Virus record (IMG/VR): IMGVR_UViG_3300028610_001217
DNA length: 64,000 nt
Strand: one strand, 5' to 3'
From: a virus
Lineage: Duplodnaviria > Heunggongvirae > Uroviricota > Caudoviricetes
The position numbers and the translations under genes are program-made. Position 1 is the first letter of the stretch. The number at the start of each line of letters is the position of its first letter. Of this stretch, positions 1-64,000 are shown one piece after another. The notes beneath the pieces are model-generated. The model worked only from the letters and a program-made list of their open reading frames with translations, was not told where the DNA came from and did not search any database.

Positions 1-271
1 CCGCCTTTTGTTGCGGTTGAAACTCTTCAGGCAAGTTTTCCGGCGTTGGCTCAGGCCCCGAATCAACAACAACCGTTCCAACATTAACAACCGATGCGGG
101 AGCTTTCTTGTTGCCCTCAACTTCAATCACCATATCCAACCTTGTTAATCTATCTAGGAGACGGTCTAGCTTCGGCCCCGGCTTAAGCCCCAACTCTGCG
201 ACCTCAAACGTATCCCCAGCATGCATAGTTCTATCTTTAGTTTTAATGCGCTTACGCTTAACTCTATACAT
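1..271 (-). CDS. hypothetical protein, partial (3' end beyond window start)
   Basis: ATG at 269-271 overlaps the TAA stop of the upstream gene (TAATG). The minus-strand frame stays open to nt 1 (MYRVKRKRIKTKDRTMHAGDTFEV...). Not in the ORF track because it is truncated by the window edge. Confidence 0.4.
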   Translation of the reverse strand, partial: MYRVKRKRIKTKDRTMHAGDTFEVAELGLKPGPKLDRLLDRLTRLDMVIEVEGNKKAPASVVNVGTVVVDSGPEPTPENLPEEFQPQQKA

Positions 272-1281
272 TATTCTTTCCCCTCAATTTCTGCTTTTCT
301 AGCCGCTTCTTGCTTCTCCCTTAGAGCTTCCGCTTCAATCTTATCTTTTACTTCTTGTTTGACTTCTTCTCTAAATAAGTCGCTAGTTCCTCCCGGTGCA
401 CCTAAGCCAATACAATATTTAACATTTTCCTTAGCGCCCATAAGTTGATTTTGTTGAGCTGATAGATTAGCTATTTGTTGCTGGAATTGGGCTATTTGTT
501 GTTGCCCTGCATTTATGCGTTGTTGCAACTCGCCCTCTCGAGCATACATCTTCTTCATGTAAGCTGAATCATCGTCGTACCCGTAAAGCATCCATGATCG
601 ACAAAGATCAGATTCATGTGGCAAATGAACCTTAATTCCCCTACCCCTGGCCCAGCCGATATACATTTCGCAACTTGGTCGTTGGTGTTGATATTCTTGG
701 TCTTGAGCCATATTGACACCGTAAATATGAATTTCCTCATATTGCAAATAAATAGCTAGAACTATCATCCAGCTAATAGTGTTTGTGAAGTAAACCCGAT
801 CACGTTCGTGTAAAATCAATGGATTCATGCCTTCACCGTAAGTATCAAAGTGCTTCATAATTTGTTCCCTGGGATACTTAACCGAATTAGGAATCTCAGG
901 GTGTACGTTCCACATCCAAATTGGGCACTTTAATTTCGATAAACTTAATTTCTGTTGCGGATCTCGAATTGTAGACGGCTCTGAACCGTGAAGTTGAAAC
1001 CAGCCAGTAGCATATTCCCGCAATATTGGCATTTCCAGGTAAAGCTCATTCAATGGCCATACATCAAAAGTTGGGTCATCAACTGGTGCCATATTTCTAG
1101 TATCTGGTGCAAAGCCTAAGATAATAACCTTTTTCCGTTGTTTAATAACAATTGATTGAGTCTCGTTAATCGGTAGAGCAACCACAGCGCCCGAAGGAGG
1201 CTCTTCTACTGGGGTAGAAGTAGCCCCCTCGGGTTGTGTTTGTACTAATCTTTCTTTTGTCACTACATTTTCCATAATCAT
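271..1281 (-). CDS. hypothetical protein with C-terminal Gln-rich coiled coil
   Basis: 336-aa ORF. C-terminus is QQQIAQFQQQIANLSAQQNQL followed by a charged helix. Lies downstream of the head genes; no motif recognised. Confidence 0.5.
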   Translation of the reverse strand: MIMENVVTKERLVQTQPEGATSTPVEEPPSGAVVALPINETQSIVIKQRKKVIILGFAPDTRNMAPVDDPTFDVWPLNELYLEMPILREYATGWFQLHGSEPSTIRDPQQKLSLSKLKCPIWMWNVHPEIPNSVKYPREQIMKHFDTYGEGMNPLILHERDRVYFTNTISWMIVLAIYLQYEEIHIYGVNMAQDQEYQHQRPSCEMYIGWARGRGIKVHLPHESDLCRSWMLYGYDDDSAYMKKMYAREGELQQRINAGQQQIAQFQQQIANLSAQQNQLMGAKENVKYCIGLGAPGGTSDLFREEVKQEVKDKIEAEALREKQEAARKAEIEGKE

Positions 1282-1282
1282 C

Positions 1283-1301
1283 GGCTTGCCCCCGCAAGCC
1301 T
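1283..1301 (-). promoter_or_regulatory. GC hairpin (GGCTTGCCCCCGCAAGCC) between stop of upstream gene and start of ORF 271..1281
   Basis: Perfect 7-bp stem with 4-nt loop. Sits directly between an AGGGGGAAAGG purine tract and the ATG. No T-tract, so more likely translational/attenuator control than a terminator. Confidence 0.25.
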
Positions 1302-1322
1302 TTCCCCCTTTAGGAATCGAAT

Positions 1323-1844
1323 TTACCCTGTTGATGTTGAAGTTGTTACAAATACGCCTGAACTTGGCTCGCCGCCAATCAATCCAAATTGGCTTGTCGA
1401 AAGACCAATCAGAACTGCATACGCTCCGTTGCCGTTTGCTGCTGTGCCTGGTGTCCCAATCGTGACGCTTCGACCGTTAATAATTCCGGTTGAAACGATA
1501 GTGACTGCGCCAAACTCAGTAGACGTAATGCACTTGTTGATTGACGATGACCCTGACATCAACTGATTGAAAAGAGTCACTGTCTGTCCTGCTACTGGAG
1601 CACCTGTAAACAGGTGAAGATTTGTCCCTTTACCTGTCGAGTTAAAATTAACTAACCCGGTCTGCGGAATACTCTCGCTAGAGCCAGCGGTTACCACCGG
1701 AACGACTAACCCCGTTGTAAGGGTCACCACATCCGACGCTGTAAAACCGCTAGTCGCCGTCAGTGTCCCGTCAACCGTAACATTACCAGCAAAACTAGAA
1801 TTCCCAGTAAAGTAACTGTCCCTGAAGAATTTTTGTGTTCCCAT
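1323..1844 (-). CDS. Gly/Thr/Ser-rich structural protein (head completion or fibre-like)
   Basis: 173 aa dominated by G/T/S/V/N (TGLVVPVVTAGSS..., TSTSTG). Immediately follows the putative major capsid gene. Confidence 0.35.
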   Translation of the reverse strand: MGTQKFFRDSYFTGNSSFAGNVTVDGTLTATSGFTASDVVTLTTGLVVPVVTAGSSESIPQTGLVNFNSTGKGTNLHLFTGAPVAGQTVTLFNQLMSGSSSINKCITSTEFGAVTIVSTGIINGRSVTIGTPGTAANGNGAYAVLIGLSTSQFGLIGGEPSSGVFVTTSTSTG

Positions 1845-1857
1845 GTTACAACCCCCC

Positions 1858-2817
1858 TTAACTAACTACAGCTGAGAAGAATACACCCAGGTCAGCGGCC
1901 ACTAGCTTTTGGTCAAATGCAGCTTCAAGCTCGATGCGGTCACTCTTAAGGTGTTCCTGGCGGAACCGAGTAACAGCTTGACCAGTAGCATTTGCGCCTA
2001 AACCACTCCAAGTAAATGTGTAGCCTGCACTCGGACGCATGACACCCGGTGACGGTGCACTATAGCAAAGGAACGCACTCTTGCCATAGATGAAGTCCAT
2101 GACATCGGTAGCATTCTCATTTGCAGTGTTCCGCGTTGCCAGAGGAACGAAAACCCGGCTAACATCAAACAATGCCGCCAAAATATCCTCGGTAACAATT
2201 CCTCTTTGTGTGTACTTAATCCGATCAAGGATATCGGCATGTTCCCGAAGTTCCTTGTAGACTTCTGGCCCCAACACTAACGTGTTAGGCATAAAGCCTG
2301 TCTTCTCGGCGATTGATTGCCGTTGTTCTTGAATATCGTCGATAGGCGTGCTAGCAACGGTATCCCAGAGATCACCCGGCGTAATGTCCGTGCCGGTTGT
2401 ACTTCCTGTCCACAAACTTGTTGTGAAGAAAGCAGTTGTCCACTCTGTTTCTTTTTTAATCATCATATCTTGAGTGATGAACTCAGTAGAATCCCTATCT
2501 AGTTCAATCGGCGAATCTGCATTCGCACGAGTTTGGTCATCTACATCTTTGTGGATAGCAAACACGTCACAGAAATAGCTATCTGTTGTGATTGCCCATC
2601 CCGACCCAGCGGATTCCGAGCCTGGTGCTCGGCGTTGGGTATCAGAACGATACCAATCACCAATGTCATAGACAAAGTATTGATCGCTCTGCTTGCTTAC
2701 AGAAACACGTGGAAAAACTTTTTCCGCGATGAACTGTGAAGCGTCTTGCCGATAAGCAATGCTGATATTCGTCAGCGGCCTATCGACATGCACTTGCCCG
2801 CGATGCGGTTGTGGCAT
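1858..2817 (-). CDS. putative major capsid protein
   Basis: 319 aa. Gene order portal, MuF, protease, scaffold, small decoration-like protein, this ORF mirrors SPP1 (gp6, gp7, gp11, gp12, gp13). Size matches HK97-fold major capsid proteins. Confidence 0.55.
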   Translation of the reverse strand: MPQPHRGQVHVDRPLTNISIAYRQDASQFIAEKVFPRVSVSKQSDQYFVYDIGDWYRSDTQRRAPGSESAGSGWAITTDSYFCDVFAIHKDVDDQTRANADSPIELDRDSTEFITQDMMIKKETEWTTAFFTTSLWTGSTTGTDITPGDLWDTVASTPIDDIQEQRQSIAEKTGFMPNTLVLGPEVYKELREHADILDRIKYTQRGIVTEDILAALFDVSRVFVPLATRNTANENATDVMDFIYGKSAFLCYSAPSPGVMRPSAGYTFTWSGLGANATGQAVTRFRQEHLKSDRIELEAAFDQKLVAADLGVFFSAVVS

Positions 2818-2972
2818 TTAATTCACTCCTTTGTTAATTTTCAATCCACTTCTTCCCCCGAAGCGGAACCCATTACTGTTCGAAAAAATTAATCGTTCCA
2901 CCCCGGCATGGGGGATACCGTTCAAAGCTACTCCTAGGAGGTCGCCTTTAGGTGGAACAAAATTAGTCATTC

Positions 2973-3371
2973 TTACGTGCTCCGATCAACAGGTCGTAGC
3001 AACACTGTTGCATATTCACCTGATGAAGCGCTTTCAAGCACTGGCCCCCAACTTGTTGTCAAGGCTCCAGCTGCGGTACTAGAGGCAATTGCCCCGCTAG
3101 TGCTAAAGATGAAGTTTGCCCCGGCACTAACTGCCGTAAGAGCAAACGCCTTACTAACACCCATCACCATAATTTCAGCAGCCTCATTAGCAACTTGAGG
3201 AGCATTTTGCAGAATACCAATAGGTGAACCACTTGAAGAAGCGTTACCTACAGCAACCTTAATAAAACCTTCCGAACTAGAAGCATTCACTCCGTAATAT
3301 TGCCGATTGCCAAAAGCAGTAGTCGGCGCACGCAACGTTCCAAGAGTAAATCCTTTAATTTCGTAAGACAT
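2973..3371 (-). CDS. putative head decoration / DUF2190-like protein
   Basis: 132 aa, Ala/Gly/Ser-rich. Sits between scaffold and capsid genes, the usual position of a small decoration or cement protein. Confidence 0.35.
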   Translation of the reverse strand: MSYEIKGFTLGTLRAPTTAFGNRQYYGVNASSSEGFIKVAVGNASSSGSPIGILQNAPQVANEAAEIMVMGVSKAFALTAVSAGANFIFSTSGAIASSTAAGALTTSWGPVLESASSGEYATVLLRPVDRST

Positions 3372-4412
<1,041 letters not shown>

Positions 4413-4413
4413 C

Positions 4414-4902
4414 CTAGCTCACCTCCTCTCGGACTGCTTTTCCCCCGATACTGAAGGCTGAATATTCCCCACTTTTCACTTTAGCCCAGGTGTCTGAGTC
4501 ATCGATTTTGAAACCGATCCACCACGCAACTGGCAAGGTTCCTTCAGGAATGCCTAGAGCTTCTTGTTTTTCAACCGTAAAAACCATTGATTCTACTAAG
4601 CGGCCTATCCCATCTATGCGCTTATGCATAGCCCCAGCTCTGCGAGCATCTAGAGTAAAGTCATATGCTGCCTTTTCTAAAACTTCTTCTTCAATAATGT
4701 CGCCCTGGCTATCGATAATAACCTCACCAGCCTTATCAACCGCTACCGATAGCCAACCGAATACCAATTGCCTATCTTCATCTGTTTTAGCAATATCAAA
4801 TTGTGTTGACCAAGTATCTGATTTATCCATTTCCCTCGATTCATTAGTATTTGACTTGTGCTTCCTTATTGTCTTCACTATGCTTTTCAATTTATTGAAC
4901 AC
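4414..4902 (-). CDS. putative prohead protease, XkdF-like (Peptidase S78-like)
   Basis: 162 aa. QLVFGWLSVAVDKAGEVIIDSQGDIIEEEVLEKAAYDF resembles the XkdF-type phage protease signature. Located between the MuF and scaffold genes. Confidence 0.45.
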   Translation of the reverse strand: MFNKLKSIVKTIRKHKSNTNESREMDKSDTWSTQFDIAKTDEDRQLVFGWLSVAVDKAGEVIIDSQGDIIEEEVLEKAAYDFTLDARRAGAMHKRIDGIGRLVESMVFTVEKQEALGIPEGTLPVAWWIGFKIDDSDTWAKVKSGEYSAFSIGGKAVREEVS

Positions 4903-5092
4903 TTAAATTAAGTCCTTCGATATTAAGGTTAGTTCAAACCCTTTAATTGCTGGTATTGGAACATTGTTCGCTTCGTCTTCTTTAATTCGTTTGATAATTT
5001 GTTTGGCTTGCAAGAATTGTTTAGCCCTATCTTCATCTGTTGTTGCTAACCATTCTTTAGGAATATCACGTATTCGCACTTATAAACTCCTA

Positions 5093-5147
5093 TAAATAGA
5101 AAAAGACCCACCGAATTGTCTTTAGTCAACAATTCGCTGGGTCTCTA
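5093..5147 (-). terminator. rho-independent terminator
   Basis: 14-bp imperfect inverted repeat GACCCACCGAATTG / CAATTCGCTGGGTC (5107-5147). On the minus strand it is followed by the T-rich run TCTTTTTCTATTTATAG (5093-5106). Confidence 0.5.
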
Positions 5148-5207
5148 ATGGTCCTCTGGAATTCATTATAGTCCGATTATTTTAATAAGCAAATATTTTA
5201 TCTATCT

Positions 5208-5381
5208 ATTTGTAAGCAGAAGTTCAACTCCTTTAGGCGCACATGTAATAACATAAATATTAATCGCACCACATCTACTACACTTAATGCTTACACGTCC
5301 ATCTGTATACCCCAACAACTTATCACAATCATAGCACCTTATTGCTTCCATTCCGACCGTTGATGGCTTCACTGTTGTCAT
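5208..5381 (-). CDS. Mu Com-like zinc-ribbon small protein (57 aa)
   Basis: Translated by hand: MTTVKPSTVGMEAIRCYDCDKLLGYTDGRVSIKCSRCGAINIYVITCAPKGVELLLTNR. The CxxC...CxxC layout and IRC..C.KLL / I.C.RCG motifs resemble the Mu Com translational activator. The start overlaps the stop of the upstream ORF (ATGA). Below the ORF-track size cutoff. Confidence 0.4.
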
Positions 5382-5683
5382 TCAGGCTCCCATCCTTGTA
5401 GTTGTACCCATAGTGTTTCGAGAGCGTTTTCTAAACTACCTTTAGCGATATTAGCCATTGACATGAATGCTACATTTTGAAACCCTTGCTGTAGCCATTC
5501 AAGCTTTCTTAATGGACCGCCCTTTTTATATCGCTCGGTTTCCATAATGAAATCTATAACCGGGTCTTCGCTGAAGGTCTTACCATCTAAGGATATAAAT
5601 CCATTGCCTTCGTCGTCTGTAAGTAGTAGCGCCTTACCTGCTCCCTCACTAGGAAAGAACTTCATGAATGAGAAATACATCAT
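5378..5683 (-). CDS. hypothetical protein
   Basis: 101-aa ORF, 4-nt overlap with the MuF gene stop. Confidence 0.4.
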   Translation of the reverse strand: MMYFSFMKFFPSEGAGKALLLTDDEGNGFISLDGKTFSEDPVIDFIMETERYKKGGPLRKLEWLQQGFQNVAFMSMANIAKGSLENALETLWVQLQGWEPE

Positions 5684-8600
5684 GTTAATATCTCCAATAA
5701 CGTTTTAGCCCGAAAAACGAAATGTCCTGCATCAAACAAATCTCCGCCAACACCAAATGCATCAATAAGTAATTCCTCAGGAATATCGGAAACCCAATCA
5801 TCAGACAATTCTTGCGTTACATTATTTAATAAAACAATTATTTCGGATCGCATTTCCAATAAATCTGGAGTTAAGCGCGACCTAAGGCTAGGAGAGGAAA
5901 ATATTGCAGGAACATTGACCGCAATATCTTCACCAAAAGTAGCTAGGCCATGATCGATAGCCAATATATTTTCTATCTCATTAATATTTCCCTTTGAACC
6001 GACAATCATATAATTTCCTAAATGACGATCTTCGTTTCCTATGAAAACATCAAAAAGCTTCATTCTCTGCCAGCCTACATTTTTTGATATTTCGCTTGTG
6101 AATTTTATCCCTTCTGGCACATTTTTCTCAAACATTCTTGCTGTTCTGGCTCCAGGGAACTTTTCTTTCAATGATTTTGTTGCCACCCACCAATCTCCTC
6201 TATGCTTGAAGGAAACTACTGCTGGCACATTCACGCCAAAATATTTACCTATCTTTGATGATACAATTTCGCTGATTACTTCAGTATCTCCCGGTCTTTT
6301 TAGAAACCACTCTTCGTCGTTGAACTCAGCCACACGAGAAACATTTGATCCTGACCTTAAGTTTTCTCGCACGTTTTTAAAATCGCTAAACTTCTTAGGT
6401 AATGTGGCAATAGGGGTTGGCTTATCCACCCCTGCAATAACTCCCGTTGGTGAGATATCTAATACCATGGCGCAACGGCAATTATGAACAACAAACCCTT
6501 TAGCTATATAAGATTCATCTTCTTCTACGGAAAAATTGAATAATTTAATTTTTCGTGTAGGTTGATATTTCTCAACCTTAGTTATTTCAACTTCTACAAA
6601 AGAATATTCTTCATTATGATTCATGAGGATTCTTTTTGCTTCATCTTTAACTAAACTTTCATCCTTCATTTCATCTTCTGAAAACCTTAAAACAGTCCAT
6701 CCTTCTTTTTCTATTTTTACTTGTCTGACCGAATCTTTTTCCTTATCTTGATGCCAATAATTACCATCTACTTCGATAGCAACTTTATATTTCGGCAATC
6801 CAAAATCGACAAAATAATTTAGTATAGGTTGCTGGGGTACATATTCCAAGCCTAATTCATCCAATATTATCTTCATTCTTTTTTCAAGGGAACTCATAAA
6901 CCCTTTTTGAGCCATAATGGAATTAGGGTGCTTTTCTGGGTGCGCAAGCATAGTTTTCTTGTAAGATTCGGTCATACGTTTACGAACTTCTGGGATCAAA
7001 CTAGGGTTATTTTTCTTCATACGTTCAGAACTTGCTTTTCTGTGTTGAGGTAAATTTGTTACAAGCTTATTTTTCTCAATTACCCAATCTTGTTGAAAAG
7101 GGTGTTTTCCTTCGGCAGCCATTTCCCTAGTAGCTTCATGAGCTTTCTTGGTAATGGCAGCGCCGTCCCTTGTTCCGTTGCTGTATTCTCTGCGTAATTG
7201 AGCTGAAGTTTTTGCTGATATTAACCGCCTATGTTCTTCCGACTTCCACTGCCTATCAGTTATATCAAGGCTGCAACACCTATCAGAACAATACTTATTA
7301 TCCATCGGGATATCTTTACCACAACGAACACACTTAGCCGCCATATACTTAATCTTTTGGCCTGGTTTCGCATCCTTAGCCTCAACCCACTCCCCGTCGA
7401 TTAAAATTGGGTGATTATCAGTCAAGGTCAAAGTCGCGCAACCATACAATTTAATCTTTACAATAGTTGGGGTTTGCTTAGGCGTTTGAATAAGCTTAGT
7501 TACCTTGCGAAACCTACCTTTATGCGTAAGAACTAAATCATCAACTTTAATTTGCCCTACTTGCTTCCAGCCCTTTGACGTAAAAATAGGCGTCTTATAA
7601 CTAACTAAGCATTGTGGGTGTAGCGGTGGCGTCAGTGTTGGGTTAAACGCTCTAGTTCCACCTCTTTGAAGTTCCACTGTTCCAGACTCAAATAAACCCC
7701 TTAGTGGAACAATTTGCCCATCCATAGGTCTGCAAAAGTCGCAAAGACGATCGTCTGGGGTGACCACCCATCGTCTAACGGCTACGCTTTCATCTATTAA
7801 GCCCCTATCAGCTGCTTGCTCCCAGATAGCTTGTTGCCCCATATTTGAGGAGCGTATGGTTTCGGTTCTAGCAATCATCTCAGATCGTAGTTTCAAGTGC
7901 TTTTTACGGAATTTTTCTGTCATCCGGTCGATGCGTTCTTGCGTTAGCGGTACTGTCTTGAACGGGCTTTTTCCCCTAGCCATTTGATCTTCGAGGTCAC
8001 GCTTGAAATTTATTACGGCATTAGCTTGTCTGTCCGTAAGGCCAACTATTTGTCGTATTTCCCTAGCTGCGGCTTTCGGAACAATACCTTCATTTATAGA
8101 TCTTGCTATAATGCTCCGCACGCCTAACTTCGTTTGCTCAGTAACAGCAGTAACCATTATGGCCGCATTCTCAGCAGCCCACCTCTCAGCTTGCTCAAAA
8201 GATATGCCCAACCCAGCAGCAACATCTACGCCGAGGAGTGCATCGGCTTTTTCAATTTCGATAGGAGGCAGTAAGTCAATTAGGGCCAGCATGAACAAGG
8301 TTGTGTTATCAGCCTTCCGGAATCGGGAACCACGCCAAACACCATCATTACCTTCACGACTCGAAGATTTTATCCATTCAGGCTTAATATCTTGCCCTAT
8401 AAGCTTCAAGCCTGCGGCAAGATTCTCATCTTGTTTTAACTTAGCTCCTATGCTTTGAGGTAATTCAACTCTTAAAATAATAGGGATACTTGATCTTCCG
8501 GTACGCTCCTCATATGCTTCTGTAGCAAAATTAGCCATTCCTTTAGCTGCCTTGAAGTCCTTGGTTACAAAAACCGCTTGACCATTTTCACCCTCATACC

Positions 8601-9132
8601 AATCAACACCCAATTCCTTCCAAGCTTCCGTATCTCCTGTTCGTTGAGGTGGCTTAAACTTTATTCCTTTATTGTTGATTGAATTAAAATACTTACTCAC
8701 GGTTCCATGGAAAACAGTTATCGGGGCAGCTGCTCCCGGATGATACCTCCCATAATTAGGATCGTCACTTGATCCATGCTTCTCGATAGCCGGAGTAACA
8801 CCTTCAGCACCCCTAGATACGGCAAAGATATCCTCAACTGAAGCTTCTGCGCCATCCATTAAAGTTTCCACTAATACCTTCGCAACAGGCATAAGCTTTT
8901 TCTCCATACCCGCGAAGTTAATCGCTATCTCGGCCCCGATAGGATCTTGAACTTTTAAGGCTCCCTCAAGGAACCCCATCCTAACGTCTTTTTCAAATAA
9001 GCCTAAAGCCTGTTCCGTCGCTTCCTGAACAGCAGGAAGGTATTCGTCAGCAATATCATTAAACTTCTGCCAAGCCGGTTCGACTTTTTCTATAAAATCA
9101 TCAAATGCTTTTAAAAGGGCAAGTTTATTCAT
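5680..9132 (-). CDS. MuF-like head morphogenesis protein with intein and C-terminal PI3/4-kinase/HipA-like kinase domain
   Basis: 1150 aa. Residues about 310-507 plus 885 onwards carry Mu gpF/SPP1 gp7 features (IARTETIRSSN ... TPPLHPQ | CRCAMV), split by an intein at residues 508-884. The C-terminal 260 aa contain FDVFIGNEDRHLGNYMIV and ILAIDHGLATF (DRH catalytic-loop and DFG-like motifs). Confidence 0.8.
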   Translation of the reverse strand: MNKLALLKAFDDFIEKVEPAWQKFNDIADEYLPAVQEATEQALGLFEKDVRMGFLEGALKVQDPIGAEIAINFAGMEKKLMPVAKVLVETLMDGAEASVEDIFAVSRGAEGVTPAIEKHGSSDDPNYGRYHPGAAAPITVFHGTVSKYFNSINNKGIKFKPPQRTGDTEAWKELGVDWYEGENGQAVFVTKDFKAAKGMANFATEAYEERTGRSSIPIILRVELPQSIGAKLKQDENLAAGLKLIGQDIKPEWIKSSSREGNDGVWRGSRFRKADNTTLFMLALIDLLPPIEIEKADALLGVDVAAGLGISFEQAERWAAENAAIMVTAVTEQTKLGVRSIIARSINEGIVPKAAAREIRQIVGLTDRQANAVINFKRDLEDQMARGKSPFKTVPLTQERIDRMTEKFRKKHLKLRSEMIARTETIRSSNMGQQAIWEQAADRGLIDESVAVRRWVVTPDDRLCDFCRPMDGQIVPLRGLFESGTVELQRGGTRAFNPTLTPPLHPQCLVSYKTPIFTSKGWKQVGQIKVDDLVLTHKGRFRKVTKLIQTPKQTPTIVKIKLYGCATLTLTDNHPILIDGEWVEAKDAKPGQKIKYMAAKCVRCGKDIPMDNKYCSDRCCSLDITDRQWKSEEHRRLISAKTSAQLRREYSNGTRDGAAITKKAHEATREMAAEGKHPFQQDWVIEKNKLVTNLPQHRKASSERMKKNNPSLIPEVRKRMTESYKKTMLAHPEKHPNSIMAQKGFMSSLEKRMKIILDELGLEYVPQQPILNYFVDFGLPKYKVAIEVDGNYWHQDKEKDSVRQVKIEKEGWTVLRFSEDEMKDESLVKDEAKRILMNHNEEYSFVEVEITKVEKYQPTRKIKLFNFSVEEDESYIAKGFVVHNCRCAMVLDISPTGVIAGVDKPTPIATLPKKFSDFKNVRENLRSGSNVSRVAEFNDEEWFLKRPGDTEVISEIVSSKIGKYFGVNVPAVVSFKHRGDWWVATKSLKEKFPGARTARMFEKNVPEGIKFTSEISKNVGWQRMKLFDVFIGNEDRHLGNYMIVGSKGNINEIENILAIDHGLATFGEDIAVNVPAIFSSPSLRSRLTPDLLEMRSEIIVLLNNVTQELSDDWVSDIPEELLIDAFGVGGDLFDAGHFVFRAKTLLEILT
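6481..7611 (-). mobile_element. intein (377 aa) with Vsr/DUF559-like endonuclease domain inside the MuF gene
   Basis: Starts with Cys (CLVSYKT, block A) and has LTLTDNHPIL (block B). Ends ...GFVVHN followed by extein +1 Cys (CRC). Internal region YFVDFGLPKYKVAIEVDGNYWHQDKEKD...GWTVLRFSEDEM matches the DUF559/Vsr-like PD-(D/E)xK endonuclease pattern. Also carries a CVRCGKD...CSDRCC zinc motif and NUMOD3-like basic repeats. Confidence 0.8.
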
Positions 9133-10612
9133 CAGATTTTAAGGCACTAAGGACTGCACTTTTCATTACCTTAACTGCTTCGACCAACTCTTCCTTGCCG
9201 TCAGGTTGAGGTGTTTTCGGTTCTTCCTTGGGTTCTGTTTTAGGCTTAGGTTTCGGCTTAGGTTTAGTAGTCGCTACACCTTCCTCAGGCACTTCTGCGG
9301 CAGCCGGAATAACCCTATCTTCGTCTTCAGGAGCCATAGGTAAACCAGCAACATCCCGTAAGTAATTTTCAAGCTCGACATCACCTTGCAGGTTAATCCC
9401 TACGCCAGTAAGGTTGCCAAGATAAGCACCGAGTTCAGCTAAGTCTGGCGTTTCAATATCGCCCGGAACTAACTTCGGTAGTTCCTCAAGGTTTTCGCCG
9501 TTAAGTTCAAACAACCGTGGTATTGCGTGCCGGTTAAATACGTCCGCAATCATATTAGTCCAAGCACCAATAGCGGCGGCAAACATCTCAGTCTTAGAGC
9601 TACTAAGGGCAAATGAGCCTACCGACTTCGTGCCCAAGAAGATAAAGTCCGCTAATACTGTCATCGCAATACGCTGGTCATAGCGATTGATAATCGCCTC
9701 TGTATCAAAATTCCGCTTACCGCCTGAATTGAGCAATGCAAGCTCTAATAGTTTGTTGTTGTTATCATCGAAAATAGCGGGAAGGACTACGCCCTCCTGC
9801 TCGTCACGCTTAATGTTTTGCACAATAGTTTTGGCATCTGCATAAGCGTTTTTTAGCCCTTGCGGAGCATTAGCATCCGTCCATTCTGACGGAACAGTTA
9901 AAACCGGGAAGCCAGCCAAATCACGTTCAATGCCGATAGCTTCAAAAGTTTGAATGCGCTTCTTTAGGAACCAGGATTGATATATGCTCCTCAAGATAGA
10001 TTCACCTTCAGGGCTACCCTTATGAACGCTCGTTCGGAACAATAGCGCCTTTGTTATTGGGATCGTAAGAAGTTGGTATTCAGGCGGTGGGTTTTGAATC
10101 ATGGCATTTACTCCGCCCTCATCATCCATTTCCCAGTGATCTAGTGAGTCCTGTGACCGAATAGGCAATTTCCGCCAACCAATTTTCCCGTCATTAAACC
10201 GGCTGCGCTTACTTGCGTTCTTATCCCGCCCGTTTCTAAACTTATAGACAATCTCATGATATGACCAGCCCCAAGGTAGGAATGATAGAATTTCAGCCAA
10301 AGTATCTTCCCAGGATTGTGACATATCATTAATAACGCCCTCCATAAACTCCTTAGCTTCAATATCCTTAGGGTCATCGCTTGCTGCTTGAAACGTCCAG
10401 GGGACTTGCCGAATAAGCATCTCAATAGCAAAAAGGATAGCACCAATTGTGGGGTCATTGGCTTGCATTTCTTTATAAACCCTGCGTCGTTCAGTTTCAC
10501 TTTGAAGCTGCCGTAACTGCTCCTCAAAAAGCCGACCATCAAAAATATTTAGGCCGGTTTTGCCGACCTCACCTGTATCGAGCTTCAATACTCTATCTTT
10601 TTTGTCCGTCAT
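9125..10612 (-). CDS. portal protein
   Basis: 495 aa, immediately downstream of terL and upstream of the MuF gene. C-terminal low-complexity tail KPKPKPKPKTEPKEEPK. Confidence 0.7.
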   Translation of the reverse strand: MTDKKDRVLKLDTGEVGKTGLNIFDGRLFEEQLRQLQSETERRRVYKEMQANDPTIGAILFAIEMLIRQVPWTFQAASDDPKDIEAKEFMEGVINDMSQSWEDTLAEILSFLPWGWSYHEIVYKFRNGRDKNASKRSRFNDGKIGWRKLPIRSQDSLDHWEMDDEGGVNAMIQNPPPEYQLLTIPITKALLFRTSVHKGSPEGESILRSIYQSWFLKKRIQTFEAIGIERDLAGFPVLTVPSEWTDANAPQGLKNAYADAKTIVQNIKRDEQEGVVLPAIFDDNNNKLLELALLNSGGKRNFDTEAIINRYDQRIAMTVLADFIFLGTKSVGSFALSSSKTEMFAAAIGAWTNMIADVFNRHAIPRLFELNGENLEELPKLVPGDIETPDLAELGAYLGNLTGVGINLQGDVELENYLRDVAGLPMAPEDEDRVIPAAAEVPEEGVATTKPKPKPKPKTEPKEEPKTPQPDGKEELVEAVKVMKSAVLSALKSDE

Positions 10613-10624
10613 ATTTATATTCCT

Positions 10625-12133
10625 CTAAAATACATAATTGGGACTTTCTCTTGCAAAATCTTCATTTCCACTAAGACTAACATTGGCATAACTCCTCTTG
10701 CTGCCCAACCTCACTAAGGCTTGGGACATAGCGTCAACTTGGTCATCGTGAGCACCATTAGGAAATAGCGCACACTCTTCAACAAAATCATGTGCCCACT
10801 GAGCGTTATTAGGAAGAAAAACATTACCAGCTTCAATATCCCAACTGATAGCTTGCGCTCTAGCTTCCTTACCGCCCTTGGGCTCTACAGGAATAATTCC
10901 CGGTATTTCATTTTTTAAGACCTGTATGACAGCAATGCCATTAGCCTTATCTTCAATCAATTTCCCCCTAGCTTTCGGCCACTTCCTAGTCATCATTCTG
11001 ATGGCTGCAATTGTAGCCGGGAAGTCCATTTGGTCTCGAACTTGATCTAATAAATACTTATTAGCGCCCTTACGTCCCCAAATTTGCCCTACAACATAAG
11101 AACTGGTTTTTAAATCTTTAAAAGAACAATCCCAAGACTGGATTATTTCCTCCATAGGCATAGGCGGTTCATCAAAGAATTTCCACCATGCTCGTTTTAG
11201 GATGCCACCTTCGGACGGTGATGGTCTTTGTTGGTAGAGTGACGCCCACATTCTAGCGCCATACGTGCCCTTGTAAGAACCCTTAATAGCTTGTAATCTT
11301 TCTAGTGGCCACCTTTCTTCATGAAGAGCTTCACCAACTTTCCTATGAGCCTCCTTTTGCTCTGCCATAGCAGGATAGGCAATACAATCCCACTGGTCTC
11401 CGCCGACTTTTTGTGCCTCAAGTAACCTACCTGGTAGGTCATCTTCGTTCCACCTTGTTACGCACAAGAGGACGCCACCACCTGGGCTTAACCTGGTATA
11501 AGCTGTAGATAAATACCATTCCCACGTTTTCTCGCGGTAGGTTGTACTGTCAGCTTGTTCCGCATCTTTTATGGGGTCATCTAAAATAAGAATATCAGCG
11601 CCCATCCCAGTAATACCGCCACCGACGCCGGTACTACGATACATACCATGGTGTCCCACTATTTCAAAAATATCGGTAGTCCGCAAATAACCCCTAGCGC
11701 CACTGTGATTAATTCTCCGCATTTTAGTGCCAGCTAACATAGTGTCAGGAAATAGGTTTTTGTATTCTTCGGAATCTATAATGCGTTGAACGTTCCGGTT
11801 AATACCGGCGGCAAAATCAGCCCCATAGCTTGTAGCTATAATCTGGAGGTCCGGATTTAGCCCGAACGCCAAAGCAGGCAAACGCCTAGAAACCAGCTCC
11901 GTTTTTCCGTGCCGTGGCGGCATAAATATCATCAATCGCGGCGAGCGCTTAGCCTCCACATCTTTTAAAAACTGATCTAAGCGTTCAGCTATCTCCTCGT
12001 GAACCCAACCGGCTTGGTAATCCGGCTTGGTGTAATGAGTAAAATGAAGTAGCTTACGGCTAGCTCTTGCTCTTTTTACTTCCGTTAGCCCGACTGCTAT
12101 TTCTTTTTGCACCCTGCTTGTTGCCGTTGACAT
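10625..12133 (-). CDS. terL: terminase large subunit
   Basis: 502 aa. N-terminal ATPase region with MPPRHGKTE (P-loop-like) and LILDD (Walker B-like). C-terminal nuclease-like Asp cluster (FPNGAHDDQVDAMSQAL). Gene order TerS, TerL, portal. Confidence 0.85.
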   Translation of the reverse strand: MSTATSRVQKEIAVGLTEVKRARASRKLLHFTHYTKPDYQAGWVHEEIAERLDQFLKDVEAKRSPRLMIFMPPRHGKTELVSRRLPALAFGLNPDLQIIATSYGADFAAGINRNVQRIIDSEEYKNLFPDTMLAGTKMRRINHSGARGYLRTTDIFEIVGHHGMYRSTGVGGGITGMGADILILDDPIKDAEQADSTTYREKTWEWYLSTAYTRLSPGGGVLLCVTRWNEDDLPGRLLEAQKVGGDQWDCIAYPAMAEQKEAHRKVGEALHEERWPLERLQAIKGSYKGTYGARMWASLYQQRPSPSEGGILKRAWWKFFDEPPMPMEEIIQSWDCSFKDLKTSSYVVGQIWGRKGANKYLLDQVRDQMDFPATIAAIRMMTRKWPKARGKLIEDKANGIAVIQVLKNEIPGIIPVEPKGGKEARAQAISWDIEAGNVFLPNNAQWAHDFVEECALFPNGAHDDQVDAMSQALVRLGSKRSYANVSLSGNEDFARESPNYVF

Positions 12134-12671
12134 TTTCCACCGCCTGCGCCTCGGCCACCAACCTCTGGAGTTCCTGATCTAACTCCTCGTCTGTGAAATC
12201 ATCATATTTATGATGTAAGTGATCGATCGTTCCAGTATGTTCAACTTTGTCTTTAAGCATCCCGAAGATCCGGGTGAGTAATTCCAGCGCCGGTTTTTTA
12301 TCATAGAGCTTAATTTTCATTCTGCCGGTGGGTGAGATATTTATCTCCTGGACACAAGATGCCAACTCTTCGCTAAGTGTTTTTGAGTCTTTAACTTTAA
12401 CACCATTATTATCCCAAGAAACAAAGTCGTTCATGCTAGTGAAGGCTATCTTGCCTAACTCAATAAGAACCTTTTCCTCGCTAACCTCGCCTTTGCCAAT
12501 TCTCTTTTTGATGGCCTCAGCAAGTGCGGTTTGAACTACTGGAGTGGCAATCATTTCATAATAACCATCAATGTAGCCAGCTTCATCGGCTGCACGCTTA
12601 ATATCAAAGTGGTCTAAGTATTCATTAATAAATATTTGTTGTTGTGGTGTTAGAACTTTCTTTTCATTCAT
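12060..12671 (-). CDS. terS: terminase small subunit
   Basis: 203 aa. LTPQQQIFINEYL...IKRAADEAGYI resembles the Terminase_2 (P27-like) small-subunit N-terminus. Overlaps the terL start. Confidence 0.6.
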   Translation of the reverse strand: MNEKKVLTPQQQIFINEYLDHFDIKRAADEAGYIDGYYEMIATPVVQTALAEAIKKRIGKGEVSEEKVLIELGKIAFTSMNDFVSWDNNGVKVKDSKTLSEELASCVQEINISPTGRMKIKLYDKKPALELLTRIFGMLKDKVEHTGTIDHLHHKYDDFTDEELDQELQRLVAEAQAVENVNGNKQGAKRNSSRANGSKKSKS

Positions 12672-13354
12672 CTTGTTGTCCTTAATGCCTCGAAAGCCTC
12701 AGCCGACTTAAACCCGCATTCACTTCCCCTGACTATGGCAAGTGCTTCTAGATTATTTAAGCTTCTTGGGTGCGGCTCTTCCCTAACTTCTGTATCATAA
12801 AGGGCCATTGCAGTTAATTTACTATTTATAGTTCCATGAACATCAATATAATGATTAGGGCGAAAGTCACCGTGCGAGCCATAAGCCCACTCGGTACTAG
12901 AGGGAACCTCATATTGGTATATCTCCCTCACGTTGCAAGAGCATGGCCTTGTGGCCGTTATAGTTGCGTAAGCTACCATCCTATGATCAACGTTCAAATC
13001 CTTCGAAGAATGAGTAAATATAATTTCCGGTTGAATGGCCTCAATTACTGCCTCTATTCTCTTTACTATATCTAGCAGAGGAATTGAGTCAAATTTGTTG
13101 TCCGGTAGAACATTGTGTTCTTCTGAGTCTAAAATAGGGAAAGCCCCTAATAACCTACAAACATTACCTTGTGCTTGTTTTAGCATTTCTTCTTCTTCGG
13201 GGTCAATTGCCCCCCTAGCCGCAAGCCCATTCCCGAGCCAAAATATATGAACCCGCTCCCCTTCCATCGTAAATCGTTTAATAGTAGCCCCGCACCCTAA
13301 CACCTCATCATCAGGGTGAGCCGCTATTACTAGAATATCTTGCATTATACTCAT
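12668..13354 (-). CDS. PIG-L/LmbE family N-acetylsugar deacetylase
   Basis: VIAAHPDDEVLGCG motif near the N-terminus; 228 aa. Confidence 0.75.
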   Translation of the reverse strand: MSIMQDILVIAAHPDDEVLGCGATIKRFTMEGERVHIFWLGNGLAARGAIDPEEEEMLKQAQGNVCRLLGAFPILDSEEHNVLPDNKFDSIPLLDIVKRIEAVIEAIQPEIIFTHSSKDLNVDHRMVAYATITATRPCSCNVREIYQYEVPSSTEWAYGSHGDFRPNHYIDVHGTINSKLTAMALYDTEVREEPHPRSLNNLEALAIVRGSECGFKSAEAFEALRTTR

Positions 13355-13355
13355 G

Positions 13356-14018
13356 TTATTTTCCCCCGTCGGACAATAAAAATTCCGCCCATAATAAATC
13401 CAATTCTGTATCTATGTCAACCGCTTTTTCTTCTGGTAAATAATATGGAGATGTCCTCATTTTAATCCAATCATCTACTTCTAAGAACTTATCTGTATTA
13501 CACATAATTATGCTGCCGTCGTGTTTACCTAAGAACCCTAAGTCTTGCCTCTTAGTTTTGTAGCCTATCGGACTATCAGGCATTAGGTAATTTCCTTCTG
13601 CCCTCAACGCCCACTGCGGGGGATATTCATAGTCAGTTACTGACATTAAGCAATCTAAGTTCAAGTGTTCGAAGTCTAAGTGTGCATATTGAATCATTGC
13701 TGAATCCCTAAACGGGCTAGTAGGTGAAAGCATTGCAAAACTATCTGGCCTCATTTGCTCAACGATATCTGTACAAACTTCAAATATTGTTGAAAGTGGT
13801 TTAGCGTAATCAGGTGGCCTATTATGTAGGATACATCCAAATTCTGCAGCTAATGATAAAATTTCACTACTATCTGAGGAAACGACTACCTTTTCGAAAA
13901 CCTCGCTATCTATGGCCGCTTCAATGGTCCACTGCACGAGCGGCTTACCGCCTAAAAGCCTCATGTTTTTACCGGGTACGCGCTCGCTCGTACCTTTAGC
14001 TGGAATCAGAGCAATCAA
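13356..14018 (-). CDS. nonulosonic acid cytidylyltransferase (CMP-NeuAc/CMP-Pse synthetase family, PseF-like)
   Basis: ALIPAKGTSERVPGKN N-terminal motif typical of CMP-sialic acid/CMP-Kdo synthetases. The apparent start codon is TTG. Confidence 0.7.
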   Translation of the reverse strand: MIALIPAKGTSERVPGKNMRLLGGKPLVQWTIEAAIDSEVFEKVVVSSDSSEILSLAAEFGCILHNRPPDYAKPLSTIFEVCTDIVEQMRPDSFAMLSPTSPFRDSAMIQYAHLDFEHLNLDCLMSVTDYEYPPQWALRAEGNYLMPDSPIGYKTKRQDLGFLGKHDGSIIMCNTDKFLEVDDWIKMRTSPYYLPEEKAVDIDTELDLLWAEFLLSDGGK

Positions 14019-14188
14019 TTCCTACTCCCCATGACTGTTGTATAACAACGATCGCAAACTTGAACCATTGGGCCGTCTTTATAAATTGAACCTCCAAATA
14101 CTTCTTCAGCTTCTGCATCACGTTCTTCTTCGCCCCAGGCAGCTTCATGCGTTTCCTTACATATAAAGCAAGTAAATGTTCGTATCAT
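14015..14188 (-). CDS. small CxxC...CxxC zinc-ribbon protein (55 aa)
   Basis: Hand translation: MIRTFTCFICKETHEAAWGEEERDAEAEEVFGGSIYKDGPMVQVCDRCYTTVMGSRN. ATGA overlap with the upstream wbqC-like stop. Confidence 0.35.
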   Translation of the reverse strand: MIRTFTCFICKETHEAAWGEEERDAEAEEVFGGSIYKDGPMVQVCDRCYTTVMGSRN

Positions 14189-14886
14189 GTAACCCCCCTA
14201 AGTATTCTTAAACTATTTGGGCCTTCATTCATCAAAAGGTCGATGATGCACATTCCCTCTTCGAAATTTGGATATACTTGTTCATAAACCGGATGATTAT
14301 AACCTTGAAATACCGTTTCAACTCCGATGGCCTTAAGCCCTTCAATATCCGTATAGGGTTCAGCACCAGCCCCGACTAAGAAGATTTCAACACCTGGTAT
14401 CTTGTCGCACATATCAACAACCCGTTCGCAACCAACACCAAAAATACTCAATGAATAAGCTTGCAATATTCTGGTGGTTATCCCTAGTTGAGTTAGCACC
14501 CAACGGAGCATAGTTTGATTTATTCTGGAGAGATGACCCCACGGAGTTGCGTAAATGGTTTCAAGTTGCGGGTAATATAAATCAAAGAACTTCGCTTTGT
14601 TGTAAGCAAGTTCTATCGCCTTTAAATGCTTACGTCTCCAGTCCGTGGAATTATCTATTTCTATGTCTATGAACTGTTTATCTCGGTATCCCTTGCTAAG
14701 AACTGGAACCGTAAGCCATTGCCAGCCGTGTTTGGTGCGAATCTTGTTGCGGTTATTGAAGCTTCTAGGGGCATATTGAACTGTATCCAATATTACAAAG
14801 ACGTCGGCTTGAGCAATTTTATTTATTGAACCCAACCAACCAGACAGATAAAGTGGTTGCTGTGATACCAATATCACACGAAACAC
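14185..14886 (-). CDS. WbqC-like family protein
   Basis: N-terminus LVSQQPLYLSGWLGSINKIAQADVFVILDTVQYAPRSFNNRNKI...WLTVP matches the WbqC family pattern. Confidence 0.6.
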   Translation of the reverse strand: MFRVILVSQQPLYLSGWLGSINKIAQADVFVILDTVQYAPRSFNNRNKIRTKHGWQWLTVPVLSKGYRDKQFIDIEIDNSTDWRRKHLKAIELAYNKAKFFDLYYPQLETIYATPWGHLSRINQTMLRWVLTQLGITTRILQAYSLSIFGVGCERVVDMCDKIPGVEIFLVGAGAEPYTDIEGLKAIGVETVFQGYNHPVYEQVYPNFEEGMCIIDLLMNEGPNSLRILRGVT

Positions 14887-15039
14887 CCCGGCTCAGTGCT
14901 CATCCAGTGGAGTAATCGCTTAGTGCAATCAGGGCAAACATGATTAAAGTTAACGGTTTCTTCAACACTAAAGATGCTGAATAAACCATCCCCCGGTTGA
15001 GCAGGTCTTTCCATATCTGCTCCGCATTTAGCGCAACTA

Positions 15040-15801
15040 TTAGAGCTCAGCAAAACTAATCGAACCTCCCCATGGTAGACGCTCGACTTTAAGGTTGTTG
15101 ATATCTAGTTCTTCCAAAACAGCCCGAGTTTCCCCCGGCCATGCCCTTAAGTTAAGTTCATCGAAAGCTATAATTGCACCTTTAGGCATTCTGGGAACTA
15201 AATGTTGGAGAGCCGTTTTTGTGGGGGCATATATATCGAAGTCGCAGAATAAAGTTGAGATTATTAAGTGCTGATTATTCTTGATATACTCTGGGATAGT
15301 TTCGCAAGCATCCCCTTTAACGATTTCAACTTTTGGCAGGTGCCCAATTGTGCGATTCTTGTCATATAGTTTAACCGCCTGCTCTATCGTTGCCTTACTA
15401 TCTACCTTGAAGCCGTCTTCTTTGGCCTCAACAGATTTACCTTCAGCTATGTCTTGAACTGATAATTGCGTAATACCATCAAAAGTATCGAACCCAATAA
15501 TTTGACGTTGCATATTTACCGGCTCCATGATAGCAGAAAGATGCGCCCACCAAAGTAATCCACCACCGAATAATACCCCGCACTCAACAATTGAACCTTG
15601 AACATTTAAGGCTCGCTTGAATATTTCGTACTTAGTTAAGTAACGTGTTAAGTCTTGCCTTGCCGTAAATAGTGGAAAGTTTTGCATTTTCTCATAACCA
15701 GAATATTCGCAATCGGTGATAAATTGCTCCATTTCCCCCGAATATGATTGTTCTTCTGTTGACCTAGTTGATTCTGAGAATCTGTACGCTTTCTCCGTCA
15801 T
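15040..15801 (-). CDS. TylF/MycF-family SAM-dependent O-methyltransferase
   Basis: GSIVECGVLFGGG motif and macrocin-O-methyltransferase-like size and arrangement. Confidence 0.65.
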   Translation of the reverse strand: MTEKAYRFSESTRSTEEQSYSGEMEQFITDCEYSGYEKMQNFPLFTARQDLTRYLTKYEIFKRALNVQGSIVECGVLFGGGLLWWAHLSAIMEPVNMQRQIIGFDTFDGITQLSVQDIAEGKSVEAKEDGFKVDSKATIEQAVKLYDKNRTIGHLPKVEIVKGDACETIPEYIKNNQHLIISTLFCDFDIYAPTKTALQHLVPRMPKGAIIAFDELNLRAWPGETRAVLEELDINNLKVERLPWGGSISFAEL

Positions 15802-16625
15802 TAACCCCCCAATAGCCCTAATTGCTTCAAGTAATAGTCTGTGCCGTTACCTCTAACTTTTCGGTAAGCAGCTGCGGTCATTTGACTTCTCACCCTTGAG
15901 TTTTTTAGTCTATTAATATTCCCAACTATCCGCTCAACCGGGATTTCCCTAATCCACCCCAAGCTTACTGCTGCCCCCGCTTTATTAAGCTTCATACAAT
16001 TAACAGTTTGTTCGGGTGAATCAGTAACCAGTAAGCTGGGTACACCTAATAAAGCCAACTCCCACGCCGTAATCCCCCCCGCGCTAATCGCGATATCTGA
16101 TGACTGCATATTAGTAATTATATCTGCGCCGCCAGGATCAACTCTTTGTAACCCTAATTCATCCAAAGCTGAGTCAACGGTATCAGAAAAACTATCATCA
16201 ACCCTAACAAATACACGTTTAATTTGCGGCCTAACCCTGAATGGCCTCTTTCTCGCTTTCCAAATGTCCTCGCGGAACATTGGGTCTGCATTATCGTCAA
16301 TAGCGACTACCTTCAGTTCATGACCCATTAACTTTGCGCAGTAATCAAGCCCTAGCTTGTAACTGTCAACAACGATATACTCTGCATGAAAACCCTTAGC
16401 TATCCCAACTGTTTGACCCACGTCATGATCAGCGTCTATCAAAACACAAAACATGCCCGCATCATTTATAAGTTCGCTGATGAACTCAGTATTCTGACCC
16501 ATTATAAATACGGGGGTAGCATTCTTAGCTCTAATTGCCTGAGCTAAAGCAAAGCACCGCATAGCATGACCTTGGCCGAACTTTTGGCCGTCGTCGGCGT
16601 CGCACCGAATTGCGATGTTACTCAT
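15801..16625 (-). CDS. PseG-like UDP-sugar hydrolase (UDP-2,4-diacetamido-2,4,6-trideoxy-L-altropyranose hydrolase family)
   Basis: IAIRCDADDGQKFGQGHAMRCFALAQAI matches the PseG/SpsG N-terminal signature. Confidence 0.65.
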   Translation of the reverse strand: MSNIAIRCDADDGQKFGQGHAMRCFALAQAIRAKNATPVFIMGQNTEFISELINDAGMFCVLIDADHDVGQTVGIAKGFHAEYIVVDSYKLGLDYCAKLMGHELKVVAIDDNADPMFREDIWKARKRPFRVRPQIKRVFVRVDDSFSDTVDSALDELGLQRVDPGGADIITNMQSSDIAISAGGITAWELALLGVPSLLVTDSPEQTVNCMKLNKAGAAVSLGWIREIPVERIVGNINRLKNSRVRSQMTAAAYRKVRGNGTDYYLKQLGLLGG

Positions 16626-17260
16626 GGCTTACCCTTATAGGCGTAGCAACAAAAATCAGCATCATCAGGATCTATGTAGTCCGTTCTTAAGACAACATAT
16701 GGTGTCATAGTATAAAGATAGCCTAGTATTGAATGGGGTGACAACCAAGTAACCCCAGGTATTTTTTCAGTTCTCATCATACCTGACCAAACTGAAGTAA
16801 ACGCTACTGCAAACTTAGATAGCCTAGCCATATGACTGATTAACTCTAAAACCTTTTTGCCGCCCTCTTCGTTGTTGGGTAACTTATAGAAAATGCCTTG
16901 AGCTAACACCACGTCATATTGCTTTTGGCCGCCGGTTAACAAATCTACTGGCCAATACGTCTCTAGGTCGGCATGAATAAGGTTAAGGTCATGGTTTTCC
17001 TTATTACCAACTTGAATTGCCCTCAGAGAAATATCTATGCCGGTGTAGTTGCTGACCGTCATACCCCTAGTTGAAAGATAACGCCCCAGCCCACCATAAT
17101 TACAGCCCACGTCTAGAACGCTCTTACCATTCAGATCGCAAACTTCACTCAATGCCTTATACCGGGCATCTAACAAGCGCTGATTACCGGCATCCACTGC
17201 TTTAGGCGTTGCGCCATGCTTCATTGCAAGCTTATCATAGAACTTAGCTATGTCAGTCAT
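16622..17260 (-). CDS. class I SAM-dependent methyltransferase
   Basis: VLDVGCNYGGLGRYL motif I. Confidence 0.6.
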   Translation of the reverse strand: MTDIAKFYDKLAMKHGATPKAVDAGNQRLLDARYKALSEVCDLNGKSVLDVGCNYGGLGRYLSTRGMTVSNYTGIDISLRAIQVGNKENHDLNLIHADLETYWPVDLLTGGQKQYDVVLAQGIFYKLPNNEEGGKKVLELISHMARLSKFAVAFTSVWSGMMRTEKIPGVTWLSPHSILGYLYTMTPYVVLRTDYIDPDDADFCCYAYKGKP

Positions 17261-17444
17261 TTTGTGGCATCAATTCAATTAGCACCGTTCTTATTAACTC
17301 AAATGCTTCAACCCTGTTAAATCCTGCGTTCATATATTCTACGAACATTTCGTGTAACTGAACTGCGGCTATCTTCAATTCCGTTATTCCAAATTCTTCT
17401 TCATTTTCAGGCAATGCATTCCCCCAATACTCTGACGACTTCAT
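17253..17444 (-). CDS. hypothetical small protein
   Basis: 63-aa ORF inside the sugar island. Confidence 0.3.
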   Translation of the reverse strand: MKSSEYWGNALPENEEEFGITELKIAAVQLHEMFVEYMNAGFNRVEAFELIRTVLIELMPQND

Positions 17445-18402
17445 TCTGCTCTTCTTTGGTTATTGTAACGTAATACGGCAGCGAAATTATATGCCTAAAT
17501 GCCTCGTCAACTTCTGGCAAATCCTTAGGCCAATCAACCCACAGTCGATAATCAGTTACAGGTGCCATTGCCATTACGCCGCGCTCTTGCATGGCTGCAA
17601 CAACGTCAGTCGTTAGGTGATGTTTCTCCAGCCTTACCGTGTACCTATAAGGTAATTTGGCATTACAAGCTTGATAGTTCTCTAGCAGTGGATCATAATA
17701 GTCGGCCACCTTACGTTTTAAGTCCATCTCCCAAATAAGCTTTGACATCTTACTAAGGGCAATCGCAGCACCTACATCGTTGAAAAGGTCATTTTGCTTT
17801 AACGATGGTGGCTTATTACCGTAAGTCCTGAGGTCTTTGACTTTATCGATTAGCTCCTCGCTGCCACTTACAATGCCCCCGCCAGTTGAACCTATAAATT
17901 TAGTGGGATAAAAGCTTGTGATAGCCAAATCAGCAGTTTGCTCGACTAAGGTATGACACATATCCTCAATAACTGGAATGCCTAGATTCCTCAGCGGCTT
18001 AATCTTGGCCTCATGCCCAAACATGTGAACCGCTATAATGGCACGAGTTTTAGGCGTTACTTTAGCCGTTACCGAGTACGGATCAAGGCAAAGTGTATCG
18101 CCATCTATATCGGCTAACACCGGAACAGCCCCGATCGTGAGGATTGCATTGTGCAACGCAACACAATTGTAAGCTGATATAATTACTTCGTCACCCGCTA
18201 GTACCCCTAGCGCCTTTAAACCCAACCTGAGCGCTGTCAGGCCGCTGGAGACAGTAGCAGAAGCTGTTGCCTTAACCGATTTAGCCCATACATATTCAAG
18301 TGTTTCGCACGCAGGCCCAGAAGCCAAGAAACCGCTGGCTATAACCTCTTGAGCGGCCAACATTTCCGCCTCACCGAAAAGCGGTTTATTGTGGGGTATC
18401 AT
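17407..18402 (-). CDS. DegT/DnrJ/EryC1/StrS-family PLP-dependent sugar aminotransferase
   Basis: 331 aa; N-terminus MIPHNKPLFGEAE...ASGFLASGP is typical of the family. Second aminotransferase in the island. Confidence 0.75.
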   Translation of the reverse strand: MIPHNKPLFGEAEMLAAQEVIASGFLASGPACETLEYVWAKSVKATASATVSSGLTALRLGLKALGVLAGDEVIISAYNCVALHNAILTIGAVPVLADIDGDTLCLDPYSVTAKVTPKTRAIIAVHMFGHEAKIKPLRNLGIPVIEDMCHTLVEQTADLAITSFYPTKFIGSTGGGIVSGSEELIDKVKDLRTYGNKPPSLKQNDLFNDVGAAIALSKMSKLIWEMDLKRKVADYYDPLLENYQACNAKLPYRYTVRLEKHHLTTDVVAAMQERGVMAMAPVTDYRLWVDWPKDLPEVDEAFRHIISLPYYVTITKEEQNEVVRVLGECIA

Positions 18403-18649
18403 TAGCCGCTTTCGCTAACTCTTTGATAAATAGTTCAGCAAAGCCTTCACTCTCACAACCATCTTCACAACTGCAAGCGATACACTGGATGCAATAATTT
18501 TTGTCAGCAATTTCTTTTGCGACCTTCCTAATTAAACCTTCTTCGTAAAGAGCAATATGATAATTAAGAGATCCAACAATTTTACTCAAAGTCACCCACC
18601 TTGATCTTGCCGACCGGAATACCTTCATACCACCAAACGATTCCTTCAA
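18386..18649 (-). CDS. hypothetical Cys-rich protein
   Basis: CIQCIACSCEDGCESEG cluster; 87 aa. Confidence 0.3.
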   Translation of the reverse strand: MKESFGGMKVFRSARSRWVTLSKIVGSLNYHIALYEEGLIRKVAKEIADKNYCIQCIACSCEDGCESEGFAELFIKELAKAANDTPQ

Positions 18650-19154
18650 TTCTGACCCTAGGGTTATAGATACTCCTGCAATCGTTTAATAATGTATGTA
18701 AATCGTCGAAATCTGTAGATGCGACGTACAACTCTAAGCCCTCACGCATGCGCGGATCCGAAAACAGAAATATAAATGGTTTATCTAACGTAAGCGGATT
18801 ACCCTGAATTTTGGGACCAATTGCTTCGCCCGACCATTCACCATCCGATGTATTGGTAAAGTTTGTATTATTTACTGCTACCCACATGTGTTGATCGGCG
18901 GGATCAAGTGATTCGGCATCAGTATACCAAGGATCAACTATCCCCTCTGCCTTTTGCTCCTTCCTGGGATTGCGACGTTTCTCTAATCTGACGCAACGTC
19001 CTGCCCGAATAGTCACGCGGACATTAGTGCCATCTAGTTTCTCAGTAGCCACGGCACCTTCCGGCAAGTCAACAAGTCTTTTATCGATTACATAATGCTT
19101 GCCTCGTTTGCCGTCACCATAATCTCTGTCAAAAATTGTTGGAATTTTCCTCAT
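18582..19154 (-). CDS. nucleotidyltransferase of the RNA/DNA ligase superfamily (KxDG motif)
   Basis: TEKLDGTNVRV (motif I lysine), later EGIVWW and KIKV (motif IV/V-like). Small (190 aa). Confidence 0.4.
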   Translation of the reverse strand: MRKIPTIFDRDYGDGKRGKHYVIDKRLVDLPEGAVATEKLDGTNVRVTIRAGRCVRLEKRRNPRKEQKAEGIVDPWYTDAESLDPADQHMWVAVNNTNFTNTSDGEWSGEAIGPKIQGNPLTLDKPFIFLFSDPRMREGLELYVASTDFDDLHTLLNDCRSIYNPRVRIEGIVWWYEGIPVGKIKVGDFE

Positions 19155-19164
19155 TTAACCCCCA

Positions 19165-19599
19165 TTAAAATATTGCCATTCTTATGTGGCCTTCAGGCTC
19201 ATGTTTACCCTCCGGGTAGAAACCGCATTTACGGAAAGCCCCTATACTGCGCTCGTTTTCCTCCCGAATGACCGCAACAACCTTAATGATGCGCCACTTT
19301 TCAAAAACTTCCCTAACCCCCATATTAATTGCGGTTATTGCTACGCCGCCACCCCTGTGATCTTCGCTGATATATATGGAGACAACAGCTTCCTCATCCA
19401 CCCTATCAAACCGGATGAAACCAACATTAGGCTCAATTATATAATACAAAACCTCGTCACTTGCTATGGCAACTGGGTAATATATTAAATGTTGCTCCCA
19501 GCTTACCGCCTTTTGCGTAGTTGTTACGCTTATCATATCGGGCATGTTCCGCCAATTAAACACCGTCCGCATATCAGTCTTCTTGGCGAGGCGAATCAA
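19165..19599 (-). CDS. GNAT N-acetyltransferase (PseH-like)
   Basis: HRGGGVAITAI acetyl-CoA-binding motif A; 144 aa; sits in the Pse island. Confidence 0.5.
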   Translation of the reverse strand: MIRLAKKTDMRTVFNWRNMPDMISVTTTQKAVSWEQHLIYYPVAIASDEVLYYIIEPNVGFIRFDRVDEEAVVSIYISEDHRGGGVAITAINMGVREVFEKWRIIKVVAVIREENERSIGAFRKCGFYPEGKHEPEGHIRMAIF

Positions 19600-19799
19600 T
19601 GTGTAATCCTTATTTCATCAGCAAAATTCAATAATTCTTCTGCTATTAACCTAATATCAGCTTCATTAAATACGCCAAAACCACCTTCTATATAAACAAC
19701 CACTTTTTTCTCACTCGATATATACGAAACTAAGTCCCCTTTTTTCATTTCTCCAGATAATATATATTCTCTTGCATCTCCAGTTACTACTTCCGCCAT
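19596..19799 (-). CDS. SAF-domain protein (detached C-terminal domain of NeuB-type synthase)
   Basis: 67 aa; VVTGDAREYILSGEMKKGDLVS resembles the SAF/antifreeze-like C-terminal domain. Its ATG overlaps the TGA stop of the upstream NeuB barrel (ATGA). Confidence 0.45.
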   Translation of the reverse strand: MAEVVTGDAREYILSGEMKKGDLVSYISSEKKVVVYIEGGFGVFNEADIRLIAEELLNFADEIRITH

Positions 19800-20524
19800 C
19801 AGCCTATTGTCGCCTTAAGCTGTTTAAGCTCAGTAGTATCTAAGGACCACCAATGATCTGGCCCATCAGCTTCATGTTCAAGCGTAAAATGGACTTCAAT
19901 AGCTACTGCCCCTAATTCAGTGGCACGTATGCAAACATCTACTCCTTGTTTTCCCGCTACATGATTGCTGTACCCGCAAGTATATCCCATGTTTTGTATT
20001 GCTCGTATTTTCCACAATTTGGGGTAAATGCAAGGATATTGTGATTCGCAATGAAGAATTAAATCTTCTGGATTAGCTATTTCGTGAAGGTTGTTTAAAT
20101 CTGCTACATGACCCATTGATATAACAATCGGTAGATTTTGACGATGCATTTCTTTTATCATTTCAGTATTGAATATCATATCTGATGCAACTTTTAAGGC
20201 GCATACACCTAAGTCAACCATCTCCTTGACACCTCGGGCGCTAACAGTGGTAACAAAAAACGGAATACCTACTAATTCACAATGTTCTTTTATTTCTTGC
20301 CATTGCCCTAATGAAAATTCATGACGCTTAAATAAATCAAATAAACTTTCACCATTATGCATACCGCTACTATCAAAATCTTCTGGGGGTGCATGTTGAA
20401 ATTTAACGTAATTAGCCCCAGCGCTAACCGCTGCATTGATAGTTTCTTTGGCTAATTCAATTAACCCATTATGATTTAGGCCAATTTCGGCTATAAGTAT
20501 AGGCGCAGTCCCGACTTTATGCAT
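19799..20524 (-). CDS. NeuB-family nonulosonic acid synthase, TIM-barrel part (PseI/NeuB-like)
   Basis: [12 protein letters not shown]...YVKFQ ... GYSNHV ... IEVHFTLE canonical NeuB motifs. Lacks the fused SAF domain, which is encoded by the next ORF. Confidence 0.75.
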
Positions 20525-21254
20525 TAATAATTTTCATCCCCTCCAACAAAGCTTGTCTAGCATTTTTTCTAATATCTCTCTCCCAAAGCCTAATTACCTT
20601 ATAGCCTTTATCTTTCATATAAGCATCACGCTTTCTATCTGATTCCCTTCCATCAGGATAGTTATGCCAATAGTCCCCGTCGCATTCTATTACTAGGTTG
20701 CAACAAGGGATGAAGATATCTGGGAAATATGGACTAATACGTTTGCCAATTTGGTGCGTTATATTGAGAAGCCCCAATTCTTTACAAATAGCTATTTCGA
20801 TTGAAGATGGATTGGCGGTTCGCGCCAACCAAGCATTTTCTAAATAATCTCTTCGCTCATGAATATCCCTAGCAGCCCATACTTTTTTGCCAGCAATACT
20901 CATTTTATTTTTAGCGGCATTAGTATGTTTATGCCCCTTAAAGCAGCCATCCCGACCCTTGTTGGCCTTACTTATATTTTGTCGATGTTCTTGAGTAAAA
21001 GTTTTTTGCCTACCTGCTTGCTTAAGTTTTTCTATAGTTTCTTCTGAATACACCCCTTTCCGCCCTTTGTTCCAAGGAGTATTCCCAGTCATTCGTTCCC
21101 TAATCTTTTCACAATGTTCTTTAGAAAACTTTTTCCCTTTATGCGCAACACTCATACGATTCTTAGTTTCTTCAGAATGCTTTTTACCTTTGCTCGACTC
21201 ACTTATCTTTTTCTTAGTTTCTTCAGGCATTGGTCTACCTTTTGACCAACTCAC
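20517..21254 (-). CDS. homing endonuclease-like protein: NUMOD3 repeats plus Vsr/DUF559-like nuclease domain
   Basis: [29 protein letters not shown] repeats (NUMOD3-like). C-terminal [22 protein letters not shown]...[20 protein letters not shown] (DUF559/Vsr-like). Confidence 0.7.
20660..20731. repeat. 72-nt exact repeat, copy 1 (shared with 22481..22552)
   Basis: agttatgccaatagtccccgtcgcattctattactaggttgcaacaagggatgaagatatctgggaaatatg is identical at both loci. It encodes the [23 protein letters not shown] core of the two endonuclease genes. Confidence 0.9.
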
Positions 21255-21276
21255 AATTAAACTTCCTCAATTTCAA

Positions 21277-22365
21277 TCATGAAGTCACCGAGTCATAAGT
21301 CAATTGCTCATTATTTTTAGCATCACGACTAGCCCTTTTACCAATGAATAAATAATCGAGGTAAGGTGAAAGACCATTGCCCGGCCTCTTCGCAGCCAGC
21401 ATTTCTCTTGTGATAACCTCACCGGCTTTAACGTCCCGGTTAAAGACCAAACTTACAAACCATAATTCACGCTGCGAAACATCTGCCATAGAGGGAAACA
21501 AACCATAATCACCTAACATCTCTAGCCGGGGGAACCTTGGACTAAATTCGTAGGAAGCACTTTGTAGCCAATAAACATATTCTTTGAACTTCTTAGCCTC
21601 AATAGCTTTAGTTTGATGGTGGCCCCCAGGATCGTCGTTGTTGAGTTTAATCCTTTTCTCTATCAAAACGGCACCTAAACTTACCGCTAAGCCGTCCGGA
21701 TCCCAATCTGCCCAATCAGCACTGTAACCTACCGCTATGTCGTATCTATCTTTGAGGTAAGGAATAGTCTTTAAGTTGAGTTCGGACGCATTAGGTGAGT
21801 GTGACTCATAAACAAATATTACATTACGTTGAAACCACTGCCTGCCCTTTGTTTCAATAATTTGCTCAACTAGCGCAACAACTTCGGAGCTATTAACTGC
21901 CCCAATATCGAATTGTATCGGCTTGCCTGTTTCCAATACTGCTTCAATCAGGTATTTATTGGTAGTGTCCCAGCCGCCTATTTTGTAGCAAGGGACTTCA
22001 AGCTCTTCAGCTAAAGGAATGTAGTCTATTGTTCCAACCGAAACATAAAAAATAATACCCCGCTCTTTGCAGTAAGCAGCTACCTTGCGCCAGTCTTCGT
22101 CAGGCACCCAATAAGACAATATGACCTGAACCAGAGATTTATCTTCATACTGAAGTGTAAAGTCGGCTATCAGTTCTTCCGGGTTTGACATAATGAACTT
22201 AATAGCATCACAAGAAGCATCTACTGCTGCATCGATCAACTTCTTTGCTATTTCCAGGCTACCTTTTGATGTCGATCCTGCCTCAGCTACGATAAATAAG
22301 GGTGCGCCGCTACCGATTTCCCTATTACCAATTTTCAAGCTATTTCCCCCTTGTTGATCGCACAC
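21277..22365 (-). CDS. divergent NeuB-family synthase with fused SAF domain
   Basis: LFIVAEAGSTSKGSLEIAKKLIDAAVDASCDAIKF N-terminal region. C-terminal VITREMLAAKRPGNGLSP SAF-like domain. Diverges from canonical NeuB (KFIMSNP instead of KFQ). Confidence 0.55.
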   Translation of the reverse strand: MCDQQGGNSLKIGNREIGSGAPLFIVAEAGSTSKGSLEIAKKLIDAAVDASCDAIKFIMSNPEELIADFTLQYEDKSLVQVILSYWVPDEDWRKVAAYCKERGIIFYVSVGTIDYIPLAEELEVPCYKIGGWDTTNKYLIEAVLETGKPIQFDIGAVNSSEVVALVEQIIETKGRQWFQRNVIFVYESHSPNASELNLKTIPYLKDRYDIAVGYSADWADWDPDGLAVSLGAVLIEKRIKLNNDDPGGHHQTKAIEAKKFKEYVYWLQSASYEFSPRFPRLEMLGDYGLFPSMADVSQRELWFVSLVFNRDVKAGEVITREMLAAKRPGNGLSPYLDYLFIGKRASRDAKNNEQLTYDSVTS

Positions 22366-22988
22366 AATAAAGCTTGTTGCGCATCCTTCCTAATATCTCG
22401 CTCCCAAATTCTAATAACTTTATACCCATGTGCCCCCATAAAATTATCTCTTTGAGCGTCGTTTTCTTGTCTCCCCGGTAAGTTATGCCAATAGTCCCCG
22501 TCGCATTCTATTACTAGGTTGCAACAAGGGATGAAGATATCTGGGAAATATGAGCCAATTTGTTTATCTGCTTCATAAGTAATGTTGAGGTCATTTAGAA
22601 CTTTATGGATAGCTGTTTCTATAGATGATGGGCTTGATATTTGTGCTACCTTAAATGCTTTTTGAGTATGCTCTCTTTTTTGCCCTATTGATAAGCTACC
22701 CCACCATTCGTTACCACCTTTGTGCAGCAAATCTAACCGTTCTTGCTTGTCTTCTGGTGAAGCGTTAGCCCAAAACTTTTTAGCACCATTGTTAAAAGCT
22801 GGCAAAAGCCTTATTACTCGTTCTTCTTTTGAACAACCCCCCCAATACCCTTTTAAGCCAATAGAAATATTCTGTTTCTGCTTATTAGAAAGCTTTTTAC
22901 CCTTATGTGCTTCCTTCATTTTTGCTTTACTTTCTTCAGTATGCTTCTTGCCCTTAAATCCAGAAACCCTTCTCCCCTTAACTTGCAT
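22335..22988 (-). CDS. homing endonuclease-like protein, paralog of 20517..21254
   Basis: GKKHTEESKAKMKEAHKGKKLSNKQKQNI NUMOD3-like repeats. [24 protein letters not shown]...GYKVIRIWERDI Vsr/DUF559-like domain. Confidence 0.7.
   Translation of the reverse strand: MQVKGRRVSGFKGKKHTEESKAKMKEAHKGKKLSNKQKQNISIGLKGYWGGCSKEERVIRLLPAFNNGAKKFWANASPEDKQERLDLLHKGGNEWWGSLSIGQKREHTQKAFKVAQISSPSSIETAIHKVLNDLNITYEADKQIGSYFPDIFIPCCNLVIECDGDYWHNLPGRQENDAQRDNFMGAHGYKVIRIWERDIRKDAQQALLCAINKGEIA
22481..22552. repeat. 72-nt exact repeat, copy 2
   Basis: Identical to 20660..20731. Confidence 0.9.
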
Positions 22989-24051
22989 AATCCACTATAA
23001 CCTCAATTATATAATCAACTTGTTTGTTTGTTAGGCCAGGGTATATTGGGATACTTAATACTTCTTTGCATACTTTTTCGGAAATTAAGCAACTCCCTGG
23101 GTTATGATAATAAGGCTCCAAGGTCAATGCTCTATAATGTACCTGGCTACCTATCCCTTTATTTTTTAAGTGTTGCCTTAATTTGTTTCTTTTTTTACAC
23201 CTAATAACGTAAAGGTGATGAGAACTTTTACATCCCCCGAGCTGCGTCAATGGCGTTACCCCCGTAACTTGTGAGAAAGCATCATTGTATCTATTAGCTA
23301 TCTTACTCCTTTTATCTATGAAGTGGTCAAGCCTTTTTAATTGATTAATTCCCAAGGCGCAACTGATATCTGAAAGCCGATAATTGAAGCCCAGGGTTTC
23401 CATACCGCGCTCACTTCTACCGTGATTACGAAATTGCTTAGCTCGCTCATAAAGTGCTTCAGCATCAGAATGCTCAAAAGAAACCATACCCCCTTCGCCG
23501 GTAGTTATCGACTTAACTGGGTGAAATGAGAAGCAATTTATATGGCCCCAAAAAGCATGAGGTATTTTTAGGTAGTCGGCCCCTAGTGAATGGCAAGCAT
23601 CGTCAATTAACCATAGGTTATGCTTATCAGCCAACTGCCTTAGCCCTAAGTAGTTGCAAGGTTGCCCGGCAAAGTCGACGGCGATAACAGCTTTTGTCTT
23701 CGCAGTTATCTTGCGCTCGATATCCTCAAGATCTATTAGAAGCGTATCTGCCGCAACATCAGCAAAAACTGGTACTGCTCCCATGTAAGCCACACAATTA
23801 GCACTAGCCACAAACGTAATAGCTGGTGTGATAACTTCATCCCCCACCCCAATCTCAATAGCTGCCATTGCACAATGTAAGGCTGCCGTCCCCGAACTTA
23901 CAGCTAATGTATATTCACTGCCAATTTTAGCAGCAAAGGCTTTTTCGAATTCTTCAACCTTTGGGCCAGTGGTGAGAAAATCTGACCTTAGAGTTTCCGC
24001 TACCGCCTTAATGTCATCCTGGTCAATATTTTGATGATTATATGGTATCAA
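22978..24051 (-). CDS. pseC: PseC-type PLP-dependent aminotransferase (UDP-4-amino-4,6-dideoxy-N-acetyl-beta-L-altrosamine transaminase family)
   Basis: MIPYNHQNIDQDDIKAVAETLRSDFLTTGPKVEEFE is a typical PseC/DegT N-terminus; 357 aa. Confidence 0.8.
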   Translation of the reverse strand: MIPYNHQNIDQDDIKAVAETLRSDFLTTGPKVEEFEKAFAAKIGSEYTLAVSSGTAALHCAMAAIEIGVGDEVITPAITFVASANCVAYMGAVPVFADVAADTLLIDLEDIERKITAKTKAVIAVDFAGQPCNYLGLRQLADKHNLWLIDDACHSLGADYLKIPHAFWGHINCFSFHPVKSITTGEGGMVSFEHSDAEALYERAKQFRNHGRSERGMETLGFNYRLSDISCALGINQLKRLDHFIDKRSKIANRYNDAFSQVTGVTPLTQLGGCKSSHHLYVIRCKKRNKLRQHLKNKGIGSQVHYRALTLEPYYHNPGSCLISEKVCKEVLSIPIYPGLTNKQVDYIIEVIVDYAS

Positions 24052-24175
24052 CCTACTGCACCTTTTTTATGAAAGCCTATTGTGAAAAACCCTAGATCTA
24101 TGAACAAAGCTTTATCTGCTGGAATAATTTCTACCCCTATTCTAAAAATTCCCCAATGCTGATCACTATAAGCCA

Positions 24176-25141
24176 TCATTTAATCAAGCTCCCTATTTGG
24201 TCGCCTGTTAAAAATAACTCATTCTTGTCACTTGCATAAGACCCTTTGAACGGCTTACCCTCTATGCTACCCCGTTCAAACCAGGTATGTGATGGCAGCA
24301 CCACGTATCTATTTTCCTGACTGATCGCTGTTTCTCCTTCAGCTATCAAAACTTCGTGAAGCTTTTCCCCTGGCCTAATTCCTGAAACCTCAATATTACA
24401 ATCCGGCCCAATAGTCTGAGCTAATTGCATAATGTTGCAACTAGGAATCTTGGGAACAAATATTTCGCCGCCGACCATAGTATCTAGCGCTTCAAGTACA
24501 AAGTCGGTAGCTTGGTCGAGTGTTATCCAGAACCGGGTCATCTTAACATCCGTTATTGTGAGCAAACCCTTTTTCTTTTGTTCCTTAAACTTGGGGACAA
24601 CGCTACCCCGGCTCCCCACCACATTACCGTATCGCACAACCGATATCCTAGTTGATGTTCCGCTAGCATAAGCGTTACCCTGAATGAACAATTTTTCAGC
24701 CATTAGCTTGGACGCCCCATATGCATTTATAGGGTTTACAGCTTTATCAGTAGATAGCGCCACTAACTTCTTAACTCTGCACGTTATGGCCGCTTCTAGG
24801 ACGTTCTGAGAGCCTATTATATTAGTGTTCACACCCTCATAAGGGTTATATTCAATTGCCGGCACTTGCTTCAACGCTGCCGCATGAATAACAATATCGA
24901 TATCATGAAGCGCTATCCTTAAGCGCCCTGGATCCCGGACATCACCTAAGAAGTAACGTAACCGGCTGTCGGGATCAATTGAGGTATCCGGGAAGCCAGT
25001 TTGACGCATTTGTTCTTGCTTCAGTTCATCCCGGCTGTAGATAACAACCTTTTTAGCGCGTTGCTTTAATGCTTTCTTTATAAACGCCTTACCGAATGAG
25101 CCTGTGCCTCCTGTGATTAATACGTTAAGTCCTTCCAGCAC
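24176..25141 (-). CDS. pseB: PseB-type UDP-GlcNAc 4,6-dehydratase/5-epimerase (Polysacc_synt_2, FlaA1-like)
   Basis: LNVLITGGTGSFGKAFIKKAL Rossmann motif; 321 aa; short-chain dehydratase architecture. Confidence 0.8.
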   Translation of the reverse strand: MLEGLNVLITGGTGSFGKAFIKKALKQRAKKVVIYSRDELKQEQMRQTGFPDTSIDPDSRLRYFLGDVRDPGRLRIALHDIDIVIHAAALKQVPAIEYNPYEGVNTNIIGSQNVLEAAITCRVKKLVALSTDKAVNPINAYGASKLMAEKLFIQGNAYASGTSTRISVVRYGNVVGSRGSVVPKFKEQKKKGLLTITDVKMTRFWITLDQATDFVLEALDTMVGGEIFVPKIPSCNIMQLAQTIGPDCNIEVSGIRPGEKLHEVLIAEGETAISQENRYVVLPSHTWFERGSIEGKPFKGSYASDKNELFLTGDQIGSLIK

Positions 25142-25143
25142 GC

Positions 25144-25359
25144 TTATATCCCCCTTGATTCATTTATAATTTCAATCTCGGCTAGCCTTAATGCCCCTAG
25201 CGTTTGCAGTAGTTCATTCTTCGTCAACGCTGTGTATATCTTATCGTCCTTGAAACCAATTACTATGACGTTTGTGTAGCCTTGCTTCCCGGCCTCATCA
25301 AGAAGGTCTATCACTGATTCCCGGTAGCGTTCGTCCATTGGTTTGATTTCTCTAACCAT
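25144..25359 (-). CDS. hypothetical protein
   Basis: 71-aa ORF. Confidence 0.3.
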   Translation of the reverse strand: MVREIKPMDERYRESVIDLLDEAGKQGYTNVIVIGFKDDKIYTALTKNELLQTLGALRLAEIEIINESRGI

Positions 25360-25400
25360 AATCCCCCAATTAAATTAACGGCTAGGCAGAAGTTAGGCCG

Positions 25401-25691
25401 TTAAATTCTTTCTACAGTTTTTCCTTCATCGCTCATTACAAAAATAGAACCGATTTCAGCTGCAATAAGTTTGCGTTTTTCTTCGCCTACCTTACTAAGG
25501 CTTATTACCGCCATATGTGAACAATCATTCTCAACTCTCTGGTCTGCCGGTGTTGGTGCATAAAGTTCATATTCGCGCCATTCACTTTCAACTACCGCCC
25601 TTGGGTGTGAGTGACTACTAAACGATTCAGTTTCAAAATAATGCCAAACCGTTTGGTCGTCTACCCCACTTTCTTTTACCTTTACGATCAT
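25401..25691 (-). CDS. hypothetical protein
   Basis: 96-aa ORF. Confidence 0.3.
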   Translation of the reverse strand: MIVKVKESGVDDQTVWHYFETESFSSHSHPRAVVESEWREYELYAPTPADQRVENDCSHMAVISLSKVGEEKRKLIAAEIGSIFVMSDEGKTVERI

Positions 25692-25905
25692 TCCTGTCTC
25701 TCTTTCTGCCTACCTATCTGCCTAGCCGTTAATCAAACAGTCTTGCACTATTTTAACCTAAAAAGAAAAAGCCCAACGGTCTGACGCCCGTCGAGCCTTT
25801 TCTAAATTCGTAACCGGATCCTTAAAGGGTTATCAACCCCCTTGGACCTCAAACATCGGAGCCCGTAAAAGCTAAAAGCAAGAGCACGACCTCGCTATCC
25901 GATAG

Positions 25906-25977
25906 AAGCTACGGCTGGATTCAAACCAGCGTGGAACGGTTTTGCAAACCGTTGCCTAATCACTCGGCCACGTAGCC
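25906..25977 (-). tRNA. tRNA-Cys(GCA)
   Basis: Hand-folded cloverleaf: anticodon stem ACGGT/ACCGT, loop TTGCAAA, T-arm GCTGG-TTTGAAT-CCAGC, U73 discriminator. Confidence 0.65.
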
Positions 25978-25985
25978 ATAAACAG

Positions 25986-26058
25986 CAGCGCTAGGGGGAA
26001 TCGAACCCGCCTTGACAAGATTGAAAATCTTGGATCCTAGCCGTTAGATGATAGCGCC
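25986..26058 (-). tRNA. tRNA-Glu(TTC)
   Basis: Anticodon arm CAAGA-TTTTCAA-TCTTG; D-arm TCATCTAACGGCTAGGA resembles bacterial tRNA-Glu; TTCGATT T-loop. Confidence 0.6.
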
Positions 26059-26175
26059 ATAAAAGGGATAGTAGGTGCACCCTAGAAAGCTATTCCAAGT
26101 ATGCCCTCAGCCAGCAACGCAACGGTTTCCGTGGTCTTGTGTCGTTCTGAACTAGTTGCCGAACCTTTACCCTAG

Positions 26176-26248
26176 TGGCGGAGGCCGGATTCGAACCGGC
26201 GACCTACAGCTTATGAGGCTGGCGAGCTGTCCACTGCTCTACTCCGCT
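26176..26248 (-). tRNA. tRNA-Met/Ile2(CAT)
   Basis: Loop CTCATAA; T-arm GCCGG-TTCGAAT-CCGGC; A1 x C72 mismatch at the acceptor top. Confidence 0.6.
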
Positions 26249-26393
26249 ATGAATTTATAAGTGACTCCCCCACATTATGTGTATTACTAAAGCAGCGCTA
26301 GTTGCCCCTAATCCTATCGACAAAATAAGAATGCTTATGTTTAATCTATCCATATTTAGTTTATCCCCCGGTTAACCAATTCCTAAACCTTTG

Positions 26394-26466
26394 CGACAAT
26401 AATGGGATTCGAACCCACGTCCCCCACCGTGACAGGGTGGTGCTTTAGCCACTAAGCTATATTGCC
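26394..26466 (-). tRNA. tRNA-Asp(GTC)
   Basis: Anticodon arm CCACC-CTGTCAC-GGTGG; G73; T-arm GTGGG-TTCGAAT-CCCAT. Confidence 0.7.
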
Positions 26467-26479
26467 TTGTTAAATCTAG

Positions 26480-26552
26480 TAGGCCATCGAGGTCTCGAAC
26501 CTCGCACCACCGGATTAAAAGTCCGATGCTCTACCTGATGAGCTAATGACCC
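26480..26552 (-). tRNA. tRNA-Lys(TTT)
   Basis: Anticodon arm TCGGA-CTTTTAA-TCCGG; T-arm CGAGG-TTCGAGA-CCTCG. Confidence 0.7.
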
Positions 26553-26556
26553 TCAG

Positions 26557-26628
26557 TGGGCTATAAAGGATTCGAACCTATACTCCCGGATTCGTAGTCC
26601 GGTGCTCTCTCCATTGAGCTAATAACCC
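26557..26628 (-). tRNA. tRNA-Arg(ACG)
   Basis: Anticodon arm CCGGA-CTACGAA-TCCGG; acceptor GGGTTAT/ATAGCCC. Confidence 0.65.
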
Positions 26629-26629
26629 G

Positions 26630-26701
26630 TGGGCTATCAAGGATTCGAACCCTGACTCTCGGGGTAGAAACCCGATGCTCTGTCCTTTGAGCTAATAACC
26701 C
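26630..26701 (-). tRNA. tRNA-Arg(TCT)
   Basis: Anticodon arm TCGGG-TTTCTAC-CCCGA; same acceptor as the previous tRNA; 1-nt spacer to its neighbour. Confidence 0.65.
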
Positions 26702-27406
26702 TTAATAAAATAATAAAGGAACAGCAAAGACTAATCCAAATAATAAGGCTATGCCAGAAATAACAGCAGTTATTCCGACCCCATCAGGGTGCTCCCTACA
26801 AAATACCCGCAAATGATCAATTGCGTTTATCCGTATATTCCCCAAGCTTGGCTTGTAATCGTAAAATTCTTCCCACTCAGCAATTGCATATTTTTGACCA
26901 GTCGCAAACTCTATAACTATAAGTGGGTCTGAGTAACGTATTGAGTGATCATAATTAGGAGTATACACAGTAAAAGTACAATCATTTACCTTTACACCTA
27001 ATTCTTGTTTCCACTTATTTATAGTCATAAGGATATCCGCTGGAACCATCCCTCTTTCTTCGGTGAAATCTTTCAAAGGGGTTCGATTAAACCGCCGTGT
27101 AGTTCGACCTTTGTATTTACAGAATACTCTTTCCTTATTAGCCAGTAAGCCATATATCGGGGTGCTATCGTATCTTTCAGTCCCTCCCTCTAACAAAATA
27201 TTCTCAAGTGGAACACAAAATTTATCGTTATTGTTTTGTATGTTGGCAACAAGTAGCTTAATTTCAATTGTTTTTAATTCGTGATCATAACGAGAAGTCG
27301 GTATTTGAAGTTCCTTTGCTTGCTCAACCGCCAACTCAAGCTGTAACACCTCCGTGTTTATTTCTTCACTCGATATCCGCTCCGTCACATTCTTTAGCGC
27401 AAACAC
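26702..27406 (-). CDS. hypothetical protein with C-terminal transmembrane helix
   Basis: 234 aa; C-terminal ITAVISGIALLFGLVFAVPLLFY; embedded in the tRNA array. Confidence 0.4.
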   Translation of the reverse strand: MFALKNVTERISSEEINTEVLQLELAVEQAKELQIPTSRYDHELKTIEIKLLVANIQNNNDKFCVPLENILLEGGTERYDSTPIYGLLANKERVFCKYKGRTTRRFNRTPLKDFTEERGMVPADILMTINKWKQELGVKVNDCTFTVYTPNYDHSIRYSDPLIVIEFATGQKYAIAEWEEFYDYKPSLGNIRINAIDHLRVFCREHPDGVGITAVISGIALLFGLVFAVPLLFY

Positions 27407-27440
27407 ATTTCCCCCATTCTATATTTCAACATTAAACCTG

Positions 27441-27522
27441 TGGGCCGGGAGGGAGTCGAACCCTCAATCCCGAAGGCAACAGGGCTTAAACCTGTTGTGT
27501 ATTCCAATTCCACCACCAGCCC
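27441..27522 (-). tRNA. tRNA-Leu(TAA)
   Basis: Class II with long variable arm; anticodon arm ACAGG-TTTAAGC-CCTGT; D-arm GTGGAATTGGAATACAC resembles bacterial tRNA-Leu. Confidence 0.7.
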
Positions 27523-27526
27523 AAAA

Positions 27527-27874
27527 TTATTTATCTAAATAATAATATTCAGTTTCTACGCTTGGCTGTGGGGCTAATTTATCAATCGCCCCGGCCCGTA
27601 TTTGTTGACCATATTTACCTCCGCAACTTTCACAAAAAGGGCCAGCCTTTCCTTGTTTAGCATTTGCCCGCACCTTACACGGAACTCTAAGAAGCTCTTC
27701 CCCGCACCAAATACAGTTGACCTTTATCCGCTTAGCCCTTCTAGCATCCTCTAGCCCATGCTGCTTATGGCTTACTATTCTTAGGTTTTCAATTCGATCA
27801 TCCGTGAAGTCCCGATTGATATGGTCTACTGTTTCATCCGCCGTCAACTCCCTGCCTAAATGCTGTTCCATCAA
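27527..27874 (-). CDS. HNH homing endonuclease
   Basis: VDHINRDFTDDRIENLRIVSHKQHG HNH motif plus a Cys4 zinc ribbon (CIWCGEE...CESCG); 115 aa. Confidence 0.7.
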   Translation of the reverse strand: MMEQHLGRELTADETVDHINRDFTDDRIENLRIVSHKQHGLEDARRAKRIKVNCIWCGEELLRVPCKVRANAKQGKAGPFCESCGGKYGQQIRAGAIDKLAPQPSVETEYYYLDK

Positions 27875-27991
27875 ATATCTTGGATAAGATTTAGTAGTTC
27901 TTCTTCCGTCAGCAAACTTAATGATTAATTGCTTTCGCCCATCCGACCTAATATACGGTCCACAAATCTTAATATATATTCCTTTCTGCAG

Positions 27992-28063
27992 TAGGCAAGG
28001 AGGGGATCGAACCCCCGACCAGTAAGATGTAAACCTACCACTCTACCGCTGAGTTACTCGCCT
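27992..28063 (-). tRNA. tRNA-Val(TAC)
   Basis: Anticodon arm GTAGG-TTTACAT-CTTAC; A73; T-arm GGGGG-TTCGATC-CCCTC. Confidence 0.65.
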
Positions 28064-28069
28064 GCAAAG

Positions 28070-28142
28070 TAGGCTAGGAGAGATTCGAACTCTCACTACC
28101 TGGTTTCTAAAACCAGTTTCTCTGCCGTTGGAATACTAGCCT
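28070..28142 (-). tRNA. class I tRNA with anticodon TAG (reads CUA; unusual for Leu)
   Basis: Acceptor AGGCTAG/CTAGCCT; anticodon arm CTGGT-TTTAGAA-ACCAG with U33/A37; only a 5-nt variable loop (no long arm); T-arm GAGAG-TTCGAAT-CTCTC. Confidence 0.5.
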
Positions 28143-28145
28143 ATG

Positions 28146-28230
28146 TTGGTGGTGGCCGGATTCAAACCGACTTGTTGGCGTTTTCTGACGGACTTACACC
28201 GCTCCCATCCGAAGATAAGTCCCCAACCAG
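28146..28230 (-). ncRNA. tRNA-like 3' element (T-arm GTCGG-TTTGAAT-CCGGC plus CACCACCA 3' end) with unresolved 5' half
   Basis: Canonical T-arm and acceptor-like 3' strand are visible, but no complementary 5' acceptor strand (GGTGGTG) occurs within 300 nt. A 7-bp hairpin GGACTTA...TAAGTCC lies upstream. Confidence 0.25.
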
Positions 28231-28428
28231 TACCATGGTTTTCTCTGGCGGGCAGCATTTAAAGGTCTGCAAATTTAAGACTTTCGCCCTCGACTACCCG
28301 CTTCCCTCGCTACCTATGGGCGCATACTAACGGGCTTGTCGGCCAACTTATAACGTAGAACTTCAGCGTTTCTCACACGCCGCACTACCAATTACTTTAT
28401 ACCCCTATAACGGGAATATAAACCTAAG

Positions 28429-28502
28429 TCCGGATGGAAGGATTCGAACCTCCGTCTTCTCGGCCCCAAACCGAGCGCTCCACCAAACTGAGCTACATCC
28501 AG
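28429..28502 (-). tRNA. tRNA-Pro(TGG)
   Basis: Anticodon arm CTCGG-TTTGGGG-CCGAG; T-arm GGAGG-TTCGAAT-CCTTC. Confidence 0.7.
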
Positions 28503-28508
28503 ATAACG

Positions 28509-28593
28509 CGGAAAGAGCAGGATTCGAACCTACGGAGGATTTCTCCCCTCTGGTTTAGCAAACCAGCGCCTTAAACCTCTCAGCCATCTTTCC
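28509..28593 (-). tRNA. tRNA-Ser(GCT)
   Basis: Class II; anticodon arm CTGGT-TTGCTAA-ACCAG; long variable arm; G73. Confidence 0.7.
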
Positions 28594-28747
28594 AAACACT
28601 AAGCCCTTGGTTGCCTCGGGCAGGGAGCCTGAACTATACCCGAGACTTGAACACATCACATACCAGGGCGATATTCTATGAGCCGCTATTTCAGGAGCGC
28701 ACTCTAGCGTGATGCATTGACATAATACGGGCTTGTCGCCGCTATCG

Positions 28748-28819
28748 CACCATCCCCAGGACTCGAACCTGGAACCGTCACCTTAACAGGGTGCTGCTCT
28801 ACCATTGAGCTACGATGGT
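28748..28819 (-). tRNA. tRNA-Asn(GTT)
   Basis: Loop CTGTTAA; T-arm CCAGG-TTCGAGT-CCTGG. Confidence 0.6.
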
Positions 28820-28820
28820 C

Positions 28821-28896
28821 TGGGGTGACCGATGGGATTTGAACCCACATAACCGGGGGTCACGGCCCCGTTCCGTTACCTATTGGATACGGCCAC
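28821..28896 (-). tRNA. tRNA-His(GTG), CCA encoded
   Basis: Anticodon arm CGGGG-CCGTGAC-CCCCG; C73 followed by genomically encoded CCA. Position -1 is T, so no encoded G-1. Confidence 0.6.
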
Positions 28897-28898
28897 AG

Positions 28899-28991
28899 AG
28901 GAAGAAGTAGGATTCGAACCCACGGACCCGTATCGCTACGGACCAACGGTTTTCAAGACCGCCGCAATAATCCAGACTCTGCCATTCTTCC
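28899..28991 (-). tRNA. tRNA-Ser(TGA)
   Basis: Class II; anticodon arm GCGGT-CTTGAAA-ACCGT; 21-nt variable arm; acceptor GGAAGAA/TTCTTCC. Confidence 0.65.
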
Positions 28992-29041
28992 TAAAGGTCG
29001 GGAGAAGAAAGCGAGGTGAGTCCCAAAAAACTCCCGACCAG

Positions 29042-29113
29042 AGCGACTAGAGGGACTCGAACCCCCAAATAACAGCTTGGAAGGCTGCAGCACTACCATT
29101 GTGCGATAGTCGC
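29042..29113 (-). tRNA. tRNA-Gly(TCC)
   Basis: Loop CTTCCAA; acceptor GCGACTA/TAGTCGC; U73. Confidence 0.65.
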
Positions 29114-29199
29114 ATAAGAGGAACTGGGTCGGAACCCAAAGCGACCAAACTAGGAGTAAGTAAGAAGAGGTGAATCTATCTTTTTCCCAGTTCCTCTAG

Positions 29200-29270
29200 C
29201 ACGCCACCCAGGATTCGAACCCGGTCAAGACCGTTTTGGAGACGGTCTGGCACAGCCTACGCTGTAGCGC
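29200..29270 (-). tRNA. probable tRNA-Trp(CCA) with atypical D-arm
   Basis: Anticodon arm ACCGT-CTCCAAA-ACGGT closely resembles bacterial tRNA-Trp. T-arm CCGGG-TTCGAAT-CCTGG, G73. Acceptor pairs with two G-U wobbles; the D-arm does not fold canonically. Confidence 0.4.
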
Positions 29271-29334
29271 ATACGGCGAGAGGGGACTTTCCGGCGGAGA
29301 AGTATATGCTACTTTTACCCGGCCTCTCACCTTG

Positions 29335-29406
29335 TGGAACGTGAAGGAATCGAACCTCCGACCTACAAGTTATCAGCTTGCCGCTCTACCACTGAGCTAC
29401 CATTCC
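29335..29406 (-). tRNA. tRNA-Ile(GAT)
   Basis: Loop CTGATAA; D-arm GCTCAGTGGTAGAGC; T-arm GGAGG-TTCGATT-CCTTC. Confidence 0.65.
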
Positions 29407-29524
29407 TGGCGTCCCGCATGGGATACATCCACAAACACCTTATCGAACGTGTTGCACCTCGCCCAACCCACGGAGGCATGACGGGACTCCCCCCATCCGC
29501 ATGCATACGAAAGGGTTGAGCTTG

Positions 29525-29604
29525 TAGGAGCGGTAGGAGTTGAACCTACACAGCCGCAACGGGTGCTTTACAGGCACTTGGGTTCACCAATACCCAGCGC
29601 TCCT
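29525..29604 (-). tRNA. tRNA-Tyr(GTA)
   Basis: Class II; perfect acceptor AGGAGCG/CGCTCCT; loop CTGTAAA; 13-nt variable arm. Confidence 0.65.
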
Positions 29605-29702
29605 ATGTCGATAGATTAGCTAATCATCGTTAGCCTCACGACCCACGATCCCTCGTCCCACAACCTCACTAACCTATCTCGGGGGTCTTGCAGCCCCCCT
29701 TG

Positions 29703-29775
29703 TGGATGTAATAGGACTTGAACCTACAACCTTTGGCTTGCAAAGCCACTGCTCTCCCAATTGAGCTATACACCC
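29703..29775 (-). tRNA. tRNA-Ala(TGC)
   Basis: G3-U70 pair and A73 discriminator (Ala identity); loop TTTGCAA; T-arm GTAGG-TTCAAGT-CCTAT. Confidence 0.75.
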
Positions 29776-29784
29776 TTACTGATT

Positions 29785-30021
29785 TCATAATCGCCCACGT
29801 AATTCGTTCTTCCAATTGGTAAGTTCTTTTTCACGGCTAATGGCCAACCACTTCTGGTGTTCTTTGACTAGTTCGCCAATATATATGAAGCCACTTGCGA
29901 GGACGATTATCAGGCAACCTATTGCGCCAACAATACGCTCTCCTTGAAGGGCAGCCGCTAACGTCAACGCTGCTCCGCCACCTAAAAATAAACTTAAAGA
30001 GATTCTCAAAAGTATTAACAT
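29785..30021 (-). CDS. small membrane protein (two TM helices)
   Basis: 78 aa; hydrophobic segments ISLSLFLGGGAALTLAAAL and IGCLIIVLASGFIYI. Confidence 0.35.
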   Translation of the reverse strand: MLILLRISLSLFLGGGAALTLAAALQGERIVGAIGCLIIVLASGFIYIGELVKEHQKWLAISREKELTNWKNELRGRL

Positions 30022-30058
30022 AGGTAGTTCTTACCCCGCTATCCCCAATAATAAACCT

Positions 30059-30496
30059 TTATTCAATAATAACTTCAAGTTCCTTGATCCAATCGCCTTC
30101 AATATAGTATGCCCTTATATCGATATCAGATAAGGATACGATCACGTAAACGAGGCCAGCGTCAACTGCTTTAGCCGTATCTATCATTGAGGGGTAAGCT
30201 TCACTCATTGGGTGTGAGTGCCAACTAGCAATAAGCTCATTACCCTCTTCACGCATTTGCTTGATAACGTTAAACGCCTCAACCGGGTCAACTTCGTAAG
30301 TCATGTTACCCTTTTCCAGGTTCTTTGTAGGATATACTTTAGCGACCCTACGCCGTGACCCGCCTAGCATACCACAAGCCTCTCTAGGGAATACACGTAT
30401 CGCCTCCTCAAGCATGCTCATAGCTACTGCTTGCTTGATGTAGAGTTTATCTCTATTCTCGGTTATCAGCTTCATATTTGATGTGCTTCGTTTCAT
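30059..30496 (-). CDS. JAB/MPN (JAMM) metalloisopeptidase
   Basis: Upstream Glu (EACGML) followed by a perfect JAMM motif HSHPMSEAYPSMID (HxHx7Sx2D); 145 aa. Confidence 0.75.
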   Translation of the reverse strand: MKRSTSNMKLITENRDKLYIKQAVAMSMLEEAIRVFPREACGMLGGSRRRVAKVYPTKNLEKGNMTYEVDPVEAFNVIKQMREEGNELIASWHSHPMSEAYPSMIDTAKAVDAGLVYVIVSLSDIDIRAYYIEGDWIKELEVIIE

Positions 30497-30587
30497 TTGT
30501 TTTTATTTTAGATTTCTCAAAAACCATAAGCGCCACTATGACAATTAAGGCAAATACAAAGAAACCCATAACAAATCCGACTAGCAT

Positions 30588-30926
30588 CTAATCCCCCTCT
30601 ACATCTTCTAATGACCAAGTTTTGACTATTTTGTATACCCAGTAATTACTCCCCGCCCGGTCTGGCCACTCACAACCCTCTTTGCCACAAGTGCTACAAA
30701 CTTTTATTCTCTTATTCTTATAAACTCGACGCTTAACCGTCTTCTTGACGTTATCTACCTTGGCTAGTGCGGCATCAGTTTTTTTAATAGCCTTAGTCAC
30801 GTCTGGCACTGTAACCTTGGTCGTTGGCTTAACTACTTCCTCGCTAAGCCCGGTTGTCGCTATCTTCGGCTTTCTCTTTTGCGTTGCCCCCATTAATGCT
30901 GCTCCCCGCTTTTTTATATTGACCAT
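30588..30926 (-). CDS. basic zinc-ribbon protein
   Basis: 112 aa, Lys/Arg-rich N-terminus, CSTCGKEGCEW motif. Confidence 0.35.
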   Translation of the reverse strand: MVNIKKRGAALMGATQKRKPKIATTGLSEEVVKPTTKVTVPDVTKAIKKTDAALAKVDNVKKTVKRRVYKNKRIKVCSTCGKEGCEWPDRAGSNYWVYKIVKTWSLEDVEGD

Positions 30927-31016
30927 TTATCGCTGCCATTAACATCATAAATATACCCGTAGACAAAACAGCTAAACCAATTAATGCTGGTGTTTCGTTA
31001 AACATGCCTCACCTCC

Positions 31017-31232
31017 TCATGCTACTTTACCTGCGCAACGTTCGCGACGTTCACACTTAGAACATGATGCTTTCGTCCTGCACTCAGAAACGTCCAAGTC
31101 GAAGTGTTTGACGATGCCCTCAAGTTGAACCGCAAATATAGGGTCTCGTAGCGTTTCAATGTGAGCTAAATAACGCTTTAATCTATCATCACGTGCAATA
31201 AGCTCGTATGTTCTACCTAATTGACTATTCAT
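31017..31232 (-). CDS. hypothetical protein
   Basis: 71 aa; C-terminal Cys cluster CRTKASCSKCERRERC. Confidence 0.3.
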   Translation of the reverse strand: MNSQLGRTYELIARDDRLKRYLAHIETLRDPIFAVQLEGIVKHFDLDVSECRTKASCSKCERRERCAGKVA

Positions 31233-31486
31233 ATAGCCTCAGCCTCGCCTACCGTCCACTCAGCGCTACCTATAAGCTCCATTTCTTCCCATTTTGCTCG
31301 ATAATATGCTATGCCACCTGGTTGACTGCTAGTTCCTATGTCTTGAACATACCCTTGAGCGCCCCACGGTTTAGGATCAGTTATCACCATGAAGCAAGCT
31401 GAGAAAGCTAAATTCTCAACCTTATTAGGGTTAAGCTGGACAACGTCCCCTCTTCTTAATGCTGTCATTCTCATAGAGCTACCCAC
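31229..31486 (-). CDS. hypothetical protein
   Basis: 85-aa ORF abutting tRNA-Thr. Confidence 0.3.
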   Translation of the reverse strand: MGSSMRMTALRRGDVVQLNPNKVENLAFSACFMVITDPKPWGAQGYVQDIGTSSQPGGIAYYRAKWEEMELIGSAEWTVGEAEAI

Positions 31487-31551
31487 AGGACTCGAACCTG
31501 TAACCTGCTGCTTACAAGGCAGCTGCTCTAGCCAAATTGAGCTACGGTAGC
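31477..31551 (-). tRNA. tRNA-Thr(TGT)
   Basis: Anticodon arm GCTGC-CTTGTAA-GCAGC; T-arm ACAGG-TTCGAGT-CCTGT. Confidence 0.65.
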
Positions 31552-31732
31552 AAAGGGACTGTTTTTATAGAGCTGTCCTTACTCGCTCTCCCGAATGGGT
31601 TCCCAGTTTCGGCTCGCTGGTTACTAACGCTCACTGCTTGCGCTTTCCCTCCAGTCTGCCAAGGTCTGGGCAACCATCGGCTCCTGCATTATTGGCCTTG
31701 TTCAGCCTCATCAGTTTGCAGCTGAGCCGTTG

Positions 31733-31805
31733 CTGCGAAGGCTGGAATCGAACCAGCGTCACAAGGCTCTTCAAGCCCCTGCTCTACCGCTAGAGCTACT
31801 TCGCA
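31733..31805 (-). tRNA. tRNA-Phe(GAA)
   Basis: Perfect acceptor TGCGAAG/CTTCGCA; loop TTGAAGA; T-arm GCTGG-TTCGATT-CCAGC. Confidence 0.65.
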
Positions 31806-31914
31806 TTAAAATCCTAGCTACCTGGCTCTTTCCTTCTCAAGTTGTAGCATGCCTGAGCCATACCATCCCCCATTACTGCGCTTAGCCTTCACGCTCACGC
31901 CTCACTAGAATTCG

Positions 31915-31981
31915 TGGCACCGACGGGAACTGAACCCGCTCCTTAAAATCGACAGTTTCACCTCAACTGACAAGCGATGCC
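31915..31981 (-). ncRNA. short (67 nt) D-arm-less tRNA-like element
   Basis: Perfect acceptor GGCATCG/CGGTGCC plus T-arm GCGGG-TTCAGTT-CCCGT. An internal hairpin CAGTT-GAGGTGA-AACTG lacks U33. No D-arm can be formed. Confidence 0.3.
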
Positions 31982-32219
31982 TACCTCGTACTTTCCTATT
32001 TTAATTCGTATAAAGTGTGTTATTCCCTAGTTACCTAGAAAACGTCCACCCCCTCCTGTAAGCTCTTCAGCCAATTGGGGATATTAAGACCTGATTACCC
32101 AATAGCTATATTCACCGCATGGACGGCTCAGCTACCCCATGCTCTCTGGCGACTGAGGCCATCAGTCGCTCCCTAACAGCTACTCGTCCATACCTTTTCA
32201 CTGTTCCTCACCAGGTCAG

Positions 32220-32298
32220 TGGAGATAGCGGGATTCGAACCCACGTCCGGACGCTGCCATTGTTGGCCTTAACTCCCGTCGATACCAAATCTATCCCC
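32220..32298 (-). ncRNA. tRNA-like element with G3-U70 acceptor, anticodon unresolved
   Basis: T-arm GTGGG-TTCGAAT-CCCGC; acceptor GGGGATA/TATCTCC (G-U at 3:70). The central 45 nt do not give a canonical D/anticodon fold by hand. Confidence 0.3.
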
Positions 32299-32547
32299 GA
32301 GCGAGAGCGGCGGCGATGGTTGTCCCGTCCAGCAGGAGAAGAAGCAAAGCAATTTTTGAATTTCCCGCCGCTCTCAGTCAGCCCCGAATCAGTCTGCCCC
32401 CAACACCAATCGGTTACATTTGCCTTTCCGGTGGCTATTTAATTTATACCCGAACGAATCAATCCTAAACCTAATTCGTAGAATTTGTTTATCACCCCGG
32501 CTGTTGTGGGCAAGTAACCAAAATGCTAGGTAGCAAAACCTTTAACG

Positions 32548-32565
32548 AGCACCCGCCAGGGTGCT
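32548..32565 (-). terminator. possible weak terminator hairpin downstream of ORF 32605..33033
   Basis: AGCACCC-GCCA-GGGTGCT 7-bp GC stem. On the minus strand a TTTT run follows after 9 nt. Confidence 0.25.
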
Positions 32566-32604
32566 ATGTGTTTACATTACAATTAACTTACGCCGGGGTG
32601 AAGC

Positions 32605-33033
32605 TTAATCTGTTTTCTTATTTATCTTAAAAACCGCAGTGCCGCAAATCGCGCAAACACCCCTTGTTGCGTTACGCCCGTTCTTCATAACCACGTCCTC
32701 GGGATCCTGAATCTCACGCTTTTCCTTACACTTCATACAATATGCTTCAGCCATATTCCCACCCCCTAGTAATAAACCTTCAACCATTTCAAAAGCTTCA
32801 TCTATCGTTATGGCTTGACTTTGCTCGGTCATTATTGCTGGCTCAAAGAATTTAGCTACTTCTTCAGCTTCCCGCTCAGCCCTATCTAGTTCACCCTGAG
32901 TCCAATGCCATTCCTTTTTATTGGGGTGACAACATTTAGTGTGGCAAATGTCACAATTGATATCACTACCGCGCTCACATTCCTTAGCGCCGCATATCGG
33001 GCAACCGTCGTCATGGTTGTATGAGTTAGGCAT
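32605..33033 (-). CDS. multi-zinc-ribbon protein
   Basis: 142 aa with CPICGAKEC...CDICHTKCC and CMKCKEK...CAICG Cys clusters. Confidence 0.4.
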   Translation of the reverse strand: MPNSYNHDDGCPICGAKECERGSDINCDICHTKCCHPNKKEWHWTQGELDRAEREAEEVAKFFEPAIMTEQSQAITIDEAFEMVEGLLLGGGNMAEAYCMKCKEKREIQDPEDVVMKNGRNATRGVCAICGTAVFKINKKTD

Positions 33034-33337
33034 TAAAGCTATTAACCCAATCCCAAAAACTCTTCTTCGGTTTCTTTGGTTCCGGCGATTTTGTTATTTT
33101 ATATCGTCTTCTATTTTTGAAATGGCCGCAATCACCATTTTTATTGAGTGTTTCTTCTTGACTAGGCTCTCCAGAATAATGATAATCTAAGCCCCGATAG
33201 GCAAAAGTATAGAGTTTTTCGACATCCCCATCAAACCTTACGTTGGCAACTTCTTGGTCACTCATTTCACTATAATTTAACATGCAACCCTTGATATCCA
33301 TGTGATCACAGTTGCCACACATAACCTTATCAGGCAT
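33026..33337 (-). CDS. small Cys-rich protein, paralog family A
   Basis: 103 aa. Shares M..QEVA.V.FDGD.EK..T..Y.GL.Y...G......Q..NG.G.CGH with 34289..34561. Confidence 0.4.
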   Translation of the reverse strand: MPDKVMCGNCDHMDIKGCMLNYSEMSDQEVANVRFDGDVEKLYTFAYRGLDYHYSGEPSQEETLNKNGDCGHFKNRRRYKITKSPEPKKPKKSFWDWVNSFNA

Positions 33338-33951
33338 TTATTTCCCCCATCATTTCCCGGCTTACCGGGCCAGCTCCTTCGGAGAGTCAAAAGACATCTT
33401 CGACTCATACCACTCTAAAAGTCGCTTCGTCGACCCCTTAGTCGGTTCCCGAGGATTTATGTATCGTTTGTTATATGGTGGTTTCCCTGAATATACTCTT
33501 GTTAACTTTAGCCGCATGCTCAAATTGCGCCCACCCAAGATAAATATACGCCTAAGGTTATAACGCCGAGGGAGAACCCGAAGAGAAATACCTTAATGAA
33601 GCTCACCCGGCCAGCTCCTTTTTTAGTTGGAAGTCAGATTTACAGTTCAGCTTAAACAGGTTGATGCTTCCTGCTTGATACTCACCATATATAAAATGCT
33701 GTTTCAAACACTTTTGTTGATCAGGATGTGTTGCGCTCCATATCCCTTGCCTATACTCACACACCCAGCAACAGTTTATTACTACCGAAGTATCGGCTAA
33801 ACCTGGCGGGATAGGATTAAGTGGCCCCCTGGCTGCCCCAACTAACCTCTCTTTTCGTTCCTCTGCCTTCTTCCCGGTGCCGTTGCAGGCGGAGCAAACA
33901 GTATCTACTATCTTCCGACCGCTTCCATTACAGGCAGAGCAAATATTTAAT

Positions 33952-34170
33952 TTAATTGGCAGGCCACCGCCTCGTTAGTTTTTGGCCAATTCCCTCTAAG
34001 ATCCCATTCATACACTTATCGCAAATATCTTGCTTTTTCCAATTTCGCATATCTGCGCCCGGTAAATCCATAATATGAAACCATTTTATAAGTCGCCATT
34101 TACGCCTTAACTTAAATGTCACTATTTGACCGGAATCGCCACATATATCGCATACTCGTTGCCTAGCCAT
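33952..34170 (-). CDS. hypothetical Cys-containing protein
   Basis: 72 aa; CDICGDS...CDKC. Confidence 0.3.
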   Translation of the reverse strand: MARQRVCDICGDSGQIVTFKLRRKWRLIKWFHIMDLPGADMRNWKKQDICDKCMNGILEGIGQKLTRRWPAN

Positions 34171-34288
34171 TAATCACTAAAGAAACCAATTATAACCGCT
34201 ATGACAATTAACCAACCCCACCAAGGAAGGCCAATATTAATATTGGTGTTAGTCACTGTTTCAGTGGCTTCTACTAACCAGGCGTCTG

Positions 34289-34561
34289 CTAAGTACATGT
34301 AAGCACCTTCCACCAAGGACGTTGGTAGTGTCCGCATCGACCTGTGCCATTAAGCGCTTGTGCTTGCGCGGGGTCAGAGCCTGTATTGTAATAAGCTAAA
34401 CCCCCATAAGTATAAGTGCGAACTTTTTCAAGGTCTCCATCAAACACTACGTCAGCCACTTCTTGATTAGTCATCTTAGCGAAATGTAAATGGCAACCAT
34501 CCGGCCTAGCCCACTTACAACCCCCGCATATGACTTCTCCAGTCGGTACTGGCTTACTCAT
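34289..34561 (-). CDS. small Cys-rich protein, paralog family A
   Basis: 90 aa; paralog of 33026..33337. Confidence 0.4.
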   Translation of the reverse strand: MSKPVPTGEVICGGCKWARPDGCHLHFAKMTNQEVADVVFDGDLEKVRTYTYGGLAYYNTGSDPAQAQALNGTGRCGHYQRPWWKVLTCT

Positions 34562-34824
34562 TCTTCATCCAAGTATTTTAGGAAGTCTTCTTTACTGTAG
34601 AACGTATGCTTCTTATCATTAGTTTTCGTGATGATAAATAGAATAAGCATAACCACTATTAAGCCATTAAGAAATTTTGAGCCCACAAATAGTTCGTTCA
34701 AGGTGATGCTTGCGCCCATGATTATAAACGTAGCTAAGTCAGCAAGCACTGATTGCAAAAAGTTTTCTCGGAAGTAGATTATTTTTACTTTATCACTCAT
34801 ATAATATCTATACCCCAACCCCAA
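34558..34824 (-). CDS. small membrane protein
   Basis: 88 aa with two hydrophobic helices. Confidence 0.3.
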   Translation of the reverse strand: MGLGYRYYMSDKVKIIYFRENFLQSVLADLATFIIMGASITLNELFVGSKFLNGLIVVMLILFIITKTNDKKHTFYSKEDFLKYLDEE

Positions 34825-34828
34825 AAGC

Positions 34829-35254
34829 TTAAACGTACTTAGCGCAACTTATCCCGTATTCGTCCATAAGCCATTGACGGTGTTTCTTGAATATGGAAAG
34901 TTCACCTTCTTCGCCCGGTTGCCGATTATAAAGATTCTGTATTGCGCACTCAGACTTCATCATACTAACTAAATTACCCTCTACCCAATAGTAGTAATCG
35001 CCTGAACCCATATCTACTTGCATAGTAGCCAACCATGGACCGCAGTGAGTTTTGTAGTATTGAGCGTCTTTGGGCTTAGGCTCGTAAGGCTCTAATCGCA
35101 ACCATTCCCCATCAACATAAATCTCCGCATCAATATTCAAGAAATTATTATTTGGATTACGATAGGCCATTCTTATTTCGCCCACATTAGCATTAGCCAT
35201 GAGTTTTAAGGGTAGGTAAACACCCCAACAGCTTGAGTATAACCTTATTCGCAC
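34829..35254 (-). CDS. hypothetical protein
   Basis: 141-aa ORF. Confidence 0.35.
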   Translation of the reverse strand: MRIRLYSSCWGVYLPLKLMANANVGEIRMAYRNPNNNFLNIDAEIYVDGEWLRLEPYEPKPKDAQYYKTHCGPWLATMQVDMGSGDYYYWVEGNLVSMMKSECAIQNLYNRQPGEEGELSIFKKHRQWLMDEYGISCAKYV

Positions 35255-35269
35255 ATAAAGGTAAAATAT

Positions 35270-35758
35270 TTATTTCCTTTTTAATGTACATCCCCTTACG
35301 GTGTTATGGCCGCATACTCTATCTATCGTATGGCAATCGTCCGGAGGGGTGCAGCCTAATACTTGTATTTGCCGGTCTATAAGCCAGCCATTTATATCGT
35401 CAGCTATCTCCGTCAGCTTCTTATCTAGTTTGCGTAAATTCTTTTGGTCATCGTTTTCTTCGAAGTATTCATAAAGCCCCTGCCAATATATAGGGGCATC
35501 AGGAAAATCATTACCATACTCAGCAATCAAGGCTAATGCCTTATCGTAAAACATATCTAGCCTAGCGACTGCATCAGGATCATGATTAGTCTTAGAGCTA
35601 TCCTGCTTTACCTTAGCGCTGAATAGCTTTTCACCTTTCGGCTTAGACCAACCGTGGGCTGCTACGTGTTCTAAGGCTTTCTGAGAGTCAATAAGCTTTT
35701 CTAGGCCGGTACGTTCCGGCTCAGTGGAATCGGGCAGCACCTGTACTCCCCCCTTCAA
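35270..35758 (-). CDS. hypothetical protein
   Basis: 162-aa ORF. Confidence 0.35.
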   Translation of the reverse strand: MKGGVQVLPDSTEPERTGLEKLIDSQKALEHVAAHGWSKPKGEKLFSAKVKQDSSKTNHDPDAVARLDMFYDKALALIAEYGNDFPDAPIYWQGLYEYFEENDDQKNLRKLDKKLTEIADDINGWLIDRQIQVLGCTPPDDCHTIDRVCGHNTVRGCTLKRK

Positions 35759-36068
35759 CCTCTTTCATATCAAGGGTTATAACCATCTCAATGCGATTAG
35801 GGATCTTACCCTCTTTTACCGTCTTGCCCACCTCTTTGTAGGCTTGAGCGAATGCAGCCATAAACGGTTCTTTTAAATGCTCAACTAAGGGCTCTTGCGA
35901 CTCCTCGGGAACGCTTATACGTTCATCCCCGGATAGCTTCATTTCCGTGCTTATGCTTACGCCTGTCCAAGCTTTTCTTGTATCGTCCATTAAATGCACC
36001 CTCCCTTCCGTAGTTCTATCCATAGTTTGGCTACTGCTTCCGTTGGGGTGTTGCCCCATCCTCGCCAT
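35721..36068 (-). CDS. hypothetical protein
   Basis: 115-aa ORF; the real start may be an internal Met. Confidence 0.3.
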   Translation of the reverse strand: MARMGQHPNGSSSQTMDRTTEGRVHLMDDTRKAWTGVSISTEMKLSGDERISVPEESQEPLVEHLKEPFMAAFAQAYKEVGKTVKEGKIPNRIEMVITLDMKEVEGGSTGAARFH

Positions 36069-36346
36069 TTTCCTTTCGGTAATTTAGCGGTTTCTTCGGT
36101 AGTCGTCCATGCTTGAAATAAGCCTTCAAGCCTATCATCATACCTCAATAGCCTCTCAAACTTATCCCCAAGTTCCTCAATGAGTTCTTCTAAAGATGGC
36201 GCTGCTATCCAATCGGTATATTCACAAGCCTCATAATACCCTTCTGGAACCTCGGCCCATACTTCGCCATCAACAAAATACCAATTCTTTTCTGTTTCCT
36301 GCGGGTACCCCAATTCCTTTAACTCTTGGACTAATTCAAGCTTCAT
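35990..36346 (-). CDS. hypothetical protein, paralog family C (with 45658..46056)
   Basis: Both start MKLEL...LKE.GY and share an acidic helical architecture. Confidence 0.35.
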   Translation of the reverse strand: MKLELVQELKELGYPQETEKNWYFVDGEVWAEVPEGYYEACEYTDWIAAPSLEELIEELGDKFERLLRYDDRLEGLFQAWTTTEETAKLPKGKWRGWGNTPTEAVAKLWIELRKGGCI

Positions 36347-36528
36347 GCGCCCTCACCCTTTAAGGCTTTATCGACCAATACAATATGCCCTTCAAGCTCC
36401 TTGATATATGCAATAAGGATGCGAACTTGTAAGGCATCAATCGTAGGCCCATCAAACAAATCCCTTAATTGCGTAAGTTCCTCTATTCCCTCAATATCCG
36501 GCCTATCCATCCTTGTTCGCCACCTCAA
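36343..36528 (-). CDS. hypothetical small protein
   Basis: 61-aa ORF. Confidence 0.25.
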   Translation of the reverse strand: MRWRTRMDRPDIEGIEELTQLRDLFDGPTIDALQVRILIAYIKELEGHIVLVDKALKGEGA

Positions 36529-36748
36529 GCACTATATCAATGCCCTCTAGTGCTACTATGACACCTAGCGCCATGAACATTATAGCTACCGGCCACATAC
36601 CGAGCGTTAATAGGGCTTCAGCTGCTTCGGGGTATTGTATTTCCTGATACCCTGGAACTGAGTTTATACTGCTGGATATTGCTACCGTACTTATGATACA
36701 TAATGTCACTATAAGCAATAATATTCTACGAATCGATTTGGTTATCAT
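36503..36748 (-). CDS. small membrane protein
   Basis: 81 aa with two TM segments. Confidence 0.3.
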   Translation of the reverse strand: MITKSIRRILLLIVTLCIISTVAISSSINSVPGYQEIQYPEAAEALLTLGMWPVAIMFMALGVIVALEGIDIVLEVANKDG

Positions 36749-37064
36749 CCTTGCCCCCCGTAAGCTTATTCACTATTCCCCAGAAACTGACCTTTGGTAT
36801 TTTGGGCACCTTAATTTTAGGCATTATATGCTCGCATCGTTCAGTACCCCTGACTCCTTCACAACGAGCCATCACTTGTACTTTATCGGTTTCCCCAGTA
36901 ATTTCACTGTAGTCGTTTCTTATTTTAACAAGGCAATAATGATCCTCGCGACGCGCCCCGTTTGGTTTCCCCCAAGAATAACGTCCACACTTTATACAGG
37001 GTGGTGCATCTGGCTTCATCATATCCTGCTCAATTCTATATACAGCAAAGCTAATACTTGCCAA
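36726..37064 (-). CDS. Cys-rich small protein (possible family A relative)
   Basis: 112 aa; CIKCGRYSWG...CEGVRGTERCEH. Confidence 0.3.
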   Translation of the reverse strand: MASISFAVYRIEQDMMKPDAPPCIKCGRYSWGKPNGARREDHYCLVKIRNDYSEITGETDKVQVMARCEGVRGTERCEHIMPKIKVPKIPKVSFWGIVNKLTGGKDDNQIDS

Positions 37065-37279
37065 AGCGAGTTACCCGTTACCATGATATCCTCGTACCTA
37101 GCCCTTGCATTAGTTTTTCCGAAATTTAACGAAATTTGCTCTCGACCAGTTATGTCGTTTAACTTATAGCTAAGATCCTCAATATTTGGATGCCAATAAG
37201 GTGGACCCTCAAAAGCATCAAAGCCGTGTTGGCGATAACCTGCTTCCGCTAACGACTTACATATATCTTGATCGTTCAC
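37019..37279 (-). CDS. hypothetical protein, paralog family B (with 41091..41360)
   Basis: MNDQDICKSLAEAGYRQHGFDAFEGPPYWHP versus MKDQEVCKLLAEAGYRQHGLDAFEGPPYWHP; C-terminal SLWQVLALL shared. Confidence 0.4.
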   Translation of the reverse strand: MNDQDICKSLAEAGYRQHGFDAFEGPPYWHPNIEDLSYKLNDITGREQISLNFGKTNARARYEDIMVTGNSLWQVLALLYIELSRI

Positions 37280-37860
37280 GCTCTCTCCTCGCTTACTAAT
37301 CTAACCCCTGGTACTTTCTTACCCGTATAGTAGGATTTTAAAACGTCATCGAGTAATAACGGTTGATAATTCATATCCTCTAGCGATAGGCAAATGTGAT
37401 GCTCCGTTAGCCGCTCGAGGAGCAGCCTATCATATTCACGTATTACCTTGAAGGGGTTATTGTGGAAATGGCCATATATGTTTACATCAATACCTGAAGG
37501 CATTTCCATAAGAACATGCGAAAATAATACCAAATCTCCCATAATCCTATCAACAAAATTATCGCAAACGAAATCCCATCCATGTTCTAAGTACCAGCTA
37601 TTAGTTTCCCTATCGTGATTACCCCTAACCAATACCTTATGGCAAGGCAACGGCTCAATGTACCGCCGGTGAACGTCCTGATTCTTTTCCCGGCTTAAGC
37701 TGATATCTCCCAGATGAATGAGGAGATCATTATTAGTTAAATGCAACAACCTCTCTTCAATGCGCCTATCAAAGTCTACAGGCCGACCGCAAACATCGAC
37801 CATAAGTTCATGGCCAAAGTGTGTATCCGTAGTTATGAATGTTCTAGCCATTAGCCGCAA
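37276..37860 (-). CDS. calcineurin-like metallophosphoesterase
   Basis: TDTHFGH ... GD ... GNHD ... GHFH metal-binding motifs in canonical order; 194 aa. Confidence 0.7.
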   Translation of the reverse strand: MRLMARTFITTDTHFGHELMVDVCGRPVDFDRRIEERLLHLTNNDLLIHLGDISLSREKNQDVHRRYIEPLPCHKVLVRGNHDRETNSWYLEHGWDFVCDNFVDRIMGDLVLFSHVLMEMPSGIDVNIYGHFHNNPFKVIREYDRLLLERLTEHHICLSLEDMNYQPLLLDDVLKSYYTGKKVPGVRLVSEERA

Positions 37861-38338
37861 CCATGACCCGTGGCAATTCCCCCAACAAAGGAATGCTGTC
37901 TACCTCTACCTCATAAGTTTCCCTTAAGGTCATACCCCTCCTGAGGTATCGTCCATTGAAGTCATAATCAAGGCCAGCGCTCGCCATAAGATACTCACAC
38001 TCGCTTTTCGATTCTAACGAAAATTTTATTCCTAATACATTCATAGCAGCATGAGTAAACTTTATCCCCCCGCAGCGAAGATTACAATAAAGATCTTTGC
38101 CGTCTACACCAACCGCCTTATAAAACTCTTGCACAGATGCGTGATAAAAATTATTAGGGCTATTAAGCTCATGATCGTGAAACCTCGAATACGGTATCAC
38201 ATAAAGTTTGCCATTTGCCCCGCGCACAGATATGCGATTATATTTAACTAAAGACTCACGTTGCTCTTCATTCAAATTAGCCCATAACATTTTGTATTCA
38301 GGGCTTTCCGTATTTGGTTTGGTGAATTTTCCCCTCAT
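37844..38338 (-). CDS. tandem paralog family D, copy 1
   Basis: Shares KxLWxNLNEEQRExLVKYNRIxV...GxLxVIPYSRFHDH ... CGG ... NVLGIK ... GMTLxETYEVEVDSIPLLGE with the next three genes and with 55558..56097. Confidence 0.5.
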   Translation of the reverse strand: MRGKFTKPNTESPEYKMLWANLNEEQRESLVKYNRISVRGANGKLYVIPYSRFHDHELNSPNNFYHASVQEFYKAVGVDGKDLYCNLRCGGIKFTHAAMNVLGIKFSLESKSECEYLMASAGLDYDFNGRYLRRGMTLRETYEVEVDSIPLLGELPRVMVAANG

Positions 38339-38793
38339 GGTTTTTCCCCTAAAAATGGAATACTATCTACCTCTATCTCATATGTTTCTTCTAAGGTCAT
38401 ACCTTCTTTAAACCTTCCACTCCATAGTTGACCAAGTAAATGAGCCGCTTGCGCATAGAGTTCAGTTTCTTTCGATTCTAGTAAAAGCTTTATACCTAAC
38501 ACATTAGCAGCTGCTTCGGTTTCATCCGCCCCTCCACAATAAAGTCGACAGAACCTATGTACCCCATTTTCATCCTTCTTAAACAACTGTACCGAGACAT
38601 GATCAAATGGGTCGCCTCTAGACTGAAGCCGATGATCATGAAACCGTGAATAAGGAATCACCAAAAGATTCCCCTTCTTCGTATAAACCGGGATTCGGTT
38701 GTGCTTGACTAAGCATTCCCGCTGTTCCTCATTCAAGTTACGCCAGAGTCGTTTATAGGCTACGCTTTCCGTGTTCGGCTTAGTAAAGCTCAT
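38335..38793 (-). CDS. tandem paralog family D, copy 2
   Basis: MSFTKPNTESVAYKRLWRNLNEEQRECLVKHNRIPV...; ATGA overlap with neighbours. Confidence 0.5.
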   Translation of the reverse strand: MSFTKPNTESVAYKRLWRNLNEEQRECLVKHNRIPVYTKKGNLLVIPYSRFHDHRLQSRGDPFDHVSVQLFKKDENGVHRFCRLYCGGADETEAAANVLGIKLLLESKETELYAQAAHLLGQLWSGRFKEGMTLEETYEIEVDSIPFLGEKP

Positions 38794-39293
38794 GATAATT
38801 GGCCCCGCAACTTATTAACCGCTGATACTGTACGCGGTGGTTTTTCCCCTAATATGAGGATACTATCTATCGGCACTTCGTATGTTTCTTCTAGGGTCAT
38901 ACCTACTTCAAATTCCCCATGAAGTCTGGTGTTGATTGGTCGACATTCCTCAGTATAAAGGTCTGGATCTGTTTCCAGGCAAAGTTTTATTCCCAACACG
39001 TTAGCAGCTGCCTCAGTCTTCTCTAACCCTCCACAATGAATGTAGTAAAGCTTGTATATTCCATCAGGCCACTTACGGAACTGCTGCACCGATACCTGGT
39101 AAAAATAATTAACATGTCTCATCTTAAGCATTTGATCGTGAAATCTAGAATAAGGTATTACAAAGAGACGCCCATCTTCCGTATAAACGGGGATACGATT
39201 ATACTTAACAAGGCATTCTCGTTGCTCTTCATTTAGCTTCCGCCAAAGCCTTTTATAGACTATGTTATTGGGGTCTGGTTTAGTAAAACTCAT
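38790..39293 (-). CDS. tandem paralog family D, copy 3
   Basis: MSFTKPDPNNIVYKRLWRKLNEEQRECLVKYNRIPV... Confidence 0.5.
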   Translation of the reverse strand: MSFTKPDPNNIVYKRLWRKLNEEQRECLVKYNRIPVYTEDGRLFVIPYSRFHDQMLKMRHVNYFYQVSVQQFRKWPDGIYKLYYIHCGGLEKTEAAANVLGIKLCLETDPDLYTEECRPINTRLHGEFEVGMTLEETYEVPIDSILILGEKPPRTVSAVNKLRGQLS

Positions 39294-39748
39294 TACGGTT
39301 CCTCCCCGAGTAAGGGAATACTATCTACTTCTACCTCAAGCGTTTCCTCAAAAGTCATGCCCCTTTCTAGCGGCCAACTAAACCCAGCAGGCATATCATT
39401 GCTTTGTGTGAGATAATCCCTTTGCTTCATTGACTCCAACGAAAGCTTAAGCGCTAACACATTCGAGGCTGCGTGAGTATACTCAATTCCCCCACAGCGA
39501 ACAAAGTTAAAGATATCCCTGCCGTCTCTAGTTCTAGTAAATTGTTGTACTGACATATGGACGAATGCCCTTGAACCCCAATACTCCCCATCATTAAACC
39601 TTGAATAAGGAATTACAAATAGACGGCCATCCCTGCCCCGTACTGGGATCCGATTATATTTGACTAAACAATCCCGTTGCTCTTGGTTGAGGTTTCGCCA
39701 GAGTCTTTTATATTCAATGCTTTCTGTGTTTGGTTTAGTGAATCCCAT
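39293..39748 (-). CDS. tandem paralog family D, copy 4
   Basis: MGFTKPNTESIEYKRLWRNLNQEQRDCLVKYNRIPV... Confidence 0.5.
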   Translation of the reverse strand: MGFTKPNTESIEYKRLWRNLNQEQRDCLVKYNRIPVRGRDGRLFVIPYSRFNDGEYWGSRAFVHMSVQQFTRTRDGRDIFNFVRCGGIEYTHAASNVLALKLSLESMKQRDYLTQSNDMPAGFSWPLERGMTFEETLEVEVDSIPLLGEEP

Positions 39749-39778
39749 ACTACTATTTATACCCCCCCCAAATTCATA

Positions 39779-40147
39779 TTAAACCTGGGCTGCTTCCATC
39801 AACTCCGGATTTTCGTGTATATTACCGATGACTTTAACATGACTGAACCCAGGAAACTCTTCTCGCTGATCCTTTGGGCTTAGATAGAACCACTGATAGT
39901 CCATCCAGATAACTTTCCAGTTAACTTTATCAAAATAAACAATATCCCCCTCAAATATCTCAACCCCGTTCTTGTCGTGTAGGCCGGTGGACTGCATGAG
40001 GATAAGGTCATCATTACGATACCAACCTTCAGAATCTTTACCAATATATTTTAGGGATAAAGCCACCCCGTTATGCGGGGATATATGAAAACCTGTATTA
40101 AACATCTGGTTTTGAACTGTATCCCACGCTCTATACTTCGGTATCAC
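39779..40147 (-). CDS. YopX family protein
   Basis: MIPKYRAWD ... MQSTGLHDKNGVEIFEGDIV ... VIGNIHENPELME; 122 aa, typical YopX layout. Confidence 0.7.
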   Translation of the reverse strand: MIPKYRAWDTVQNQMFNTGFHISPHNGVALSLKYIGKDSEGWYRNDDLILMQSTGLHDKNGVEIFEGDIVYFDKVNWKVIWMDYQWFYLSPKDQREEFPGFSHVKVIGNIHENPELMEAAQV

Positions 40148-40326
40148 TGCAACTCCTCATTACGGTTTTCCCGCCAGCTATCTATAAGCCCGTCCATTAA
40201 TTCTTTCCAAAGTTCATCAGACTTTTTCCTGTATCGTTCCATCCAAAAATATGAACCAACCATAAGCATTGTAAGCCCCAAAAACCACACAACAAAAAAC
40301 CATTGATCTGAGGTTAGGTCAATCAC
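40144..40326 (-). CDS. small membrane protein
   Basis: 60 aa with TM helix WFFVVWFLGLTMLMVGSYFW. Confidence 0.25.
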   Translation of the reverse strand: MIDLTSDQWFFVVWFLGLTMLMVGSYFWMERYRKKSDELWKELMDGLIDSWRENRNEELQ

Positions 40327-40501
40327 CCTTCTTCACCCCTCGATGGCAAGCCGGTAACGCCCTCCCCCGTATTCTTATATCTGGGTCAACGCAACATATT
40401 TGATTAGGCGTTCCGGGCTCCATTTCCTTTAATATCTCCGGATCTCTAATACAATGATATCTACATTCGCCGCATATATCTGGCCTTATAATTTCAGTCA
40501 T
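40319..40501 (-). CDS. small Cys-rich protein
   Basis: 60 aa; CGECRYHC ... C ... C. Confidence 0.25.
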   Translation of the reverse strand: MTEIIRPDICGECRYHCIRDPEILKEMEPGTPNQICCVDPDIRIRGRALPACHRGVKKGD

Positions 40502-40536
40502 ACCTAATTCCTACCCCCAATGTGCGTAAACTAAAC

Positions 40537-40821
40537 TCATTTATATTTGTCGCAGTTCTTCAAGGTCGGTTCATAAAACCTGTTGTCTATAATGAAGCAC
40601 TTACCGTGAATTTCGTACATAATCATTTCTGGCAATAACTCCACAACATTCTCCGCCCCATATGGCACCATTTCTGAGGCAGGAACATGTAGTCTTTCCG
40701 TCCTTTCCTTCGGGGTTTCGCAACCTTGAACTGCTAACGACGCCCCAATAAACAAGGCAATTATTATAAGCTTTTTAATTTTCATCAACACTCTTCCCCC
40801 AAGCCGGTAGCCTAACCACAA
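40537..40821 (-). CDS. secreted/lipoprotein-like small protein
   Basis: N-terminal signal peptide MKIKKLIIIALFIGASLAVQGC with a Cys at the putative lipobox position. Confidence 0.4.
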   Translation of the reverse strand: MWLGYRLGGRVLMKIKKLIIIALFIGASLAVQGCETPKERTERLHVPASEMVPYGAENVVELLPEMIMYEIHGKCFIIDNRFYEPTLKNCDKYK

Positions 40822-41090
40822 ATATAATCGCTGCTATTGCGCCGATGCCTAGCATCAAAATGACCCCTGCAATAGCTATCAGTGCCCAAATAACCGTTTC
40901 ATTGATATCCATAATTAAATCACCCGCTCCAAATAATTGATTGAATGACTAGGTATTTCCATTGAAGCTGTATCAGTTTAAACCACCAAAATTAGGTGAG
41001 TGCTCCCCAGGTCGCCAGCAGTTTGCCAATTAGCGGTAATCCCCTTAATGGACTCTCCCGTTCTTAGGTGTACTATGACGTTGTCTTTCA

Positions 41091-41360
41091 TCAATCCCCT
41101 TTCCCATCTAACTCAACCACTAATAATGCCAATGCTTGCCAAAGCGAATTACTGATTGAAGTGTAATCACCGCAACTCAAAACAACCTGATTTGACATTA
41201 TCTTTAGGTCTATTTGTGTGTCAGCCCTCATACGTTTCTTAAGATAATAATAAAGATCAATAGTGCTAGGGTGCCAATAAGGTGGTCCCTCGAAAGCGTC
41301 AAGACCATGTTGCCTATAACCTGCTTCTGCTAATAACTTGCATACTTCCTGGTCTTTCAT
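41091..41360 (-). CDS. hypothetical protein, paralog family B
   Basis: Paralog of 37019..37279; the two DNA stretches are also alignable. Confidence 0.4.
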   Translation of the reverse strand: MKDQEVCKLLAEAGYRQHGLDAFEGPPYWHPSTIDLYYYLKKRMRADTQIDLKIMSNQVVLSCGDYTSISNSLWQALALLVVELDGKGD

Positions 41361-41633
41361 AATCCCCCCGCAATCGCTTTAGTTATATATACCCCCAACT
41401 ACCAAAATTTAAGCCTATTGAAAGAAGATAAGAATAAGGAAAATAACTATGAGTATGGTGATTTCGTCGTCGTCCACATTCTATTCCATTACTGCGGCAA
41501 TTACCAATAAAGCGAAGCCAACTACCCCTAGAAGCCAACGACCACCCCTATGAAGAGGGATGCGTTCTTGCATCCAGCTGCCATAAACTGCACCTAACGT
41601 AATCCACCCAATTGATTCTAAGAAGCTCATATC

Positions 41634-42056
41634 TTAACCTGCCCTACTTTTTAACCCTTCTACCGTTTCAGCTACTGCCCTTGCCTCTTCAAGATAACTA
41701 TATTGCCTTGTCAACCCTTCGATTTGCGACAAGAATATACGGCATGCTGAGTTATACGCCTGATCATTCGCTACAATGTCTTCAACTGGAAAATAGGCTC
41801 GAACGTTATTCTTAACAGCATTAACATAAACTCTCCTAGCCTTACCCTCCTGACGATCAAGAGCAATCTTCGCAATCCATTCCCCAGCCTCATCAATACG
41901 AAACTTTCGTGCTGCCTCTTTATCGTTCCAAGTAAGCAATTGCTTACCGTGACGTTCATCATAAGCAACCAGCAAGTCTTGAGTGATATGACCATGCTCA
42001 TCATATATCGCCTGACAATACTGTTTAGCTACTGACATTTTAGATGGTTTCTTCAA
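41634..42056 (-). CDS. hypothetical protein
   Basis: 140-aa ORF. Confidence 0.4.
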   Translation of the reverse strand: MKKPSKMSVAKQYCQAIYDEHGHITQDLLVAYDERHGKQLLTWNDKEAARKFRIDEAGEWIAKIALDRQEGKARRVYVNAVKNNVRAYFPVEDIVANDQAYNSACRIFLSQIEGLTRQYSYLEEARAVAETVEGLKSRAG

Positions 42057-42437
42057 AATATCTCCTTTTCCCCTAAAGGGGTGGGGGCCGAAACCCCCAC
42101 CATTACCTAGCTTAACTTGCTATATCCTGAGCCGTGATGGCTTGACGTATCATGGGCTTATGCTGGTTTGCGTTTACCTGCGTTGAGTTGAAGTTCGTTG
42201 TGCTGAAATCTGTTGATGTGGCGTGCAATAGATTGGTGTACCATCTCCTTTAGTAAATTGAGGTGTATTCTCTGTATTATGTACTCCATTGTGATAACTT
42301 GACATATTAGTGTTGTGCATTAGTTTGTGCTACGTTTGAATGTTGTGAGTTCCGTTGTAAGCTATGATTGACTAGGTTGGAATGCAATGACATGCCTTGT
42401 TGTACCCTGACCTGTAATGCGGTGCATTAACTATGTG

Positions 42438-43211
42438 CTATCCATTCACCTCCAGATTGACTATTTCAAACTTGCCAAACCCTTGACCGCTACCAGCTAT
42501 TGAAAAGCCGACGAACTTACCAGCTTTGGCCATCATATTTGCGAAATCCTCAATTGTGATGCGTGAGGTGGGAATCGTTATATCAACTACTATTTCCGCC
42601 CCTTCCGCCAACGCCTCATGATAGGTGAACCCGGTACCCTTCGGGCAAATGCGGGTTTGTTTAATCATTTGACCATTAACAGTTACCGGGTGCGGGTCGA
42701 ACATGATCTTGTCTTTACCATACTTAGGGAAATCATCCAAGAATTCAATTGCCTTCCCCAATAAGCCTCGCCAATGACCGCTTCGAAAGATAAGCTGCCC
42801 TGCTGCATTACGATCAAATAACATATTCCGCTTTTCTTCTTTCGTTTTGCCTTCATCAGGCATTCCGGAAAGGCATGGAGTCTTAAAGCGGATAGTCATT
42901 GTGACATCTTGCCAATCTTTCCACGGTTTTTCACGTGGCCCACCACTAGCCAATCCCCATTCAGCTAATACTTCTTTAATACGTTTTTGGGTGATTTTCT
43001 TGCCGGTCAATTGCAAACCTTGTTTCTTCGGCGTTCCGGCCCTGGTCTCGGTGATCTCCTTCATGGAGGTTTTAAGAATAGTAATAGCTTTGTCAAGGTA
43101 TACTGTGTCCTCGAGCCCTTCACGCAACTCTTCATAAGACAGCCAACCTTCTGATGCCAAACCCTCACATATCCTCAAGACCTCGGCTTTGACCTTCTCT
43201 CCGTTCTTCAT
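42438..43211 (-). CDS. hypothetical protein
   Basis: 257-aa ORF following the endolysin gene. Confidence 0.4.
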   Translation of the reverse strand: MKNGEKVKAEVLRICEGLASEGWLSYEELREGLEDTVYLDKAITILKTSMKEITETRAGTPKKQGLQLTGKKITQKRIKEVLAEWGLASGGPREKPWKDWQDVTMTIRFKTPCLSGMPDEGKTKEEKRNMLFDRNAAGQLIFRSGHWRGLLGKAIEFLDDFPKYGKDKIMFDPHPVTVNGQMIKQTRICPKGTGFTYHEALAEGAEIVVDITIPTSRITIEDFANMMAKAGKFVGFSIAGSGQGFGKFEIVNLEVNG

Positions 43212-43271
43212 TCTTCCCCCTACGGTTGATTCCTTTTCAGAGTATTTACCCTATCACCTTGAAGGCTAAAC

Positions 43272-43994
43272 CTAAATTTCCCCCATACTAGCTACCACTC
43301 CATTTGCCCAAGCTGGGTCCATAGCGTACCCGCGCATTTGCCTTGGGCTACTTACTGCGCCCCAATGCCTAGCGATAAACTCAGCGTGCTCGCGAATGGC
43401 CGTCTCCCAGCTAGGAAATGCCTGATATGGCCTAGTCCCATCCGGCCCTCGTGCGCTGACTACACCGTATCCCGGCGCTGTTCCTGCCGTCATGCCGAAC
43501 GGGTTATGACTCCCCGGTGGTATGTGTCGCCCCAATTGAGACTCCCGCTTAGCTATCCCGGCAGATAGGTTGGGTGGCAAACCGTTGTCGACGGCGGCCA
43601 TGAAAAAGGTTCTTCCTTGACCGGCCAAAGGCGTGCCAGCCAAGTACTGATCAATACGGCCTATCCAATTCCCCCCACGAGCATCAGCTAAGATCCGGCG
43701 ACGGCTGCGCAACTTACTTCGGGACTGTTCGTTTTTCAACCACTCAGGTTCCTTGGTAGTGTCTTTCAATTTATCAATATCCCCCTGCATCGTTTTCTGT
43801 TGACGCTTCAGTGTTTTTAGCTCCTCTTTGATTTCTTCAAGTTGCGTTGTTAAATCTGGATTGACTTCAGGTGGACGGTCGGCAACTCTTGCTAACGTAG
43901 CAAACGCTAAGAGTATTACTGCACCTGTTGCTAGCTTCTTTGCCATAGCTATCCGGCGTTGCTTGCGGGTTTGTTTTTGTTCTCGTAGGGACAT
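43272..43994 (-). CDS. putative peptidoglycan hydrolase (glucosaminidase/FlgJ-like lysozyme-fold domain) with N-terminal membrane anchor
   Basis: N-terminal basic segment and TM helix (AKKLATGAVILLAFATLARVA), then a coiled coil. C-terminal FFMAAVDNG...GIAKRESQLG...NPFGMTA resembles the glucosaminidase family catalytic region. Confidence 0.5.
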   Translation of the reverse strand: MSLREQKQTRKQRRIAMAKKLATGAVILLAFATLARVADRPPEVNPDLTTQLEEIKEELKTLKRQQKTMQGDIDKLKDTTKEPEWLKNEQSRSKLRSRRRILADARGGNWIGRIDQYLAGTPLAGQGRTFFMAAVDNGLPPNLSAGIAKRESQLGRHIPPGSHNPFGMTAGTAPGYGVVSARGPDGTRPYQAFPSWETAIREHAEFIARHWGAVSSPRQMRGYAMDPAWANGVVASMGEI

Positions 43995-44129
43995 AAAGTC
44001 CTCCTTAAAAACAGTGGTGCCCTAACTCGATTGAGGGGCATAGGTTCGGCTTTCGGATATCTCTCTCTATTTTAGTAAAGAGTTCTCCTATTATATACTA
44101 TTATGTTATTAATATTCTATTAGTAAGAT

Positions 44130-44158
44130 ATACTATTCCATTCTAATACAGAAGTCAA
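44130..44158 (-). promoter_or_regulatory. candidate sigma70-like promoter upstream of the endolysin gene
   Basis: Minus strand reads TTGACT - 17 nt - TAGTAT in an AT-rich 240-nt intergenic region with repeated ACTATTA/TATTAT motifs. Confidence 0.3.
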
Positions 44159-44233
44159 TTAAATAACTTAAGAACAACCACCGCAACAAACCACATAACA
44201 TTAGACATAAATATGCCTGCCCAAAATCCTTTG

Positions 44234-44473
44234 CTATACTCCGGCACTTTCAGCCTCCTCCATCATCCGATCATAAATAGCATCAACCTTTACACCAATT
44301 GCTACCAACGTCCCTTCCAAATATTCAATATAATCCGCCATCGCAAGAGCATCATCCTTAATCGCCCCCAACACAGGATGCTCCTTATCCTCTAGAAACT
44401 GCTCAGCTCTATACCGTACCCCCTTTACATCAGGCCTTCCTGGGCTATTCATCAAGCTCCATTTCCTCAACAA
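44234..44473 (-). CDS. hypothetical protein
   Basis: 79-aa ORF. Confidence 0.3.
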   Translation of the reverse strand: MLRKWSLMNSPGRPDVKGVRYRAEQFLEDKEHPVLGAIKDDALAMADYIEYLEGTLVAIGVKVDAIYDRMMEEAESAGV

Positions 44474-44822
44474 CTTTCATTACAACTTCCCTTACAGCCC
44501 CTTTATCAATTCCAATAAAATCAGATATCCCCTCAACCATCTTATCAACATTCACTTTTTCTAAGCCCCAATTAGTTCCATCCCGATATTTGCCCATATC
44601 ACACCACGGACAAACTTTCGTTCCGCCCATTGATGCAGCCTCAACCGGCAACCCGCACTCAATACAAAGTGCCTTAGGGTCATATGGCATCCTTACCTTC
44701 TTGCCGCCCTCAACATTATACTCAGCAACTTCCCAACCCTCGGGGATCTCTTCACTCATAACAACTTCACCAACCACAACCACCATATTAACTGCCACCC
44801 AACGCCGCCAACTATCCCCCAA
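44445..44822 (-). CDS. hypothetical protein with Cys pairs
   Basis: 125 aa; CIECG ... CPWC. Confidence 0.3.
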   Translation of the reverse strand: MGDSWRRWVAVNMVVVVGEVVMSEEIPEGWEVAEYNVEGGKKVRMPYDPKALCIECGLPVEAASMGGTKVCPWCDMGKYRDGTNWGLEKVNVDKMVEGISDFIGIDKGAVREVVMKVVEEMELDE

Positions 44823-45040
44823 AATGGCATAAACCCGTGTACCTTAAATCCCATCATTCTTTTCCACCAAGGCTTTTGTTCTTTATACGCCGCACACCTT
44901 CCGCAATGCGCAGAAAATAACTTCTGCTGCTCCCTATCAGTGCACCACCCAACACTATTTTGAACCTTATGGCATTTATGCCTTAAGTTAGCCCATTCTT
45001 CAATTGGCTCAACCCAAGCTTCAACAATCCCCTTAGCCAC
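44756..45040 (-). CDS. hypothetical protein
   Basis: 94 aa; overlaps its neighbour, so the true start may be internal. Confidence 0.25.
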   Translation of the reverse strand: MAKGIVEAWVEPIEEWANLRHKCHKVQNSVGWCTDREQQKLFSAHCGRCAAYKEQKPWWKRMMGFKVHGFMPFWGIVGGVGWQLIWWLWLVKLL

Positions 45041-45518
45041 CCTCCATCCACTTCCTCAAATACTCCAACCGCTCCTCATTACCCATCGGTGCATATTCTC
45101 GAATGTGATATTTAAAGCCCCGGCTTGCGGAAGCTCTAGCACAACTAGGTCTATGAACATCAGGCCCAAATATATGAAAGTCCATACCATTGCAAGTACA
45201 TAAAGTCGTATGCCATTCATCTTCCTCACCAAAAATCGCCTTAGCAAAATCAACATCAAATATAATTTTTTCTAAGTAGTAAAAGTAATTTTCAGAACCA
45301 CCAAAATCTCTTACGGTTATTTGAAGCTGTGCACCAAGATGAAGGCCGCTGTGAAGCTTATAGCTAAAGATTGGTTCCCCTCGACAATTACCTTCAACTT
45401 TGTGCCCAAACATCCCCCAGCCATTATCAAGCGCCAACTCAATCAGTTGTTTGAGGGTGTTTACTTGTTCACCATTATCCATATATTCCCCTAGGAATAA
45501 CCATACACATAAACACAC
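45033..45518 (-). CDS. hypothetical protein
   Basis: 161-aa ORF. Confidence 0.35.
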   Translation of the reverse strand: MCLCVWLFLGEYMDNGEQVNTLKQLIELALDNGWGMFGHKVEGNCRGEPIFSYKLHSGLHLGAQLQITVRDFGGSENYFYYLEKIIFDVDFAKAIFGEEDEWHTTLCTCNGMDFHIFGPDVHRPSCARASASRGFKYHIREYAPMGNEERLEYLRKWMEGG

Positions 45519-45657
45519 CTGCGCTAAATCCAGAAGCCCATAGATTTCCCGGTGTTGTTACTCGTATTCGATATTGATCAGAGTTACGAAATCCCAACCA
45601 CCAACCAAGATTCGCAATCGCAAAAAACGATACAATTATTTCCCCTATCATGTTACT

Positions 45658-46056
45658 TCAACCCTTTCTGTCGTTATTGTTTATCGCAATCCACAACTCA
45701 GCTAAAGCTTCGGCTGGGGAGTCGCCTTGACATGAAAACTCAGCCGGTTCGCCTACAAGATAAGCACAAGCATGGTGCCCAATGTTGTTGCCCCAAACCA
45801 ATTCAAGTCGTAGCCGTTTGGCGGCGCACAGGGGCTTAAGCGCCTCCCACAATTCATCAGTATCAGGTTCAGATATCCACCTGTCCCTTAATTTGTCTGC
45901 CATTTCTTGTGGGAAACCAGGAGAAACTATATAGCTTGCCCAATCCGCTCTTTGCTCGGTTTCCTTATCCCAACCATAAAGAGACCCCGACTCATACCCC
46001 GCCTCTTTCAGTCTCTTTGCTAATTCTAGTTTCATGCTCGTACTCCCGTAGTGCAC
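45658..46056 (-). CDS. hypothetical protein, paralog family C
   Basis: MKLELAKRLKEAGY...; paralog of 35990..36346. Confidence 0.35.
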   Translation of the reverse strand: MHYGSTSMKLELAKRLKEAGYESGSLYGWDKETEQRADWASYIVSPGFPQEMADKLRDRWISEPDTDELWEALKPLCAAKRLRLELVWGNNIGHHACAYLVGEPAEFSCQGDSPAEALAELWIAINNNDRKG

Positions 46057-46241
46057 TTAACACTCTTCGGTTCTAATTTTATAGCAATCATCATCCCGCG
46101 CTTACTACAGGTTCCCAGAACATTAGGGGCAAACGAACCCGCCGTAGAAAACGACGTACATTCTCCACAATACTCCGGCCTATCTTCAACCGGCGTATCT
46201 ACTTCGGGCTCAACTTTCCTAAATATCTTTGGTAGTTTCAT
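46032..46241 (-). CDS. hypothetical small protein
   Basis: 69-aa ORF. Confidence 0.25.
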   Translation of the reverse strand: MKLPKIFRKVEPEVDTPVEDRPEYCGECTSFSTAGSFAPNVLGTCSKRGMMIAIKLEPKSVKCTTGVRA

Positions 46242-46307
46242 AGCGCCTCTTTCGCATTGAAGCTCACGGCTAAACCGTAGAGGCTGCGCTAACTCTTAGA
46301 AATAAAA

Positions 46308-46724
46308 CTAAGCGCTAACGACCTTATCGAAGTCGATGACAACCATTTTAGAGCGCTTATCATACGTGACTTTATAGTGCTTGCCGTTGCCCCGTGTGTC
46401 ACGCAACTTCTGGGCCGACAAAACGACGCCGATTCCTACTTGCCGAATTGTCTTGTTTTTACTGCTCCGTATTTTGCTGATCTTCCGGCTGTGCCCTAAA
46501 TCGTCACCATTAGGCACAACCTTCAACCCGACCGCCTTACGCCCGCTGTCAGTAAAGAGGTTAACGTGACCATCAATACCATTGTCGGTAAACAGCTGGG
46601 ACGCCGCTAGGTTAAATGAAGCTGCCCCAGCCCTAGTAATCCGGCAATTAGGTATTGCCCTGGCCTCTTCACTGTTGCCACGGACCCCTCTTTGACTATC
46701 TGTCTTGAACTGTGTAAAACCCAT
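46308..46724 (-). CDS. hypothetical protein
   Basis: 138-aa ORF. Confidence 0.35.
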   Translation of the reverse strand: MGFTQFKTDSQRGVRGNSEEARAIPNCRITRAGAASFNLAASQLFTDNGIDGHVNLFTDSGRKAVGLKVVPNGDDLGHSRKISKIRSSKNKTIRQVGIGVVLSAQKLRDTRGNGKHYKVTYDKRSKMVVIDFDKVVSA

Positions 46725-46864
46725 TTACGTCTTTCCTCCCATACTTTGATCTTTCCCACAAACGGTACACCGATATCCTTTATCGGTAGAATTGTGAACC
46801 CGCCTGCCTTTGCCGTGCAGCTTATCCTGACCAGAATGCTTACACGTACAAGTTAGAACCAACG

Positions 46865-47134
46865 TTATCCCTCCTCTTCAAACAAATGCCAGATAAACGT
46901 ACCGCCTGCCATTTGCCACGTACCTATATATATTAAATCAGGCAAATCATGCCCCGTACCAAACACTCGAAACTTACGAACCACTTCCGCAACTTCAGGG
47001 TCGGTATCAACTACAGCCCAAAGCATCCCCTCACCCTTTTGCTCGTGAACTTGTATGATAACCGCCCCAACCGGCATAGTTAACTCAAAGCTATCCGCAA
47101 CCGGCAGTGGGAATTTCCATATCTGCTTAGCCAC
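46865..47134 (-). CDS. hypothetical protein
   Basis: 89-aa ORF. Confidence 0.3.
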   Translation of the reverse strand: MAKQIWKFPLPVADSFELTMPVGAVIIQVHEQKGEGMLWAVVDTDPEVAEVVRKFRVFGTGHDLPDLIYIGTWQMAGGTFIWHLFEEEG

Positions 47135-47136
47135 GC

Positions 47137-47742
47137 CTAATCGTCCATTCCGTCCATCATGCGCTTAAGGTCATCTAAGTCGCCGCCGAAGAAGCCACCG
47201 CTCATTCCACCGCCGCGACTCTTCATAAATTTCTTAAATTTTTCCAACATATCTTCCATACCGTTATCCTCAAACGATATGACAACGATCTTACCGTTGC
47301 GCAGCCGTATGGCCGTTGTGTCAGTTTCCCAACACTCATAATGATCGTTGATTTCCAGCCACGTAGCTTGCATGAGGATCTTTGCTATCTGGCTAAACTT
47401 CCGCGCTTTCCGCGTCAACGTAAGGTCGTTGTTGTTCCGCAGCTTCAGCTTTAGCTCCGTCTCAAGGTGGCACTGCATATAATGGCGCGACGCCCTCATG
47501 ATCCGCTCAATACCTTTATCGAGTGATTCGCAAACTACATCGCGCTTGCCATCAACCTCTTCGTCCCAGATCTCAAGGCTACCAAAAAAGTCGTCATCCT
47601 GGATCTCCTCAGCACCCGCTAAATAAACATCGAGCCCGAGCGTATCCTCAGCGCCACCTTTAATCTCAGCGCCGCCACTATCGCCCGTACTCCTTGAAGC
47701 CTTAACTATGCCTGCAAATTCATCGTCATTTTCCTTCTTCAT
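47137..47742 (-). CDS. acidic hypothetical protein
   Basis: 201 aa; Gly-rich C-terminal tail GGGMSGGFFGGDLDD. Confidence 0.35.
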   Translation of the reverse strand: MKKENDDEFAGIVKASRSTGDSGGAEIKGGAEDTLGLDVYLAGAEEIQDDDFFGSLEIWDEEVDGKRDVVCESLDKGIERIMRASRHYMQCHLETELKLKLRNNNDLTLTRKARKFSQIAKILMQATWLEINDHYECWETDTTAIRLRNGKIVVISFEDNGMEDMLEKFKKFMKSRGGGMSGGFFGGDLDDLKRMMDGMDD

Positions 47743-47799
47743 CTAGCTCCTCCCTCCGCTACTATTACTACAATACTTCGTACCCTATTACCTTCAAAC

Positions 47800-48204
47800 T
47801 TAAACCGGCTTAAGTTTAGTTGGTTCTTCTGGCCCCGGTTCCGATTCCTTAGCTTTCTTACCCTTGACAATATGACCGACCGTCTTAGTCGTATCTCCAA
47901 TATCCTTATATTGCCCAGTGTTTTCTACTTCTTTGGTCTTATGTTGAGTCCCGGCAAAATCTGGCAATACGATTTCCCCAACAAATTGTTCAGTAGTTAA
48001 TTCGCCGCAACCAGTACACTTTGATACTACCGTAGTAAAGCCATAAACATACTTCGCCATACGCTCTCCCGAAATATTCCCGGTCACCCCGCGATTAAGT
48101 GGTGGCGTAAACGTAGTGCTTATAGCTTCCCAATAATGCCTACAAATCGGTGGATCAAATGGCCACATATTATTCTCCCCCTTCCTCGTTTCCATCTGAA
48201 TCAT
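47800..48204 (-). CDS. hypothetical protein
   Basis: 134-aa ORF. Confidence 0.3.
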   Translation of the reverse strand: MIQMETRKGENNMWPFDPPICRHYWEAISTTFTPPLNRGVTGNISGERMAKYVYGFTTVVSKCTGCGELTTEQFVGEIVLPDFAGTQHKTKEVENTGQYKDIGDTTKTVGHIVKGKKAKESEPGPEEPTKLKPV

Positions 48205-48379
48205 TACTATCTATCAATATCATAATTAAACCAAAAGTCCCATAACTTAACCCGGCTATAATAAGCCCTACTGATAACCCTTCATCAAGATAAGCTGCAT
48301 ACGATATAAGGCCGATAGCAACTGCAACTATAAAACCTCCCGAGAAGCTCTTGAGCGTCATTAATTCACATCCCGCCAT
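48170..48379 (-). CDS. small membrane protein
   Basis: 69 aa; two TM helices. Confidence 0.25.
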   Translation of the reverse strand: MAGCELMTLKSFSGGFIVAVAIGLISYAAYLDEGLSVGLIIAGLSYGTFGLIMILIDSNDSDGNEEGGE

Positions 48380-48855
48380 ATATTAGTTATCCACGTGCTA
48401 TGAGTTTTATCGTTTGCCATGGGTTCATTAAACTCAATGCCATCGTCAGTTCGTTTATATTCTATCATGGTACTTGAGCTGCTACGTGCCGTTACACGCG
48501 CCACGATTATGGCTTCCCGGCTAGTTGGGTCTTCAGATAGCCTGCCTTTTATTTTATCTCGCTCAACTAACGCCTCTTCCCACGTTTCACTCTCAAACTG
48601 CTTAAAGTGAGCATCCGAAACAAACAACACAGTATGAAAGCTTTCTTCATCCACTATCTTTCTTATTTCTCTGACAAGCTTTTGTTTGGCCCCCGGCTCA
48701 TTCAAATCCATAAGCACAGGAAGTACGCCTACTTCTTTATCCAAAGTATCGCCTATCATAAAGAACACCGGCATCAAATTTTGGCCGTCCACAAGGAATT
48801 CTTTGGCCTGCTTTATAACTACATCTTCAACAAATCTATCTATATCAACTGGCAT
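48361..48855 (-). CDS. hypothetical protein
   Basis: 164-aa ORF. Confidence 0.35.
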   Translation of the reverse strand: MPVDIDRFVEDVVIKQAKEFLVDGQNLMPVFFMIGDTLDKEVGVLPVLMDLNEPGAKQKLVREIRKIVDEESFHTVLFVSDAHFKQFESETWEEALVERDKIKGRLSEDPTSREAIIVARVTARSSSSTMIEYKRTDDGIEFNEPMANDKTHSTWITNIWRDVN

Positions 48856-49222
48856 AGCAATCCCTCCCCGTTAATACCGTATTAAAGAACGGCAACAACG
48901 CCTCAGCATCGCCCCTCATTAGCCTCCACTTACTAGCCAAGTAACCAGCCTCACCCATCTCAGAGCCTACTGGCAACGAATATGATAAGTGCCTATCTAT
49001 ATTAATTTGAACACCCGTGCCTGAACCGTCTTCGTAAATAACGTCAAGAGGTATGGCTGCCGACAGCGGCACAAAGCTCATCTCAAACCGGGTCATGTTG
49101 CCAAGCGATAACGAGATAGCAACTGGCTCGCAAAGACCAACGACCCGTTCGTGAATCCACAGCGCCGACTCAACGCAGTTCTCAACCTGACCATATTCAT
49201 CTATAACTAACCTATGCATCAA
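48845..49222 (-). CDS. hypothetical protein
   Basis: 125-aa ORF. Confidence 0.3.
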   Translation of the reverse strand: MMHRLVIDEYGQVENCVESALWIHERVVGLCEPVAISLSLGNMTRFEMSFVPLSAAIPLDVIYEDGSGTGVQINIDRHLSYSLPVGSEMGEAGYLASKWRLMRGDAEALLPFFNTVLTGRDCYAS

Positions 49223-49567
49223 TTAGCCCTTCTCCTTCATGGCAACTACTCTATGGCAAGCCGCATCATCTATCTTCCTGCCTACACAAATTGCCCAACC
49301 AGGCTTAAGTTCAATTTCTTCCCCGTCTAGAAAAGGATAAACTTTCTCTAGCCTATCATGAATAACGGTCTCATTACCAGGAGCCACAGCCTTTGCCGAC
49401 TCCTTGCAATCTATCCATAAACCCCCGCGCTGCTTAATCATACGCCGCCCCTCTGCATTGCTGAGTGTCATATTAGCGTCCTTAAGCAACTTTGGTAACC
49501 AGTATGTTCCCGCCTTAACGAAAACTCTGTATGGCCTTCTGTACGCTGGTTTACTCGTTAAAGTCAT
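49223..49567 (-). CDS. S4-like RNA-binding domain protein
   Basis: LSNAEGRRMIKQRGGLWID resembles the S4 RNA-binding motif (as in the TyrRS C-terminus or Hsp15). Confidence 0.35.
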   Translation of the reverse strand: MTLTSKPAYRRPYRVFVKAGTYWLPKLLKDANMTLSNAEGRRMIKQRGGLWIDCKESAKAVAPGNETVIHDRLEKVYPFLDGEEIELKPGWAICVGRKIDDAACHRVVAMKEKG

Positions 49568-49595
49568 ACTTGCTTATACCCCAAGCACTACTCGC

Positions 49596-49799
49596 CTAAT
49601 CTTTGTCCGGCAAAACAACCTTACCCCGCAAGTGCTTATGCTGCGCTAAGCGTGCATCCTCGTCATGTAGTTTAGCTATTTGATCGCCCAACGCAGCAAG
49701 CTCCTTATCATTTTCTCGAAGCAATTTTAATAAATCAAATGCCGCAACAGAAAGCGCTACAATAAATGCAGCCATAATTATTATTGCAATCAACATCAA
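49596..49799 (-). CDS. small membrane protein
   Basis: 67 aa; N-terminal TM helix. Confidence 0.25.
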   Translation of the reverse strand: MMLIAIIIMAAFIVALSVAAFDLLKLLRENDKELAALGDQIAKLHDEDARLAQHKHLRGKVVLPDKD

Positions 49800-50470
49800 T
49801 CTTCACCCCCCCCAATACCTATAAGCGCCGGATTAAGAACACCGCCGTTTTCGTTAGCCTTTTCACCCTCGTTACCCATCTGAGTATCAAGGTTATGCCA
49901 CTTTCTTAATTCCTCGCCGTGAACCCAAACCTGAGATAAGATATTAACCGACACACCGTACATGAATCCAGTAATCCCTTCCTTGTCTGCTTCGTGGCCA
50001 CAAGCCTTAGCGATCTGTTCCAACTCAGCACCTTTAGCCAACTCCCGCTCCATATAATTCGCCCATCGAGCTATATACCGGATACAACAACTGCCATAAT
50101 CATCGTCGTTCATCTCAACTTGTTTATGCCACTCGTCTTGCTTATCCCCCCTTACTACAAAAGAGTGTAGCGGTTCTTTCTTGAACTCCGCAGTACGTTT
50201 CTCAGCCTCTGCCATCATAACTTTATGAGCTTTACCTTCCGGAGTTTTATTCCATTCTTCCTGTTCCCTATTAACAATATCCCAATACGCTTGAATGACA
50301 TCCTTGACTAAGCTCTTCGGCGAAACCTGTATTCGCTTTTCGTTAAAAATAAGAGTGAAAGTTTGACCCTCCACGTTAGCCATATGAACAACCTTGTTGG
50401 CAGCCTTATCGATACTGCCATATGGGGCTTCATATTCCCACCCGGCCTTAGGTGTCTTCCGCGTTGCCAA
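49796..50470 (-). CDS. hypothetical protein
   Basis: 224-aa ORF. Confidence 0.35.
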   Translation of the reverse strand: MATRKTPKAGWEYEAPYGSIDKAANKVVHMANVEGQTFTLIFNEKRIQVSPKSLVKDVIQAYWDIVNREQEEWNKTPEGKAHKVMMAEAEKRTAEFKKEPLHSFVVRGDKQDEWHKQVEMNDDDYGSCCIRYIARWANYMERELAKGAELEQIAKACGHEADKEGITGFMYGVSVNILSQVWVHGEELRKWHNLDTQMGNEGEKANENGGVLNPALIGIGGGED

Positions 50471-50633
50471 ACTGCATCCTTCCCAACAAATTGACCATCT
50501 CTGCTTCGCCCATTTTTGCTAATTCATCCGCTCCATTCGATGCTTCTTTTATTTCTTTATCTAGATATTCCAGCGCTGGCCCCTCACCGAATACACCCAA
50601 CACCATTTCCCGATGATACCCTAATGTCCTCAA
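50448..50633 (-). CDS. hypothetical small protein
   Basis: 61-aa ORF. Confidence 0.25.
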   Translation of the reverse strand: MRTLGYHREMVLGVFGEGPALEYLDKEIKEASNGADELAKMGEAEMVNLLGRMQFGNAEDT

Positions 50634-50881
50634 CTGCTACCGCACCCGCATCCACTTAGTTCAGCATTAAGCCTAATAACTTCGCCGATAAGTGTACCCA
50701 CGTCTTGGCGAGCATGACTAACAAAGTTAGCATCCGGGTCACTAAGCCAAGCAAGCTGGCCTATCGCTTCCCCCCCGACTAAAATAGGCTCCGATAAAAC
50801 CTCAGCCGGTTGTTCTAAGGCCGGTGACGCAGCGTGCCACCGTTCCTCTATCTCTAATAGTTCTTTCATTCGATCATTCAT
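50630..50881 (-). CDS. hypothetical protein
   Basis: 83 aa; preceded by an AGGAGG Shine-Dalgarno sequence 7 nt upstream of the ATG. Confidence 0.35.
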   Translation of the reverse strand: MNDRMKELLEIEERWHAASPALEQPAEVLSEPILVGGEAIGQLAWLSDPDANFVSHARQDVGTLIGEVIRLNAELSGCGCGSS

Positions 50882-50986
50882 TTCACTACCTCCTAAAAAC
50901 CCTTTTTCTACCGCTCGGGTGGCTACTCAGCTTAGTAGTACGCCTGGAGAAAGGACTTTTTGCCTTTCACCCACCCTCGCGGTTCG

Positions 50987-51039
50987 CAGCGGTAGCGGGA
51001 TTCGAACCCGCAAAACCATGCCCTAATGCGCATACCGCT
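50987..51039 (-). ncRNA. 53-nt tRNA-like mini-element lacking an anticodon arm
   Basis: Perfect 7-bp acceptor AGCGGTA/TACCGCT and perfect T-arm GCGGG-TTCGAAT-CCCGC, with only about 20 nt (including an ATGCGCAT palindrome) in between. Confidence 0.3.
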
Positions 51040-51052
51040 CGCCGTGCCTAAC

Positions 51053-51982
51053 TTACTCAGGCGCTTGCATCAATAGCGATATGTCGCTAGCACCAACAAA
51101 CTTCGGCAACACGCCATCCCAGGTATCTAAGTAGCGTTGTTTTAGAACCCCCGGTGTCAAACTTCGGTCAAGCAATTCATTCGCTTTAGCCGTTCCCTCA
51201 GCCTTGAGAATACGAGCTTGCTTAATACCCTCAGCTTCCGCTATCGCCTGCTTAGCTTCAGCCTCTTTAGTTACTACAATGAGCTGAGCTTTCTTAGCAA
51301 GCTGTTTCTGCTTAACCTTATCCTCAATCGCCAACATGAAGTCCTCGTCGAACGATATGTTCTCGACCGAAACATCATCAATGATGATATTAGACTTCGC
51401 CAATCTAGCGCCTAGCGTTGCCAGAATCATATCGCCTAGCTTATCCCGGTTAGCTATCATATCCTCAGCATCAAACTTAGCTGTAGACCGCTTGATAGCG
51501 TCCTGCGTTTTAGGCGCAATAATCCTAGCGTTAACTTCACTTGTCAACCCGTAATCCTGATAAATCTTATGGACCTTCCTTGGGTCGAAATGATAGTTAA
51601 TGGCAACCACGGTCTTGACATTCTGCGTATCCTTTGAAGCTGCTGCCGCCGTAACCGGATGCTTTTGAACTCGTACTTCCATCAAAATTACGCTCTCAAT
51701 AGCCGGTGTAACAACGTTAAAACCCTCACCTAGGATGCGGCTCTTAACTCCCGAACCTTGAGAGAAGACGACCCCACGATGACCCGCCGGAATAATCTGG
51801 ATGGCCGAGAAGAATATCAGCAGCGTAATCAGCAATAAAGTGCTAACAAAAAACCGCCCGAATGGTACTTTCTCAGCACCCCGGATTTGGCCGCCGACCC
51901 GATTCCACTTGAAGCCTGCGAAAACGAACGCCGCAAGACCGGCAAATGCAATAATAAACATTAAAAACTTAACTAAACCCAT
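51053..51982 (-). CDS. SPFH/Band-7 (prohibitin/HflC-like) domain protein
   Basis: N-terminal TM helices, then IPAGHRGVVFSQGSG ... GEGFNVVTPAIESVILMEVRVQ band-7 core, then a long Ala/Lys/Glu coiled coil. Confidence 0.7.
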   Translation of the reverse strand: MGLVKFLMFIIAFAGLAAFVFAGFKWNRVGGQIRGAEKVPFGRFFVSTLLLITLLIFFSAIQIIPAGHRGVVFSQGSGVKSRILGEGFNVVTPAIESVILMEVRVQKHPVTAAAASKDTQNVKTVVAINYHFDPRKVHKIYQDYGLTSEVNARIIAPKTQDAIKRSTAKFDAEDMIANRDKLGDMILATLGARLAKSNIIIDDVSVENISFDEDFMLAIEDKVKQKQLAKKAQLIVVTKEAEAKQAIAEAEGIKQARILKAEGTAKANELLDRSLTPGVLKQRYLDTWDGVLPKFVGASDISLLMQAPE

Positions 51983-52008
51983 ACGTCCCCCTTAAATTGA
52001 TTACATGA

Positions 52009-52383
52009 TTAATGAAGTACTGGTGGCTCTATCGGCTCCTCATGTTCTCCCCCCTTTTCCCCAGGCAATCTTTCAATTTGTTGGATTAATTGATCTAAGC
52101 GCTTCCCAATTATTGAATTAAATTTTTCAGTTTCCCCTAGGCTTTCCTTAAACTCTTGAAGTAAGCGGTGCCTACTAACTACGTGCCAGGAAAACACCAC
52201 TAAGAATGTACCCTGAACGCCTAGTAGAAAATAAGAAAGTGAACTGCCAACAGCAAGAACAAACAAAAGGTTGATACCTGTTGATAGGAGTGTTGGCCAA
52301 ATTATCTTAATGACCCTAGCATCTTTTATTTCTTGAAGTAATTTTTTCATTAGGTATTTATACCCCCAGGTCGCCAATTCCAA
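52009..52383 (-). CDS. membrane protein (possible partner of the SPFH protein)
   Basis: 124 aa; two TM helices; immediately downstream of the SPFH gene. Confidence 0.3.
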   Translation of the reverse strand: MELATWGYKYLMKKLLQEIKDARVIKIIWPTLLSTGINLLFVLAVGSSLSYFLLGVQGTFLVVFSWHVVSRHRLLQEFKESLGETEKFNSIIGKRLDQLIQQIERLPGEKGGEHEEPIEPPVLH

Positions 52384-53069
52384 ACCTCTTCGCCGTTAAG
52401 ATAGCAACCATCTACCTTGCCCGGCCTAACATATTTGCATAAGAAATCAACCTTGCCTTCACGCTCAACCCGCCAAATAATACCCTCAGCTTTATCAATC
52501 GCCCCATGGTGCCCATGCTCGCCTAAAAGAACTAATGCGTTCTCAAGATTAACAGCTCTTTCGTCACCAAAAGAAAGCATAAATGTCCGATTAAATTTAT
52601 ACGTCCGGTGGAAAAGTTCATAATATGTCGCTCTTTCGTGGCCATTTCGCATAATATCAAAAACTACAAAAGGATCTTCAGTCCAATCATTAGGTAAGTT
52701 ATACCTAGTCCCATGCGCTTGAGCTAACCATTCACCAACCAACCGTTCGCCTTCTTCTAGGAATTCAAAACGCTCGATATTCTTCCGCACCCAATCGGCA
52801 AATAGTTGATGTTGTTCGAATGGTGACGACTGGGCCAAGTACCCGGCACGCCCTAGCGCTAACAATTTACCGTCAACCCTAGCTACCGAGACGTTACTAC
52901 CGTCAAGCTTTTCTTGAACTATAACCGTATCGCCCTTGCGTGGTTTTTCGAGCGCTATCCGTTCTTGACCGGCCTCAATCTTATGATCACCTGGCCCTAA
53001 CCGGCTGCCACTAATATGTGGAATCGAGCCGTATGATTTATGTCCCAGTGGCTTGTTCATCTTCACCAA
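52350..53069 (-). CDS. RNA ligase-like nucleotidyltransferase (KxDG)
   Basis: Motif I VQEKLDGSNVSV; motif III-like VVFDI; motif IV EGIIWRV; motif V LCKYVRPGK. 239 aa. Confidence 0.5.
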   Translation of the reverse strand: MVKMNKPLGHKSYGSIPHISGSRLGPGDHKIEAGQERIALEKPRKGDTVIVQEKLDGSNVSVARVDGKLLALGRAGYLAQSSPFEQHQLFADWVRKNIERFEFLEEGERLVGEWLAQAHGTRYNLPNDWTEDPFVVFDIMRNGHERATYYELFHRTYKFNRTFMLSFGDERAVNLENALVLLGEHGHHGAIDKAEGIIWRVEREGKVDFLCKYVRPGKVDGCYLNGEEVWNWRPGGINT

Positions 53070-53280
53070 CTAAAGTAATCTTTAACAACTTTTTATTAAC
53101 GGCATCAAACCCTCTTTGGCCGCTATCAGCCAATTTAGCCACAACATCAAGAGCTTCACTTACCGGTAACCCGTCAACTAGGAATAACGTCGTCCGCCAC
53201 GCAGGTTGAGTATAGGGACTAACTGTGCTTCTTAACTCCCGTATAACCGCCTGCCTTATTCGTTCGTCAGCACTGATCAT
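53038..53280 (-). CDS. hypothetical protein
   Basis: 80-aa ORF. Confidence 0.3.
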   Translation of the reverse strand: MISADERIRQAVIRELRSTVSPYTQPAWRTTLFLVDGLPVSEALDVVAKLADSGQRGFDAVNKKLLKITLVGEDEQATGT

Positions 53281-53428
53281 TCAGCCTCCGCCTCCTCTTC
53301 GTGGAACTTATGACAATTGCCGCAATATTTATACTCAACATCGTCTGGGCACCAACTAATCCGGTCGCACCGCAGACACATTATACCTACCTTATTCCCC
53401 TTTTTAATGAGTTTATAACTAGCCCCCA

Positions 53429-53971
53429 TTAAAGCCTGCCAAACATAAGATTAATGTTGATGCCGAAATTACCGTCATAGCCCGGAACATCCCCGACAAC
53501 ATCTATTACCGCTTGAGCATGTTTACCTTTTCCTTCATTAGTAGTACACCTAAGGTAATTCCTCTCAACCTCAATTGCTTTAGTTATTCCCATAATCATA
53601 ATGCCGCATTGATGTTGTATCCAGTCGCCGTCCTTACGCGGAAACTGTTGCGAATCATGATGCCCTGTATCGAAGCCATAAACCATGCCGAGCTCGTCTT
53701 CCTCCGCATAAGTAATGCCGCCATGAACAGGAACATAAGTTAAAATACCCCAATACCCTTTCTCACGTACCGGTCTCTTAGGATAAATTACATAGCCGTT
53801 ATACCCAGCAAAATCAAACATCTCCGGGTCTTTACCTTCTGCTTTCCACCAAGGCTCTTCGCCATCAAGTTCCCGTTGCATCATAGGGTTAGGCACTACC
53901 CAATATTCTAGATCGCCGATAACGCCAACCCTGTCCGCCGCTTCTTTAATGTCAACATTACTCATTCTCAC
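53429..53971 (-). CDS. hypothetical protein
   Basis: 180-aa ORF. Confidence 0.35.
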   Translation of the reverse strand: MRMSNVDIKEAADRVGVIGDLEYWVVPNPMMQRELDGEEPWWKAEGKDPEMFDFAGYNGYVIYPKRPVREKGYWGILTYVPVHGGITYAEEDELGMVYGFDTGHHDSQQFPRKDGDWIQHQCGIMIMGITKAIEVERNYLRCTTNEGKGKHAQAVIDVVGDVPGYDGNFGININLMFGRL

Positions 53972-54170
53972 TCAATTGTTCCCTAGCTTCCGCAAGTTCT
54001 TTCTCCATCTTACGCAATTCCGCGCCTAATATCCTGCACTCCCTCGGGGTGATGGTTAAATAAAGCTTATTATTTGCAGCAATCCTTAATTGATGCCCTA
54101 ACGCCTTTATAGTGTCAGTTGGTATATCTATGCTCGATACATCCTTTTCTCCATTCATAAACTTTTGCAC
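53958..54170 (-). CDS. hypothetical small protein
   Basis: 70-aa ORF. Confidence 0.25.
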   Translation of the reverse strand: MQKFMNGEKDVSSIDIPTDTIKALGHQLRIAANNKLYLTITPRECRILGAELRKMEKELAEAREQLSENE

Positions 54171-54398
54171 TTAATGCTCCTTGCCGCACCCACACTCATG
54201 ACAACCTTGAGTATTCACGTCATCCCTAAGTTCATCCGGCAACGTCATTACCGCTACCGCGATAACGCATTCAGGACAACCGATTAATAGTTTCCCCTCC
54301 TCTTTCTTAACAACGATCTCAAGCTTTCCGCACCCGCACTTAGCACAGTGCAAGTAAAGTTCCGTTGTTTCGGTTATTTCAATATCTTTCTCAGGCAT
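54171..54398 (-). CDS. zinc-ribbon small protein
   Basis: 75 aa; CAKCGCGK ... CPEC ... CHECGCGKEH. Confidence 0.3.
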   Translation of the reverse strand: MPEKDIEITETTELYLHCAKCGCGKLEIVVKKEEGKLLIGCPECVIAVAVMTLPDELRDDVNTQGCHECGCGKEH

Positions 54399-54759
54399 CT
54401 TTTAGTCCTCCATCAATTATGTTGCCGTCTTTGTCTAGTATTCGCCAAGCCACCCAATCAAACCAAATATGCCCTTTTAGGGAATTATGGGCATCCCGAA
54501 GTTTTTCATATTTCCCCATAGTTATCCAAAACAACCCATCATGAATATTTTGGCAAGGAAACAACTCCCAGCAACCCGGTTCGCCTTGCCAATTAAAGTA
54601 CCAGTGATGCGCTTCACGTAAGAACTGAACCTTTATTTCTTTCTTCTTCTTGCGGCTATTCTTTTTCACCCTGGGCGGTTCATCACTACCGCCTTGGCGG
54701 AACTTCTTATTCTTAACCGACGACTCGCGGTAGCTACTATTAAAGAATTTACCGCCCAC
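54391..54759 (-). CDS. hypothetical protein
   Basis: 122-aa ORF. Confidence 0.3.
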   Translation of the reverse strand: MGGKFFNSSYRESSVKNKKFRQGGSDEPPRVKKNSRKKKKEIKVQFLREAHHWYFNWQGEPGCWELFPCQNIHDGLFWITMGKYEKLRDAHNSLKGHIWFDWVAWRILDKDGNIIDGGLKDA

Positions 54760-54890
54760 GAAATAACCCCCCGAAAGACCACGCTGTCATAAAACCAAAA
54801 AGCACAGCCCAAGACCATAAACCGCTATACAGGTTCAAGCCCATCATTACACCAAATAAAATGACTGGAAACAGATGAAATATTTTAACT

Positions 54891-55241
54891 TTATTTCCCA
54901 CCAATTACCCATGCCTCCATATCTTCGTACTTTATCGCCGGCAAAAGCTTATTGTCTATTTCATAAGAGCGAATGCCGGTCCACACTATATTTGCCAATT
55001 CCATAGCTTTTAGGTTTACTTTATCGCCCATTATCCCCTGAAACTTATCAATATGATTTCGATACTCTTCCGAATCCTTAGGCGCAATATATTCCATGTA
55101 ACATATGAGTCGCCTTTCTATCAAGAATTTATTTTGACTATCCTTCTTTATTTTGTTCAATGCTACTATTAGTACCACAGTTACAATTGTTGGATACAAA
55201 AACATATAATAAACAATAAAGTTTTCTAAGGTCATACTCAA
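54891..55241 (-). CDS. membrane protein
   Basis: 116 aa; N-terminal TM helix. Confidence 0.3.
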   Translation of the reverse strand: MSMTLENFIVYYMFLYPTIVTVVLIVALNKIKKDSQNKFLIERRLICYMEYIAPKDSEEYRNHIDKFQGIMGDKVNLKAMELANIVWTGIRSYEIDNKLLPAIKYEDMEAWVIGGK

Positions 55242-55264
55242 ACCCCTTTCTAATTAAAATTTCG

Positions 55265-55335
55265 CACTCAGGGAAGGGTTCGAACCCTCATTGACGGGTC
55301 CAAGGCCCGCTGTCCTACCATTGGACGACCTGAGT
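55265..55335 (-). tRNA. tRNA-Gln(TTG) (C33 instead of U33 in my fold)
   Basis: Perfect acceptor ACTCAGG/CCTGAGT; D-arm GTCC-AATGGTA-GGAC; anticodon arm GCGGG-CCTTGGA-CCCGT; T-arm GAGGG-TTCGAAC-CCTTC. Confidence 0.5.
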
Positions 55336-55345
55336 AATCTTGTTG

Positions 55346-55552
55346 TTAGTGTAGTACCCTTTCTTCTTCGGATTGATCTTTTTCCTCGACTTCTCCGGCC
55401 TCTATAATTAAGTCTACGAAAGCTGCCATAGCCTTCCCGCACGCAGCCGTAGCACAAGAATCGCAACCGTCACTCTTCATATACATGCTGCAAGTTTTCC
55501 TTATTTGAACAGACTCCTTAGCCAACCGCAGTATTTCTTTAGTTAATATCAT
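55346..55552 (-). CDS. hypothetical small protein
   Basis: 68-aa ORF adjacent to tRNA-Gln. Confidence 0.3.
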   Translation of the reverse strand: MILTKEILRLAKESVQIRKTCSMYMKSDGCDSCATAACGKAMAAFVDLIIEAGEVEEKDQSEEERVLH

Positions 55553-55557
55553 ATTAG

Positions 55558-56097
55558 TTAAACCGTCTCGCTTAAGTAGGCTAACGGATCAATATTAACT
55601 TCAAGCGTTTTTTCGAAAGTCCTACCTGCATAAGATTCAAAAGCCCCGCACGGCCCCCTAAATGAATGCCCCCGCTCTAAGTAAGCGCCTTGATCAGCTT
55701 CGAGCAATAACTTTACGGCTAACACATTAATCGCCGCATGCGTCTTATCTAGCCCCGCGCAATAATGGTCACTTAGGATGTCTTCGCCCTTACCGTCCTT
55801 CTTGAACACTTGAAGCGTAACGTGCGCAAGCGACTCCATTTGCCCGTTCAACGTATGATCATGAAACCTTGAATAAGGCATAACGTAAAGCGTTCCGCTT
55901 TGACCCCGAATAGGTATGCGGTTATATTTCTCAAGGATTTCACGCTGATAGGCGCTCAGATTTCGCCAAAGTCGTTTGAATTGTACGCTTGTTTCATCGT
56001 ACATCACCCGGCCTTTGCCTTCCTTTTTCATTGTGGCTTGAATGCGCCTCGCCTCACGGCAATCTTCGCAATCACAACCACCAACAATATCATTCAT
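55558..56097 (-). CDS. paralog family D, distant fifth copy with extra N-terminal Cys motif
   Basis: FKRLWRNLSAYQREILEKYNRIPIRGQSGTLYVMPYSRFHDH ... NVLAVKLLLE; N-terminal CDCEDCREARR extension. Confidence 0.45.
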   Translation of the reverse strand: MNDIVGGCDCEDCREARRIQATMKKEGKGRVMYDETSVQFKRLWRNLSAYQREILEKYNRIPIRGQSGTLYVMPYSRFHDHTLNGQMESLAHVTLQVFKKDGKGEDILSDHYCAGLDKTHAAINVLAVKLLLEADQGAYLERGHSFRGPCGAFESYAGRTFEKTLEVNIDPLAYLSETV

Positions 56098-56099
56098 GT

Positions 56100-56510
56100 C
56101 TAACTCAATTCCTCGCCACCGGCCATTTGCGGGATAACAAAATACTCTTGAACTGTAATGTCAAACTCGTGAGCAACCTCGCTTACCCCCTCCCCATCAG
56201 TCGTTAAAATAGACCAACCTTGGCTCTTTAGTTGCTTGAACTTAACCTTAGCCGCCTTAATCGATTCAACATCATCCGCTTCCCACTCAAGCAGTGGTTC
56301 GTCGCCCGATGAACCCCTGAGTTGAATCATTCGGCTTTTAACCTTAGCCTTGGCCAAAACGTTGTCGATACCATCGATAGTCGCATCAACTTCCGGCACC
56401 TGCACCTTTCCCTGCTTAACCTCAACCTCAGCATTTAGGCCAACCTTTTTCTCAGCTTTCTTCTTCTGTTCCTGAACCATCCTTAACCTCCCCATAATAT
56501 CCGCCAACAT
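56100..56510 (-). CDS. hypothetical protein
   Basis: 136-aa ORF. Confidence 0.3.
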   Translation of the reverse strand: MLADIMGRLRMVQEQKKKAEKKVGLNAEVEVKQGKVQVPEVDATIDGIDNVLAKAKVKSRMIQLRGSSGDEPLLEWEADDVESIKAAKVKFKQLKSQGWSILTTDGEGVSEVAHEFDITVQEYFVIPQMAGGEELS

Positions 56511-56905
56511 AGTTTTGAAAACAATGCGCTTGTTAACCCTGCTAGGGCTACAACTACAAACGTATTGAAAAATAAATCAAGCACCACGAACTCTGACTCA
56601 AGTACCGTCACCCTATAGTAAGCCACAAATAGAAACGCTATCCAATGACTCACGCACCACCAACAACTAAGTAACTCCCCGAACCAATCATTAACTCCGA
56701 ATGCCCAAACCCGCACGGTTTGAAACATTTGCGACCGGCTTATAGTAATAGATACCCCGGAGACCGCTAGGCTAACCGCTAATAGTTCAATTAACTCAGC
56801 CGCCACAGCAAACCCCACCACAACATTGCTTTTTGACCTTTCGTTTCTGAGCAGTCCTTTCCTTCTTTTGCGCGGCAAGAACCGCACTAGACTTTTCAAT
56901 AGCAT
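56483..56905 (-). CDS. membrane protein
   Basis: 140 aa; at least three TM helices. Confidence 0.35.
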   Translation of the reverse strand: MLLKSLVRFLPRKRRKGLLRNERSKSNVVVGFAVAAELIELLAVSLAVSGVSITISRSQMFQTVRVWAFGVNDWFGELLSCWWCVSHWIAFLFVAYYRVTVLESEFVVLDLFFNTFVVVALAGLTSALFSKLCWRILWGG

Positions 56906-57032
56906 CAGTAGTGCTTTTTAAAACCTTATCTACATTCGGAGTCTTTACTTCCCCTACCTCAAAATCAAAGACAATATCAGTATTAGCACCCTTACCGCTG
57001 CCTTGTGATGACCTTTGTGATTGACTTACCAT
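56796..57032 (-). CDS. small disordered protein ending in Gly-Gly
   Basis: 78 aa; Ser/Gly/Gln-rich N-terminus, Lys-rich helix; C-terminus ...KKQCCGGVCCGG then stop. Immediately downstream of the AAA+ ATPase gene. Confidence 0.3.
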   Translation of the reverse strand: MVSQSQRSSQGSGKGANTDIVFDFEVGEVKTPNVDKVLKSTTDAIEKSSAVLAAQKKERTAQKRKVKKQCCGGVCCGG

Positions 57033-57045
57033 ATTAACCCCCTTT

Positions 57046-58599
57046 TTAGGCTACTGCCTCTATCTTGAGAATAGGCGCATTCAAGTTCTTGCCTAGTTCC
57101 TCAACTTCTGGCCGATGGTCAACATCCTTTTGCTGCGCTCGCATCCAACGAACTGATGCAGTTAGATCTTCTTCCGTTATGCCGGACGGCCCTTCCTTCT
57201 TGGCCGCCAACTCACGCCGGATAGCCTTTGCGATCGCCTGCTCAACTATCGTGGCTATCATACCGCCGCTACACAAGTCGCCTAAAGAAATACTAAACGT
57301 GCCCTCTTTGGTGTGCATACGGTAGAATGCTTTTTCGTTAGAGAATAGGGTCTCAGTTGCACTCAAACTAAGGTTATCGATATTGCATTCAGAATGAAGC
57401 AACGTCTCCCCCAAGTTAAGCCGGAATATTTCTTGAGCGCTCTCTTTAGTTGGGCGACCTATCTTGATCTTGCGATCAATTCGCCCTTCCCTAACCACTG
57501 CCGGGTCAAGCACGTCTGGCCGGTTAGTCGCCAGTATAATCAAAGCGCCTGATTCCTGCAAGCCATCCATCTCAGTAAGAAACATAGGCACGATAGTTCT
57601 TTCCATATCCGAACTTATTCCGCTCCCCCGCCTACCCAATAGGGAATCTGCCTCATCAAGAAACACCACCGCCGGATAACCTTTTTCCTCGCGGAAATCT
57701 TTAGCGTAAGCAAATAAGCGCCTTATGGCTGCTTCGGCTACGCCAACATAGCGGTCGAGTATTTCCGGCCCCTTGACATAGATAAAACCTTCTGACGTTC
57801 CGTCCTTTACGCCGTAGATCTTAGCCAACGAGGTTGCCACGGCCTTACCGATCATCGTCTTGCCACAACCTGGTGGTCCATAAAGAAGAATGCCTTTAAT
57901 AGGTTTCTTACCATATTTCTCAAAAATACCAGGATTAGTATGCGGTAATTCAACCGCATCGACCATTTCCCGCTTAGCCTCTTCAAGGCCACCAATATCT
58001 TCCCAATGAACGGCTGCCGGCAATTGCGCGGCGAACTGGTTTTCGCCTTTACCTATATTGTGGGTGACGACCATGTTTGATTCATCGACCAAAACCCGAT
58101 CGCCGATTTCAAGTTCTTCTTGCCCATGGAAAACCGTGCGAACTTGTTCGTTAATGTTGACTTCGCAATACTTGCCATCTATGACCTTGGAAACGGTTCC
58201 AATATTTCCGGGGATATGTTCTTGGCTCACCGGCTCGTCAGCTATCGTCATAAGTTCCGGGTTCATCTTAACAGGTGAACCCGCCTTCAACCCTAACTTT
58301 TTGACCACTTCACTAGACGCCCATATCTCCATCAGCTTGCCGTTGCTACCTAACAGCACCCGGCGGACATTGATTGTTTTGCCGTTCTTCTTAGGCTCAA
58401 TAATTTTGCCGTCCAAGCTCTTAGATGGTTTTTCGACGGGCTGCTTCTTTTCCTCGCCGATATCTAATACTGTTGCAAATGCAAACGGTGGCTCAGTGAT
58501 GTCCTCAATAAATTGTTTTTGAGCCAAGAGGGACTCATTAGCCTCCTCTAAGCTCTCCTTGAGAGATAGTATTACTTCCTCTTCAGCCGCTGGTGCCAT
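57046..58599 (-). CDS. AAA+ ATPase, proteasomal-ATPase (ARC/Mpa/PAN)-like
   Basis: Walker A GILLYGPPGCGKT; Walker B VVFLDEADSL; second region of homology ILATNRPDVLDPAVVREGRIDRKIKI; KGPEILDRYVGVAEAAIRRLF typical of proteasomal/CDC48 AAA modules; about 250-aa N-domain with a coiled coil. Confidence 0.75.
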   Translation of the reverse strand: MAPAAEEEVILSLKESLEEANESLLAQKQFIEDITEPPFAFATVLDIGEEKKQPVEKPSKSLDGKIIEPKKNGKTINVRRVLLGSNGKLMEIWASSEVVKKLGLKAGSPVKMNPELMTIADEPVSQEHIPGNIGTVSKVIDGKYCEVNINEQVRTVFHGQEELEIGDRVLVDESNMVVTHNIGKGENQFAAQLPAAVHWEDIGGLEEAKREMVDAVELPHTNPGIFEKYGKKPIKGILLYGPPGCGKTMIGKAVATSLAKIYGVKDGTSEGFIYVKGPEILDRYVGVAEAAIRRLFAYAKDFREEKGYPAVVFLDEADSLLGRRGSGISSDMERTIVPMFLTEMDGLQESGALIILATNRPDVLDPAVVREGRIDRKIKIGRPTKESAQEIFRLNLGETLLHSECNIDNLSLSATETLFSNEKAFYRMHTKEGTFSISLGDLCSGGMIATIVEQAIAKAIRRELAAKKEGPSGITEEDLTASVRWMRAQQKDVDHRPEVEELGKNLNAPILKIEAVA

Positions 58600-58688
58600 A
58601 GTTCCCCTTCCGTTGCCTTTCTCCGTTTTCTATTAAGTTATACCCGTAACAATGAACAATAAAACCGCTTTCGAAGAAAAACTTAGAA

Positions 58689-59597
58689 TTACTTATTCAA
58701 TATAATTTTTATTATGTTCCGCTCAGCTTCTTCCCTTGTGTTCTTACTAACAGTTGTTAGGTCAAACCCCTTGGCGAGCCTAACATCGAATGGCTTCGGT
58801 TGAGGGAAGGTTAGCCACGGCAACCTCTCTAATATCTCAGCTGGTTCACCCATATTATTCAGTGCGGCATTCAAAAACTCTGCACACCAAATTAAGCAAT
58901 TCCTCATTTCAACCATGTTGAGCGTTCCAAAGAAATGCCTAAACTCAATAGTGCCATGCTTCTTTAGGCTCTTCATATTTACCGCCGCTCGTGGTGCGAA
59001 TTGGAATAGTCTTTGACCATTTTTGCCTACAGGTGCGTGAGCATCATAAAACTCCTCAAAAGTTTCCGCCCTCATAGCTTCCGCATACCTAGCTTCCGGT
59101 AGCATACACCTGTGCGATAGTAGGTTCTTCCTATGCCGCTTCTTAGCCCACATTAATTCCTCAGCATCGGGAAACAGCTCCGCCGTGGGCTTAATGATAG
59201 GGTCACAAATTTCAAATGACTGATTAACAAAATCATGAACATACTTCAAAACCCGCTTACAACTATCAATATCGTCTATTAGCCCTGGCACCCCAATGTG
59301 CACGTGAAGATTGCACTTGTAATTTATTACCGGCTTAGGCTGAAGTAATGCGTTTATTTCTTTAATATGGGTTATTTGTTCGCCCATAGTAGGTGTTGGC
59401 TTGGTATTAACCTCACCCCCAAATCCATAAAGCTTACCCTTGGGATCGTTGGCTATCCCATTGCTGTTAACAATAGTGTAGTCTTCCCTACTCCAAACAG
59501 CCCCTTCCGGTAGCAACCCAAAGCAATCAACGTCAGCATATTCCAACTCAACGCCATATGTAAAGCCCAACACGCTATAACGCAATGAACTTCTCAC
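58689..59597 (-). CDS. putative amidoligase (GS-like COOH-NH2 ligase, Amidoligase_2-like)
   Basis: 302 aa; N-terminal YGVELEYADVD resembles the amidoligase catalytic start. Next to a class-II amidotransferase, as in phage amidoligase systems. Confidence 0.5.
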   Translation of the reverse strand: MRSSLRYSVLGFTYGVELEYADVDCFGLLPEGAVWSREDYTIVNSNGIANDPKGKLYGFGGEVNTKPTPTMGEQITHIKEINALLQPKPVINYKCNLHVHIGVPGLIDDIDSCKRVLKYVHDFVNQSFEICDPIIKPTAELFPDAEELMWAKKRHRKNLLSHRCMLPEARYAEAMRAETFEEFYDAHAPVGKNGQRLFQFAPRAAVNMKSLKKHGTIEFRHFFGTLNMVEMRNCLIWCAEFLNAALNNMGEPAEILERLPWLTFPQPKPFDVRLAKGFDLTTVSKNTREEAERNIIKIILNK

Positions 59598-60006
59598 AGC
59601 AATTAACTAGATCGCGAACAACGTCGTCATATTTGCTAATGTCCATCTCATAGTTAGGATCGTGGATTCGTTTCTTCTTGATGAGCCCCGCAAAGTTAAC
59701 AAACTTACGCCTATGGGCACGACTACCGCCGCCGATCATAATAAGCTTTTCTAGGTGAGACGGCTGCATATAACAAGCCATATCGGCCCATTCAATTAAC
59801 TCTACGGTCGTCATCTTTGATCTAATCTCGCGGTATTCGAAACCATTCCGCCCTAAAGCTTCACGCATCCGCTTGCGCGTTATGTTCCCTTCGTTACCGT
59901 TCAAGCAAGAAGAATCAACTTCATAATCAGGCGCAAGGCTTTCCATAATTATCTGCGCAGCAGGCGAACGATTTATATTGCCCGTACAAACAAATAGCAC
60001 CTTCAT
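59575..60006 (-). CDS. low-molecular-weight protein tyrosine phosphatase / ArsC-fold phosphatase
   Basis: VLFVCTGNINRSP (CX5R-S P-loop) and a downstream HDP motif; 143 aa. Confidence 0.65.
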   Translation of the reverse strand: MKVLFVCTGNINRSPAAQIIMESLAPDYEVDSSCLNGNEGNITRKRMREALGRNGFEYREIRSKMTTVELIEWADMACYMQPSHLEKLIMIGGGSRAHRRKFVNFAGLIKKKRIHDPNYEMDISKYDDVVRDLVNCCEKFIAL

Positions 60007-61064
60007 TACCTATACACATCCCCAATATTAGGTAAAACAACCTTTTGTTTATATGTGCCTATACCGATATTTACCACTTCCCCTTTTTCTAGGAATTGAC
60101 GTGTATCTTTAAACAAGTTCAATCTACCCTTGCGCACCCCTACCCATCCAGAAATTTCGCCTAACAAGGAGTGATCAAAAAACTCTCGCCTGAAATCCCA
60201 AAGTATATTCCAGTTAACGCCCTCAGGGATATTATCCTGCATCGTTATTATTTCTTGTTGCATCCTGTCTATGTAATAGCCTAAATAGCGTGCTCCCCAA
60301 AACAATTTCTTGTAGGCGCAAAGCGCGGTTTCAATGTTCCAATAAGTAACCGGGATGTCCGGGTTATCAATCGTAAGTTGAGTATGTAACCCGAGCAACG
60401 TACTCTCTAAGAGTTCATAGTTTATGGGTTCTTCAGGCTTTTGGTGATGCTTGGTGACTTGAGCCTCTAAGCCATATACATAACAAAGGCCATTTCTAGA
60501 GCTTTCTGCTTTCTTTAATTCAAGGGTATCTGGGGTCATTTTTAAGCTAGTAAGCTCATTGATGGCCTCCAAATAATTGAATAAGGAGAACCGCCCGAAA
60601 TAATAGATGTTGTCGGCAAATTTGTACACAGCCTTATATCTATCTTCGTATGGAATATCAAGGAACTCCGCAAATTTAGCTTCCTGCTCTAAGCCGCCCA
60701 TTAAATCGCGATAGCTTTCGTAAGAACGCACAAATTTATTAAAGTTCCTAACCTTAGCTCGGTCTGTTTGAAAGAATAACGAACCTCTCTTTTCGGCCCA
60801 CCATCTTTCCATCCTGCCCAAGTCTACGTTTTCCATATCGGGAAATTCATTCAGTATGTAGTAAGACGTTGGAGCGCAATACGTTAAGCCATAAAGGAAC
60901 GCCAACCAATACCTTTGTGACATGTTCAACTCTAATCGGTCAGCAATATAGTTCATAGCTGCATACGACGGGTCGCAATCACCCGCGCACATCATTAGGC
61001 GATAATATTCTTTGAACAATGGTACATTCCTATTCACAAAGTTTCTCCTCAAAAGGCGGCACAA
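60006..61064 (-). CDS. hypothetical protein (352 aa) inside the modification module
   Basis: No motif recognised by eye; tightly coupled to the neighbouring genes. Confidence 0.4.
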   Translation of the reverse strand: MCRLLRRNFVNRNVPLFKEYYRLMMCAGDCDPSYAAMNYIADRLELNMSQRYWLAFLYGLTYCAPTSYYILNEFPDMENVDLGRMERWWAEKRGSLFFQTDRAKVRNFNKFVRSYESYRDLMGGLEQEAKFAEFLDIPYEDRYKAVYKFADNIYYFGRFSLFNYLEAINELTSLKMTPDTLELKKAESSRNGLCYVYGLEAQVTKHHQKPEEPINYELLESTLLGLHTQLTIDNPDIPVTYWNIETALCAYKKLFWGARYLGYYIDRMQQEIITMQDNIPEGVNWNILWDFRREFFDHSLLGEISGWVGVRKGRLNLFKDTRQFLEKGEVVNIGIGTYKQKVVLPNIGDVYR

Positions 61065-61677
61065 TTTCTACGTTGTTCAAATCCCCGCCAGCTCTAGCAA
61101 TTACGTCTATCGTTGATGTGAAGTATTTACAATTTTTATACTCCCCGTAATAAAGCGGCCTCTTATTGTTCCGGAAAGCGTACAAGTGGCCGCCAACAAG
61201 GTACACGCCAGCAAAGCTACACAACGGATTAGCCTTTACGAATTCAGGAATATCTACCCCGTCCATGATTAGCTTCCTAAGGAATATCTCTGCATCGTTA
61301 GCTGAATTGCATTGCACTGAATATTGTTTTTCATATACTTGTTTTGTTGCTTGCGTGAGGATACCGTTCATCGCAATAGCAGTACGTCCGACGATTATAG
61401 GTTGATTGTTTTCCATAACTTCATGATTACCGGATGTTGAGTAACGGCTATGGAATATAAGGGTGTCGGCCTCCGAAGTTTTGAACCCTTCAACAAACCA
61501 ATTAATACCGATACCGCCAGCGCCAAAAATACGCTCTAGTTCAATTGAATTCGCTAGCGAATAGGCCACACCTAAAGAATGCGTTCCCCTGATCCGCAAC
61601 TCCAACATCAATGATTTAATGAAATTGATAGTTCCTTCATCCTTATTTTGAACCTTAACGCCTAGAATCCCACACAT
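61030..61677 (-). CDS. class-II (Ntn) glutamine amidotransferase domain protein
   Basis: N-terminal MCGILG with the nucleophilic Cys at position 2; 215 aa. Confidence 0.65.
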   Translation of the reverse strand: MCGILGVKVQNKDEGTINFIKSLMLELRIRGTHSLGVAYSLANSIELERIFGAGGIGINWFVEGFKTSEADTLIFHSRYSTSGNHEVMENNQPIIVGRTAIAMNGILTQATKQVYEKQYSVQCNSANDAEIFLRKLIMDGVDIPEFVKANPLCSFAGVYLVGGHLYAFRNNKRPLYYGEYKNCKYFTSTIDVIARAGGDLNNVEIVPPFEEKLCE

Positions 61678-61687
61678 AACTTATTGC

Positions 61688-62305
61688 CTACCAAAACGCC
61701 GCTCTAGAAGCCAGTATGTGGCTAACAATTTCTGCGAGTGTTTCTTCGACTGTTGCCTCCGTCGTATCTATGAATAAGGAAGGTATGTCTGGGTGTTCCT
61801 CAACACAATATTCGTAAGTCCGGGTACATTGCCGATTTTTATCTTCGATATTTTTAGCACCGTTCTTATATTCCTTTTTGACGCCATTTCTGACTTCTAG
61901 GCGATGAAGGAGCGTTTCCAAATCAGTATGTAGGAATATGGGCACAACCTGCCGTCCTTGAACTTCCCTGAAGCGCCTAATATTAATCATGTTGGGTAGC
62001 AGTAATCCCTCTATCAAACAATCTTCTTCCTTGAAATCAACTATAAACCGCTTGAGGTTGTCGGTTGTGCTGCCCCCCATATTATTACAATCAGCGCCGC
62101 CCATCTTCTTATCGGGATAATATGGGCCGAAAGCTACATAGCCGTTTCCCTTCGTAATTTTATAGCCATCGTGTACCTCAACTTCATAATCATTACCCAA
62201 TAGATATTTAACTACAGATGTTTTTCCCGACCCATTAGTTCCACAAACAAAAACAATCACGCCTAATCTTCCTCCAATATTTTGTCGGCCAGCATCATAC
62301 AGCAA
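61688..62305 (-). CDS. P-loop kinase
   Basis: Walker A VCGTNGSGKTS near the N-terminus; 205 aa; small-kinase size class. Confidence 0.55.
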   Translation of the reverse strand: MLYDAGRQNIGGRLGVIVFVCGTNGSGKTSVVKYLLGNDYEVEVHDGYKITKGNGYVAFGPYYPDKKMGGADCNNMGGSTTDNLKRFIVDFKEEDCLIEGLLLPNMINIRRFREVQGRQVVPIFLHTDLETLLHRLEVRNGVKKEYKNGAKNIEDKNRQCTRTYEYCVEEHPDIPSLFIDTTEATVEETLAEIVSHILASRAAFW

Positions 62306-62535
62306 TTTGCAACGTCAGCACATTCCAACGCTATTTCTTCAGGGGTTCGCCCTTCAACTAATGCCTCAGTAAGTTCAAATAACTCTTCATGGATCCTTTT
62401 GTAGAAGTACATGCTACCCTTGGTGCCATATTCGTCTAACTTCTTACCACGCAAAACCATTTTACTTCGCATCAACGGAGTAAATTCATCCATCAATCTT
62501 TCAATCATTTCAGTTCTATAAATATTACCGGCCAT
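62263..62535 (-). CDS. MazG-like nucleotide pyrophosphohydrolase (small all-alpha NTP-PPase)
   Basis: HEELFELTEALVEG ... EEIALECADVANCCMMLA, i.e. EExxE and downstream E..AD metal-binding helices; 90 aa. Confidence 0.55.
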   Translation of the reverse strand: MAGNIYRTEMIERLMDEFTPLMRSKMVLRGKKLDEYGTKGSMYFYKRIHEELFELTEALVEGRTPEEIALECADVANCCMMLADKILEED

Positions 62536-62545
62536 ATTGCTCCAA

Positions 62546-63073
62546 TCAGGGCATCAAAGATGGACCATTGCCTAGTCCCTCAAACAATTTATAGTATTCT
62601 TCACGTTCACTAGCCTTATAAAGCGTCGGCTCTTGCCCAAGCTTCATTTGGTGCCACCATAAAAGCATGCGGCCAGTCCTTCCGTTGCCGTCAACAAACG
62701 GGTGGATATATTCATATCTCACGTGCATACTTGTAGGGTCATCCGATACTTTCATATCATAGAGATAGTTTTGCATTAAACCTTCAACATAATCATGATG
62801 AGGAGTCATCCGGCCCCCAACTTCCCTACTGTCTTGACGATAAACTCCTCTTAATTCCGGGTTAAGCAACCCCTTCATTATCATACCGTGAAGGCCACAA
62901 ATAACTTCATGAGTTAATTCCTCTTGCTGAGTAAGCCAAAGCCAAGCCGCAAACGAATGCCCATCAGATTTACGTGAGTCAACGCCCTCTATTAAGTTCG
63001 ACTCTTTGATGTGTTCACGCATATCTTTCAAAACAATCCCCCCTGTTCTTCCTCTTTGTCCCGCATAAAACAA
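62546..63073 (-). CDS. Fic/DOC family protein
   Basis: Canonical Fic motif HPFVDGNGRTGR. Confidence 0.8.
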   Translation of the reverse strand: MFYAGQRGRTGGIVLKDMREHIKESNLIEGVDSRKSDGHSFAAWLWLTQQEELTHEVICGLHGMIMKGLLNPELRGVYRQDSREVGGRMTPHHDYVEGLMQNYLYDMKVSDDPTSMHVRYEYIHPFVDGNGRTGRMLLWWHQMKLGQEPTLYKASEREEYYKLFEGLGNGPSLMP

Positions 63074-63237
63074 TGAAAATCGTCACACGCTGGTTGTATC
63101 AAATTTACAATTTTATTTAATTTTTTACAAAGAGCATCCCCAGTGTAATCATCGCCTAGCTCTTCATCAGTAGGGAAATGCTTACACCAATCACAAATAA
63201 GCTCGCTTTTATCTAAACAATTAGAGCATAATTTCAT
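63028..63237 (-). CDS. small Cys-rich protein
   Basis: 69 aa; CSNC ... CDWC ... C ... C. Confidence 0.25.
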   Translation of the reverse strand: MKLCSNCLDKSELICDWCKHFPTDEELGDDYTGDALCKKLNKIVNLIQPACDDFHCFMRDKEEEQGGLF

Positions 63238-63566
63238 TTCAATAAATGCGCCTGCCGTTTATCGTGATACTTTGCATAATCCCTCAACCATTCCCCGGTA
63301 AGTTCGTGAAGCTCTTTTATGTCTACCGTATCAAGAAGTATCTCCCCGTGATGCACTTCGCCGTGACGCAGTAAATTCCAAATCATACCGAAACGATCAC
63401 GCCAATTTCGGTGAACATGAATAACCTGCACATACCAATCACGCTCAATTTCGTCCGATTCCTTAATCTCTCCATCAAAATCTTCCATACCGATCCTAAG
63501 GAAAGCATCACCAAACCCGCAACTACATTCTATAATTTTAGACTTGAATCCTCGTTTTTGACTCAT
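63234..63566 (-). CDS. hypothetical protein
   Basis: 110-aa ORF. Confidence 0.3.
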   Translation of the reverse strand: MSQKRGFKSKIIECSCGFGDAFLRIGMEDFDGEIKESDEIERDWYVQVIHVHRNWRDRFGMIWNLLRHGEVHHGEILLDTVDIKELHELTGEWLRDYAKYHDKRQAHLLK

Positions 63567-63748
63567 AACCCTATTCTTTCATCTTGTTTCGCCCAACGAT
63601 TTTTCTGTCGCCTTGGCAAATCTAAAAGATTAGCCCATAGTAAAATGCCAACCAAGACTGCCGGTAACATAATCCATTGGCCCCGCTCTATTGCAAGCCA
63701 ACCGAAATATGTACAAACTAAGATTCCGCATATTCCTAATATTTTCAT
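63563..63748 (-). CDS. small membrane protein
   Basis: 61 aa; two TM helices. Confidence 0.25.
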   Translation of the reverse strand: MKILGICGILVCTYFGWLAIERGQWIMLPAVLVGILLWANLLDLPRRQKNRWAKQDERIGL

Positions 63749-64000
63749 CTGCTAAACCAACCTCGTTTCTGCTTTATACGTTTAATGTTTTCTTCGGGGG
63801 TATGGTCATTGATGTTGTAATTGTTTGAATAATCGTGTTCAGGTTTTTTAGCTATTATTTTTTTCTCTTGCGGTATCTCATAAAATTCTTCCCATTGAGC
63901 AACTATGTAATCTAATTTCCAGGTTGGGAAATTTAACATAACTAATGGATCTTTGTCCCATTGAGGTGTATAAATATGTAGTGCTGTTTCACAGCTAAAC
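63745..64000 (-). CDS. hypothetical protein, partial (5' end beyond window)
   Basis: The frame of ORF 63745..63939 stays open upstream to the window end (…FSCETALHIYTPQWDKDPLV-MLNFPTWK…). Confidence 0.3.
   Translation of the reverse strand, partial: FSCETALHIYTPQWDKDPLVMLNFPTWKLDYIVAQWEEFYEIPQEKKIIAKKPEHDYSNNYNINDHTPEENIKRIKQKRGWFSR

Follow-up and report, generated by a model that had tools for sequence, protein, structure and literature searches.

Among injected phage proteins that have been studied, most act as ADP-ribosyltransferases, nucleases or alarmone synthetases or counter restriction, and gp7 of phage SPP1, a member of the MuF family, leaves the capsid together with the DNA. MuF proteins form a structural part of the phage head (PMC5512222), and fusions to diverse effectors predicted to be injected have been reported (PMC5512222, PMC5576092, PMC9503650). 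Described kinase cargoes (PMC5512222, PMC3482391) are of the S/T/Y type lacking a C-lobe, the P-loop zeta-toxin type and the lantibiotic-synthetase-type peptide kinase, while a literature search returned no description of a PI4K/CtkA/HipA-class kinase as MuF cargo. As cited in PMC5512222, the kinase Gp0.7 of phage T7 phosphorylates host proteins of transcription and translation, and T4 Alt is a head-carried, host-modifying ADP-ribosyltransferase that is injected with the DNA. Here, a 64,000-nucleotide stretch of DNA (the window) from an uncultured tailed phage was analyzed, in which a predicted kinase of the PI4K/CtkA/HipA type is joined to a MuF protein across an intein.

Gene organization and head-module context

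The gene and its parts are arranged as follows, with an ortholog (P0002) as reference for identities.

5680..9132, minus strand: whole gene, a single ORF of 1150 aa for a predicted intein-containing multi-domain MuF minor head protein
8728..9132, minus strand: conserved N-terminal region (aa 1-135), 73% identical to the ortholog
8731-8781, minus strand: junction motif EKHGSSDDPNYGRYHPG (aa 118-134) ending the N-terminal region, recurring in contigs L003/L007
8233..8727, minus strand: variable inserted cassette (aa 136-300), possibly of ART fold (Tpt1/KptA-like), with weak Tpt1 matches
7612..8232, minus strand: N-extein portion of the MuF (head morphogenesis) domain (aa 301-507), phrog_3517 E 2.3e-38
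6481..7611, minus strand: predicted intein (Cys1 ... His-Asn / Cys+1) of 377 aa (aa 508-884) within the MuF motif HPQ^CRC, from Pfam and TIGR01443
6595..7341, minus strand: endonuclease insert within the intein (aa 598-846), zinc ribbon plus DUF559/Vsr-like nuclease, DUF559 52.3 bits, E 6e-14
6376..6480, minus strand: start of the C-extein, where MuF ends with CRCAM (aa 885-889) and a linker of about 30 aa (aa 890-919) follows, 69% identical to the ortholog
5692..6375, minus strand: predicted atypical protein-kinase-like domain (aa 920-1147) of the PI4K-II/CtkA/HipA/Fam20/CotH branch, PHROG 3162, from profile and fold
5378..5683, minus strand: 101-aa ORF with its start codon overlapping the kinase-gene stop (shared ATGA; stop at 5680-5682), also called on the source contigs
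Predicted splice-junction peptide of the spliced MuF-kinase: ...TPPLHPQCRCAMVLDISPTGVIAGVDK

The reading frame from 5680 to 9132 is uninterrupted on the minus strand, and the 1150-aa precursor is predicted to yield a spliced product of 773 aa. Two metagenome contigs of independent origin, one of 93 kb from JGI and one of 102 kb from ENA, encode identical copies of the protein, so the gene is not an assembly artefact. Genes of the head module follow the order terminase (10625-12133), portal (9125-10612), MuF-kinase, protease (4414-4902; a prohead protease of the S78 type on the source contigs), scaffold and capsid (1858-2817). The MuF-kinase gene hence adjoins the portal inside the head-morphogenesis module, which is the placement of MuF-type genes.

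Toward the N-terminus, the protein appears to be assembled from exchangeable parts. The slot at residues 136-300 is occupied by a GNAT-like cassette in the ortholog and by none in L014, a fragment of the same lineage, and motifs of the EKHGSSDDPNYGRYHPG type occur 8-9 times at cassette borders of the related contigs L003/L007. Matches of the cassette to Tpt1 are weak and located at its FHGT motif (E 0.04-0.06), and searches against Pfam and PHROG as well as a word-index protein search gave no match; an ART-fold domain of the Tpt1/KptA-like kind is possibly present at this place.

MuF domain and intein

Membership of the protein in the MuF family, as claimed in the original prediction, holds on several grounds. 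In addition to the phrog_3517 match (about 2e-38) and the position of the gene between portal and protease, Phage_Mu_F (PF04233) is matched by the unspliced protein with 32.6 bits against a cut-off of 29.6. In-silico splicing raises this score to 43.8 bits, with the match now crossing the junction to profile position 111/112, and rebuilds the MuF motif HPQ/CRC (H-P-x-C-R-C type). As judged by these matches, the 1150-aa protein is a MuF minor head protein. Its N-extein MuF part is 82% identical to that of the ortholog.

The intervening segment matches Intein_splicing, PT-HINT and Vint in Pfam as well as TIGR01443 for the intein C-terminal region (24.9 bits versus a cut-off of 15.6). Intein hallmarks were found in C508, the block-B TDNH within ...LTDNHPIL..., VVHN/C885 and the insertion into a conserved host motif, all pointing to an element that would be spliced in vivo. 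A mini-intein occupies the same insertion site in the ortholog, and 240 of the 249 residues of the endonuclease insert (aa 598-846) have no counterpart there; matches of this insert to Vsr and MTES_1575 are weaker than that to DUF559.

A C-terminal atypical kinase domain

The C-extein of 266 aa (aa 885-1150) corresponds exactly to the interval 5683-6480 for which a kinase had originally been proposed. That proposal located the kinase motifs within the roughly 260 residues behind the intein. Kinase sequence proper spans aa 920-1147, and the first 35 C-extein residues consist of CRCAM, with which MuF ends, and the 30-aa linker. The kinase domain proper, with a size of about 210-230 aa, thus has MuF and linker upstream and nothing downstream.

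When the C-extein was searched with phmmer against 1.84 billion representatives, 18 matches at E<=1e-3 were obtained, including proteins with a PI3_PI4_kinase domain (E 2.4e-13 and 2.9e-13). A profile built without the window protein and the ortholog recovered the kinase domain with 88.6 bits (E 5.5e-20, 1.8 billion proteins), and phrog_3162, labelled 'unknown function', matched it with E 1.5e-10. Sequence similarity of the C-extein to kinases is therefore, by these scores, far beyond chance. Against PDB sequences, phmmer of the C-extein gave noise only, whereas the family profile found Fam20 (2e-10), PI4K-IIalpha (8e-10), actin-fragmin kinase (2e-5) and CtkA (8e-4). In Pfam, HipA_2 (PF20613, 25.7 versus a gathering score of 27) and PI3_PI4_kinase (PF00454, 21.3 versus 27.1) were both just missed by the C-extein. 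The relatives P0004, P0005 and P0017 score above the PF00454 threshold, which places the family in the clan with the window protein as a divergent member. PADLOC showed catalytic-loop matches to PDC-M03A, a component of a candidate system, which adds only fold membership.

Structure prediction, suggested earlier as a check of the fold, likewise gave a kinase and not some other fold. The AF2 model obtained from a 29-sequence alignment is a bilobal kinase with an N-lobe beta-sheet including alphaC and a helical C-lobe; it confirms the family fold but is not fully independent, as the input alignment was assembled from family members, and AlphaFold on the single sequence reached a pLDDT of 33. Top structural matches of the HipA-like model are PI4K-IIalpha and PI4K-IIbeta, and the xylosylkinase Fam20B is among the best. 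Taken together, profiles and model assign aa 920-1147 to the atypical kinases of the PI4K-II/CtkA/HipA/Fam20/CotH branch of the protein-kinase-like superfamily.

As a separate observation, the best structural match, PI4K-II, is a lipid kinase, which counts against simply assuming a protein substrate.

Catalytic residues and selection

Conservation of predicted catalytic residues was assessed in an alignment of 29 domain copies, which share 18-26% identity with the window domain, except for the ortholog copy with about 56-57%.

6298..6300, minus strand: K945, predicted ATP-binding beta3 lysine, column at least 90% conserved
6268-6270, minus strand: E955, predicted alphaC Glu partner of K945, column at least 90% conserved
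6001-6054, minus strand: FDVFIGNEDRHLGNYMIV (aa 1027-1044), holding the DRH catalytic loop, with DRH at 6022-6030
6013..6030, minus strand: DRHLGN, the catalytic loop (aa 1035-1040), with D1035 as predicted catalytic base and N1040 as predicted metal ligand, D and N invariant
5935-5967, minus strand: ILAIDHGLATF (aa 1056-1066), with DHG at 5947-5955
5947..5958, minus strand: IDHG (aa 1059-1062), DFG-equivalent, D1060 predicted metal-binding Asp, D invariant and I at least 90% conserved

Five positions (D1028, N1033, D1035, N1040 and D1060) are invariant among the 29 copies, and R1036 is, like K945 and E955, at least 90% conserved. In the profile search of the PDB, DRHLGN comes to lie opposite the DRH loops found in Fam20 and PI4K-II. 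Reading DRHxxN and DHG as kinase hallmarks was thus justified, these motifs being invariant in a family in which the beta3 Lys and the alphaC Glu are retained as well, and homologues lacking them, which would have spoken for a structural domain, were not seen, as every homologue retains both. Since K945, E955, D1035, N1040 and D1060 for ATP-Mg binding and phosphotransfer are all kept, the domain is taken as a predicted active kinase.

A catalytically dead pseudokinase serving as structural, DNA-end-binding or portal-binding head module could be considered because the branch does include pseudokinases, with FAM20A among the best matches, and because the window domain stays below the Pfam thresholds. 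With the five catalytic positions and the Lys-Glu pair intact in both the window protein and the ortholog and near-invariant in the family, this explanation is highly improbable.

Between window protein and ortholog, pN and pS of the kinase amount to 0.27 and 0.66, respectively, compared to a pN of 0.11 for MuF, the dN/dS values being rough due to synonymous sites near saturation. The kinase is under purifying selection and evolves faster than the MuF domain.

Relatives in other phages

The kinase family is found in further head-module proteins of phages, often as 2-4 tandem copies or beside Alt-like ADP-ribosyltransferases. In an unrelated phage, P0005 combines a MuF C-terminal end with two kinase copies and is encoded between portal and S78 protease. 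P0009, P0013 and P0014 bear the kinase together with Alt-like ADP-ribosyltransferases, the P0009 gene lying directly downstream of a portal/MuF-like polyvalent gene. Matches in BFVD come from cultured and uncultured phages (among them uncultured Caudovirales, Mycobacterium phage Onyinye, Gordonia phages GodonK and Sixama, and the haloviruses HHTV-1 and HSTV-2) and include proteins of 1100-1480 aa named 'phage head morphogenesis domain', 'portal' or 'ADP-ribosyltransferase'. Other searches were nearly empty: tblastn against 50,697 phage records gave no match with the C-extein, P0004 or P0014 as query and, with one domain copy of the actinobacterial type, a sole match to a gene of Myxococcus phage Mx1 annotated 'kinase'; the word-index protein search gave none with the C-extein and one with the family alignment; and scans of viral sequences, metagenomes and genomes returned nothing beyond the same rare lineage (L007, L003/L013 and the fragment L014). 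Accordingly, the 18 representatives and the BFVD matches are the basis of the architecture census.

These contexts bear on when and where the kinase might act. Synthesis late in infection, with action in the infected cell or procapsid on scaffold, portal, capsid or late host targets and not after injection, would suit a gene located within the late head-morphogenesis operon and the assembly role of MuF proteins, reflected in 'head morphogenesis' annotations of PHROG. However, the kinase changes more rapidly than its MuF partner domain, is duplicated two to four times or joined to Alt-like ARTs in relatives, and is absent from most MuF proteins: in 107 phage records, the genes matched by tblastn, labelled MuF or 'capsid maturation protease', cover only aa ~293-506. 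Fast evolution together with duplication and Alt-ART pairing is a pattern that suits conflict effectors and not assembly factors, and a kinase acting late is accordingly rated as quite unlikely.

Somewhat less unlikely, but still not expected, is an active kinase that phosphorylates a lipid, a sugar, a cell-envelope precursor or another small molecule, either at entry or during infection. It would be consistent with the lipid kinases PI4K-IIalpha/beta as top structural matches and with Fam20B, which acts on xylose, ranking among the best matches in both sequence and structure. Moreover, the stand-alone relative P0016 is encoded between an NTP-transferase and a glycosyltransferase gene, and a large block of sugar-biosynthesis genes is present in the window phage.

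Downstream reading frame and phage lifestyle

Translationally coupled to the kinase gene, the 101-aa ORF is also present at the ortholog locus (about 90% identical by eye; phmmer between the copies E 1.4e-62), and its product is a possible partner protein of the kinase. It has no match in Pfam, PHROG or PADLOC. Small overlapping ORFs follow other kinase-family genes as well; the idea that they form one conserved family of partner or immunity proteins was rejected, as these ORFs are not detectably related across loci.

The phage encodes 23 tRNAs as well as DNA hypermodification and anti-defence genes, its contigs measure about 93-102 kb, and no sign of lysogeny was noticed among the scanned genes, a set searched for functions other than integrases. 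It looks virulent rather than temperate. An AADT gene at 60006-61064 had prompted the idea that the MuF-linked kinase is the 5-hmdU DNA kinase of this phage. This was rejected, since a canonical PF18748 kinase (35.1 bits) is encoded at 61688-62305 and known 5-HMUDKs are P-loop kinases (PMC8989533).

An N-terminal MuF domain, a C-terminal enzyme of HipA-like fold and a small translationally coupled downstream ORF recall the MuF polymorphic toxins (Jamet et al., 2017), in which case a growth-arresting HipA-like toxin would be directed against competitors and the 101-aa gene would encode its immunity protein. Also the mutual dissimilarity of the small ORFs behind other family members is what immunity genes tend to show. 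Yet with about 90% versus about 56-57% identity between the two phages, the 101-aa ORF is more conserved than the kinase, contrary to the co-variation expected of toxin and immunity protein; the phage looks virulent, and the MuF toxin domains listed in PMC5576092 include no kinase. A polymorphic toxin is consequently considered improbable.

Proposed function

The explanation that we regard as probable is that a modular MuF head protein delivers an active kinase into the host at infection, where it would act most likely on a host protein. In this mechanism, the intein of 377 aa would be spliced out, thereby joining MuF via the linker of about 30 residues to the kinase of about 230 aa. By analogy with SPP1 gp7, the fusion might then be incorporated into the procapsid by way of MuF and later exit the capsid with the DNA, so that the kinase would be in the cytoplasm ahead of phage gene expression. 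Phosphorylation of host targets could there result in host shutdown or disarmed defences. Conservation of the catalytic residues leads us to infer an active enzyme, with a host protein as the most likely substrate. Presence of the MuF-kinase in the virion and release into the host at infection are probable in view of published MuF proteins (PMC5512222, PMC5576092) and the recurrent head-module and Alt-ART context.

More tentatively, and with clearly less confidence than for the window protein itself, PHROG 3162 as a whole might represent widespread virion-carried kinases on MuF, portal or Alt-ART scaffolds, often in 2-4 tandem copies with His/Gly-rich junction motifs, which would be injected to phosphorylate host proteins of translation, transcription or defence before phage expression, with attachment depending on splicing in the present case.

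As injected phage proteins act before phage genes are transcribed, they are especially likely to serve in taking over the host pre-emptively and in countering its defences. If the proposed role is true, protein phosphorylation at entry would join the repertoire of injected phage functions, and a function would be assigned to PHROG 3162, which is present in cultured mycobacteriophages, Gordonia phages and haloviruses. The kinase domain is small and self-contained with predictable catalytic residues, and toxicity, phosphoproteomic and virion-proteomic assays are therefore easy to design.

Comparison with known systems

Both T7 Gp0.7 and T4 Alt are functional precedents only, the former being expressed early, absent from the virion and of another kinase family, and the latter not being a kinase. 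Helicobacter pylori CtkA (PDB 3AKJ) is a cell-translocating Ser/Thr kinase with 16% identity to the window domain but is a stand-alone bacterial protein acting on eukaryotic cells and not a virion protein. HipA/HipT toxin kinases are 13% identical; neither HipA_N nor HipA_C was matched by the window protein in Pfam, and a HipB-type antitoxin does not adjoin the kinase gene, the neighbours being the portal gene and the 101-aa ORF without family match. Compared to the lipid kinases PI4K2A/B, the window domain is devoid of palmitoylation or membrane inserts and of a helical/PIK domain, and the bacterial host probably lacks the phosphoinositide substrate. The phage proteins of PHROG 3162, or 'PI3K/PI4K catalytic domain-containing' in UniProt, belong to the same domain family but bear automatic or 'unknown function' labels only, a literature search found no paper on them, and none was seen with an intein, unlike the window gene.

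A close resemblance is seen to MuF-fused effectors, i.e., polyvalent proteins (Iyer et al., 2017, PMC5512222) and MuF polymorphic toxins (Jamet et al., 2017, PMC5576092; Zhang et al., 2012, PMC3482391), which likewise combine MuF and one or more enzymatic domains in one polypeptide. Shared are also the gene position beside the portal, the packaging and injection predicted by analogy, and the modular exchange of cassettes, with the N-terminal one being ART-like, GNAT-like or absent in three relatives. Regarding polyvalent proteins, MuF and kinase are seen in the window protein, while a second effector (aa 136-300) shows weak Tpt1/ART-like matches only; regarding polymorphic toxins, a small overlapping downstream ORF is seen, though with stronger conservation than the kinase and without detectable relatives at other loci. 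In contrast to the described MuF-fused effectors, the cargo in the window is a PI4K/CtkA/HipA-type kinase, an intein interrupts the fusion and the phage looks virulent. As fusions of MuF to effectors are already known, this kinase would represent a new cargo on a known delivery scaffold.

Architecture of the MuF Protein and Its Intein

The protein is encoded by a single minus-strand ORF of 1150 codons (window 5680-9132), for which a MuF protein with a C-terminal PI3/4-kinase/HipA-like domain at 5683-6480 had been proposed. An intein starts with C508 and ends in VVHN884, followed by C885; hence, the proposed stretch matches exactly the 266-residue C-extein, and the two quoted peptides, FDVFIGNEDRHLGNYMIV and ILAIDHGLATF, are located at aa 1027-1044 and 1056-1066, respectively. 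Since two independent metagenome contigs (JGI, 93 kb; ENA, 102 kb) code for exactly this 1150-aa protein, the gene is real and not an assembly chimera.

Regions of the 1150-aa protein and flanking genes
aa 1-135: conserved N-terminal region, ending in motif EKHGSSDDPNYGRYHPG
aa 118-134 (window 8731-8781, minus strand): junction motif
aa 136-300 (window 8233-8727, minus strand): variable cassette
aa 301-507: MuF head-morphogenesis domain, first part (phrog_3517 and Pfam Phage_Mu_F)
aa 508-884 (window 6481-7611, minus strand): intein (Hint, Intein_splicing and TIGR01443 matches)
aa 885-889: CRCAM, end of the MuF domain
aa 890-919: linker
aa 920-1147: kinase-like domain
window 9125-10612: portal, on one side of the gene
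window 4414-4902: S78-type prohead protease, on the other side

The terminase gene is found upstream of the MuF-kinase gene, the scaffold and major capsid genes downstream. The MuF part matches phrog_3517 (E 2.3e-38) and, in the unspliced form, Pfam Phage_Mu_F at 32.6 bits (cut-off 29.6), while 107 phage records match the protein over aa ~293-506 only. When the exteins are joined in silico, the Phage_Mu_F score increases to 43.8 bits and the match crosses the splice junction up to profile position 111 of 112, confirming the intein borders as well as the mature MuF-kinase fusion that had been proposed. By this predicted arrangement, the intein must splice for connecting the MuF scaffold to the C-terminal domain.

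The intein is inserted at HPQ^CRC, the most conserved MuF motif, and bears an insert of about 249 aa (6595-7341, minus strand), in which a zinc ribbon is combined with a DUF559/Vsr-like nuclease (PD-(D/E)xK-type) and not with a LAGLIDADG or HNH homing endonuclease. The ortholog, the MuF-kinase protein of a related phage, has a mini-intein without nuclease insert at the identical site, consistent with a mobile endonuclease module.

The Kinase-Like Domain

The isolated C-extein stays below the Pfam thresholds for HipA_2 (25.7 bits; threshold 27) and PI3_PI4_kinase (21.3; threshold 27.1) and matches phrog_3162 ('unknown function') with an E-value of 1.5e-10. An exhaustive phmmer search over 1.84 billion representatives retrieved 18 proteins, comprising the window protein itself, the 924-aa ortholog (58% identity across the C-extein region) and 16 more distant proteins. 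PI3_PI4_kinase matches are present in 13 of the 14 distant proteins scanned, mostly well above threshold and often accompanied by HipA_2, Fam20C or ABC1. Local HMM iteration defined a unit of about 210 residues occurring in one to four copies per protein and corresponding to aa 920-1147 in the window protein. The latter is recovered at 88.6 bits (E 5.5e-20 in a search space of 1.8 billion sequences) by a leave-out profile of 36 unit copies from which it and the ortholog were excluded.

In an alignment of 29 copies (A1), the distant ones being just 18-26% identical to the window domain, D1028, N1033, D1035, N1040 and D1060 are invariant, and conservation reaches at least 90% of the sequences in further columns, among them K945, E955 and R1036. 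These positions represent the beta3 Lys and alphaC Glu of the protein-kinase-like superfamily, its DxHxxN catalytic loop and its metal-binding Asp. The catalytic-loop and DFG-like motifs of the original prediction are thus kept by the homologues (D1035, N1040 and D1060). Accordingly, the active site looks intact and the domain is probably catalytically active, whereas a pseudokinase is unlikely with catalytic residues being invariant.

Compared with solved structures, the A1 profile matches C. elegans Fam20 (E 2e-10), PI4K-IIalpha (8e-10), actin-fragmin kinase (2e-5) and CtkA (8e-4) as well as FAM20A and FAM20B. AlphaFold2 gave a confident model (pLDDT 85.4, pTM 0.85), which depends on A1 as an alignment assembled by ourselves.

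Structure comparison of the AlphaFold2 model (protein, score)
PI4K-IIalpha, 15.4
CtkA, 15.3
CotH, 13.8
HipA, 13.6
Fam20B, 13.4
Actin-fragmin kinase, 13.2

The resemblance to PI4K-IIalpha, CtkA, CotH and HipA bears out the atypical kinase fold suggested beforehand, and Foldseek ranks the same proteins on top, making the fold assignment secure; from profiles and model, the C-terminal domain very probably has a kinase fold. The substrate might be other than a protein: the best structural match, PI4K-IIalpha, belongs to the lipid kinases, and a distant relative that stands alone is located among sugar-nucleotide genes. Between window protein and ortholog, the kinase domain is under purifying selection (pN 0.27, pS 0.66), changing faster than the MuF domain (pN 0.11), with the C-terminal helices changing fastest.

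Occurrence of the Kinase Family in Other Phages

The family census comprises the 18 representatives plus matches in BFVD (predicted viral structures); word-index searches and phage BLAST, both nearly blind to the family, gave almost no matches to it. The lineage of the window phage itself is rare, with two or three related contigs found. In P0005, a distant family member encoded between portal and S78 head-maturation protease of an unrelated phage, a MuF C-terminal end is followed by two kinase copies. Two or three copies are joined to Alt-like ADP-ribosyltransferase domains in P0009, P0013 and P0014, the P0009 gene lying downstream of a portal/MuF-like polyvalent gene at a distance of three small genes, and P0004 has three copies with EHPGHxDQKVHGRRGG junctions between them. 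Several phage and archaeal-virus proteins in BFVD share the kinase fold, under names such as 'phage head morphogenesis domain containing', 'phage portal protein', 'ADP-ribosyltransferase' (Mycobacterium phage Onyinye) and 'PI3K/PI4K catalytic domain-containing' (haloviruses and uncultured Caudovirales). In Myxococcus phage Mx1, an annotated 'kinase' adjoins a 1479-aa Nudix polyprotein. Taken together, the kinase domain recurs as a passenger in proteins of the phage head module and of the Alt type.

In PADLOC, the catalytic-loop region of the C-extein matches PDC-M03A, a candidate anti-phage defence system component (E 7e-9), and the distant relative P0018 does so over a fuller length (E 6e-10). 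By these matches, hosts seem to use related kinases in the conflict as well.

Proposed Delivery and Alternative Roles

SPP1 gp7 is incorporated via the portal and ejected with the DNA. MuF proteins are components of the head and are known to carry effector domains for which injection is predicted (PMC5512222, PMC5576092, PMC9503650). With the MuF scaffold, the intact kinase core and the head-module location as observed basis, the 773-aa spliced protein would be packaged and then enter the cell together with the DNA, where the kinase would phosphorylate host targets. By analogy with CtkA, HipA, CotH, Fam20C and T7 Gp0.7, these would most likely be proteins. We see an even chance for virion delivery of the kinase. 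It is also possible that it acts in assembly or late infection and not by injection, but this fits poorly with domain duplication, ART partners and faster evolution.

The start codon of a 101-aa ORF (5378-5683, minus strand) overlaps the stop codon of the kinase gene. By phmmer, this ORF matches its copy at the ortholog's locus with E 1.4e-62, whereas Pfam, PHROGs and PADLOC gave no match. Other kinase-bearing genes are also trailed by small overlapping ORFs, without detectable kinship to the 101-aa ORF or to each other. A toxin-immunity pair of the Jamet type formed by kinase and ORF is weakened by the conservation of the latter (about 90%, by eye, versus 57% for the kinase) and by the virulent-looking phage.

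Cassettes and Junction Motifs

Comparison of the window with the related contigs L003, L007 and L014 shows that the cassette between N-terminal region and MuF can be swapped. In the window, it opens with FHGT..N.I..GI and shows weak Tpt1/KptA (ART-fold) matches (E 0.04-0.06), the ortholog has instead a GNAT-like cassette (Acetyltransf_10, E 0.012), and in the fragment L014, from about position 1860 on, it is absent and AIEK runs directly into the MuF domain. The junction motif [EK]KHGS(K/S)(S/D)DPNY(G/S)RYH(P/G)G is found a single time in the window MuF protein, right before the cassette. L003/L007 have 8-9 copies of it, bordering the cassettes of two multi-domain proteins encoded upstream (731 and 493 aa), within the MuF protein and, truncated, at the prohead protease N-terminus; the P0004 junctions between kinase copies are analogous. 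The motif may promote cassette shuffling as a hotspot of recombination, mark a site of proteolytic processing, or do both.

In the window, the MuF gene directly follows terminase and portal; the related phage has additional multi-domain proteins upstream of its MuF-kinase gene (L003 632-4795; L007 337-3985) with GNAT-like, ParB-like and metallopeptidase-like segments (by eye), and also an ADP-ribosyl exotoxin-family gene (PF03496), pointing to a larger set of effectors in the head module of this lineage.

Other Genes of the Window

A thymidine-hypermodification-type cluster is located at 58689-62305 and a sugar-biosynthesis block typical of nonulosonic-acid (pseudaminic/legionaminic-type) pathways at 15801-25141 (both minus strand).

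Genes of the two clusters (all minus strand)
61688-62305: P-loop 5-hmdU DNA kinase (PF18748, 35.1 bits)
61030-61677: glutamine amidotransferase
60006-61064: amino acid:DNA transferase (PF18724)
59575-60006: low-molecular-weight phosphotyrosine phosphatase
58689-59597: amidoligase-like protein
17407-18402 and 22978-24051: two DegT/PseC-type aminotransferases
21277-22365: NeuB-type synthase
24176-25141: PseB-like dehydratase
15801-16625: glycosyltransferase

The 5-hmdU DNA kinase is a P-loop kinase (PMC8989533), and with its canonical copy at 61688-62305 this identity was rejected for the MuF-linked kinase. The phosphotyrosine phosphatase is unusual in such a cluster and, as the window's only obvious candidate, could oppose a kinase. 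The 23 tRNA genes cover all 20 amino acids (25905-31805 and 55264-55335, minus strand), 22 of them clustering at 25.9-31.8 kb, and the window's only GC peak (0.52) is at 28-30 kb. Other host-interaction genes (49796-50470, 62546-63073, 52350-53069, 51053-51982 and 57046-58599, minus strand) encode a Tad4-type Thoeris inhibitor (PF25186, E 7e-31), a Fic/DOC protein, an RNA ligase, an SPFH/Band-7 protein and an AAA ATPase.

Comparison With Known Systems

Both polyvalent proteins and fusions of MuF with effectors are well established as concepts. Kinases are absent from the MuF-toxin catalogue (PMC5576092), and literature searches did not bring up any account of kinases of the PI3/4K/HipA/CtkA type on MuF or in the virions of phages, the family being known so far just from automatic annotations and a PHROG of 'unknown function'. 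Kinase cargoes described previously are different, namely an S/T/Y-type family without C-lobe, a P-loop zeta-toxin kinase and a lantibiotic-synthetase-type peptide kinase. Lacking HipA N-domain and HipB, the window protein is not a HipA toxin; likewise, with sub-threshold scores, no accessory domains and probably no lipid substrate, its domain is not a bona fide PI3/4-kinase.

What the first reader, a model, noticed from the sequence alone, without database searches (positions are those of the whole stretch)
6481..7611. Intein in the MuF head-morphogenesis gene carrying a Vsr/DUF559-type homing endonuclease
The MuF-like domain is split exactly where the family's conserved C-terminal motif sits (...TPPLHPQ | CRCAMV). 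The insert is a textbook intein: N-terminal Cys, block B TLTDNHPIL, C-terminal VVHN, +1 Cys. Its endonuclease core is YFVDFGLPKYKVAIEVDGNYWH...RFSEDEM, a PD-(D/E)xK Vsr/DUF559-like fold, not the usual LAGLIDADG or HNH types. The same nuclease family also occurs as two free-standing genes in this window.
Basis: partly seen in the sequence, partly recalled or inferred. Interest (0 to 1): 0.75.

Follow-up and report, generated by a model that had tools for sequence, protein, structure and literature searches.

The report
Intein with in-frame Vsr-like homing nuclease
A phage head-assembly (MuF) gene is interrupted by a self-splicing protein element (an intein) whose built-in DNA-cutting domain is of the Vsr-like "EDxHD" type, a pairing that is common in metagenomes but that I could not find described in the papers searched.

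Summary
ORF 5680..9132 (-) encodes a 1150-aa MuF/SPP1-gp7 protein. Residues 508-884 (window 6481..7611) are a 377-aa class-1 intein that splits the conserved MuF motif PPLHPQ|CRC.

The intein has:
- Cys1, block B TxxH, C-terminal HN and Cys+1;
- an insert made of a 4-Cys zinc ribbon, a helical region and a nuclease domain.

The nuclease's best solved match is I-Bth0305I, founder of the EDxHD (Vsr-like) homing-endonuclease family (3R3P, TM 0.85, 32% identity). The catalytic equivalents D269, E280, H287 and D293 are all present.

Intein-less MuF homologues carry a contiguous HPxCRC. The closest homologue has the same intein with the nuclease module cleanly deleted.

The architecture is widespread: 175 of 218 related inteins recovered keep the nuclease, and 158 of those keep its catalytic residues. 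The papers searched report Vsr-like endonucleases with inteins only as free-standing genes in split-intein loci or as antisense ORFs.

Splicing and cleavage are inferred, not shown.

The parts
5680..9132 (-). Host gene: 1150-aa MuF/SPP1-gp7-like head-morphogenesis precursor. Calculated masses are 129.5 kDa for the precursor and 85.7 kDa after splicing.
   Evidence: ORF listed. Phage_Mu_F PF04233 at residues 362-508 and phrog_3517 'head morphogenesis' at E 2e-38. It lies between the portal gene (9125..10612) and the protease/scaffold/capsid genes. Masses.
7612..9132 (-). N-extein (aa 1-507), ending ...TPPLHPQ. The MuF domain proper is about aa 291-507 (Pfam match 362-508, window 7612..8049).
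6481..7611 (-). Intein, 377 aa (aa 508-884), 43.8 kDa, pI 9.3.
7339..7611 (-). Hint N-lobe (intein residues 1-91), with Cys1 (block A) and block B T64-x-x-H67.
   Evidence: C1, T64 and H67 are invariant in 47/47 homologues. The model is all beta-strand here with pLDDT 94-98.
7273..7338 (-). Four-cysteine zinc ribbon / treble clef (intein C94, C97, C108, C112).
   Evidence: Invariant in 47/47 and present in 173/175 nuclease-bearing relatives. Weak DUF2116, Zn_Ribbon_1 and YacG hits.
6892..7272 (-). Helical, basic region (intein 114-240) with conserved RMKxNNP and HPEKHPN motifs. Presumed DNA-binding arm.
   Evidence: Helices 110-235 in the model, pLDDT 58-90. Motifs. phrog_3339 'homing endonuclease' spans protein residues 597-829. 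The region is not NUMOD3 by Pfam or hhalign.
6616..6891 (-). EDxHD / Vsr-like / DUF559 nuclease domain (intein 241-332), with E243, D269, E280, D282, H287 and D293.
6481..6615 (-). Hint C-lobe (intein 333-377), with block F ...LFNFSVEEDESYIA... and block G ...VVHN.
   Evidence: TIGR01443 is above its cut-off. H376 is present in 46/47 and N377 in 47/47. Aligns to the PI-MtuI C-terminus.
5683..6480 (-). C-extein (aa 885-1150). It begins with Cys+1 of the CRC motif (6478..6480) and continues into a HipA/PI3-4-kinase-like domain (about aa 927-1120).
22335..22988 (-). Free-standing paralogue 1: 217-aa NUMOD3 + DUF559 homing-endonuclease-like gene, between a DegT aminotransferase gene and a NeuB gene.
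   Evidence: 30% identity over 90 aa, E 7e-12.
20517..21254 (-). Free-standing paralogue 2: 245-aa gene with 4x NUMOD3 + DUF559, between two NeuB-family genes.
   Evidence: 32% identity over 93 aa, E 2e-10.

Best explanation
Window 6481..7611 (-) encodes a mobile class-1 intein inserted in the most conserved motif of a phage MuF head-morphogenesis protein (HPx|CRC).

**Splicing (inferred from canonical intein chemistry).**
- After translation the two Hint lobes (intein 1-91 and 333-377) fold together.
- Cys1 performs the N-S acyl shift, and Cys+1 attacks in the trans-thioesterification step.
- Asn377 cyclises, assisted by His376, and the exteins are ligated.
- The products would be an 85.7-kDa MuF protein with an intact ...PPLHPQCRCAMV... 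motif and a free 43.8-kDa intein.

**Homing (inferred).**
- The module between the Hint lobes is a 4-Cys zinc ribbon, a basic helical arm and a C-terminal EDxHD/Vsr-like nuclease, all in the same reading frame.
- It would act as a homing endonuclease. In a mixed infection it would cut the intein-less MuF allele of a related phage near the sequence CTACACCCACAA|TGCCGTTGCGCC.
- Recombinational repair from the intein-bearing genome would then copy the intein in.
- By analogy with I-Bth0305I, cleavage is probably done by a dimer of nuclease domains close to the insertion point.

**Shown here:** domain identities, exact boundaries, conservation of splicing and catalytic residues, restoration of the host motif, and a distribution typical of a mobile element.

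**Inferred:** actual splicing, actual cleavage, the target site and dimerisation.
For: **Boundaries and motifs**
- Coordinates and junction strings are as stated.

**Hint domain**
- The Intein_splicing model is hit by all 47 aligned family members.
- TIGR01443 is above its cut-off.
- PT-HINT scores 31.6 against a cut-off of 27.7 when the nuclease module is removed in silico.
- The AF2 model has pLDDT 88.7.
- C1, T64, H67 and N377 are invariant and H376 is present in 46/47. 209 of 218 relatives read C/T/H/H/N at these positions.

**Host motif**
- In-silico splicing raises Phage_Mu_F from 32.6 to 48.3 bits, out to profile position 111/112.
- Intein-less P0117-P0125 have a contiguous PPLHPxCRC.

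**Nuclease**
- DUF559 scores 52-55 bits.
- The best PDB sequence and fold match is I-Bth0305I, 3R3P.
- D269, E280, H287 and D293 align with I-Bth0305I D196, the conserved Glu, H213 and D222, which correspond to Vsr D51, F62, H69 and D97 (alignment; PMC3239194; PMC2677866).
- 158 of 175 nuclease-bearing relatives keep these four residues, and 173 of 175 keep the four zinc-ribbon cysteines.

**Mobile-element signature**
- Intein GC is 36.7%, against 47.3% for the flanking MuF domain and 43.8% for the window.
- Inteins 45-54% identical to this one sit in MuF exteins that are only about 28-35% identical over 60-100 aa. The nearest exteins other than P0116 (P0117 at 45%, P0118 and P0119 at 38-39%) lack the intein.
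- All stages of the homing cycle are seen: 175 nuclease-bearing, 14 partial and 29 nuclease-less inteins.
- P0116, whose MuF domain is 82% identical to the window's, carries the same intein with the 241-aa module cleanly removed.
- The same intein type is found in other hosts at conserved motifs, for example UDG at VK|CRPP.
Against: - No experiment exists: neither splicing nor DNA cleavage has been shown for any member of this intein family in the papers searched.
- Block F is atypical. Asn359 and Glu366 stand where the Mtu RecA intein has Asp and His, so the detailed splicing chemistry may differ.
- Pfam Intein_splicing is marginally below its gathering score for this copy: 35.7 against 35.8 for the intein alone, and 31.9 in the whole protein.
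- The helical arm could not be linked to a known DNA-binding motif. NUMOD3 was not detected, and hhalign gave a probability of 1.7%.
- The intein and extein of P0116 have diverged in step: 79-80% for the Hint lobes and 82% for the MuF domain. In this particular lineage the intein has therefore been inherited vertically for some time. Current nuclease activity of this copy is not proven.
Confidence: 0.85

Rival explanations
1. The intein still splices, but its endonuclease is no longer active in homing. It would be a fixed, vertically inherited element on the way to becoming a mini-intein.
For: Intein and extein identities to P0116 are similar (79-80% against 82%), which suggests co-divergence rather than recent invasion, and P0116 has already lost the module. 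43 of 218 relatives are partial or nuclease-less. The UDG-hosted relatives in cellular genomes lack the E.[DN]G...[WFY][HQ] motif in the regex screen; three A1 members carry Arg at the 282 position. No near-identical copy in a divergent extein was found.
Against: This copy retains E243, D269, E280, D282, H287, D293 and all four zinc-ribbon cysteines. 90% of nuclease-bearing relatives keep the catalytic set, which implies purifying selection on the nuclease across the MuF group. There is no frameshift or stop in 1131 bases.
Confidence: 0.12
2. The Hint domain is a pre-toxin HINT (PT-HINT) or bacterial intein-like autoprotease. It would cleave to release the C-terminal kinase-like effector of a MuF-fused toxin, rather than ligate exteins.
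Against: - The insert splits the HPxCRC motif, and the two residues after it (RC) complete that motif.
- Intein-less P0118 has MuF plus a kinase-like domain with no Hint between them.
- Many homologous inteins sit in MuF proteins that end 8-12 residues after CRC, so there is nothing to release (P0003, P0014, P0035).
- The same element sits in UDG at VK|CRPP.
- The conserved HN + Cys+1 and the TIGR01443 hit are intein features.
- The presence of a homing-type nuclease is unexplained by this reading.
Confidence: 0.02
3. The 377 residues are an ordinary, unspliced insertion domain of MuF. The nuclease would be carried in the virion or ejected with the DNA.
For: MuF proteins are known carriers of fused effector domains (own knowledge). 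This protein has extra N- and C-terminal domains.
Against: All splicing residues are conserved. The insertion lies inside a conserved motif that is contiguous in homologues. The closest homologue lacks the nuclease but keeps the Hint lobes. The same cassette occurs in unrelated host proteins.
Confidence: 0.01

Closest known systems
I-Bth0305I, founder of the EDxHD (Vsr-like) homing endonuclease family (PDB 3R3P; PMC3239194)
   Different: I-Bth0305I is a separate protein encoded inside a group I intron of recA, and it uses NUMOD2/HTH repeats. Here the module is translated as part of an intein. Its arm is a zinc ribbon plus a helical region with no detectable NUMOD, and it sits in a structural gene.
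'Fractured genes': split inteins with a free-standing Vsr-like endonuclease gene between the halves (Dassa et al. 2009, PMC2677866)
   Different: There the endonuclease is its own ORF and the host gene is broken in two, so splicing occurs in trans. Here a single ORF encodes a contiguous cis-splicing intein with the nuclease fused in frame. [quoted passage not shown]
Actinobacteriophage minor-capsid (MuF) inteins and inteins with antisense VSR-like endonucleases (bioRxiv 10.1101/2025.01.02.630785); example Gordonia phage Nordenberg gp9
   Same: Nordenberg gp9 has an intein at the same MuF site (...HEVIN|C...CHN|CRC). Its Hint lobes are related to this one: 46% identity over 78 aa and 58% over 24 aa.
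   Different: Its in-frame middle has no recognisable domain. An antisense ORF there carries an 'AAFIDGEG' LAGLIDADG-like motif with no Pfam hit, and the preprint reports an antisense LAGLIDADG endonuclease for minor-capsid inteins. The preprint reports Vsr-like endonucleases in full inteins only on the antisense strand. In the window the Vsr-like nuclease is in frame.
Pseudomonas phage MR14 helicase gp44 intein (MT104474.1)
   Same: An intein whose interior encodes the same module: a Cys-rich N-terminal segment that reads like the zinc ribbon (by eye), the RMKSNNP motif and a DUF559 nuclease. It aligns to window intein 190-318 at E 1e-13, and DUF559 scores 44.8 bits.
   Different: In MR14 the module is a 241-aa ORF in a different reading frame from the helicase/intein, and the in-frame translation is featureless. 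It looks like the nested free-standing stage that a frame-restoring indel would convert into the window's arrangement (inference).
Canonical bifunctional inteins (PI-SceI, PI-PfuI with LAGLIDADG; HNH-containing phage inteins)
   Different: The endonuclease fold is different: a PD-(D/E)xK-derived, Vsr-like fold instead of LAGLIDADG or beta-beta-alpha-metal. No LAGLIDADG or HNH model is hit.

Membership tests
Intein (class 1) | Hint fold formed by N- and C-terminal lobes | tested here: met
Intein (class 1) | Residue 1 nucleophile (Cys/Ser) and block B T-x-x-H | tested here: met
   C1, T64 and H67 are invariant in 47/47.
Intein (class 1) | C-terminal His-Asn followed by a Cys/Ser/Thr +1 extein residue | tested here: met
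   ...VVHN|C. H376 is present in 46/47 and N377 in 47/47. TIGR01443 scores 24.9 against a cut-off of 15.6.
Intein (class 1) | In-frame insertion in a conserved host motif, and homologues without it have the motif contiguous | tested here: met
   P0117-P0125 read PPLHPxCRC. Phage_Mu_F rises from 32.6 to 48.3 bits after in-silico splicing.
Intein (class 1) | Pfam Intein_splicing (PF14890) gathering score | tested here: inconclusive
   35.7 bits against 35.8 for the intein alone, and 31.9 within the whole protein. All 47 family members hit at E<=0.01, with the best at 3e-13.
Intein (class 1) | Canonical block F Asp and His | tested here: not met
   N359 is present in 46/47 and E366 in 39/47, where the Mtu RecA intein has D and H. 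Such variation occurs in other inteins (own knowledge). It does not exclude membership but qualifies 'textbook'.
Intein (class 1) | Protein splicing demonstrated | not testable with these tools
   Needs expression and mass spectrometry.
EDxHD (Vsr-like) homing endonucleases | Vsr-like nuclease fold | tested here: met
EDxHD (Vsr-like) homing endonucleases | Conserved catalytic residues (equivalents of Vsr D51, H69 and D97 plus the family Glu) | tested here: met
   D269, H287, D293 and E280 were mapped through the phmmer alignment to 3R3P and the residue numbering in PMC3239194 and PMC2677866. The set is conserved in 158/175 relatives.
EDxHD (Vsr-like) homing endonucleases | N-terminal NUMOD-type DNA-binding repeats | tested here: not met
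   No NUMOD hit in this copy, and none among the families listed for the 47 relatives. hhalign against the window's NUMOD3-bearing gene gives a probability of 1.7%. A zinc ribbon plus helical arm stands in that position instead.
EDxHD (Vsr-like) homing endonucleases | Embedded in, or next to, a self-splicing element or a broken gene | tested here: met
   It lies inside an intein.
EDxHD (Vsr-like) homing endonucleases | Site-specific cleavage of the element-free allele | not testable with these tools
   Needs biochemistry.
DUF559 (PF04480) | Pfam gathering score | tested here: met
   52.3-55.6 bits against 20.6.
Vsr G:T mismatch repair endonuclease (TIGR00632) | NCBIfam curated cut-off | tested here: not met
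   28-31 bits against 97.85. Pfam Vsr gives 24-27 bits against 27. The domain is related to Vsr but is not a Vsr repair enzyme.
LAGLIDADG / HNH intein endonucleases | Any match to these families inside the intein | tested here: not met
   No such Pfam hit at E<=5 or in any of the 47 relatives.
Pre-toxin HINT (PF07591) | Hint that releases a C-terminal toxin and does not restore a host motif | tested here: not met
   The HMM passes on the nuclease-deleted version (31.6 against 27.7). However, the flanks reconstitute HPxCRC, and most homologous hosts end just after CRC.
MuF / SPP1 gp7 head-morphogenesis protein (host) | PF04233 gathering score and position next to the portal gene | tested here: met
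   32.6 bits unspliced and 48.3 bits spliced, against 29.6. phrog_3517 at E 2e-38, and the portal gene is immediately upstream.

The most novel reading that the evidence does not exclude
This is a representative of a large, so far undescribed class of contiguous inteins whose homing endonuclease is an in-frame EDxHD/Vsr-like nuclease with a zinc-ribbon DNA-binding arm. It would be a third in-frame endonuclease fold for inteins, after LAGLIDADG and HNH. It would also be the 'fused' end-stage predicted by the fractured-gene model of endonuclease capture. The intermediate stages would still be visible in nature: an out-of-frame nested ORF in phage MR14, this in-frame fusion, and the nuclease-deleted mini-intein in P0116. 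The same MuF site is also served by a different (antisense LAGLIDADG) endonuclease in Gordonia phages.
Probability: 0.55. Interest if true: 0.6.

Novelty: new variant of a known kind. Interest (0 to 1): 0.5.

Why it matters
- **A gap in the literature.** Inteins are usually said to carry LAGLIDADG or, rarely, HNH endonucleases. Vsr-like/EDxHD enzymes have been linked to inteins only as separate genes in split-intein loci (2009) or as antisense ORFs (2025 preprint).
- **Support for a model.** An abundant family with the nuclease fused in frame would show directly that a free-standing homing endonuclease gene nested in an intein can become an intein domain.
- **A comparative series.** Nested ORF, in-frame fusion and mini-intein could be studied together, along with a swap of endonuclease type at one host site.
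- **New material for engineering.** It would supply many monomeric Hint-nuclease fusions with new, presumably long, target sites.
- **An unusual host gene.** A late structural gene (MuF) is a recurrent intein target, which bears on how such elements spread between co-infecting phages.

Tried and rejected
- **Phage identity.** Megablast of the gene against 50,697 GenBank phage records found nothing. tblastn of the intein found no record covering 80% or more. No cultured phage with this element was identified.
- **NUMOD3 in the helical arm.** By eye, strings such as 'HRKASSERMKKNNP' and 'SEEHRRLIS' look NUMOD3-like. Pfam finds no NUMOD3 in this copy, and none among the families listed for the 47 relatives. 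BLASTP to the window's NUMOD3-bearing genes is not significant outside the nuclease, and hhalign gives 1.7%. The idea was dropped.
- **PT-HINT / toxin-release reading.** Considered because of the C-terminal kinase-like domain, and rejected for the reasons given under the rival explanations.
- **Target-site symmetry.** The reconstructed homing site contains CAAtgccgTTG across the junction. I did not test this against chance and give it no weight.
- **Group I introns.** None found in the window.
- **Nordenberg antisense ORF.** Pfam gives no hit. Its LAGLIDADG assignment rests on the 'AAFIDGEG' motif and on the preprint's statement.
- **Global alignment to intein-less homologues.** Aligning the unspliced precursor was distorted by unrelated C-termini. 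The junction is read directly from the sequences instead.
Full report

Yes, exactly as written.
- The window holds a 1150-aa ORF on the minus strand (5680..9132).
- 'CLVSYK...' begins at residue 508 and '...GFVVHN' ends at residue 884. This equals window 7611..6481, 377 residues, followed by Cys885 (6478..6480) of 'CRCAMV'.
- All quoted strings are present.

HMM hits on the whole protein:

| Model | Residues | Bits | Cut-off |
|---|---|---|---|
| DUF559 | 761-828 | 52.3 | 20.6 |
| Intein_splicing | 527-884 | 31.9 | 35.8 |
| Phage_Mu_F | 362-508 | 32.6 | 29.6 |
| TIGR01443 (intein C-terminal region) | 865-885 | 24.9 | 15.6 |

Weaker Vsr, PT-HINT and Vint hits also appear.

The neighbouring genes are terminase, portal, this gene, protease, scaffold and major capsid. 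The host gene is therefore a MuF/SPP1-gp7 head-morphogenesis gene in a tailed-phage structural module.

The identical protein (P0115) is on record on three metagenomic contigs in the 50-200 kb class, the longest listed at 102,020 bases. It is not an assembly accident.

**2. The exteins**

It fails.
- Intein-less homologues read straight through the junction: P0117 TPPLHPLCRCTMS, P0118 GPPAHPSCRCAIG, P0119 VPPLHPSCRCIIV, P0120 VPPLHPMCRCTFY, P0123 SPPLHPNCRCDLI, P0125 GPPLHPNCRCTEG.
- Joining the halves in silico raises the Phage_Mu_F score from 32.6 to 48.3 bits. The match then extends to profile position 111 of 112.
- The intein therefore sits between His-Pro-x and Cys-Arg-Cys of the family's C-terminal motif. 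The upstream CDFC suggests a metal site, but this is inference.

**3. Anatomy of the intein**

An alignment with 46 full-length relatives (A1) shows these invariant or near-invariant positions:
- C1, and T64 and H67 (block B, TxxH);
- C94, C97, C108 and C112;
- D269;
- N331 and H332 (the junction back into the Hint fold);
- S367 and N377;
- near-invariant: E243, E280, G283, H287 and H376.

The AlphaFold model built on that alignment is confident (pLDDT 88.7, pTM 0.72). It shows five parts:

| Intein residues | Part |
|---|---|
| 1-93 | beta-rich Hint N-lobe |
| 94-112 | small zinc ribbon |
| 110-235 | run of helices; lowest confidence at 170-240 |
| 241-332 | alpha/beta nuclease domain |
| 336-377 | Hint C-lobe |

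Structure matches:
- Foldseek ranks 3R3P first (TM 0.85).
- By sequence alone, 3R3P is also the best PDB hit (E 2e-8).

Catalytic residues:
- 3R3P is the D196A/H213A mutant of I-Bth0305I. D196, N208, H213 and D222 correspond to Vsr D51, H64, H69 and D97 (PMC3239194).
- The family also has an invariant Glu at Vsr F62 (PMC2677866).
- Through the alignment these map to D269, D282, H287, D293 and E280 of the window intein. All are present.
- The nuclease belongs with the EDxHD homing endonucleases and is not a Vsr repair enzyme (TIGR00632 at 30.8 bits against a cut-off of 97.85).

Block F:
- It deviates from the Mtu RecA pattern. Asn359 and Glu366 stand in place of Asp and His.
- 'Textbook' is slightly generous, but the class-1 hallmarks are all there.

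**4. The nuclease module is a separable cassette**

- P0116 is the closest homologue. Its identity to the window protein is 72% in the N-terminus, 82% in the MuF domain and 59% in the C-extein.
- It carries the same intein at the same site, but as a 137-aa mini-intein: ...KVKYMA|NDEEYSF...
- The 241 residues from the zinc ribbon to '...ILMNH' are missing, while the Hint lobes are 79-80% identical.
- P0030, P0037 and P0038 are partial deletions that keep the zinc ribbon.
- Removing the module in silico lets the PT-HINT model pass its cut-off.

**5. Distribution and signs of mobility**

Abundance:
- The 90%-cluster search gave 114 hits, 46 of which cover all 377 residues.
- The exhaustive search of 1.84 billion 50%-cluster representatives gave 7108 hits at E<=1e-3, 833 at E<=1e-10 and 251 at E<=1e-30. 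By my count, about 81 of the top 150 match residues 1-377 in a single stretch.

Among 218 recovered inteins with both Hint ends:
- 175 keep the nuclease, 14 are partial and 29 lack it.
- Of the 175, 158 keep D269, E280, H287 and D/E293.
- Of the 175, 173 keep the four zinc-ribbon cysteines.

Hosts and sites:
- Hosts are mostly MuF proteins.
- Two insertion points two residues apart are used: site a, HPx|C...HN|CRC (as in the window), and site b, HxxCR|C...HN|Cxx (P0001, P0005, P0165, P0177 and others).
- The same cassette also sits in family-4-type UDG at VK|CRPP, in MAGs assigned to Rokuibacteriota, Nitrospiraceae, Binatia and other bacterial groups. One UDG-hosted member is labelled Bipolaricaulota (P0064). 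Full-length relatives in other hosts, including archaeal MAGs, also turn up.
- The UDG copies examined lack the simple nuclease motif (E.[DN]G...[WFY][HQ]) in a regex screen. Three A1 members have Arg in place of D282.

Signs of horizontal movement:
- GC content is 36.7% in the intein, 31.9% in the nuclease and 25.9% in the Hint C-lobe. The adjoining MuF domain is 47.3% and the window 43.8%.
- Inteins 45-54% identical to this one lie in MuF exteins that BLAST aligns at only about 28-35% over 60-100 residues.
- The nearest exteins apart from P0116 lack the intein (P0117 45%, P0118 and P0119 38-39% over more than 200 residues).
- This discordance, and the coexistence of full, decaying and mini forms, is the classic homing-cycle picture.
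- In the window's own lineage, however, intein and extein have diverged in step with P0116. Recent invasion is not indicated here.

**6. Related arrangements in sequenced phages**

- No GenBank phage carries the whole element.
- Gordonia phage Nordenberg gp9 (MuF-like minor capsid protein) has an intein at the same site (...HEVIN|C...CHN|CRC). Its Hint lobes are related (46% and 58% identity), but the in-frame middle is featureless.
- An antisense ORF there carries an 'AAFIDGEG' LAGLIDADG-like motif. Pfam finds nothing in it.
- A 2025 preprint reports antisense LAGLIDADG endonucleases for actinophage minor-capsid inteins.
- Pseudomonas phage MR14 helicase gp44 has an intein whose in-frame middle is also featureless. 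A 241-aa ORF in another frame of the same strand (L004 2264..2989) begins with a Cys-rich segment that reads like the zinc ribbon (by eye) and carries an RMKSNNP motif and a DUF559 nuclease. It aligns to window intein residues 190-318 (E 1e-13; DUF559 at 44.8 bits).
- I read these as stages of one process: a free-standing endonuclease gene nested in an intein (MR14), an in-frame fusion (this window), and loss of the nuclease (P0116). Endonuclease type has also been swapped at a single host site (Gordonia phages). This ordering is inference.

**7. The free-standing paralogues**

- ORFs 22335..22988 (217 aa, NUMOD3 + DUF559) and 20517..21254 (245 aa, four NUMOD3 + DUF559) are homologous to the intein's nuclease domain. 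Identity is 30-32%, with E 7e-12 and 2e-10.
- They sit between genes of a sugar-biosynthesis cluster.
- All three hit phrog_3339 'homing endonuclease'.
- Their DNA-binding parts are not detectably related to the intein's arm.
- The intein nuclease is far closer to other intein nucleases (up to 60%). It was not recruited from these neighbours.

**8. Mechanism**

See Best explanation. Splicing chemistry and homing are inferred from established knowledge of class-1 inteins and of I-Bth0305I. I-Bth0305I is a homodimer, recognises a pseudopalindromic core and leaves 2-nt 5' overhangs next to the insertion site (PMC3239194). Nothing here tests activity.

**9. Comparison with the literature**

- Dassa et al. 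2009 found Vsr-like endonucleases as free-standing genes between split-intein halves. [quoted passage not shown]
- Taylor et al. 2011 characterised I-Bth0305I.
[quoted passage not shown] - Full-text searches for intein with Vsr, Vsr-like, EDxHD or DUF559 found no description of an in-frame fusion.
- One Thermosynechococcus paper mentions a DUF559/EDxHD gene in its intein section, without architecture.
- The library lacks most subscription journals, so prior description cannot be excluded.
- Databases already annotate many of these proteins as 'very-short-patch-repair endonuclease'.

**10. Verdict**

- It is not a new kind of system. It is a new variant of a known kind: a contiguous intein carrying the EDxHD nuclease in frame, with a zinc-ribbon arm, in a structural phage gene.
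- It belongs to a large family that appears not to have been written up.
- A specialist would find it useful rather than astonishing, because modular capture of endonucleases by inteins is expected.
- Interest 0.5.

Noticed in passing
window 8263..8742 (-), aa 131-290 of the MuF protein: A variable N-terminal domain ('ITVFHGT...PEWIK') with no Pfam hit. It is replaced by an unrelated sequence in the closest homologue P0116 (32% identity here against 72-82% in flanking parts). P0125 has a similar stretch. By recollection it resembles a Tpt1/ADP-ribosyltransferase-type fold. It may be a swappable effector domain fused to MuF.
   Followed up: partly
window 5773..6354 (-), aa ~927-1120 of the MuF protein: A C-terminal HipA_2 / PI3-PI4-kinase-like domain (25.7 bits, just below the cut-off of 27; phrog_3162 at E 4e-9). 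The intein-less MuF homologue P0118 also carries PF00454. A kinase-like cargo on a head-morphogenesis protein is unusual.
   Followed up: partly
window 17407..25141 (-): The phage carries a nonulosonic-acid-type sugar cluster: a Polysacc_synt_2/PseB-like dehydratase, two DegT aminotransferases, and two NeuB-family synthases (one with a SAF domain, one without). The two free-standing NUMOD3+DUF559 endonuclease genes are wedged between these genes, overlapping their neighbours by a few bases.
   Followed up: partly
window 25905..31805 and 55264..55335 (-): 23 tRNA genes covering nearly all amino acids, most of them in a 6-kb array.
   Followed up: no
window 32217..32298 (-): An Rfam tmRNA hit above the gathering score (54.6 against 47), but only 82 nt long although it is reported as spanning model positions 1-374. 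ARAGORN calls no tmRNA there. Unexplained.
   Followed up: no
P0001, P0005, P0023, P0165, P0177, P0188, P0195, P0206, P0211, P0222 (related proteins): The same intein family uses two MuF insertion points two residues apart: before the first Cys of CRC (as in the window) or before the second. This suggests either site slippage or independent invasions.
   Followed up: partly
L004 2264..2989 (+), Pseudomonas phage MR14: An unannotated 241-aa ORF (Cys-rich N-terminal segment plus DUF559) nested out of frame inside the intein of the annotated 'putative helicase' gp44. Neither the intein nor the nested ORF is annotated in the record.
   Followed up: partly
L009-L018 (MAGs assigned to Rokuibacteriota, Nitrospiraceae, Binatia, Anaerolineae and others): Uracil-DNA-glycosylase genes interrupted at VK|CRPP by a related intein. 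In these copies a regex screen does not find the simple nuclease motif, consistent with decay; three A1 members carry Arg at the 282 position.
   Followed up: partly
window 5378..5683 (-): A 101-aa ORF directly downstream of MuF, overlapping its stop, with no PHROG hit. A 101-aa ORF occupies the same position in the related contig L001.
   Followed up: no

Follow-up and report, generated by a model that had tools for sequence, protein, structure and literature searches.

Gene modules similar to the locus described here are also present in bacteria. Genes for WbqC and PIG-L are located beside pseudaminic acid (Pse) genes in Acidobacteriota, Calothrix and Chlorobium, and a 761-kb Tepidamorphaceae contig (L025) combines NeuB-B, GNAT, methyltransferase, WbqC, PIG-L, PseF, an EKR-type NeuB-A, PseB and PseC. 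Such a sugar pathway is rare in phages. A precedent from prophages are enzymes that modify the Pse of the A. baumannii capsule (PMC12053666). The island analyzed here is a tightly packed gene block at positions 12668-25141 of the window, i.e., the whole analyzed stretch of 64,000 nucleotides (Table 1). It comprises approximately 12 conserved enzymes just upstream of the DNA-packaging genes, which should yield an activated, chemically decorated sialic-acid-like sugar. The original prediction of a co-oriented, overlapping block was correct in its coordinates: between 25141 and 12668 every ORF is encoded on the minus strand, and neighbouring ORFs mostly abut or share few bases. Each of the enzyme families named there was recovered at significant profile scores. 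The phage origin also holds, as the island is part of a 102-kb metagenomic contig with 23 tRNAs and runs directly into the head genes, TerS, TerL and a Mu-type portal following it immediately in profile searches.

Table 1. Features of the island and its borders in the window.
Feature	Position	Strand	Evidence and remarks
Terminase small subunit	12060..12671	-	Terminase_2, E 2e-22; start of packaging and structural module
PIG-L/LmbE-family N-deacetylase, BshB-like	12668..13354	-	PIG-L E 5e-24; last island gene
CMP-nonulosonate synthetase, PseF role	13356..14018	-	TIGR03584; PDB NeuA / CMP-NeuAc synthetases E 3e-20
Small CxxC...CxxC ORF, 57 aa	14015..14188	-	Sequence motif; gene call
WbqC, predicted BshC / class I aaRS-like (HUP-fold) ligase	14185..14886	-	E 2e-61
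Small CxxC...CxxC ORF, 46-59 aa	14874..15053	-	Sequence motif; gene call
Nucleotide-sugar O-methyltransferase, TylF/CalS11 type	15040..15801	-	TylF; PDB CalS11 E 7e-35, full length
Minimal PseG-like GT-B protein	15801..16625	-	TIGR03590 E 3e-25, under cut-off; GQGHAMRC motif
Class I SAM-dependent methyltransferase	16622..17260	-	Methyltransf_23/12/25
Small ORF, 63 aa	17253..17444	-	phrog_11511, weak
DegT2, second sugar aminotransferase	17407..18402	-	DegT_DnrJ_EryC1 E 2e-53
Small Cys-rich ORF, 67-87 aa	18386..18649	-	Inserted along with RNA-ligase-like gene; absent from L121
RNA-ligase-like protein	18582..19154	-	phrog_14301 (phage RNA-ligase family), full length; KLDG motif
GNAT N-acyltransferase, PseH role	19165..19599	-	Acetyltransf_3 / Acetyltransf_1; TIGR03585; PDB 4xpk
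Small ORF, 67 aa	19596..19799	-	Absent from L121
NeuB-B, nonulosonate synthase without SAF domain	19799..20524	-	NeuB E 4e-41; canonical active site
HEG2, homing endonuclease between NeuB-A and NeuB-B	20517..21254	-	Pfam NUMOD3 x4 + DUF559/MTES_1575
NeuB-A, NeuB + SAF protein of variant subfamily	21277..22365	-	Pfam NeuB + SAF
HEG1, free-standing homing endonuclease	22335..22988	-	NUMOD3 + Vsr/DUF559 nuclease (Pfam)
PseC-type PLP aminotransferase	22978..24051	-	TIGR03588 384 bits, E 6e-115; SFHPVK lysine motif
Small ORF, 43 aa	24048..24179	-	Gene call in two assemblies; no family match
PseB, UDP-GlcNAc 4,6-dehydratase (inverting), first committed step	24176..25141	-	TIGR03589; Polysacc_synt_2 E 3e-98; GGTGSFGK motif
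Terminator-like hairpin, 16-bp	25764..25803	-	Between tRNA array and island; sole strong one in 11.5-27.5 kb

At least eight IMG/VR contigs, 10-88 kb in size, carry the same island, and its position is likewise unchanged. The contigs L102-L109 and L015, most of them 82-88 kb in size and with portal identities of 57-61%, encode PseB, PseC, NeuB-A, NeuB-B, an acyltransferase, DegT2, WbqC, a TylF-type methyltransferase, PseF and PIG-L, the gene order being essentially conserved, with terminase and portal at the end where the contig extends that far; L106 is an exception with a rearranged order and no TylF match. Additional phage lineages carry the island (L017, L121 and L122), and its proteins are also encoded by a 102-kb contig in ENA and by Logan contigs. 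In a 93-kb JGI contig, the flanking genes are identical and the spacing across the island is exactly equal (57,318 bp). The dN/dS values of PseC, NeuB-A, NeuB-B and GNAT range from 0.03 to 0.14, indicating purifying selection on these genes. In the scan of 11.5-27.5 kb no terminator-like site was detected between island and head genes, and the PIG-L gene shares 4 nt with the start of TerS. As the packaging and head genes always come right after the island, gene order suggests that it is probably expressed late.

For the core pathway, the proposal of a complete six-step route to CMP-Pse is plausible but holds only in part under the curated NCBIfam equivalog cut-offs. PseB alone passes (411.9 bits with TIGR03589; cut-off 407.75), whereas the assignments of PseC, PseF, PseG, PseH and PseI, five of the six core steps, are best matches below the respective cut-off. 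PseC stays under its cut-off of 423.5 yet scores about 120 bits over the next family, and the PseF-like enzyme reaches 136 bits with TIGR03584 (E 1e-39; cut-off 205.7; next family 49 bits). The GNAT protein matches the PseH model TIGR03585 below cut-off (E 7e-9) and the PseH structure 4xpk (E 6e-4), and in L015 a hexapeptide acyltransferase takes its place. The PseG-like protein can be aligned end to end with annotated PseG and keeps the invariant histidine of GxGHxMRC, with two deletions and the GGSDP loop missing. A PDB sequence search gave no match for it, and its AF2 model (pLDDT 91.6) shows a GT-B fold with MurG as top match; it may be a UDP-sugar hydrolase, or possibly a transferase. The PseG-like gene is absent from the 82-88-kb relatives retaining the island, so that hydrolysis is either achieved otherwise or the pathway departs from the textbook one. 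The more general assignment to a nonulosonic-acid pathway is borne out by Pse-specific PseB and PseC at the start, a CMP-nonulosonate synthetase at the end and many tailoring enzymes.

The two synthases both belong to the NeuB family, as had been predicted, but they are not both ordinary. NeuB-A lacks both metal-binding histidines, with GYSADW instead of GxSDH, EKR instead of EKH, and Arg and other residues at the two histidine positions, and it retains the lysines, Asn, Ser and Glu, the PEP-binding residues and the SAF domain including its RPG arginine. This residue pattern is common to 41 of 159 sequences (top representative clusters and references), which form a conserved, uncharacterised subfamily. 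The dN/dS of NeuB-A is 0.07. NeuB-B keeps the NHNG, HC..YP, SNH, EVH and GPDH motifs, finds its best PDB match in the SAF-less 6ncs and is the probable PseI. Its orthologues in the 82-88-kb phages still contain SAF; SAF-less NeuB-B occurs in four lineages, and in all four NeuB-A has retained SAF. The 67-aa ORF next to NeuB-B was considered as a detached SAF domain and rejected (in hhalign, the profile of NeuB-A gave a probability of 0.2%). A-type and canonical NeuB were found together in every locus examined, and in L015 and L017 the two genes are adjacent or overlapping with nothing in between. By their motifs and domains, NeuB-A and NeuB-B are not redundant.

Among the tailoring enzymes, DegT2 retains the lysine and shares 26% identity with PseC, and no oxidoreductase giving a keto substrate for it is present. 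Its gene is directly upstream of WbqC in L015, L016, L051 and L102-L109, except for L106. Homologues of the SAM methyltransferase adjoin WbqC in the bacterial loci L025 and L041. PIG-L has BshB1 as best NCBIfam match and BshB 6p2t and TT1542 as PDB matches. The ligase-like nucleotidyltransferase, listed alongside the pathway enzymes in the original prediction, has to be removed from this list: it matches a phage RNA-ligase family and its gene is absent from every other related island, including L121, where the adjoining small ORF is missing too and GNAT abuts DegT2. It is a lineage-specific insertion outside the pathway. Two homing endonuclease genes and about eight small ORFs (43-87 aa) scattered among the enzyme genes had been missed in the first reading. 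HEG1 and HEG2 are 45% identical. HEG1 is absent from the 79%-identical relative L121, in which PseC overlaps NeuB-A, suggesting a recent insertion; HEG2 is present in L121 and absent between the NeuB genes of L015 and L017.

Taken together, we consider it probable, with moderate confidence, that the island is a functional module, in a phage whose genome has at least the 102 kb of the contig, that converts UDP-GlcNAc to a CMP-activated, re-decorated pseudaminic-type 5,7-diamino-nonulosonic acid, probably late and most likely for virion proteins. In this scheme the gene assignments come from the tools and the chemistry is deduced from family membership. PseB and PseC would form UDP-4-amino-4,6-dideoxy-L-AltNAc, GNAT would N-acylate this product, the minimal PseG-like protein would release the free hexose, NeuB-B with its canonical active site would condense the hexose with PEP and the PseF-like enzyme would form the CMP-sugar. 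PIG-L might remove an N-acetyl group and WbqC might ligate a sugar amine, either freed by PIG-L or installed by DegT2, with an amino or carboxylic acid, while the CalS11-like and class I methyltransferases would methylate. NeuB-A could act as heterodimer partner donating SAF to the SAF-less NeuB-B, or as a second, metal-independent PEP-condensing enzyme. The candidate acceptors of the product are virion, host surface or DNA. As predicted, no dedicated glycosyltransferase is recognizable in the island, and the search for a nonulosonate transferase (Maf, sialyltransferase-like) suggested for the rest of the genome yielded none by Pfam in approximately 78 kb of phage. Decoration of virion proteins by a putative transferase would be the most likely use, the acceptor being the weakest part of the explanation.

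The absence of a transferase gene from the island and these 78 kb would also fit a product that is passed to transferases of the host (flagellin Maf-type, pilin, S-layer, LPS, capsule) and alters the infected-cell surface, by which superinfection might be blocked or progeny kept off debris. The clear descent of the module from bacterial surface-glycan clusters and the prophage precedent speak for this use of the same pathway. However, with about 100 kb, its tRNA set and no integrase seen, the phage looks lytic, in all lineages the island is joined to the late packaging operon, which comes late for remodelling to count, and a pathway of at least 10 genes is costly where the host already makes the sugar; we regard it as a possible but clearly less probable use. 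It is unlikely that the PseB/PseC product is diverted from Pse altogether, e.g., to an N-aminoacylated 4-amino-6-deoxyhexose, with the NeuB paralogues making another 2-keto-3-deoxy acid, perhaps a side-chain acid aminated by DegT2 and ligated by WbqC. For both NeuB proteins the NeuB/NnaB model outscores the PseI model, both far under cut-off, and the missing PseG of the relatives, the tight DegT2-WbqC coupling in many loci and the remodelled NeuB-A active site point in the same direction. Against this stand the PseF-like enzyme as a clear CMP-nonulosonate synthetase homologue, the Pse signature of PseB/PseC-type genes plus canonical NeuB across loci, a CMP-transferase in most full-length loci and PseG in several bacterial loci.

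Still more doubtful is a transfer of the UDP-amino-sugar intermediate or the nonulosonate to phage DNA as base hypermodification. Phage DNA glycosyltransferases typically use UDP-sugars, which counts against it. A 5-hmdU DNA kinase, an amino-acid:DNA transferase (PF18724), a GATase and a phosphatase are encoded at 58.7-62.3 kb, but about 35 kb off in the early/middle region; L015, L102 and L105 carry a TET-associated glycosyltransferase (TAGT; PF20691) and a ParB_N gene directly upstream of PseB, and L017 a dCMP deaminase ahead of PseB, but the TAGT gene is missing from the window phage and L106-L109. Moreover, the linkage to packaging genes is unsuited to a replication-time function, and a preprint on virus-encoded DNA glycosyltransferases mentions neither sialic acid, NeuB, pseudaminic acid nor nucleotide sugars. 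That bacterial DNA was misjoined to a phage contig, or that the island is functionless decaying cargo, is suggested by the bacterial ancestry of the genes and nothing else. It is refuted, and hardly conceivable, in view of identical junctions in independent assemblies, recurrence of island and position in the IMG/VR contigs, a GC content in line with the rest of the phage, the low dN/dS values and phage homing endonucleases within the island.

A decorated pseudaminic-type sugar for virion proteins thus being the preferred reading, the module would have been acquired from a widespread type of bacterial glycan cluster and then inherited within the phage family. The TylF-type enzyme is similar to CalS11, a TDP-rhamnose 3'-O-methyltransferase. 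The predicted fold of WbqC is like that of BshC and class I aminoacyl-tRNA synthetases, which together with the BshB-like PIG-L suggests a deacetylation followed by amino-acid ligation. To our knowledge, no in vitro activity of BshC has been reconstituted, so that the likeness of WbqC gives a mechanistic class only. As a whole, the island is a variant of an already known pathway.

The stretch belongs to a tailed phage and derives from a 102,020-bp metagenomic contig (ENA ERZ27251120 k141_2661871). All genes in the window are encoded on the minus strand, the GC content is even (0.39–0.52) and 23 tRNA genes are present. Following TerS, TerL and a Mu-type portal gene, genes are found for a MuF protein, a protease, a capsid protein, a tail terminator and a tape-measure protein. 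The gene island, for which the original prediction had given the coordinates 12668–25141, extends exactly over this range, from the PIG-L gene to pseB. It contains 13 ORFs of at least 144 amino acids and about eight small ORFs, most of which abut or overlap, and the PIG-L gene overlaps the start of TerS by 4 nt. The sole strong terminator-like hairpin between 11.5 and 27.5 kb is located upstream of the island, after the tRNA array. Because of this gene order, we infer that the island is part of the packaging and structural transcription unit. Neither a riboswitch nor a group I intron was detected in the island by Rfam, whose matches were confined to tRNAs and a tmRNA-like sequence elsewhere (82 nt, 54.6 bits). 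The tRNA array is dense and is interrupted by an HNH endonuclease gene and a 234-aa membrane-anchored ORF. Moreover, the window encodes a putative anti-defence sponge of the Tad4 family, a Band_7/SPFH protein and a deubiquitinase-like protein with a Prok-JAB match.

Coordinates of the island genes and of further features in the window
Feature	Coordinates	Strand	Remark
MuF protein	5680-9132	minus	1150 aa
tblastn match of the MuF intein nuclease	6655-6924		
Mu-type portal	9125-10612	minus	Pfam
TerL	10625-12133	minus	Pfam
TerS	12060-12671	minus	Pfam
PIG-L	12668-13354	minus	
PseF-like	13356-14018	minus	
CxxC...CxxC small ORF	14015-14188	minus	
WbqC		minus	233 aa
CxxC...CxxC small ORF	14874-15053	minus	
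TylF-like	15040-15801	minus	253 aa
PseG-like	15801-16625	minus	274 aa
DegT2 (second DegT aminotransferase)	17407-18402	minus	
RNA-ligase-like gene	18582-19154	minus	
GNAT	19165-19599	minus	
67-aa ORF	19596-19799	minus	
NeuB-B	19799-20524	minus	241 aa
HEG2	20517-21254	minus	
NeuB-A	21277-22365	minus	362 aa
HEG1	22335-22988	minus	
PseC	22978-24051	minus	
PseB	24176-25141	minus	
Terminator-like hairpin	25764-25803		
tRNA genes	25905-31805 and 55264-55335	minus	
HNH endonuclease	27527-27874	minus	
Prok-JAB protein	30059-30496	minus	
tmRNA match	32217-32298		Rfam
Tad4-family protein	49796-50470	minus	
Band_7/SPFH protein	51053-51982	minus	
RNA-repair-like genes	52350-53069	minus	
302-aa protein	58689-59597	minus	no assigned function
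Low-molecular-weight phosphatase	59575-60006	minus	
PF18724 amino-acid:DNA transferase	60006-61064	minus	
GATase_6	61030-61677	minus	
5-hmdU DNA kinase	61688-62305	minus	

The island very probably encodes a pathway to a tailored CMP-nonulosonate of the pseudaminic acid (Pse) type. PseB passes the TIGR03589 equivalog cut-off (411.9 bits; cut-off 407.75), with FnlA as next family at 236 bits. PseC carries the catalytic PLP-lysine motif and scores 384.2 bits with TIGR03588 (cut-off 423.5), which is about 120 bits ahead of any other family. The PseF-like protein reaches 136 bits with TIGR03584 (cut-off 205.7), the next family following at 49 bits, i.e., about 87 bits lower, and it matches NeuA/CMP-NeuAc synthetases in the PDB with an E-value of 3e-20. 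The GNAT scores weakly with the PseH model TIGR03585 (35.9 bits; cut-off 93.1), and in the PDB its match to PseH (E 6e-4) is surpassed by SpeG-type GNATs; in relatives a hexapeptide acyltransferase is found at this position.

The PseG-like protein can be aligned over its whole length with bacterial proteins that carry a PseG annotation, with an invariant N-terminal GxGHxMRC motif containing the catalytic histidine, and scores 89 bits with TIGR03590 (E 3e-25; cut-off 153.6). Relative to these proteins it carries two internal deletions, and the GGSDP loop is lost in one of them. A search against PDB sequences yielded no significant match. The AF2 model (pLDDT 91.6) shows a GT-B fold, for which Foldseek finds MurG and GT1 transferases as the closest solved structures; this comparison does not tell a hydrolase from a transferase, and the protein may be a true transferase. 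The gene is absent in the 82–88-kb IMG/VR phages that carry the island.

The original prediction of two NeuB-family synthases holds with regard to the family; the two proteins differ in kind. Both are NeuB superfamily members by Pfam (above threshold) and neither is a PseI equivalog: with TIGR03586 (cut-off 340) NeuB-A scores 120 bits and NeuB-B 116 bits, and for both the NeuB/NnaB model outscores the PseI model. Their identity is 27% over 137 residues. The synthases NeuB of Neisseria meningitidis and PseI of Campylobacter jejuni are metal-dependent and form domain-swapped dimers with SAF caps. Like these, both phage proteins are NeuB-family TIM barrels. NeuB-B keeps all canonical motifs (NHNG, HC..YP, S-N-H, E-V-H, GPDH), including the metal histidines, but in contrast to the known enzymes it stops short of the SAF domain, and the solved structure that it matches best, 6ncs, is likewise SAF-less. 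NeuB-A retains the SAF domain with the RPG arginine, the PEP-binding lysines and the conserved Glu, Asn and Ser residues, whereas its motifs are substituted: GSTSKG for GxNHNG (T for N), YES-HS for LHC..YP, GYSADW for GxSDH, EKR for EKH and GHHQ for GPDH (H for D). Thereby D/W and R occupy the positions of two histidines, the metal ligands His215 and His236 of N. meningitidis NeuB.

This NeuB-A subfamily, as defined by its motifs, is real and conserved. In a survey of 159 sequences, comprising the best 150 cluster representatives at 50% identity from a profile search of 1.84 billion sequences plus added references, at least 41 lack histidine at both metal positions, and nearly all of these carry arginine at the second position and threonine for the NHNG asparagine. 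Between the window and its close relative L121 the dN/dS of NeuB-A is 0.07. A-type and canonical NeuB occur together in every locus examined, i.e., the window, L121, the further lineages L017 and L122, the IMG/VR phage contigs L015 and L102–L109, L016 and the bacterial contig L025. The canonical partner is SAF-less in four lineages (window, L121, L017, L122) and keeps its SAF domain in the 82–88-kb phages. In L015 and L017 the genes of the pair overlap, and in the window HEG2 lies between them. Two readings would fit these sequence features: the active site of NeuB-B might receive its SAF cap from NeuB-A within a heterodimer, or NeuB-A might be a second, metal-independent PEP-condensing enzyme with arginine standing in for the metal. 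A recent endonuclease-driven duplication of NeuB is ruled out by the 27% identity and by the conservation of both types across lineages. The 67-aa ORF following NeuB-B is not a split-off SAF domain (hhalign probability 0.2%; ORF absent in L121).

Proteins of the island recur in independent assemblies. In a 93-kb JGI contig the flanking genes are identical and the spacing across the island is exactly equal (57,318 bp). Eight IMG/VR contigs, five of them 82–88 kb in size, carry essentially the same set (PseB, PseC, NeuB-A, NeuB-B, acyltransferase, DegT2, WbqC, TylF-type methyltransferase, second methyltransferase, PseF and PIG-L); their portals are 57–61% identical where present, and in each contig reaching that far the island ends at terminase and portal. 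A TerL search of IMG/VR yielded twelve loci with 27–54% TerL identity, none with island genes beside TerL; the island is therefore not general to TerL relatives. Among 50,697 GenBank phage records three contain NeuB homologues, one of which is evidently bacterial, and megablast of the island against GenBank phages gave no match. The alphaproteobacterial 761-kb contig L025 encodes a nearly equal gene set, including an EKR-type NeuB-A, and the module therefore comes from a bacterial cluster type. A further locus, L016 (JGI 3300001371, 86-kb contig, positions 1–21044), combines a full Pse set with a formyltransferase, DegT, WbqC, A-type NeuB and PIG-L; genes for two sulfotransferases and for five glycosyltransferases come next. 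Probably this is a glycan locus of cellular origin that builds a polymer with the same tailored sugar, and it could point to the cognate transferase.

HEG1 and HEG2 are paralogous, free-standing genes encoding NUMOD3 repeats and a Vsr/DUF559 nuclease domain (Pfam, also MTES_1575). These domains, the intergenic location and presence/absence polymorphism between close relatives identify them as homing endonuclease genes; HEG1 is missing at the same junction in L121. Within the MuF protein lies an intein (Intein_splicing) that carries a DUF559/Vsr-type nuclease, a third domain related to HEG1 and HEG2 and about 30% identical to them. In L121 (JGI 3300009788; 73–83% nucleotide identity) PseC overlaps NeuB-A, followed by HEG2, NeuB-B, GNAT and DegT2. 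HEG1, the 67-aa ORF and the RNA-ligase-like gene with its small neighbor are therefore insertions in the window phage. The ligase-like nucleotidyltransferase had originally been counted among the tailoring enzymes. It has to be placed outside the pathway: along its entire length it matches a family of phage RNA ligases, and the lack of this insertion in relatives rules it out as a sugar-pathway ligase. An RNA-repair-like set, located in the window and at 1495–4259 of L021 beyond the window, comprises RtcB, another RNA ligase of 236 aa, a DprA-like protein and a HAD/PNKP-like phosphatase; a Fic protein is encoded as well. Taken with the RNA-ligase-like insertion, these genes suggest a tRNA-repair counter-defence.

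Among the tailoring enzymes, WbqC is predicted to adopt a class I aaRS-like Rossmann (HUP) catalytic fold. The closest structural match is BshC (4wbd; score 14.5, 217 of 233 residues aligned), followed by class I LysRS (13.5), GluRS, GlnRS and CysRS (8–9) and MshC (7.3). In Pfam, WbqC has a family to itself (PF08889). With 233 compared to 540 aa it is half as long as BshC, and the identity is only 12%; the likeness is one of analogy in action and not of membership. WbqC is associated with the N-acetylglycyl-Qui4N cluster of E. coli O121; a literature search on this cluster gave nothing useful, and a search of the accessible literature for biochemical data on WbqC found none. BshC and MshC act directly after the PIG-L-family deacetylases BshB and MshB and put cysteine on the freed amine. 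The top matches of the island PIG-L are the bacillithiol deacetylase BshB1 (NCBIfam) and LmbE-type structures, and genes for BshB-like PIG-L and WbqC co-occur in the phages as well as in many bacterial clusters of the Pse type (among them Acidobacteriota, Calothrix, Chlorobium, Tepidamorphaceae). Based on the BshC-like fold and this gene neighborhood, we propose that the pair works like the bacillithiol and mycothiol systems (BshB-BshC; MshB-MshC-MshD). There, the amine of a sugar is first exposed by a PIG-L/LmbE deacetylase and then coupled to an amino acid by an enzyme of the class I aaRS-like type; capping by a GNAT can follow. The island has matching families: PIG-L and WbqC would swap an N-acetyl for an amino-acyl or other acyl group, and the GNAT and methyltransferases could cap the group added by WbqC. 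The pair would act on a nucleotide- or CMP-linked amino sugar, in contrast to GlcNAc-malate or GlcNAc-inositol.

DegT2 belongs to the sugar aminotransferases in a generic sense, with its lysine conserved. It is encoded directly upstream of WbqC in most loci, suggesting that WbqC may instead acylate the amine put in by DegT2. The TylF-like protein matches CalS11, a TDP-rhamnose 3'-O-methyltransferase, over its full length (E 7e-35), which implies O-methylation at the nucleotide-sugar stage, although here the methyl group would go to a UDP- or CMP-linked amino sugar and not to TDP-rhamnose. Two small ORFs with zinc-ribbon-like CxxC...CxxC motifs flank WbqC and have no homologue in related islands.

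Regarding the use of the sugar, a virion-related role is favored because the island is fused to the late operon in all lineages. Transfer to host surface glycans by transferases of the host is a serious rival: among the genes called in the window and its flanks, up to about 9.7 kb past the low end and 4.6 kb past the high end, no match was found to Maf, sialyltransferase-like or other glycosyltransferase families. In the near-identical sibling contig L020, in a part lying past the low end of the window, the tape-measure gene is followed by one (18448–20664) for a 738-aa protein with a weak match to BNR repeats, which are typical of sialidases; it may be a tail protein binding or cleaving nonulosonate-containing glycans.

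Use of the sugar for DNA modification is a long shot. It would be in line with the thymidine-hypermodification genes at 58.7–62.3 kb, by which the DNA of the window phage probably contains modified thymidines, and with a TET-associated glycosyltransferase (TAGT, PF20691) encoded beside PseB in three relatives. TAGT as the missing transferase is ruled out: it occurs only in L015, L102 and L105 and neither in L106–L109 nor in the window phage. In L015 (IMG/VR 3300037424, 82-kb phage) genes for ParB_N, TAGT and an Acb2/Tad1-hairpin protein (988–2607) are located directly upstream of PseB, and two sigma-70-like factors are encoded between PseC and NeuB-A.

As a summary, the feature is real and unusual: a known type of pathway in an unusual carrier, with two synthases that make an unusual pair, and with a new lead on what WbqC does. 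Pseudaminic acid and other nonulosonic acids are sugars of bacterial surfaces that are linked to motility, virulence and phage recognition, and giant viruses and some mycobacteriophages are known to encode glycosylation. In lytic-type phages, a nonulosonate pathway that is complete, selected and inherited is rare, and searches of the accessible literature yielded no account of such a phage-borne pathway. It is a tentative and, taken as a whole, rather doubtful idea that large tailed phages make a new Pse-type nonulosonic acid, which would be N-aminoacylated by a BshC-like WbqC after PIG-L deacetylation, then methylated, and put on their own particles, with a new kind of synthase (a heterodimer of SAF-less and histidine-less, SAF-bearing NeuB, or a metal-independent NeuB). 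If true, this would be the first nonulosonate-glycosylated bacteriophage virion, the sugar on phage DNA being less likely. Virus-encoded glycosylation would gain a new sugar class, with bearing on phage-host recognition and the immune visibility of phages. For enzymology, leads are a conserved NeuB subfamily with arginine and other residues for both metal ligands, always found alongside a canonical NeuB, and WbqC, a widespread O-antigen-cluster protein that, judged from its modeled structure, may be a BshC-like ligase partnering a PIG-L deacetylase.

Compared to the CMP-Pse pathway of Campylobacter and Helicobacter (PseB, PseC, PseH, PseG, PseI, PseF), the island shares the first enzyme, PseB, and probably the second, PseC, which comes close to its cut-off, and has equal enzyme families for the other four steps, with the catalytic-histidine motif of PseG kept; the predicted end product is likewise a CMP-activated nonulosonate. 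It differs in being phage-borne, in that its PseH, PseG, PseI and PseF equivalents are all sub-threshold, in a SAF-less PseI equivalent paired with a histidine-less NeuB paralogue, and in the addition of DegT2, WbqC, PIG-L and two methyltransferases without a Maf-type transferase. Giant viruses of the Megavirinae also encode multi-step bacterial-type nucleotide-sugar pathways, whose rare amino sugars are placed on virion fibrils (PMC10117803, PMC9614988). Those are eukaryotic viruses that have their own glycosyltransferases and make UDP-hexosamine derivatives, with no mention of pseudaminic acid in the two papers, whereas the island resides in a tailed phage, has no transferase found with it and is predicted to yield a nine-carbon acid. 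Phage-borne enzymes acting on Pse chemistry are also represented by EpaA/EpaB of an Acinetobacter baumannii prophage, which convert Pse to 8-epi-Pse (PMC12053666); these are two tailoring enzymes of a temperate element modifying the Pse that the host itself makes for its capsule, whereas the island encodes a whole pathway in a large, apparently lytic phage.
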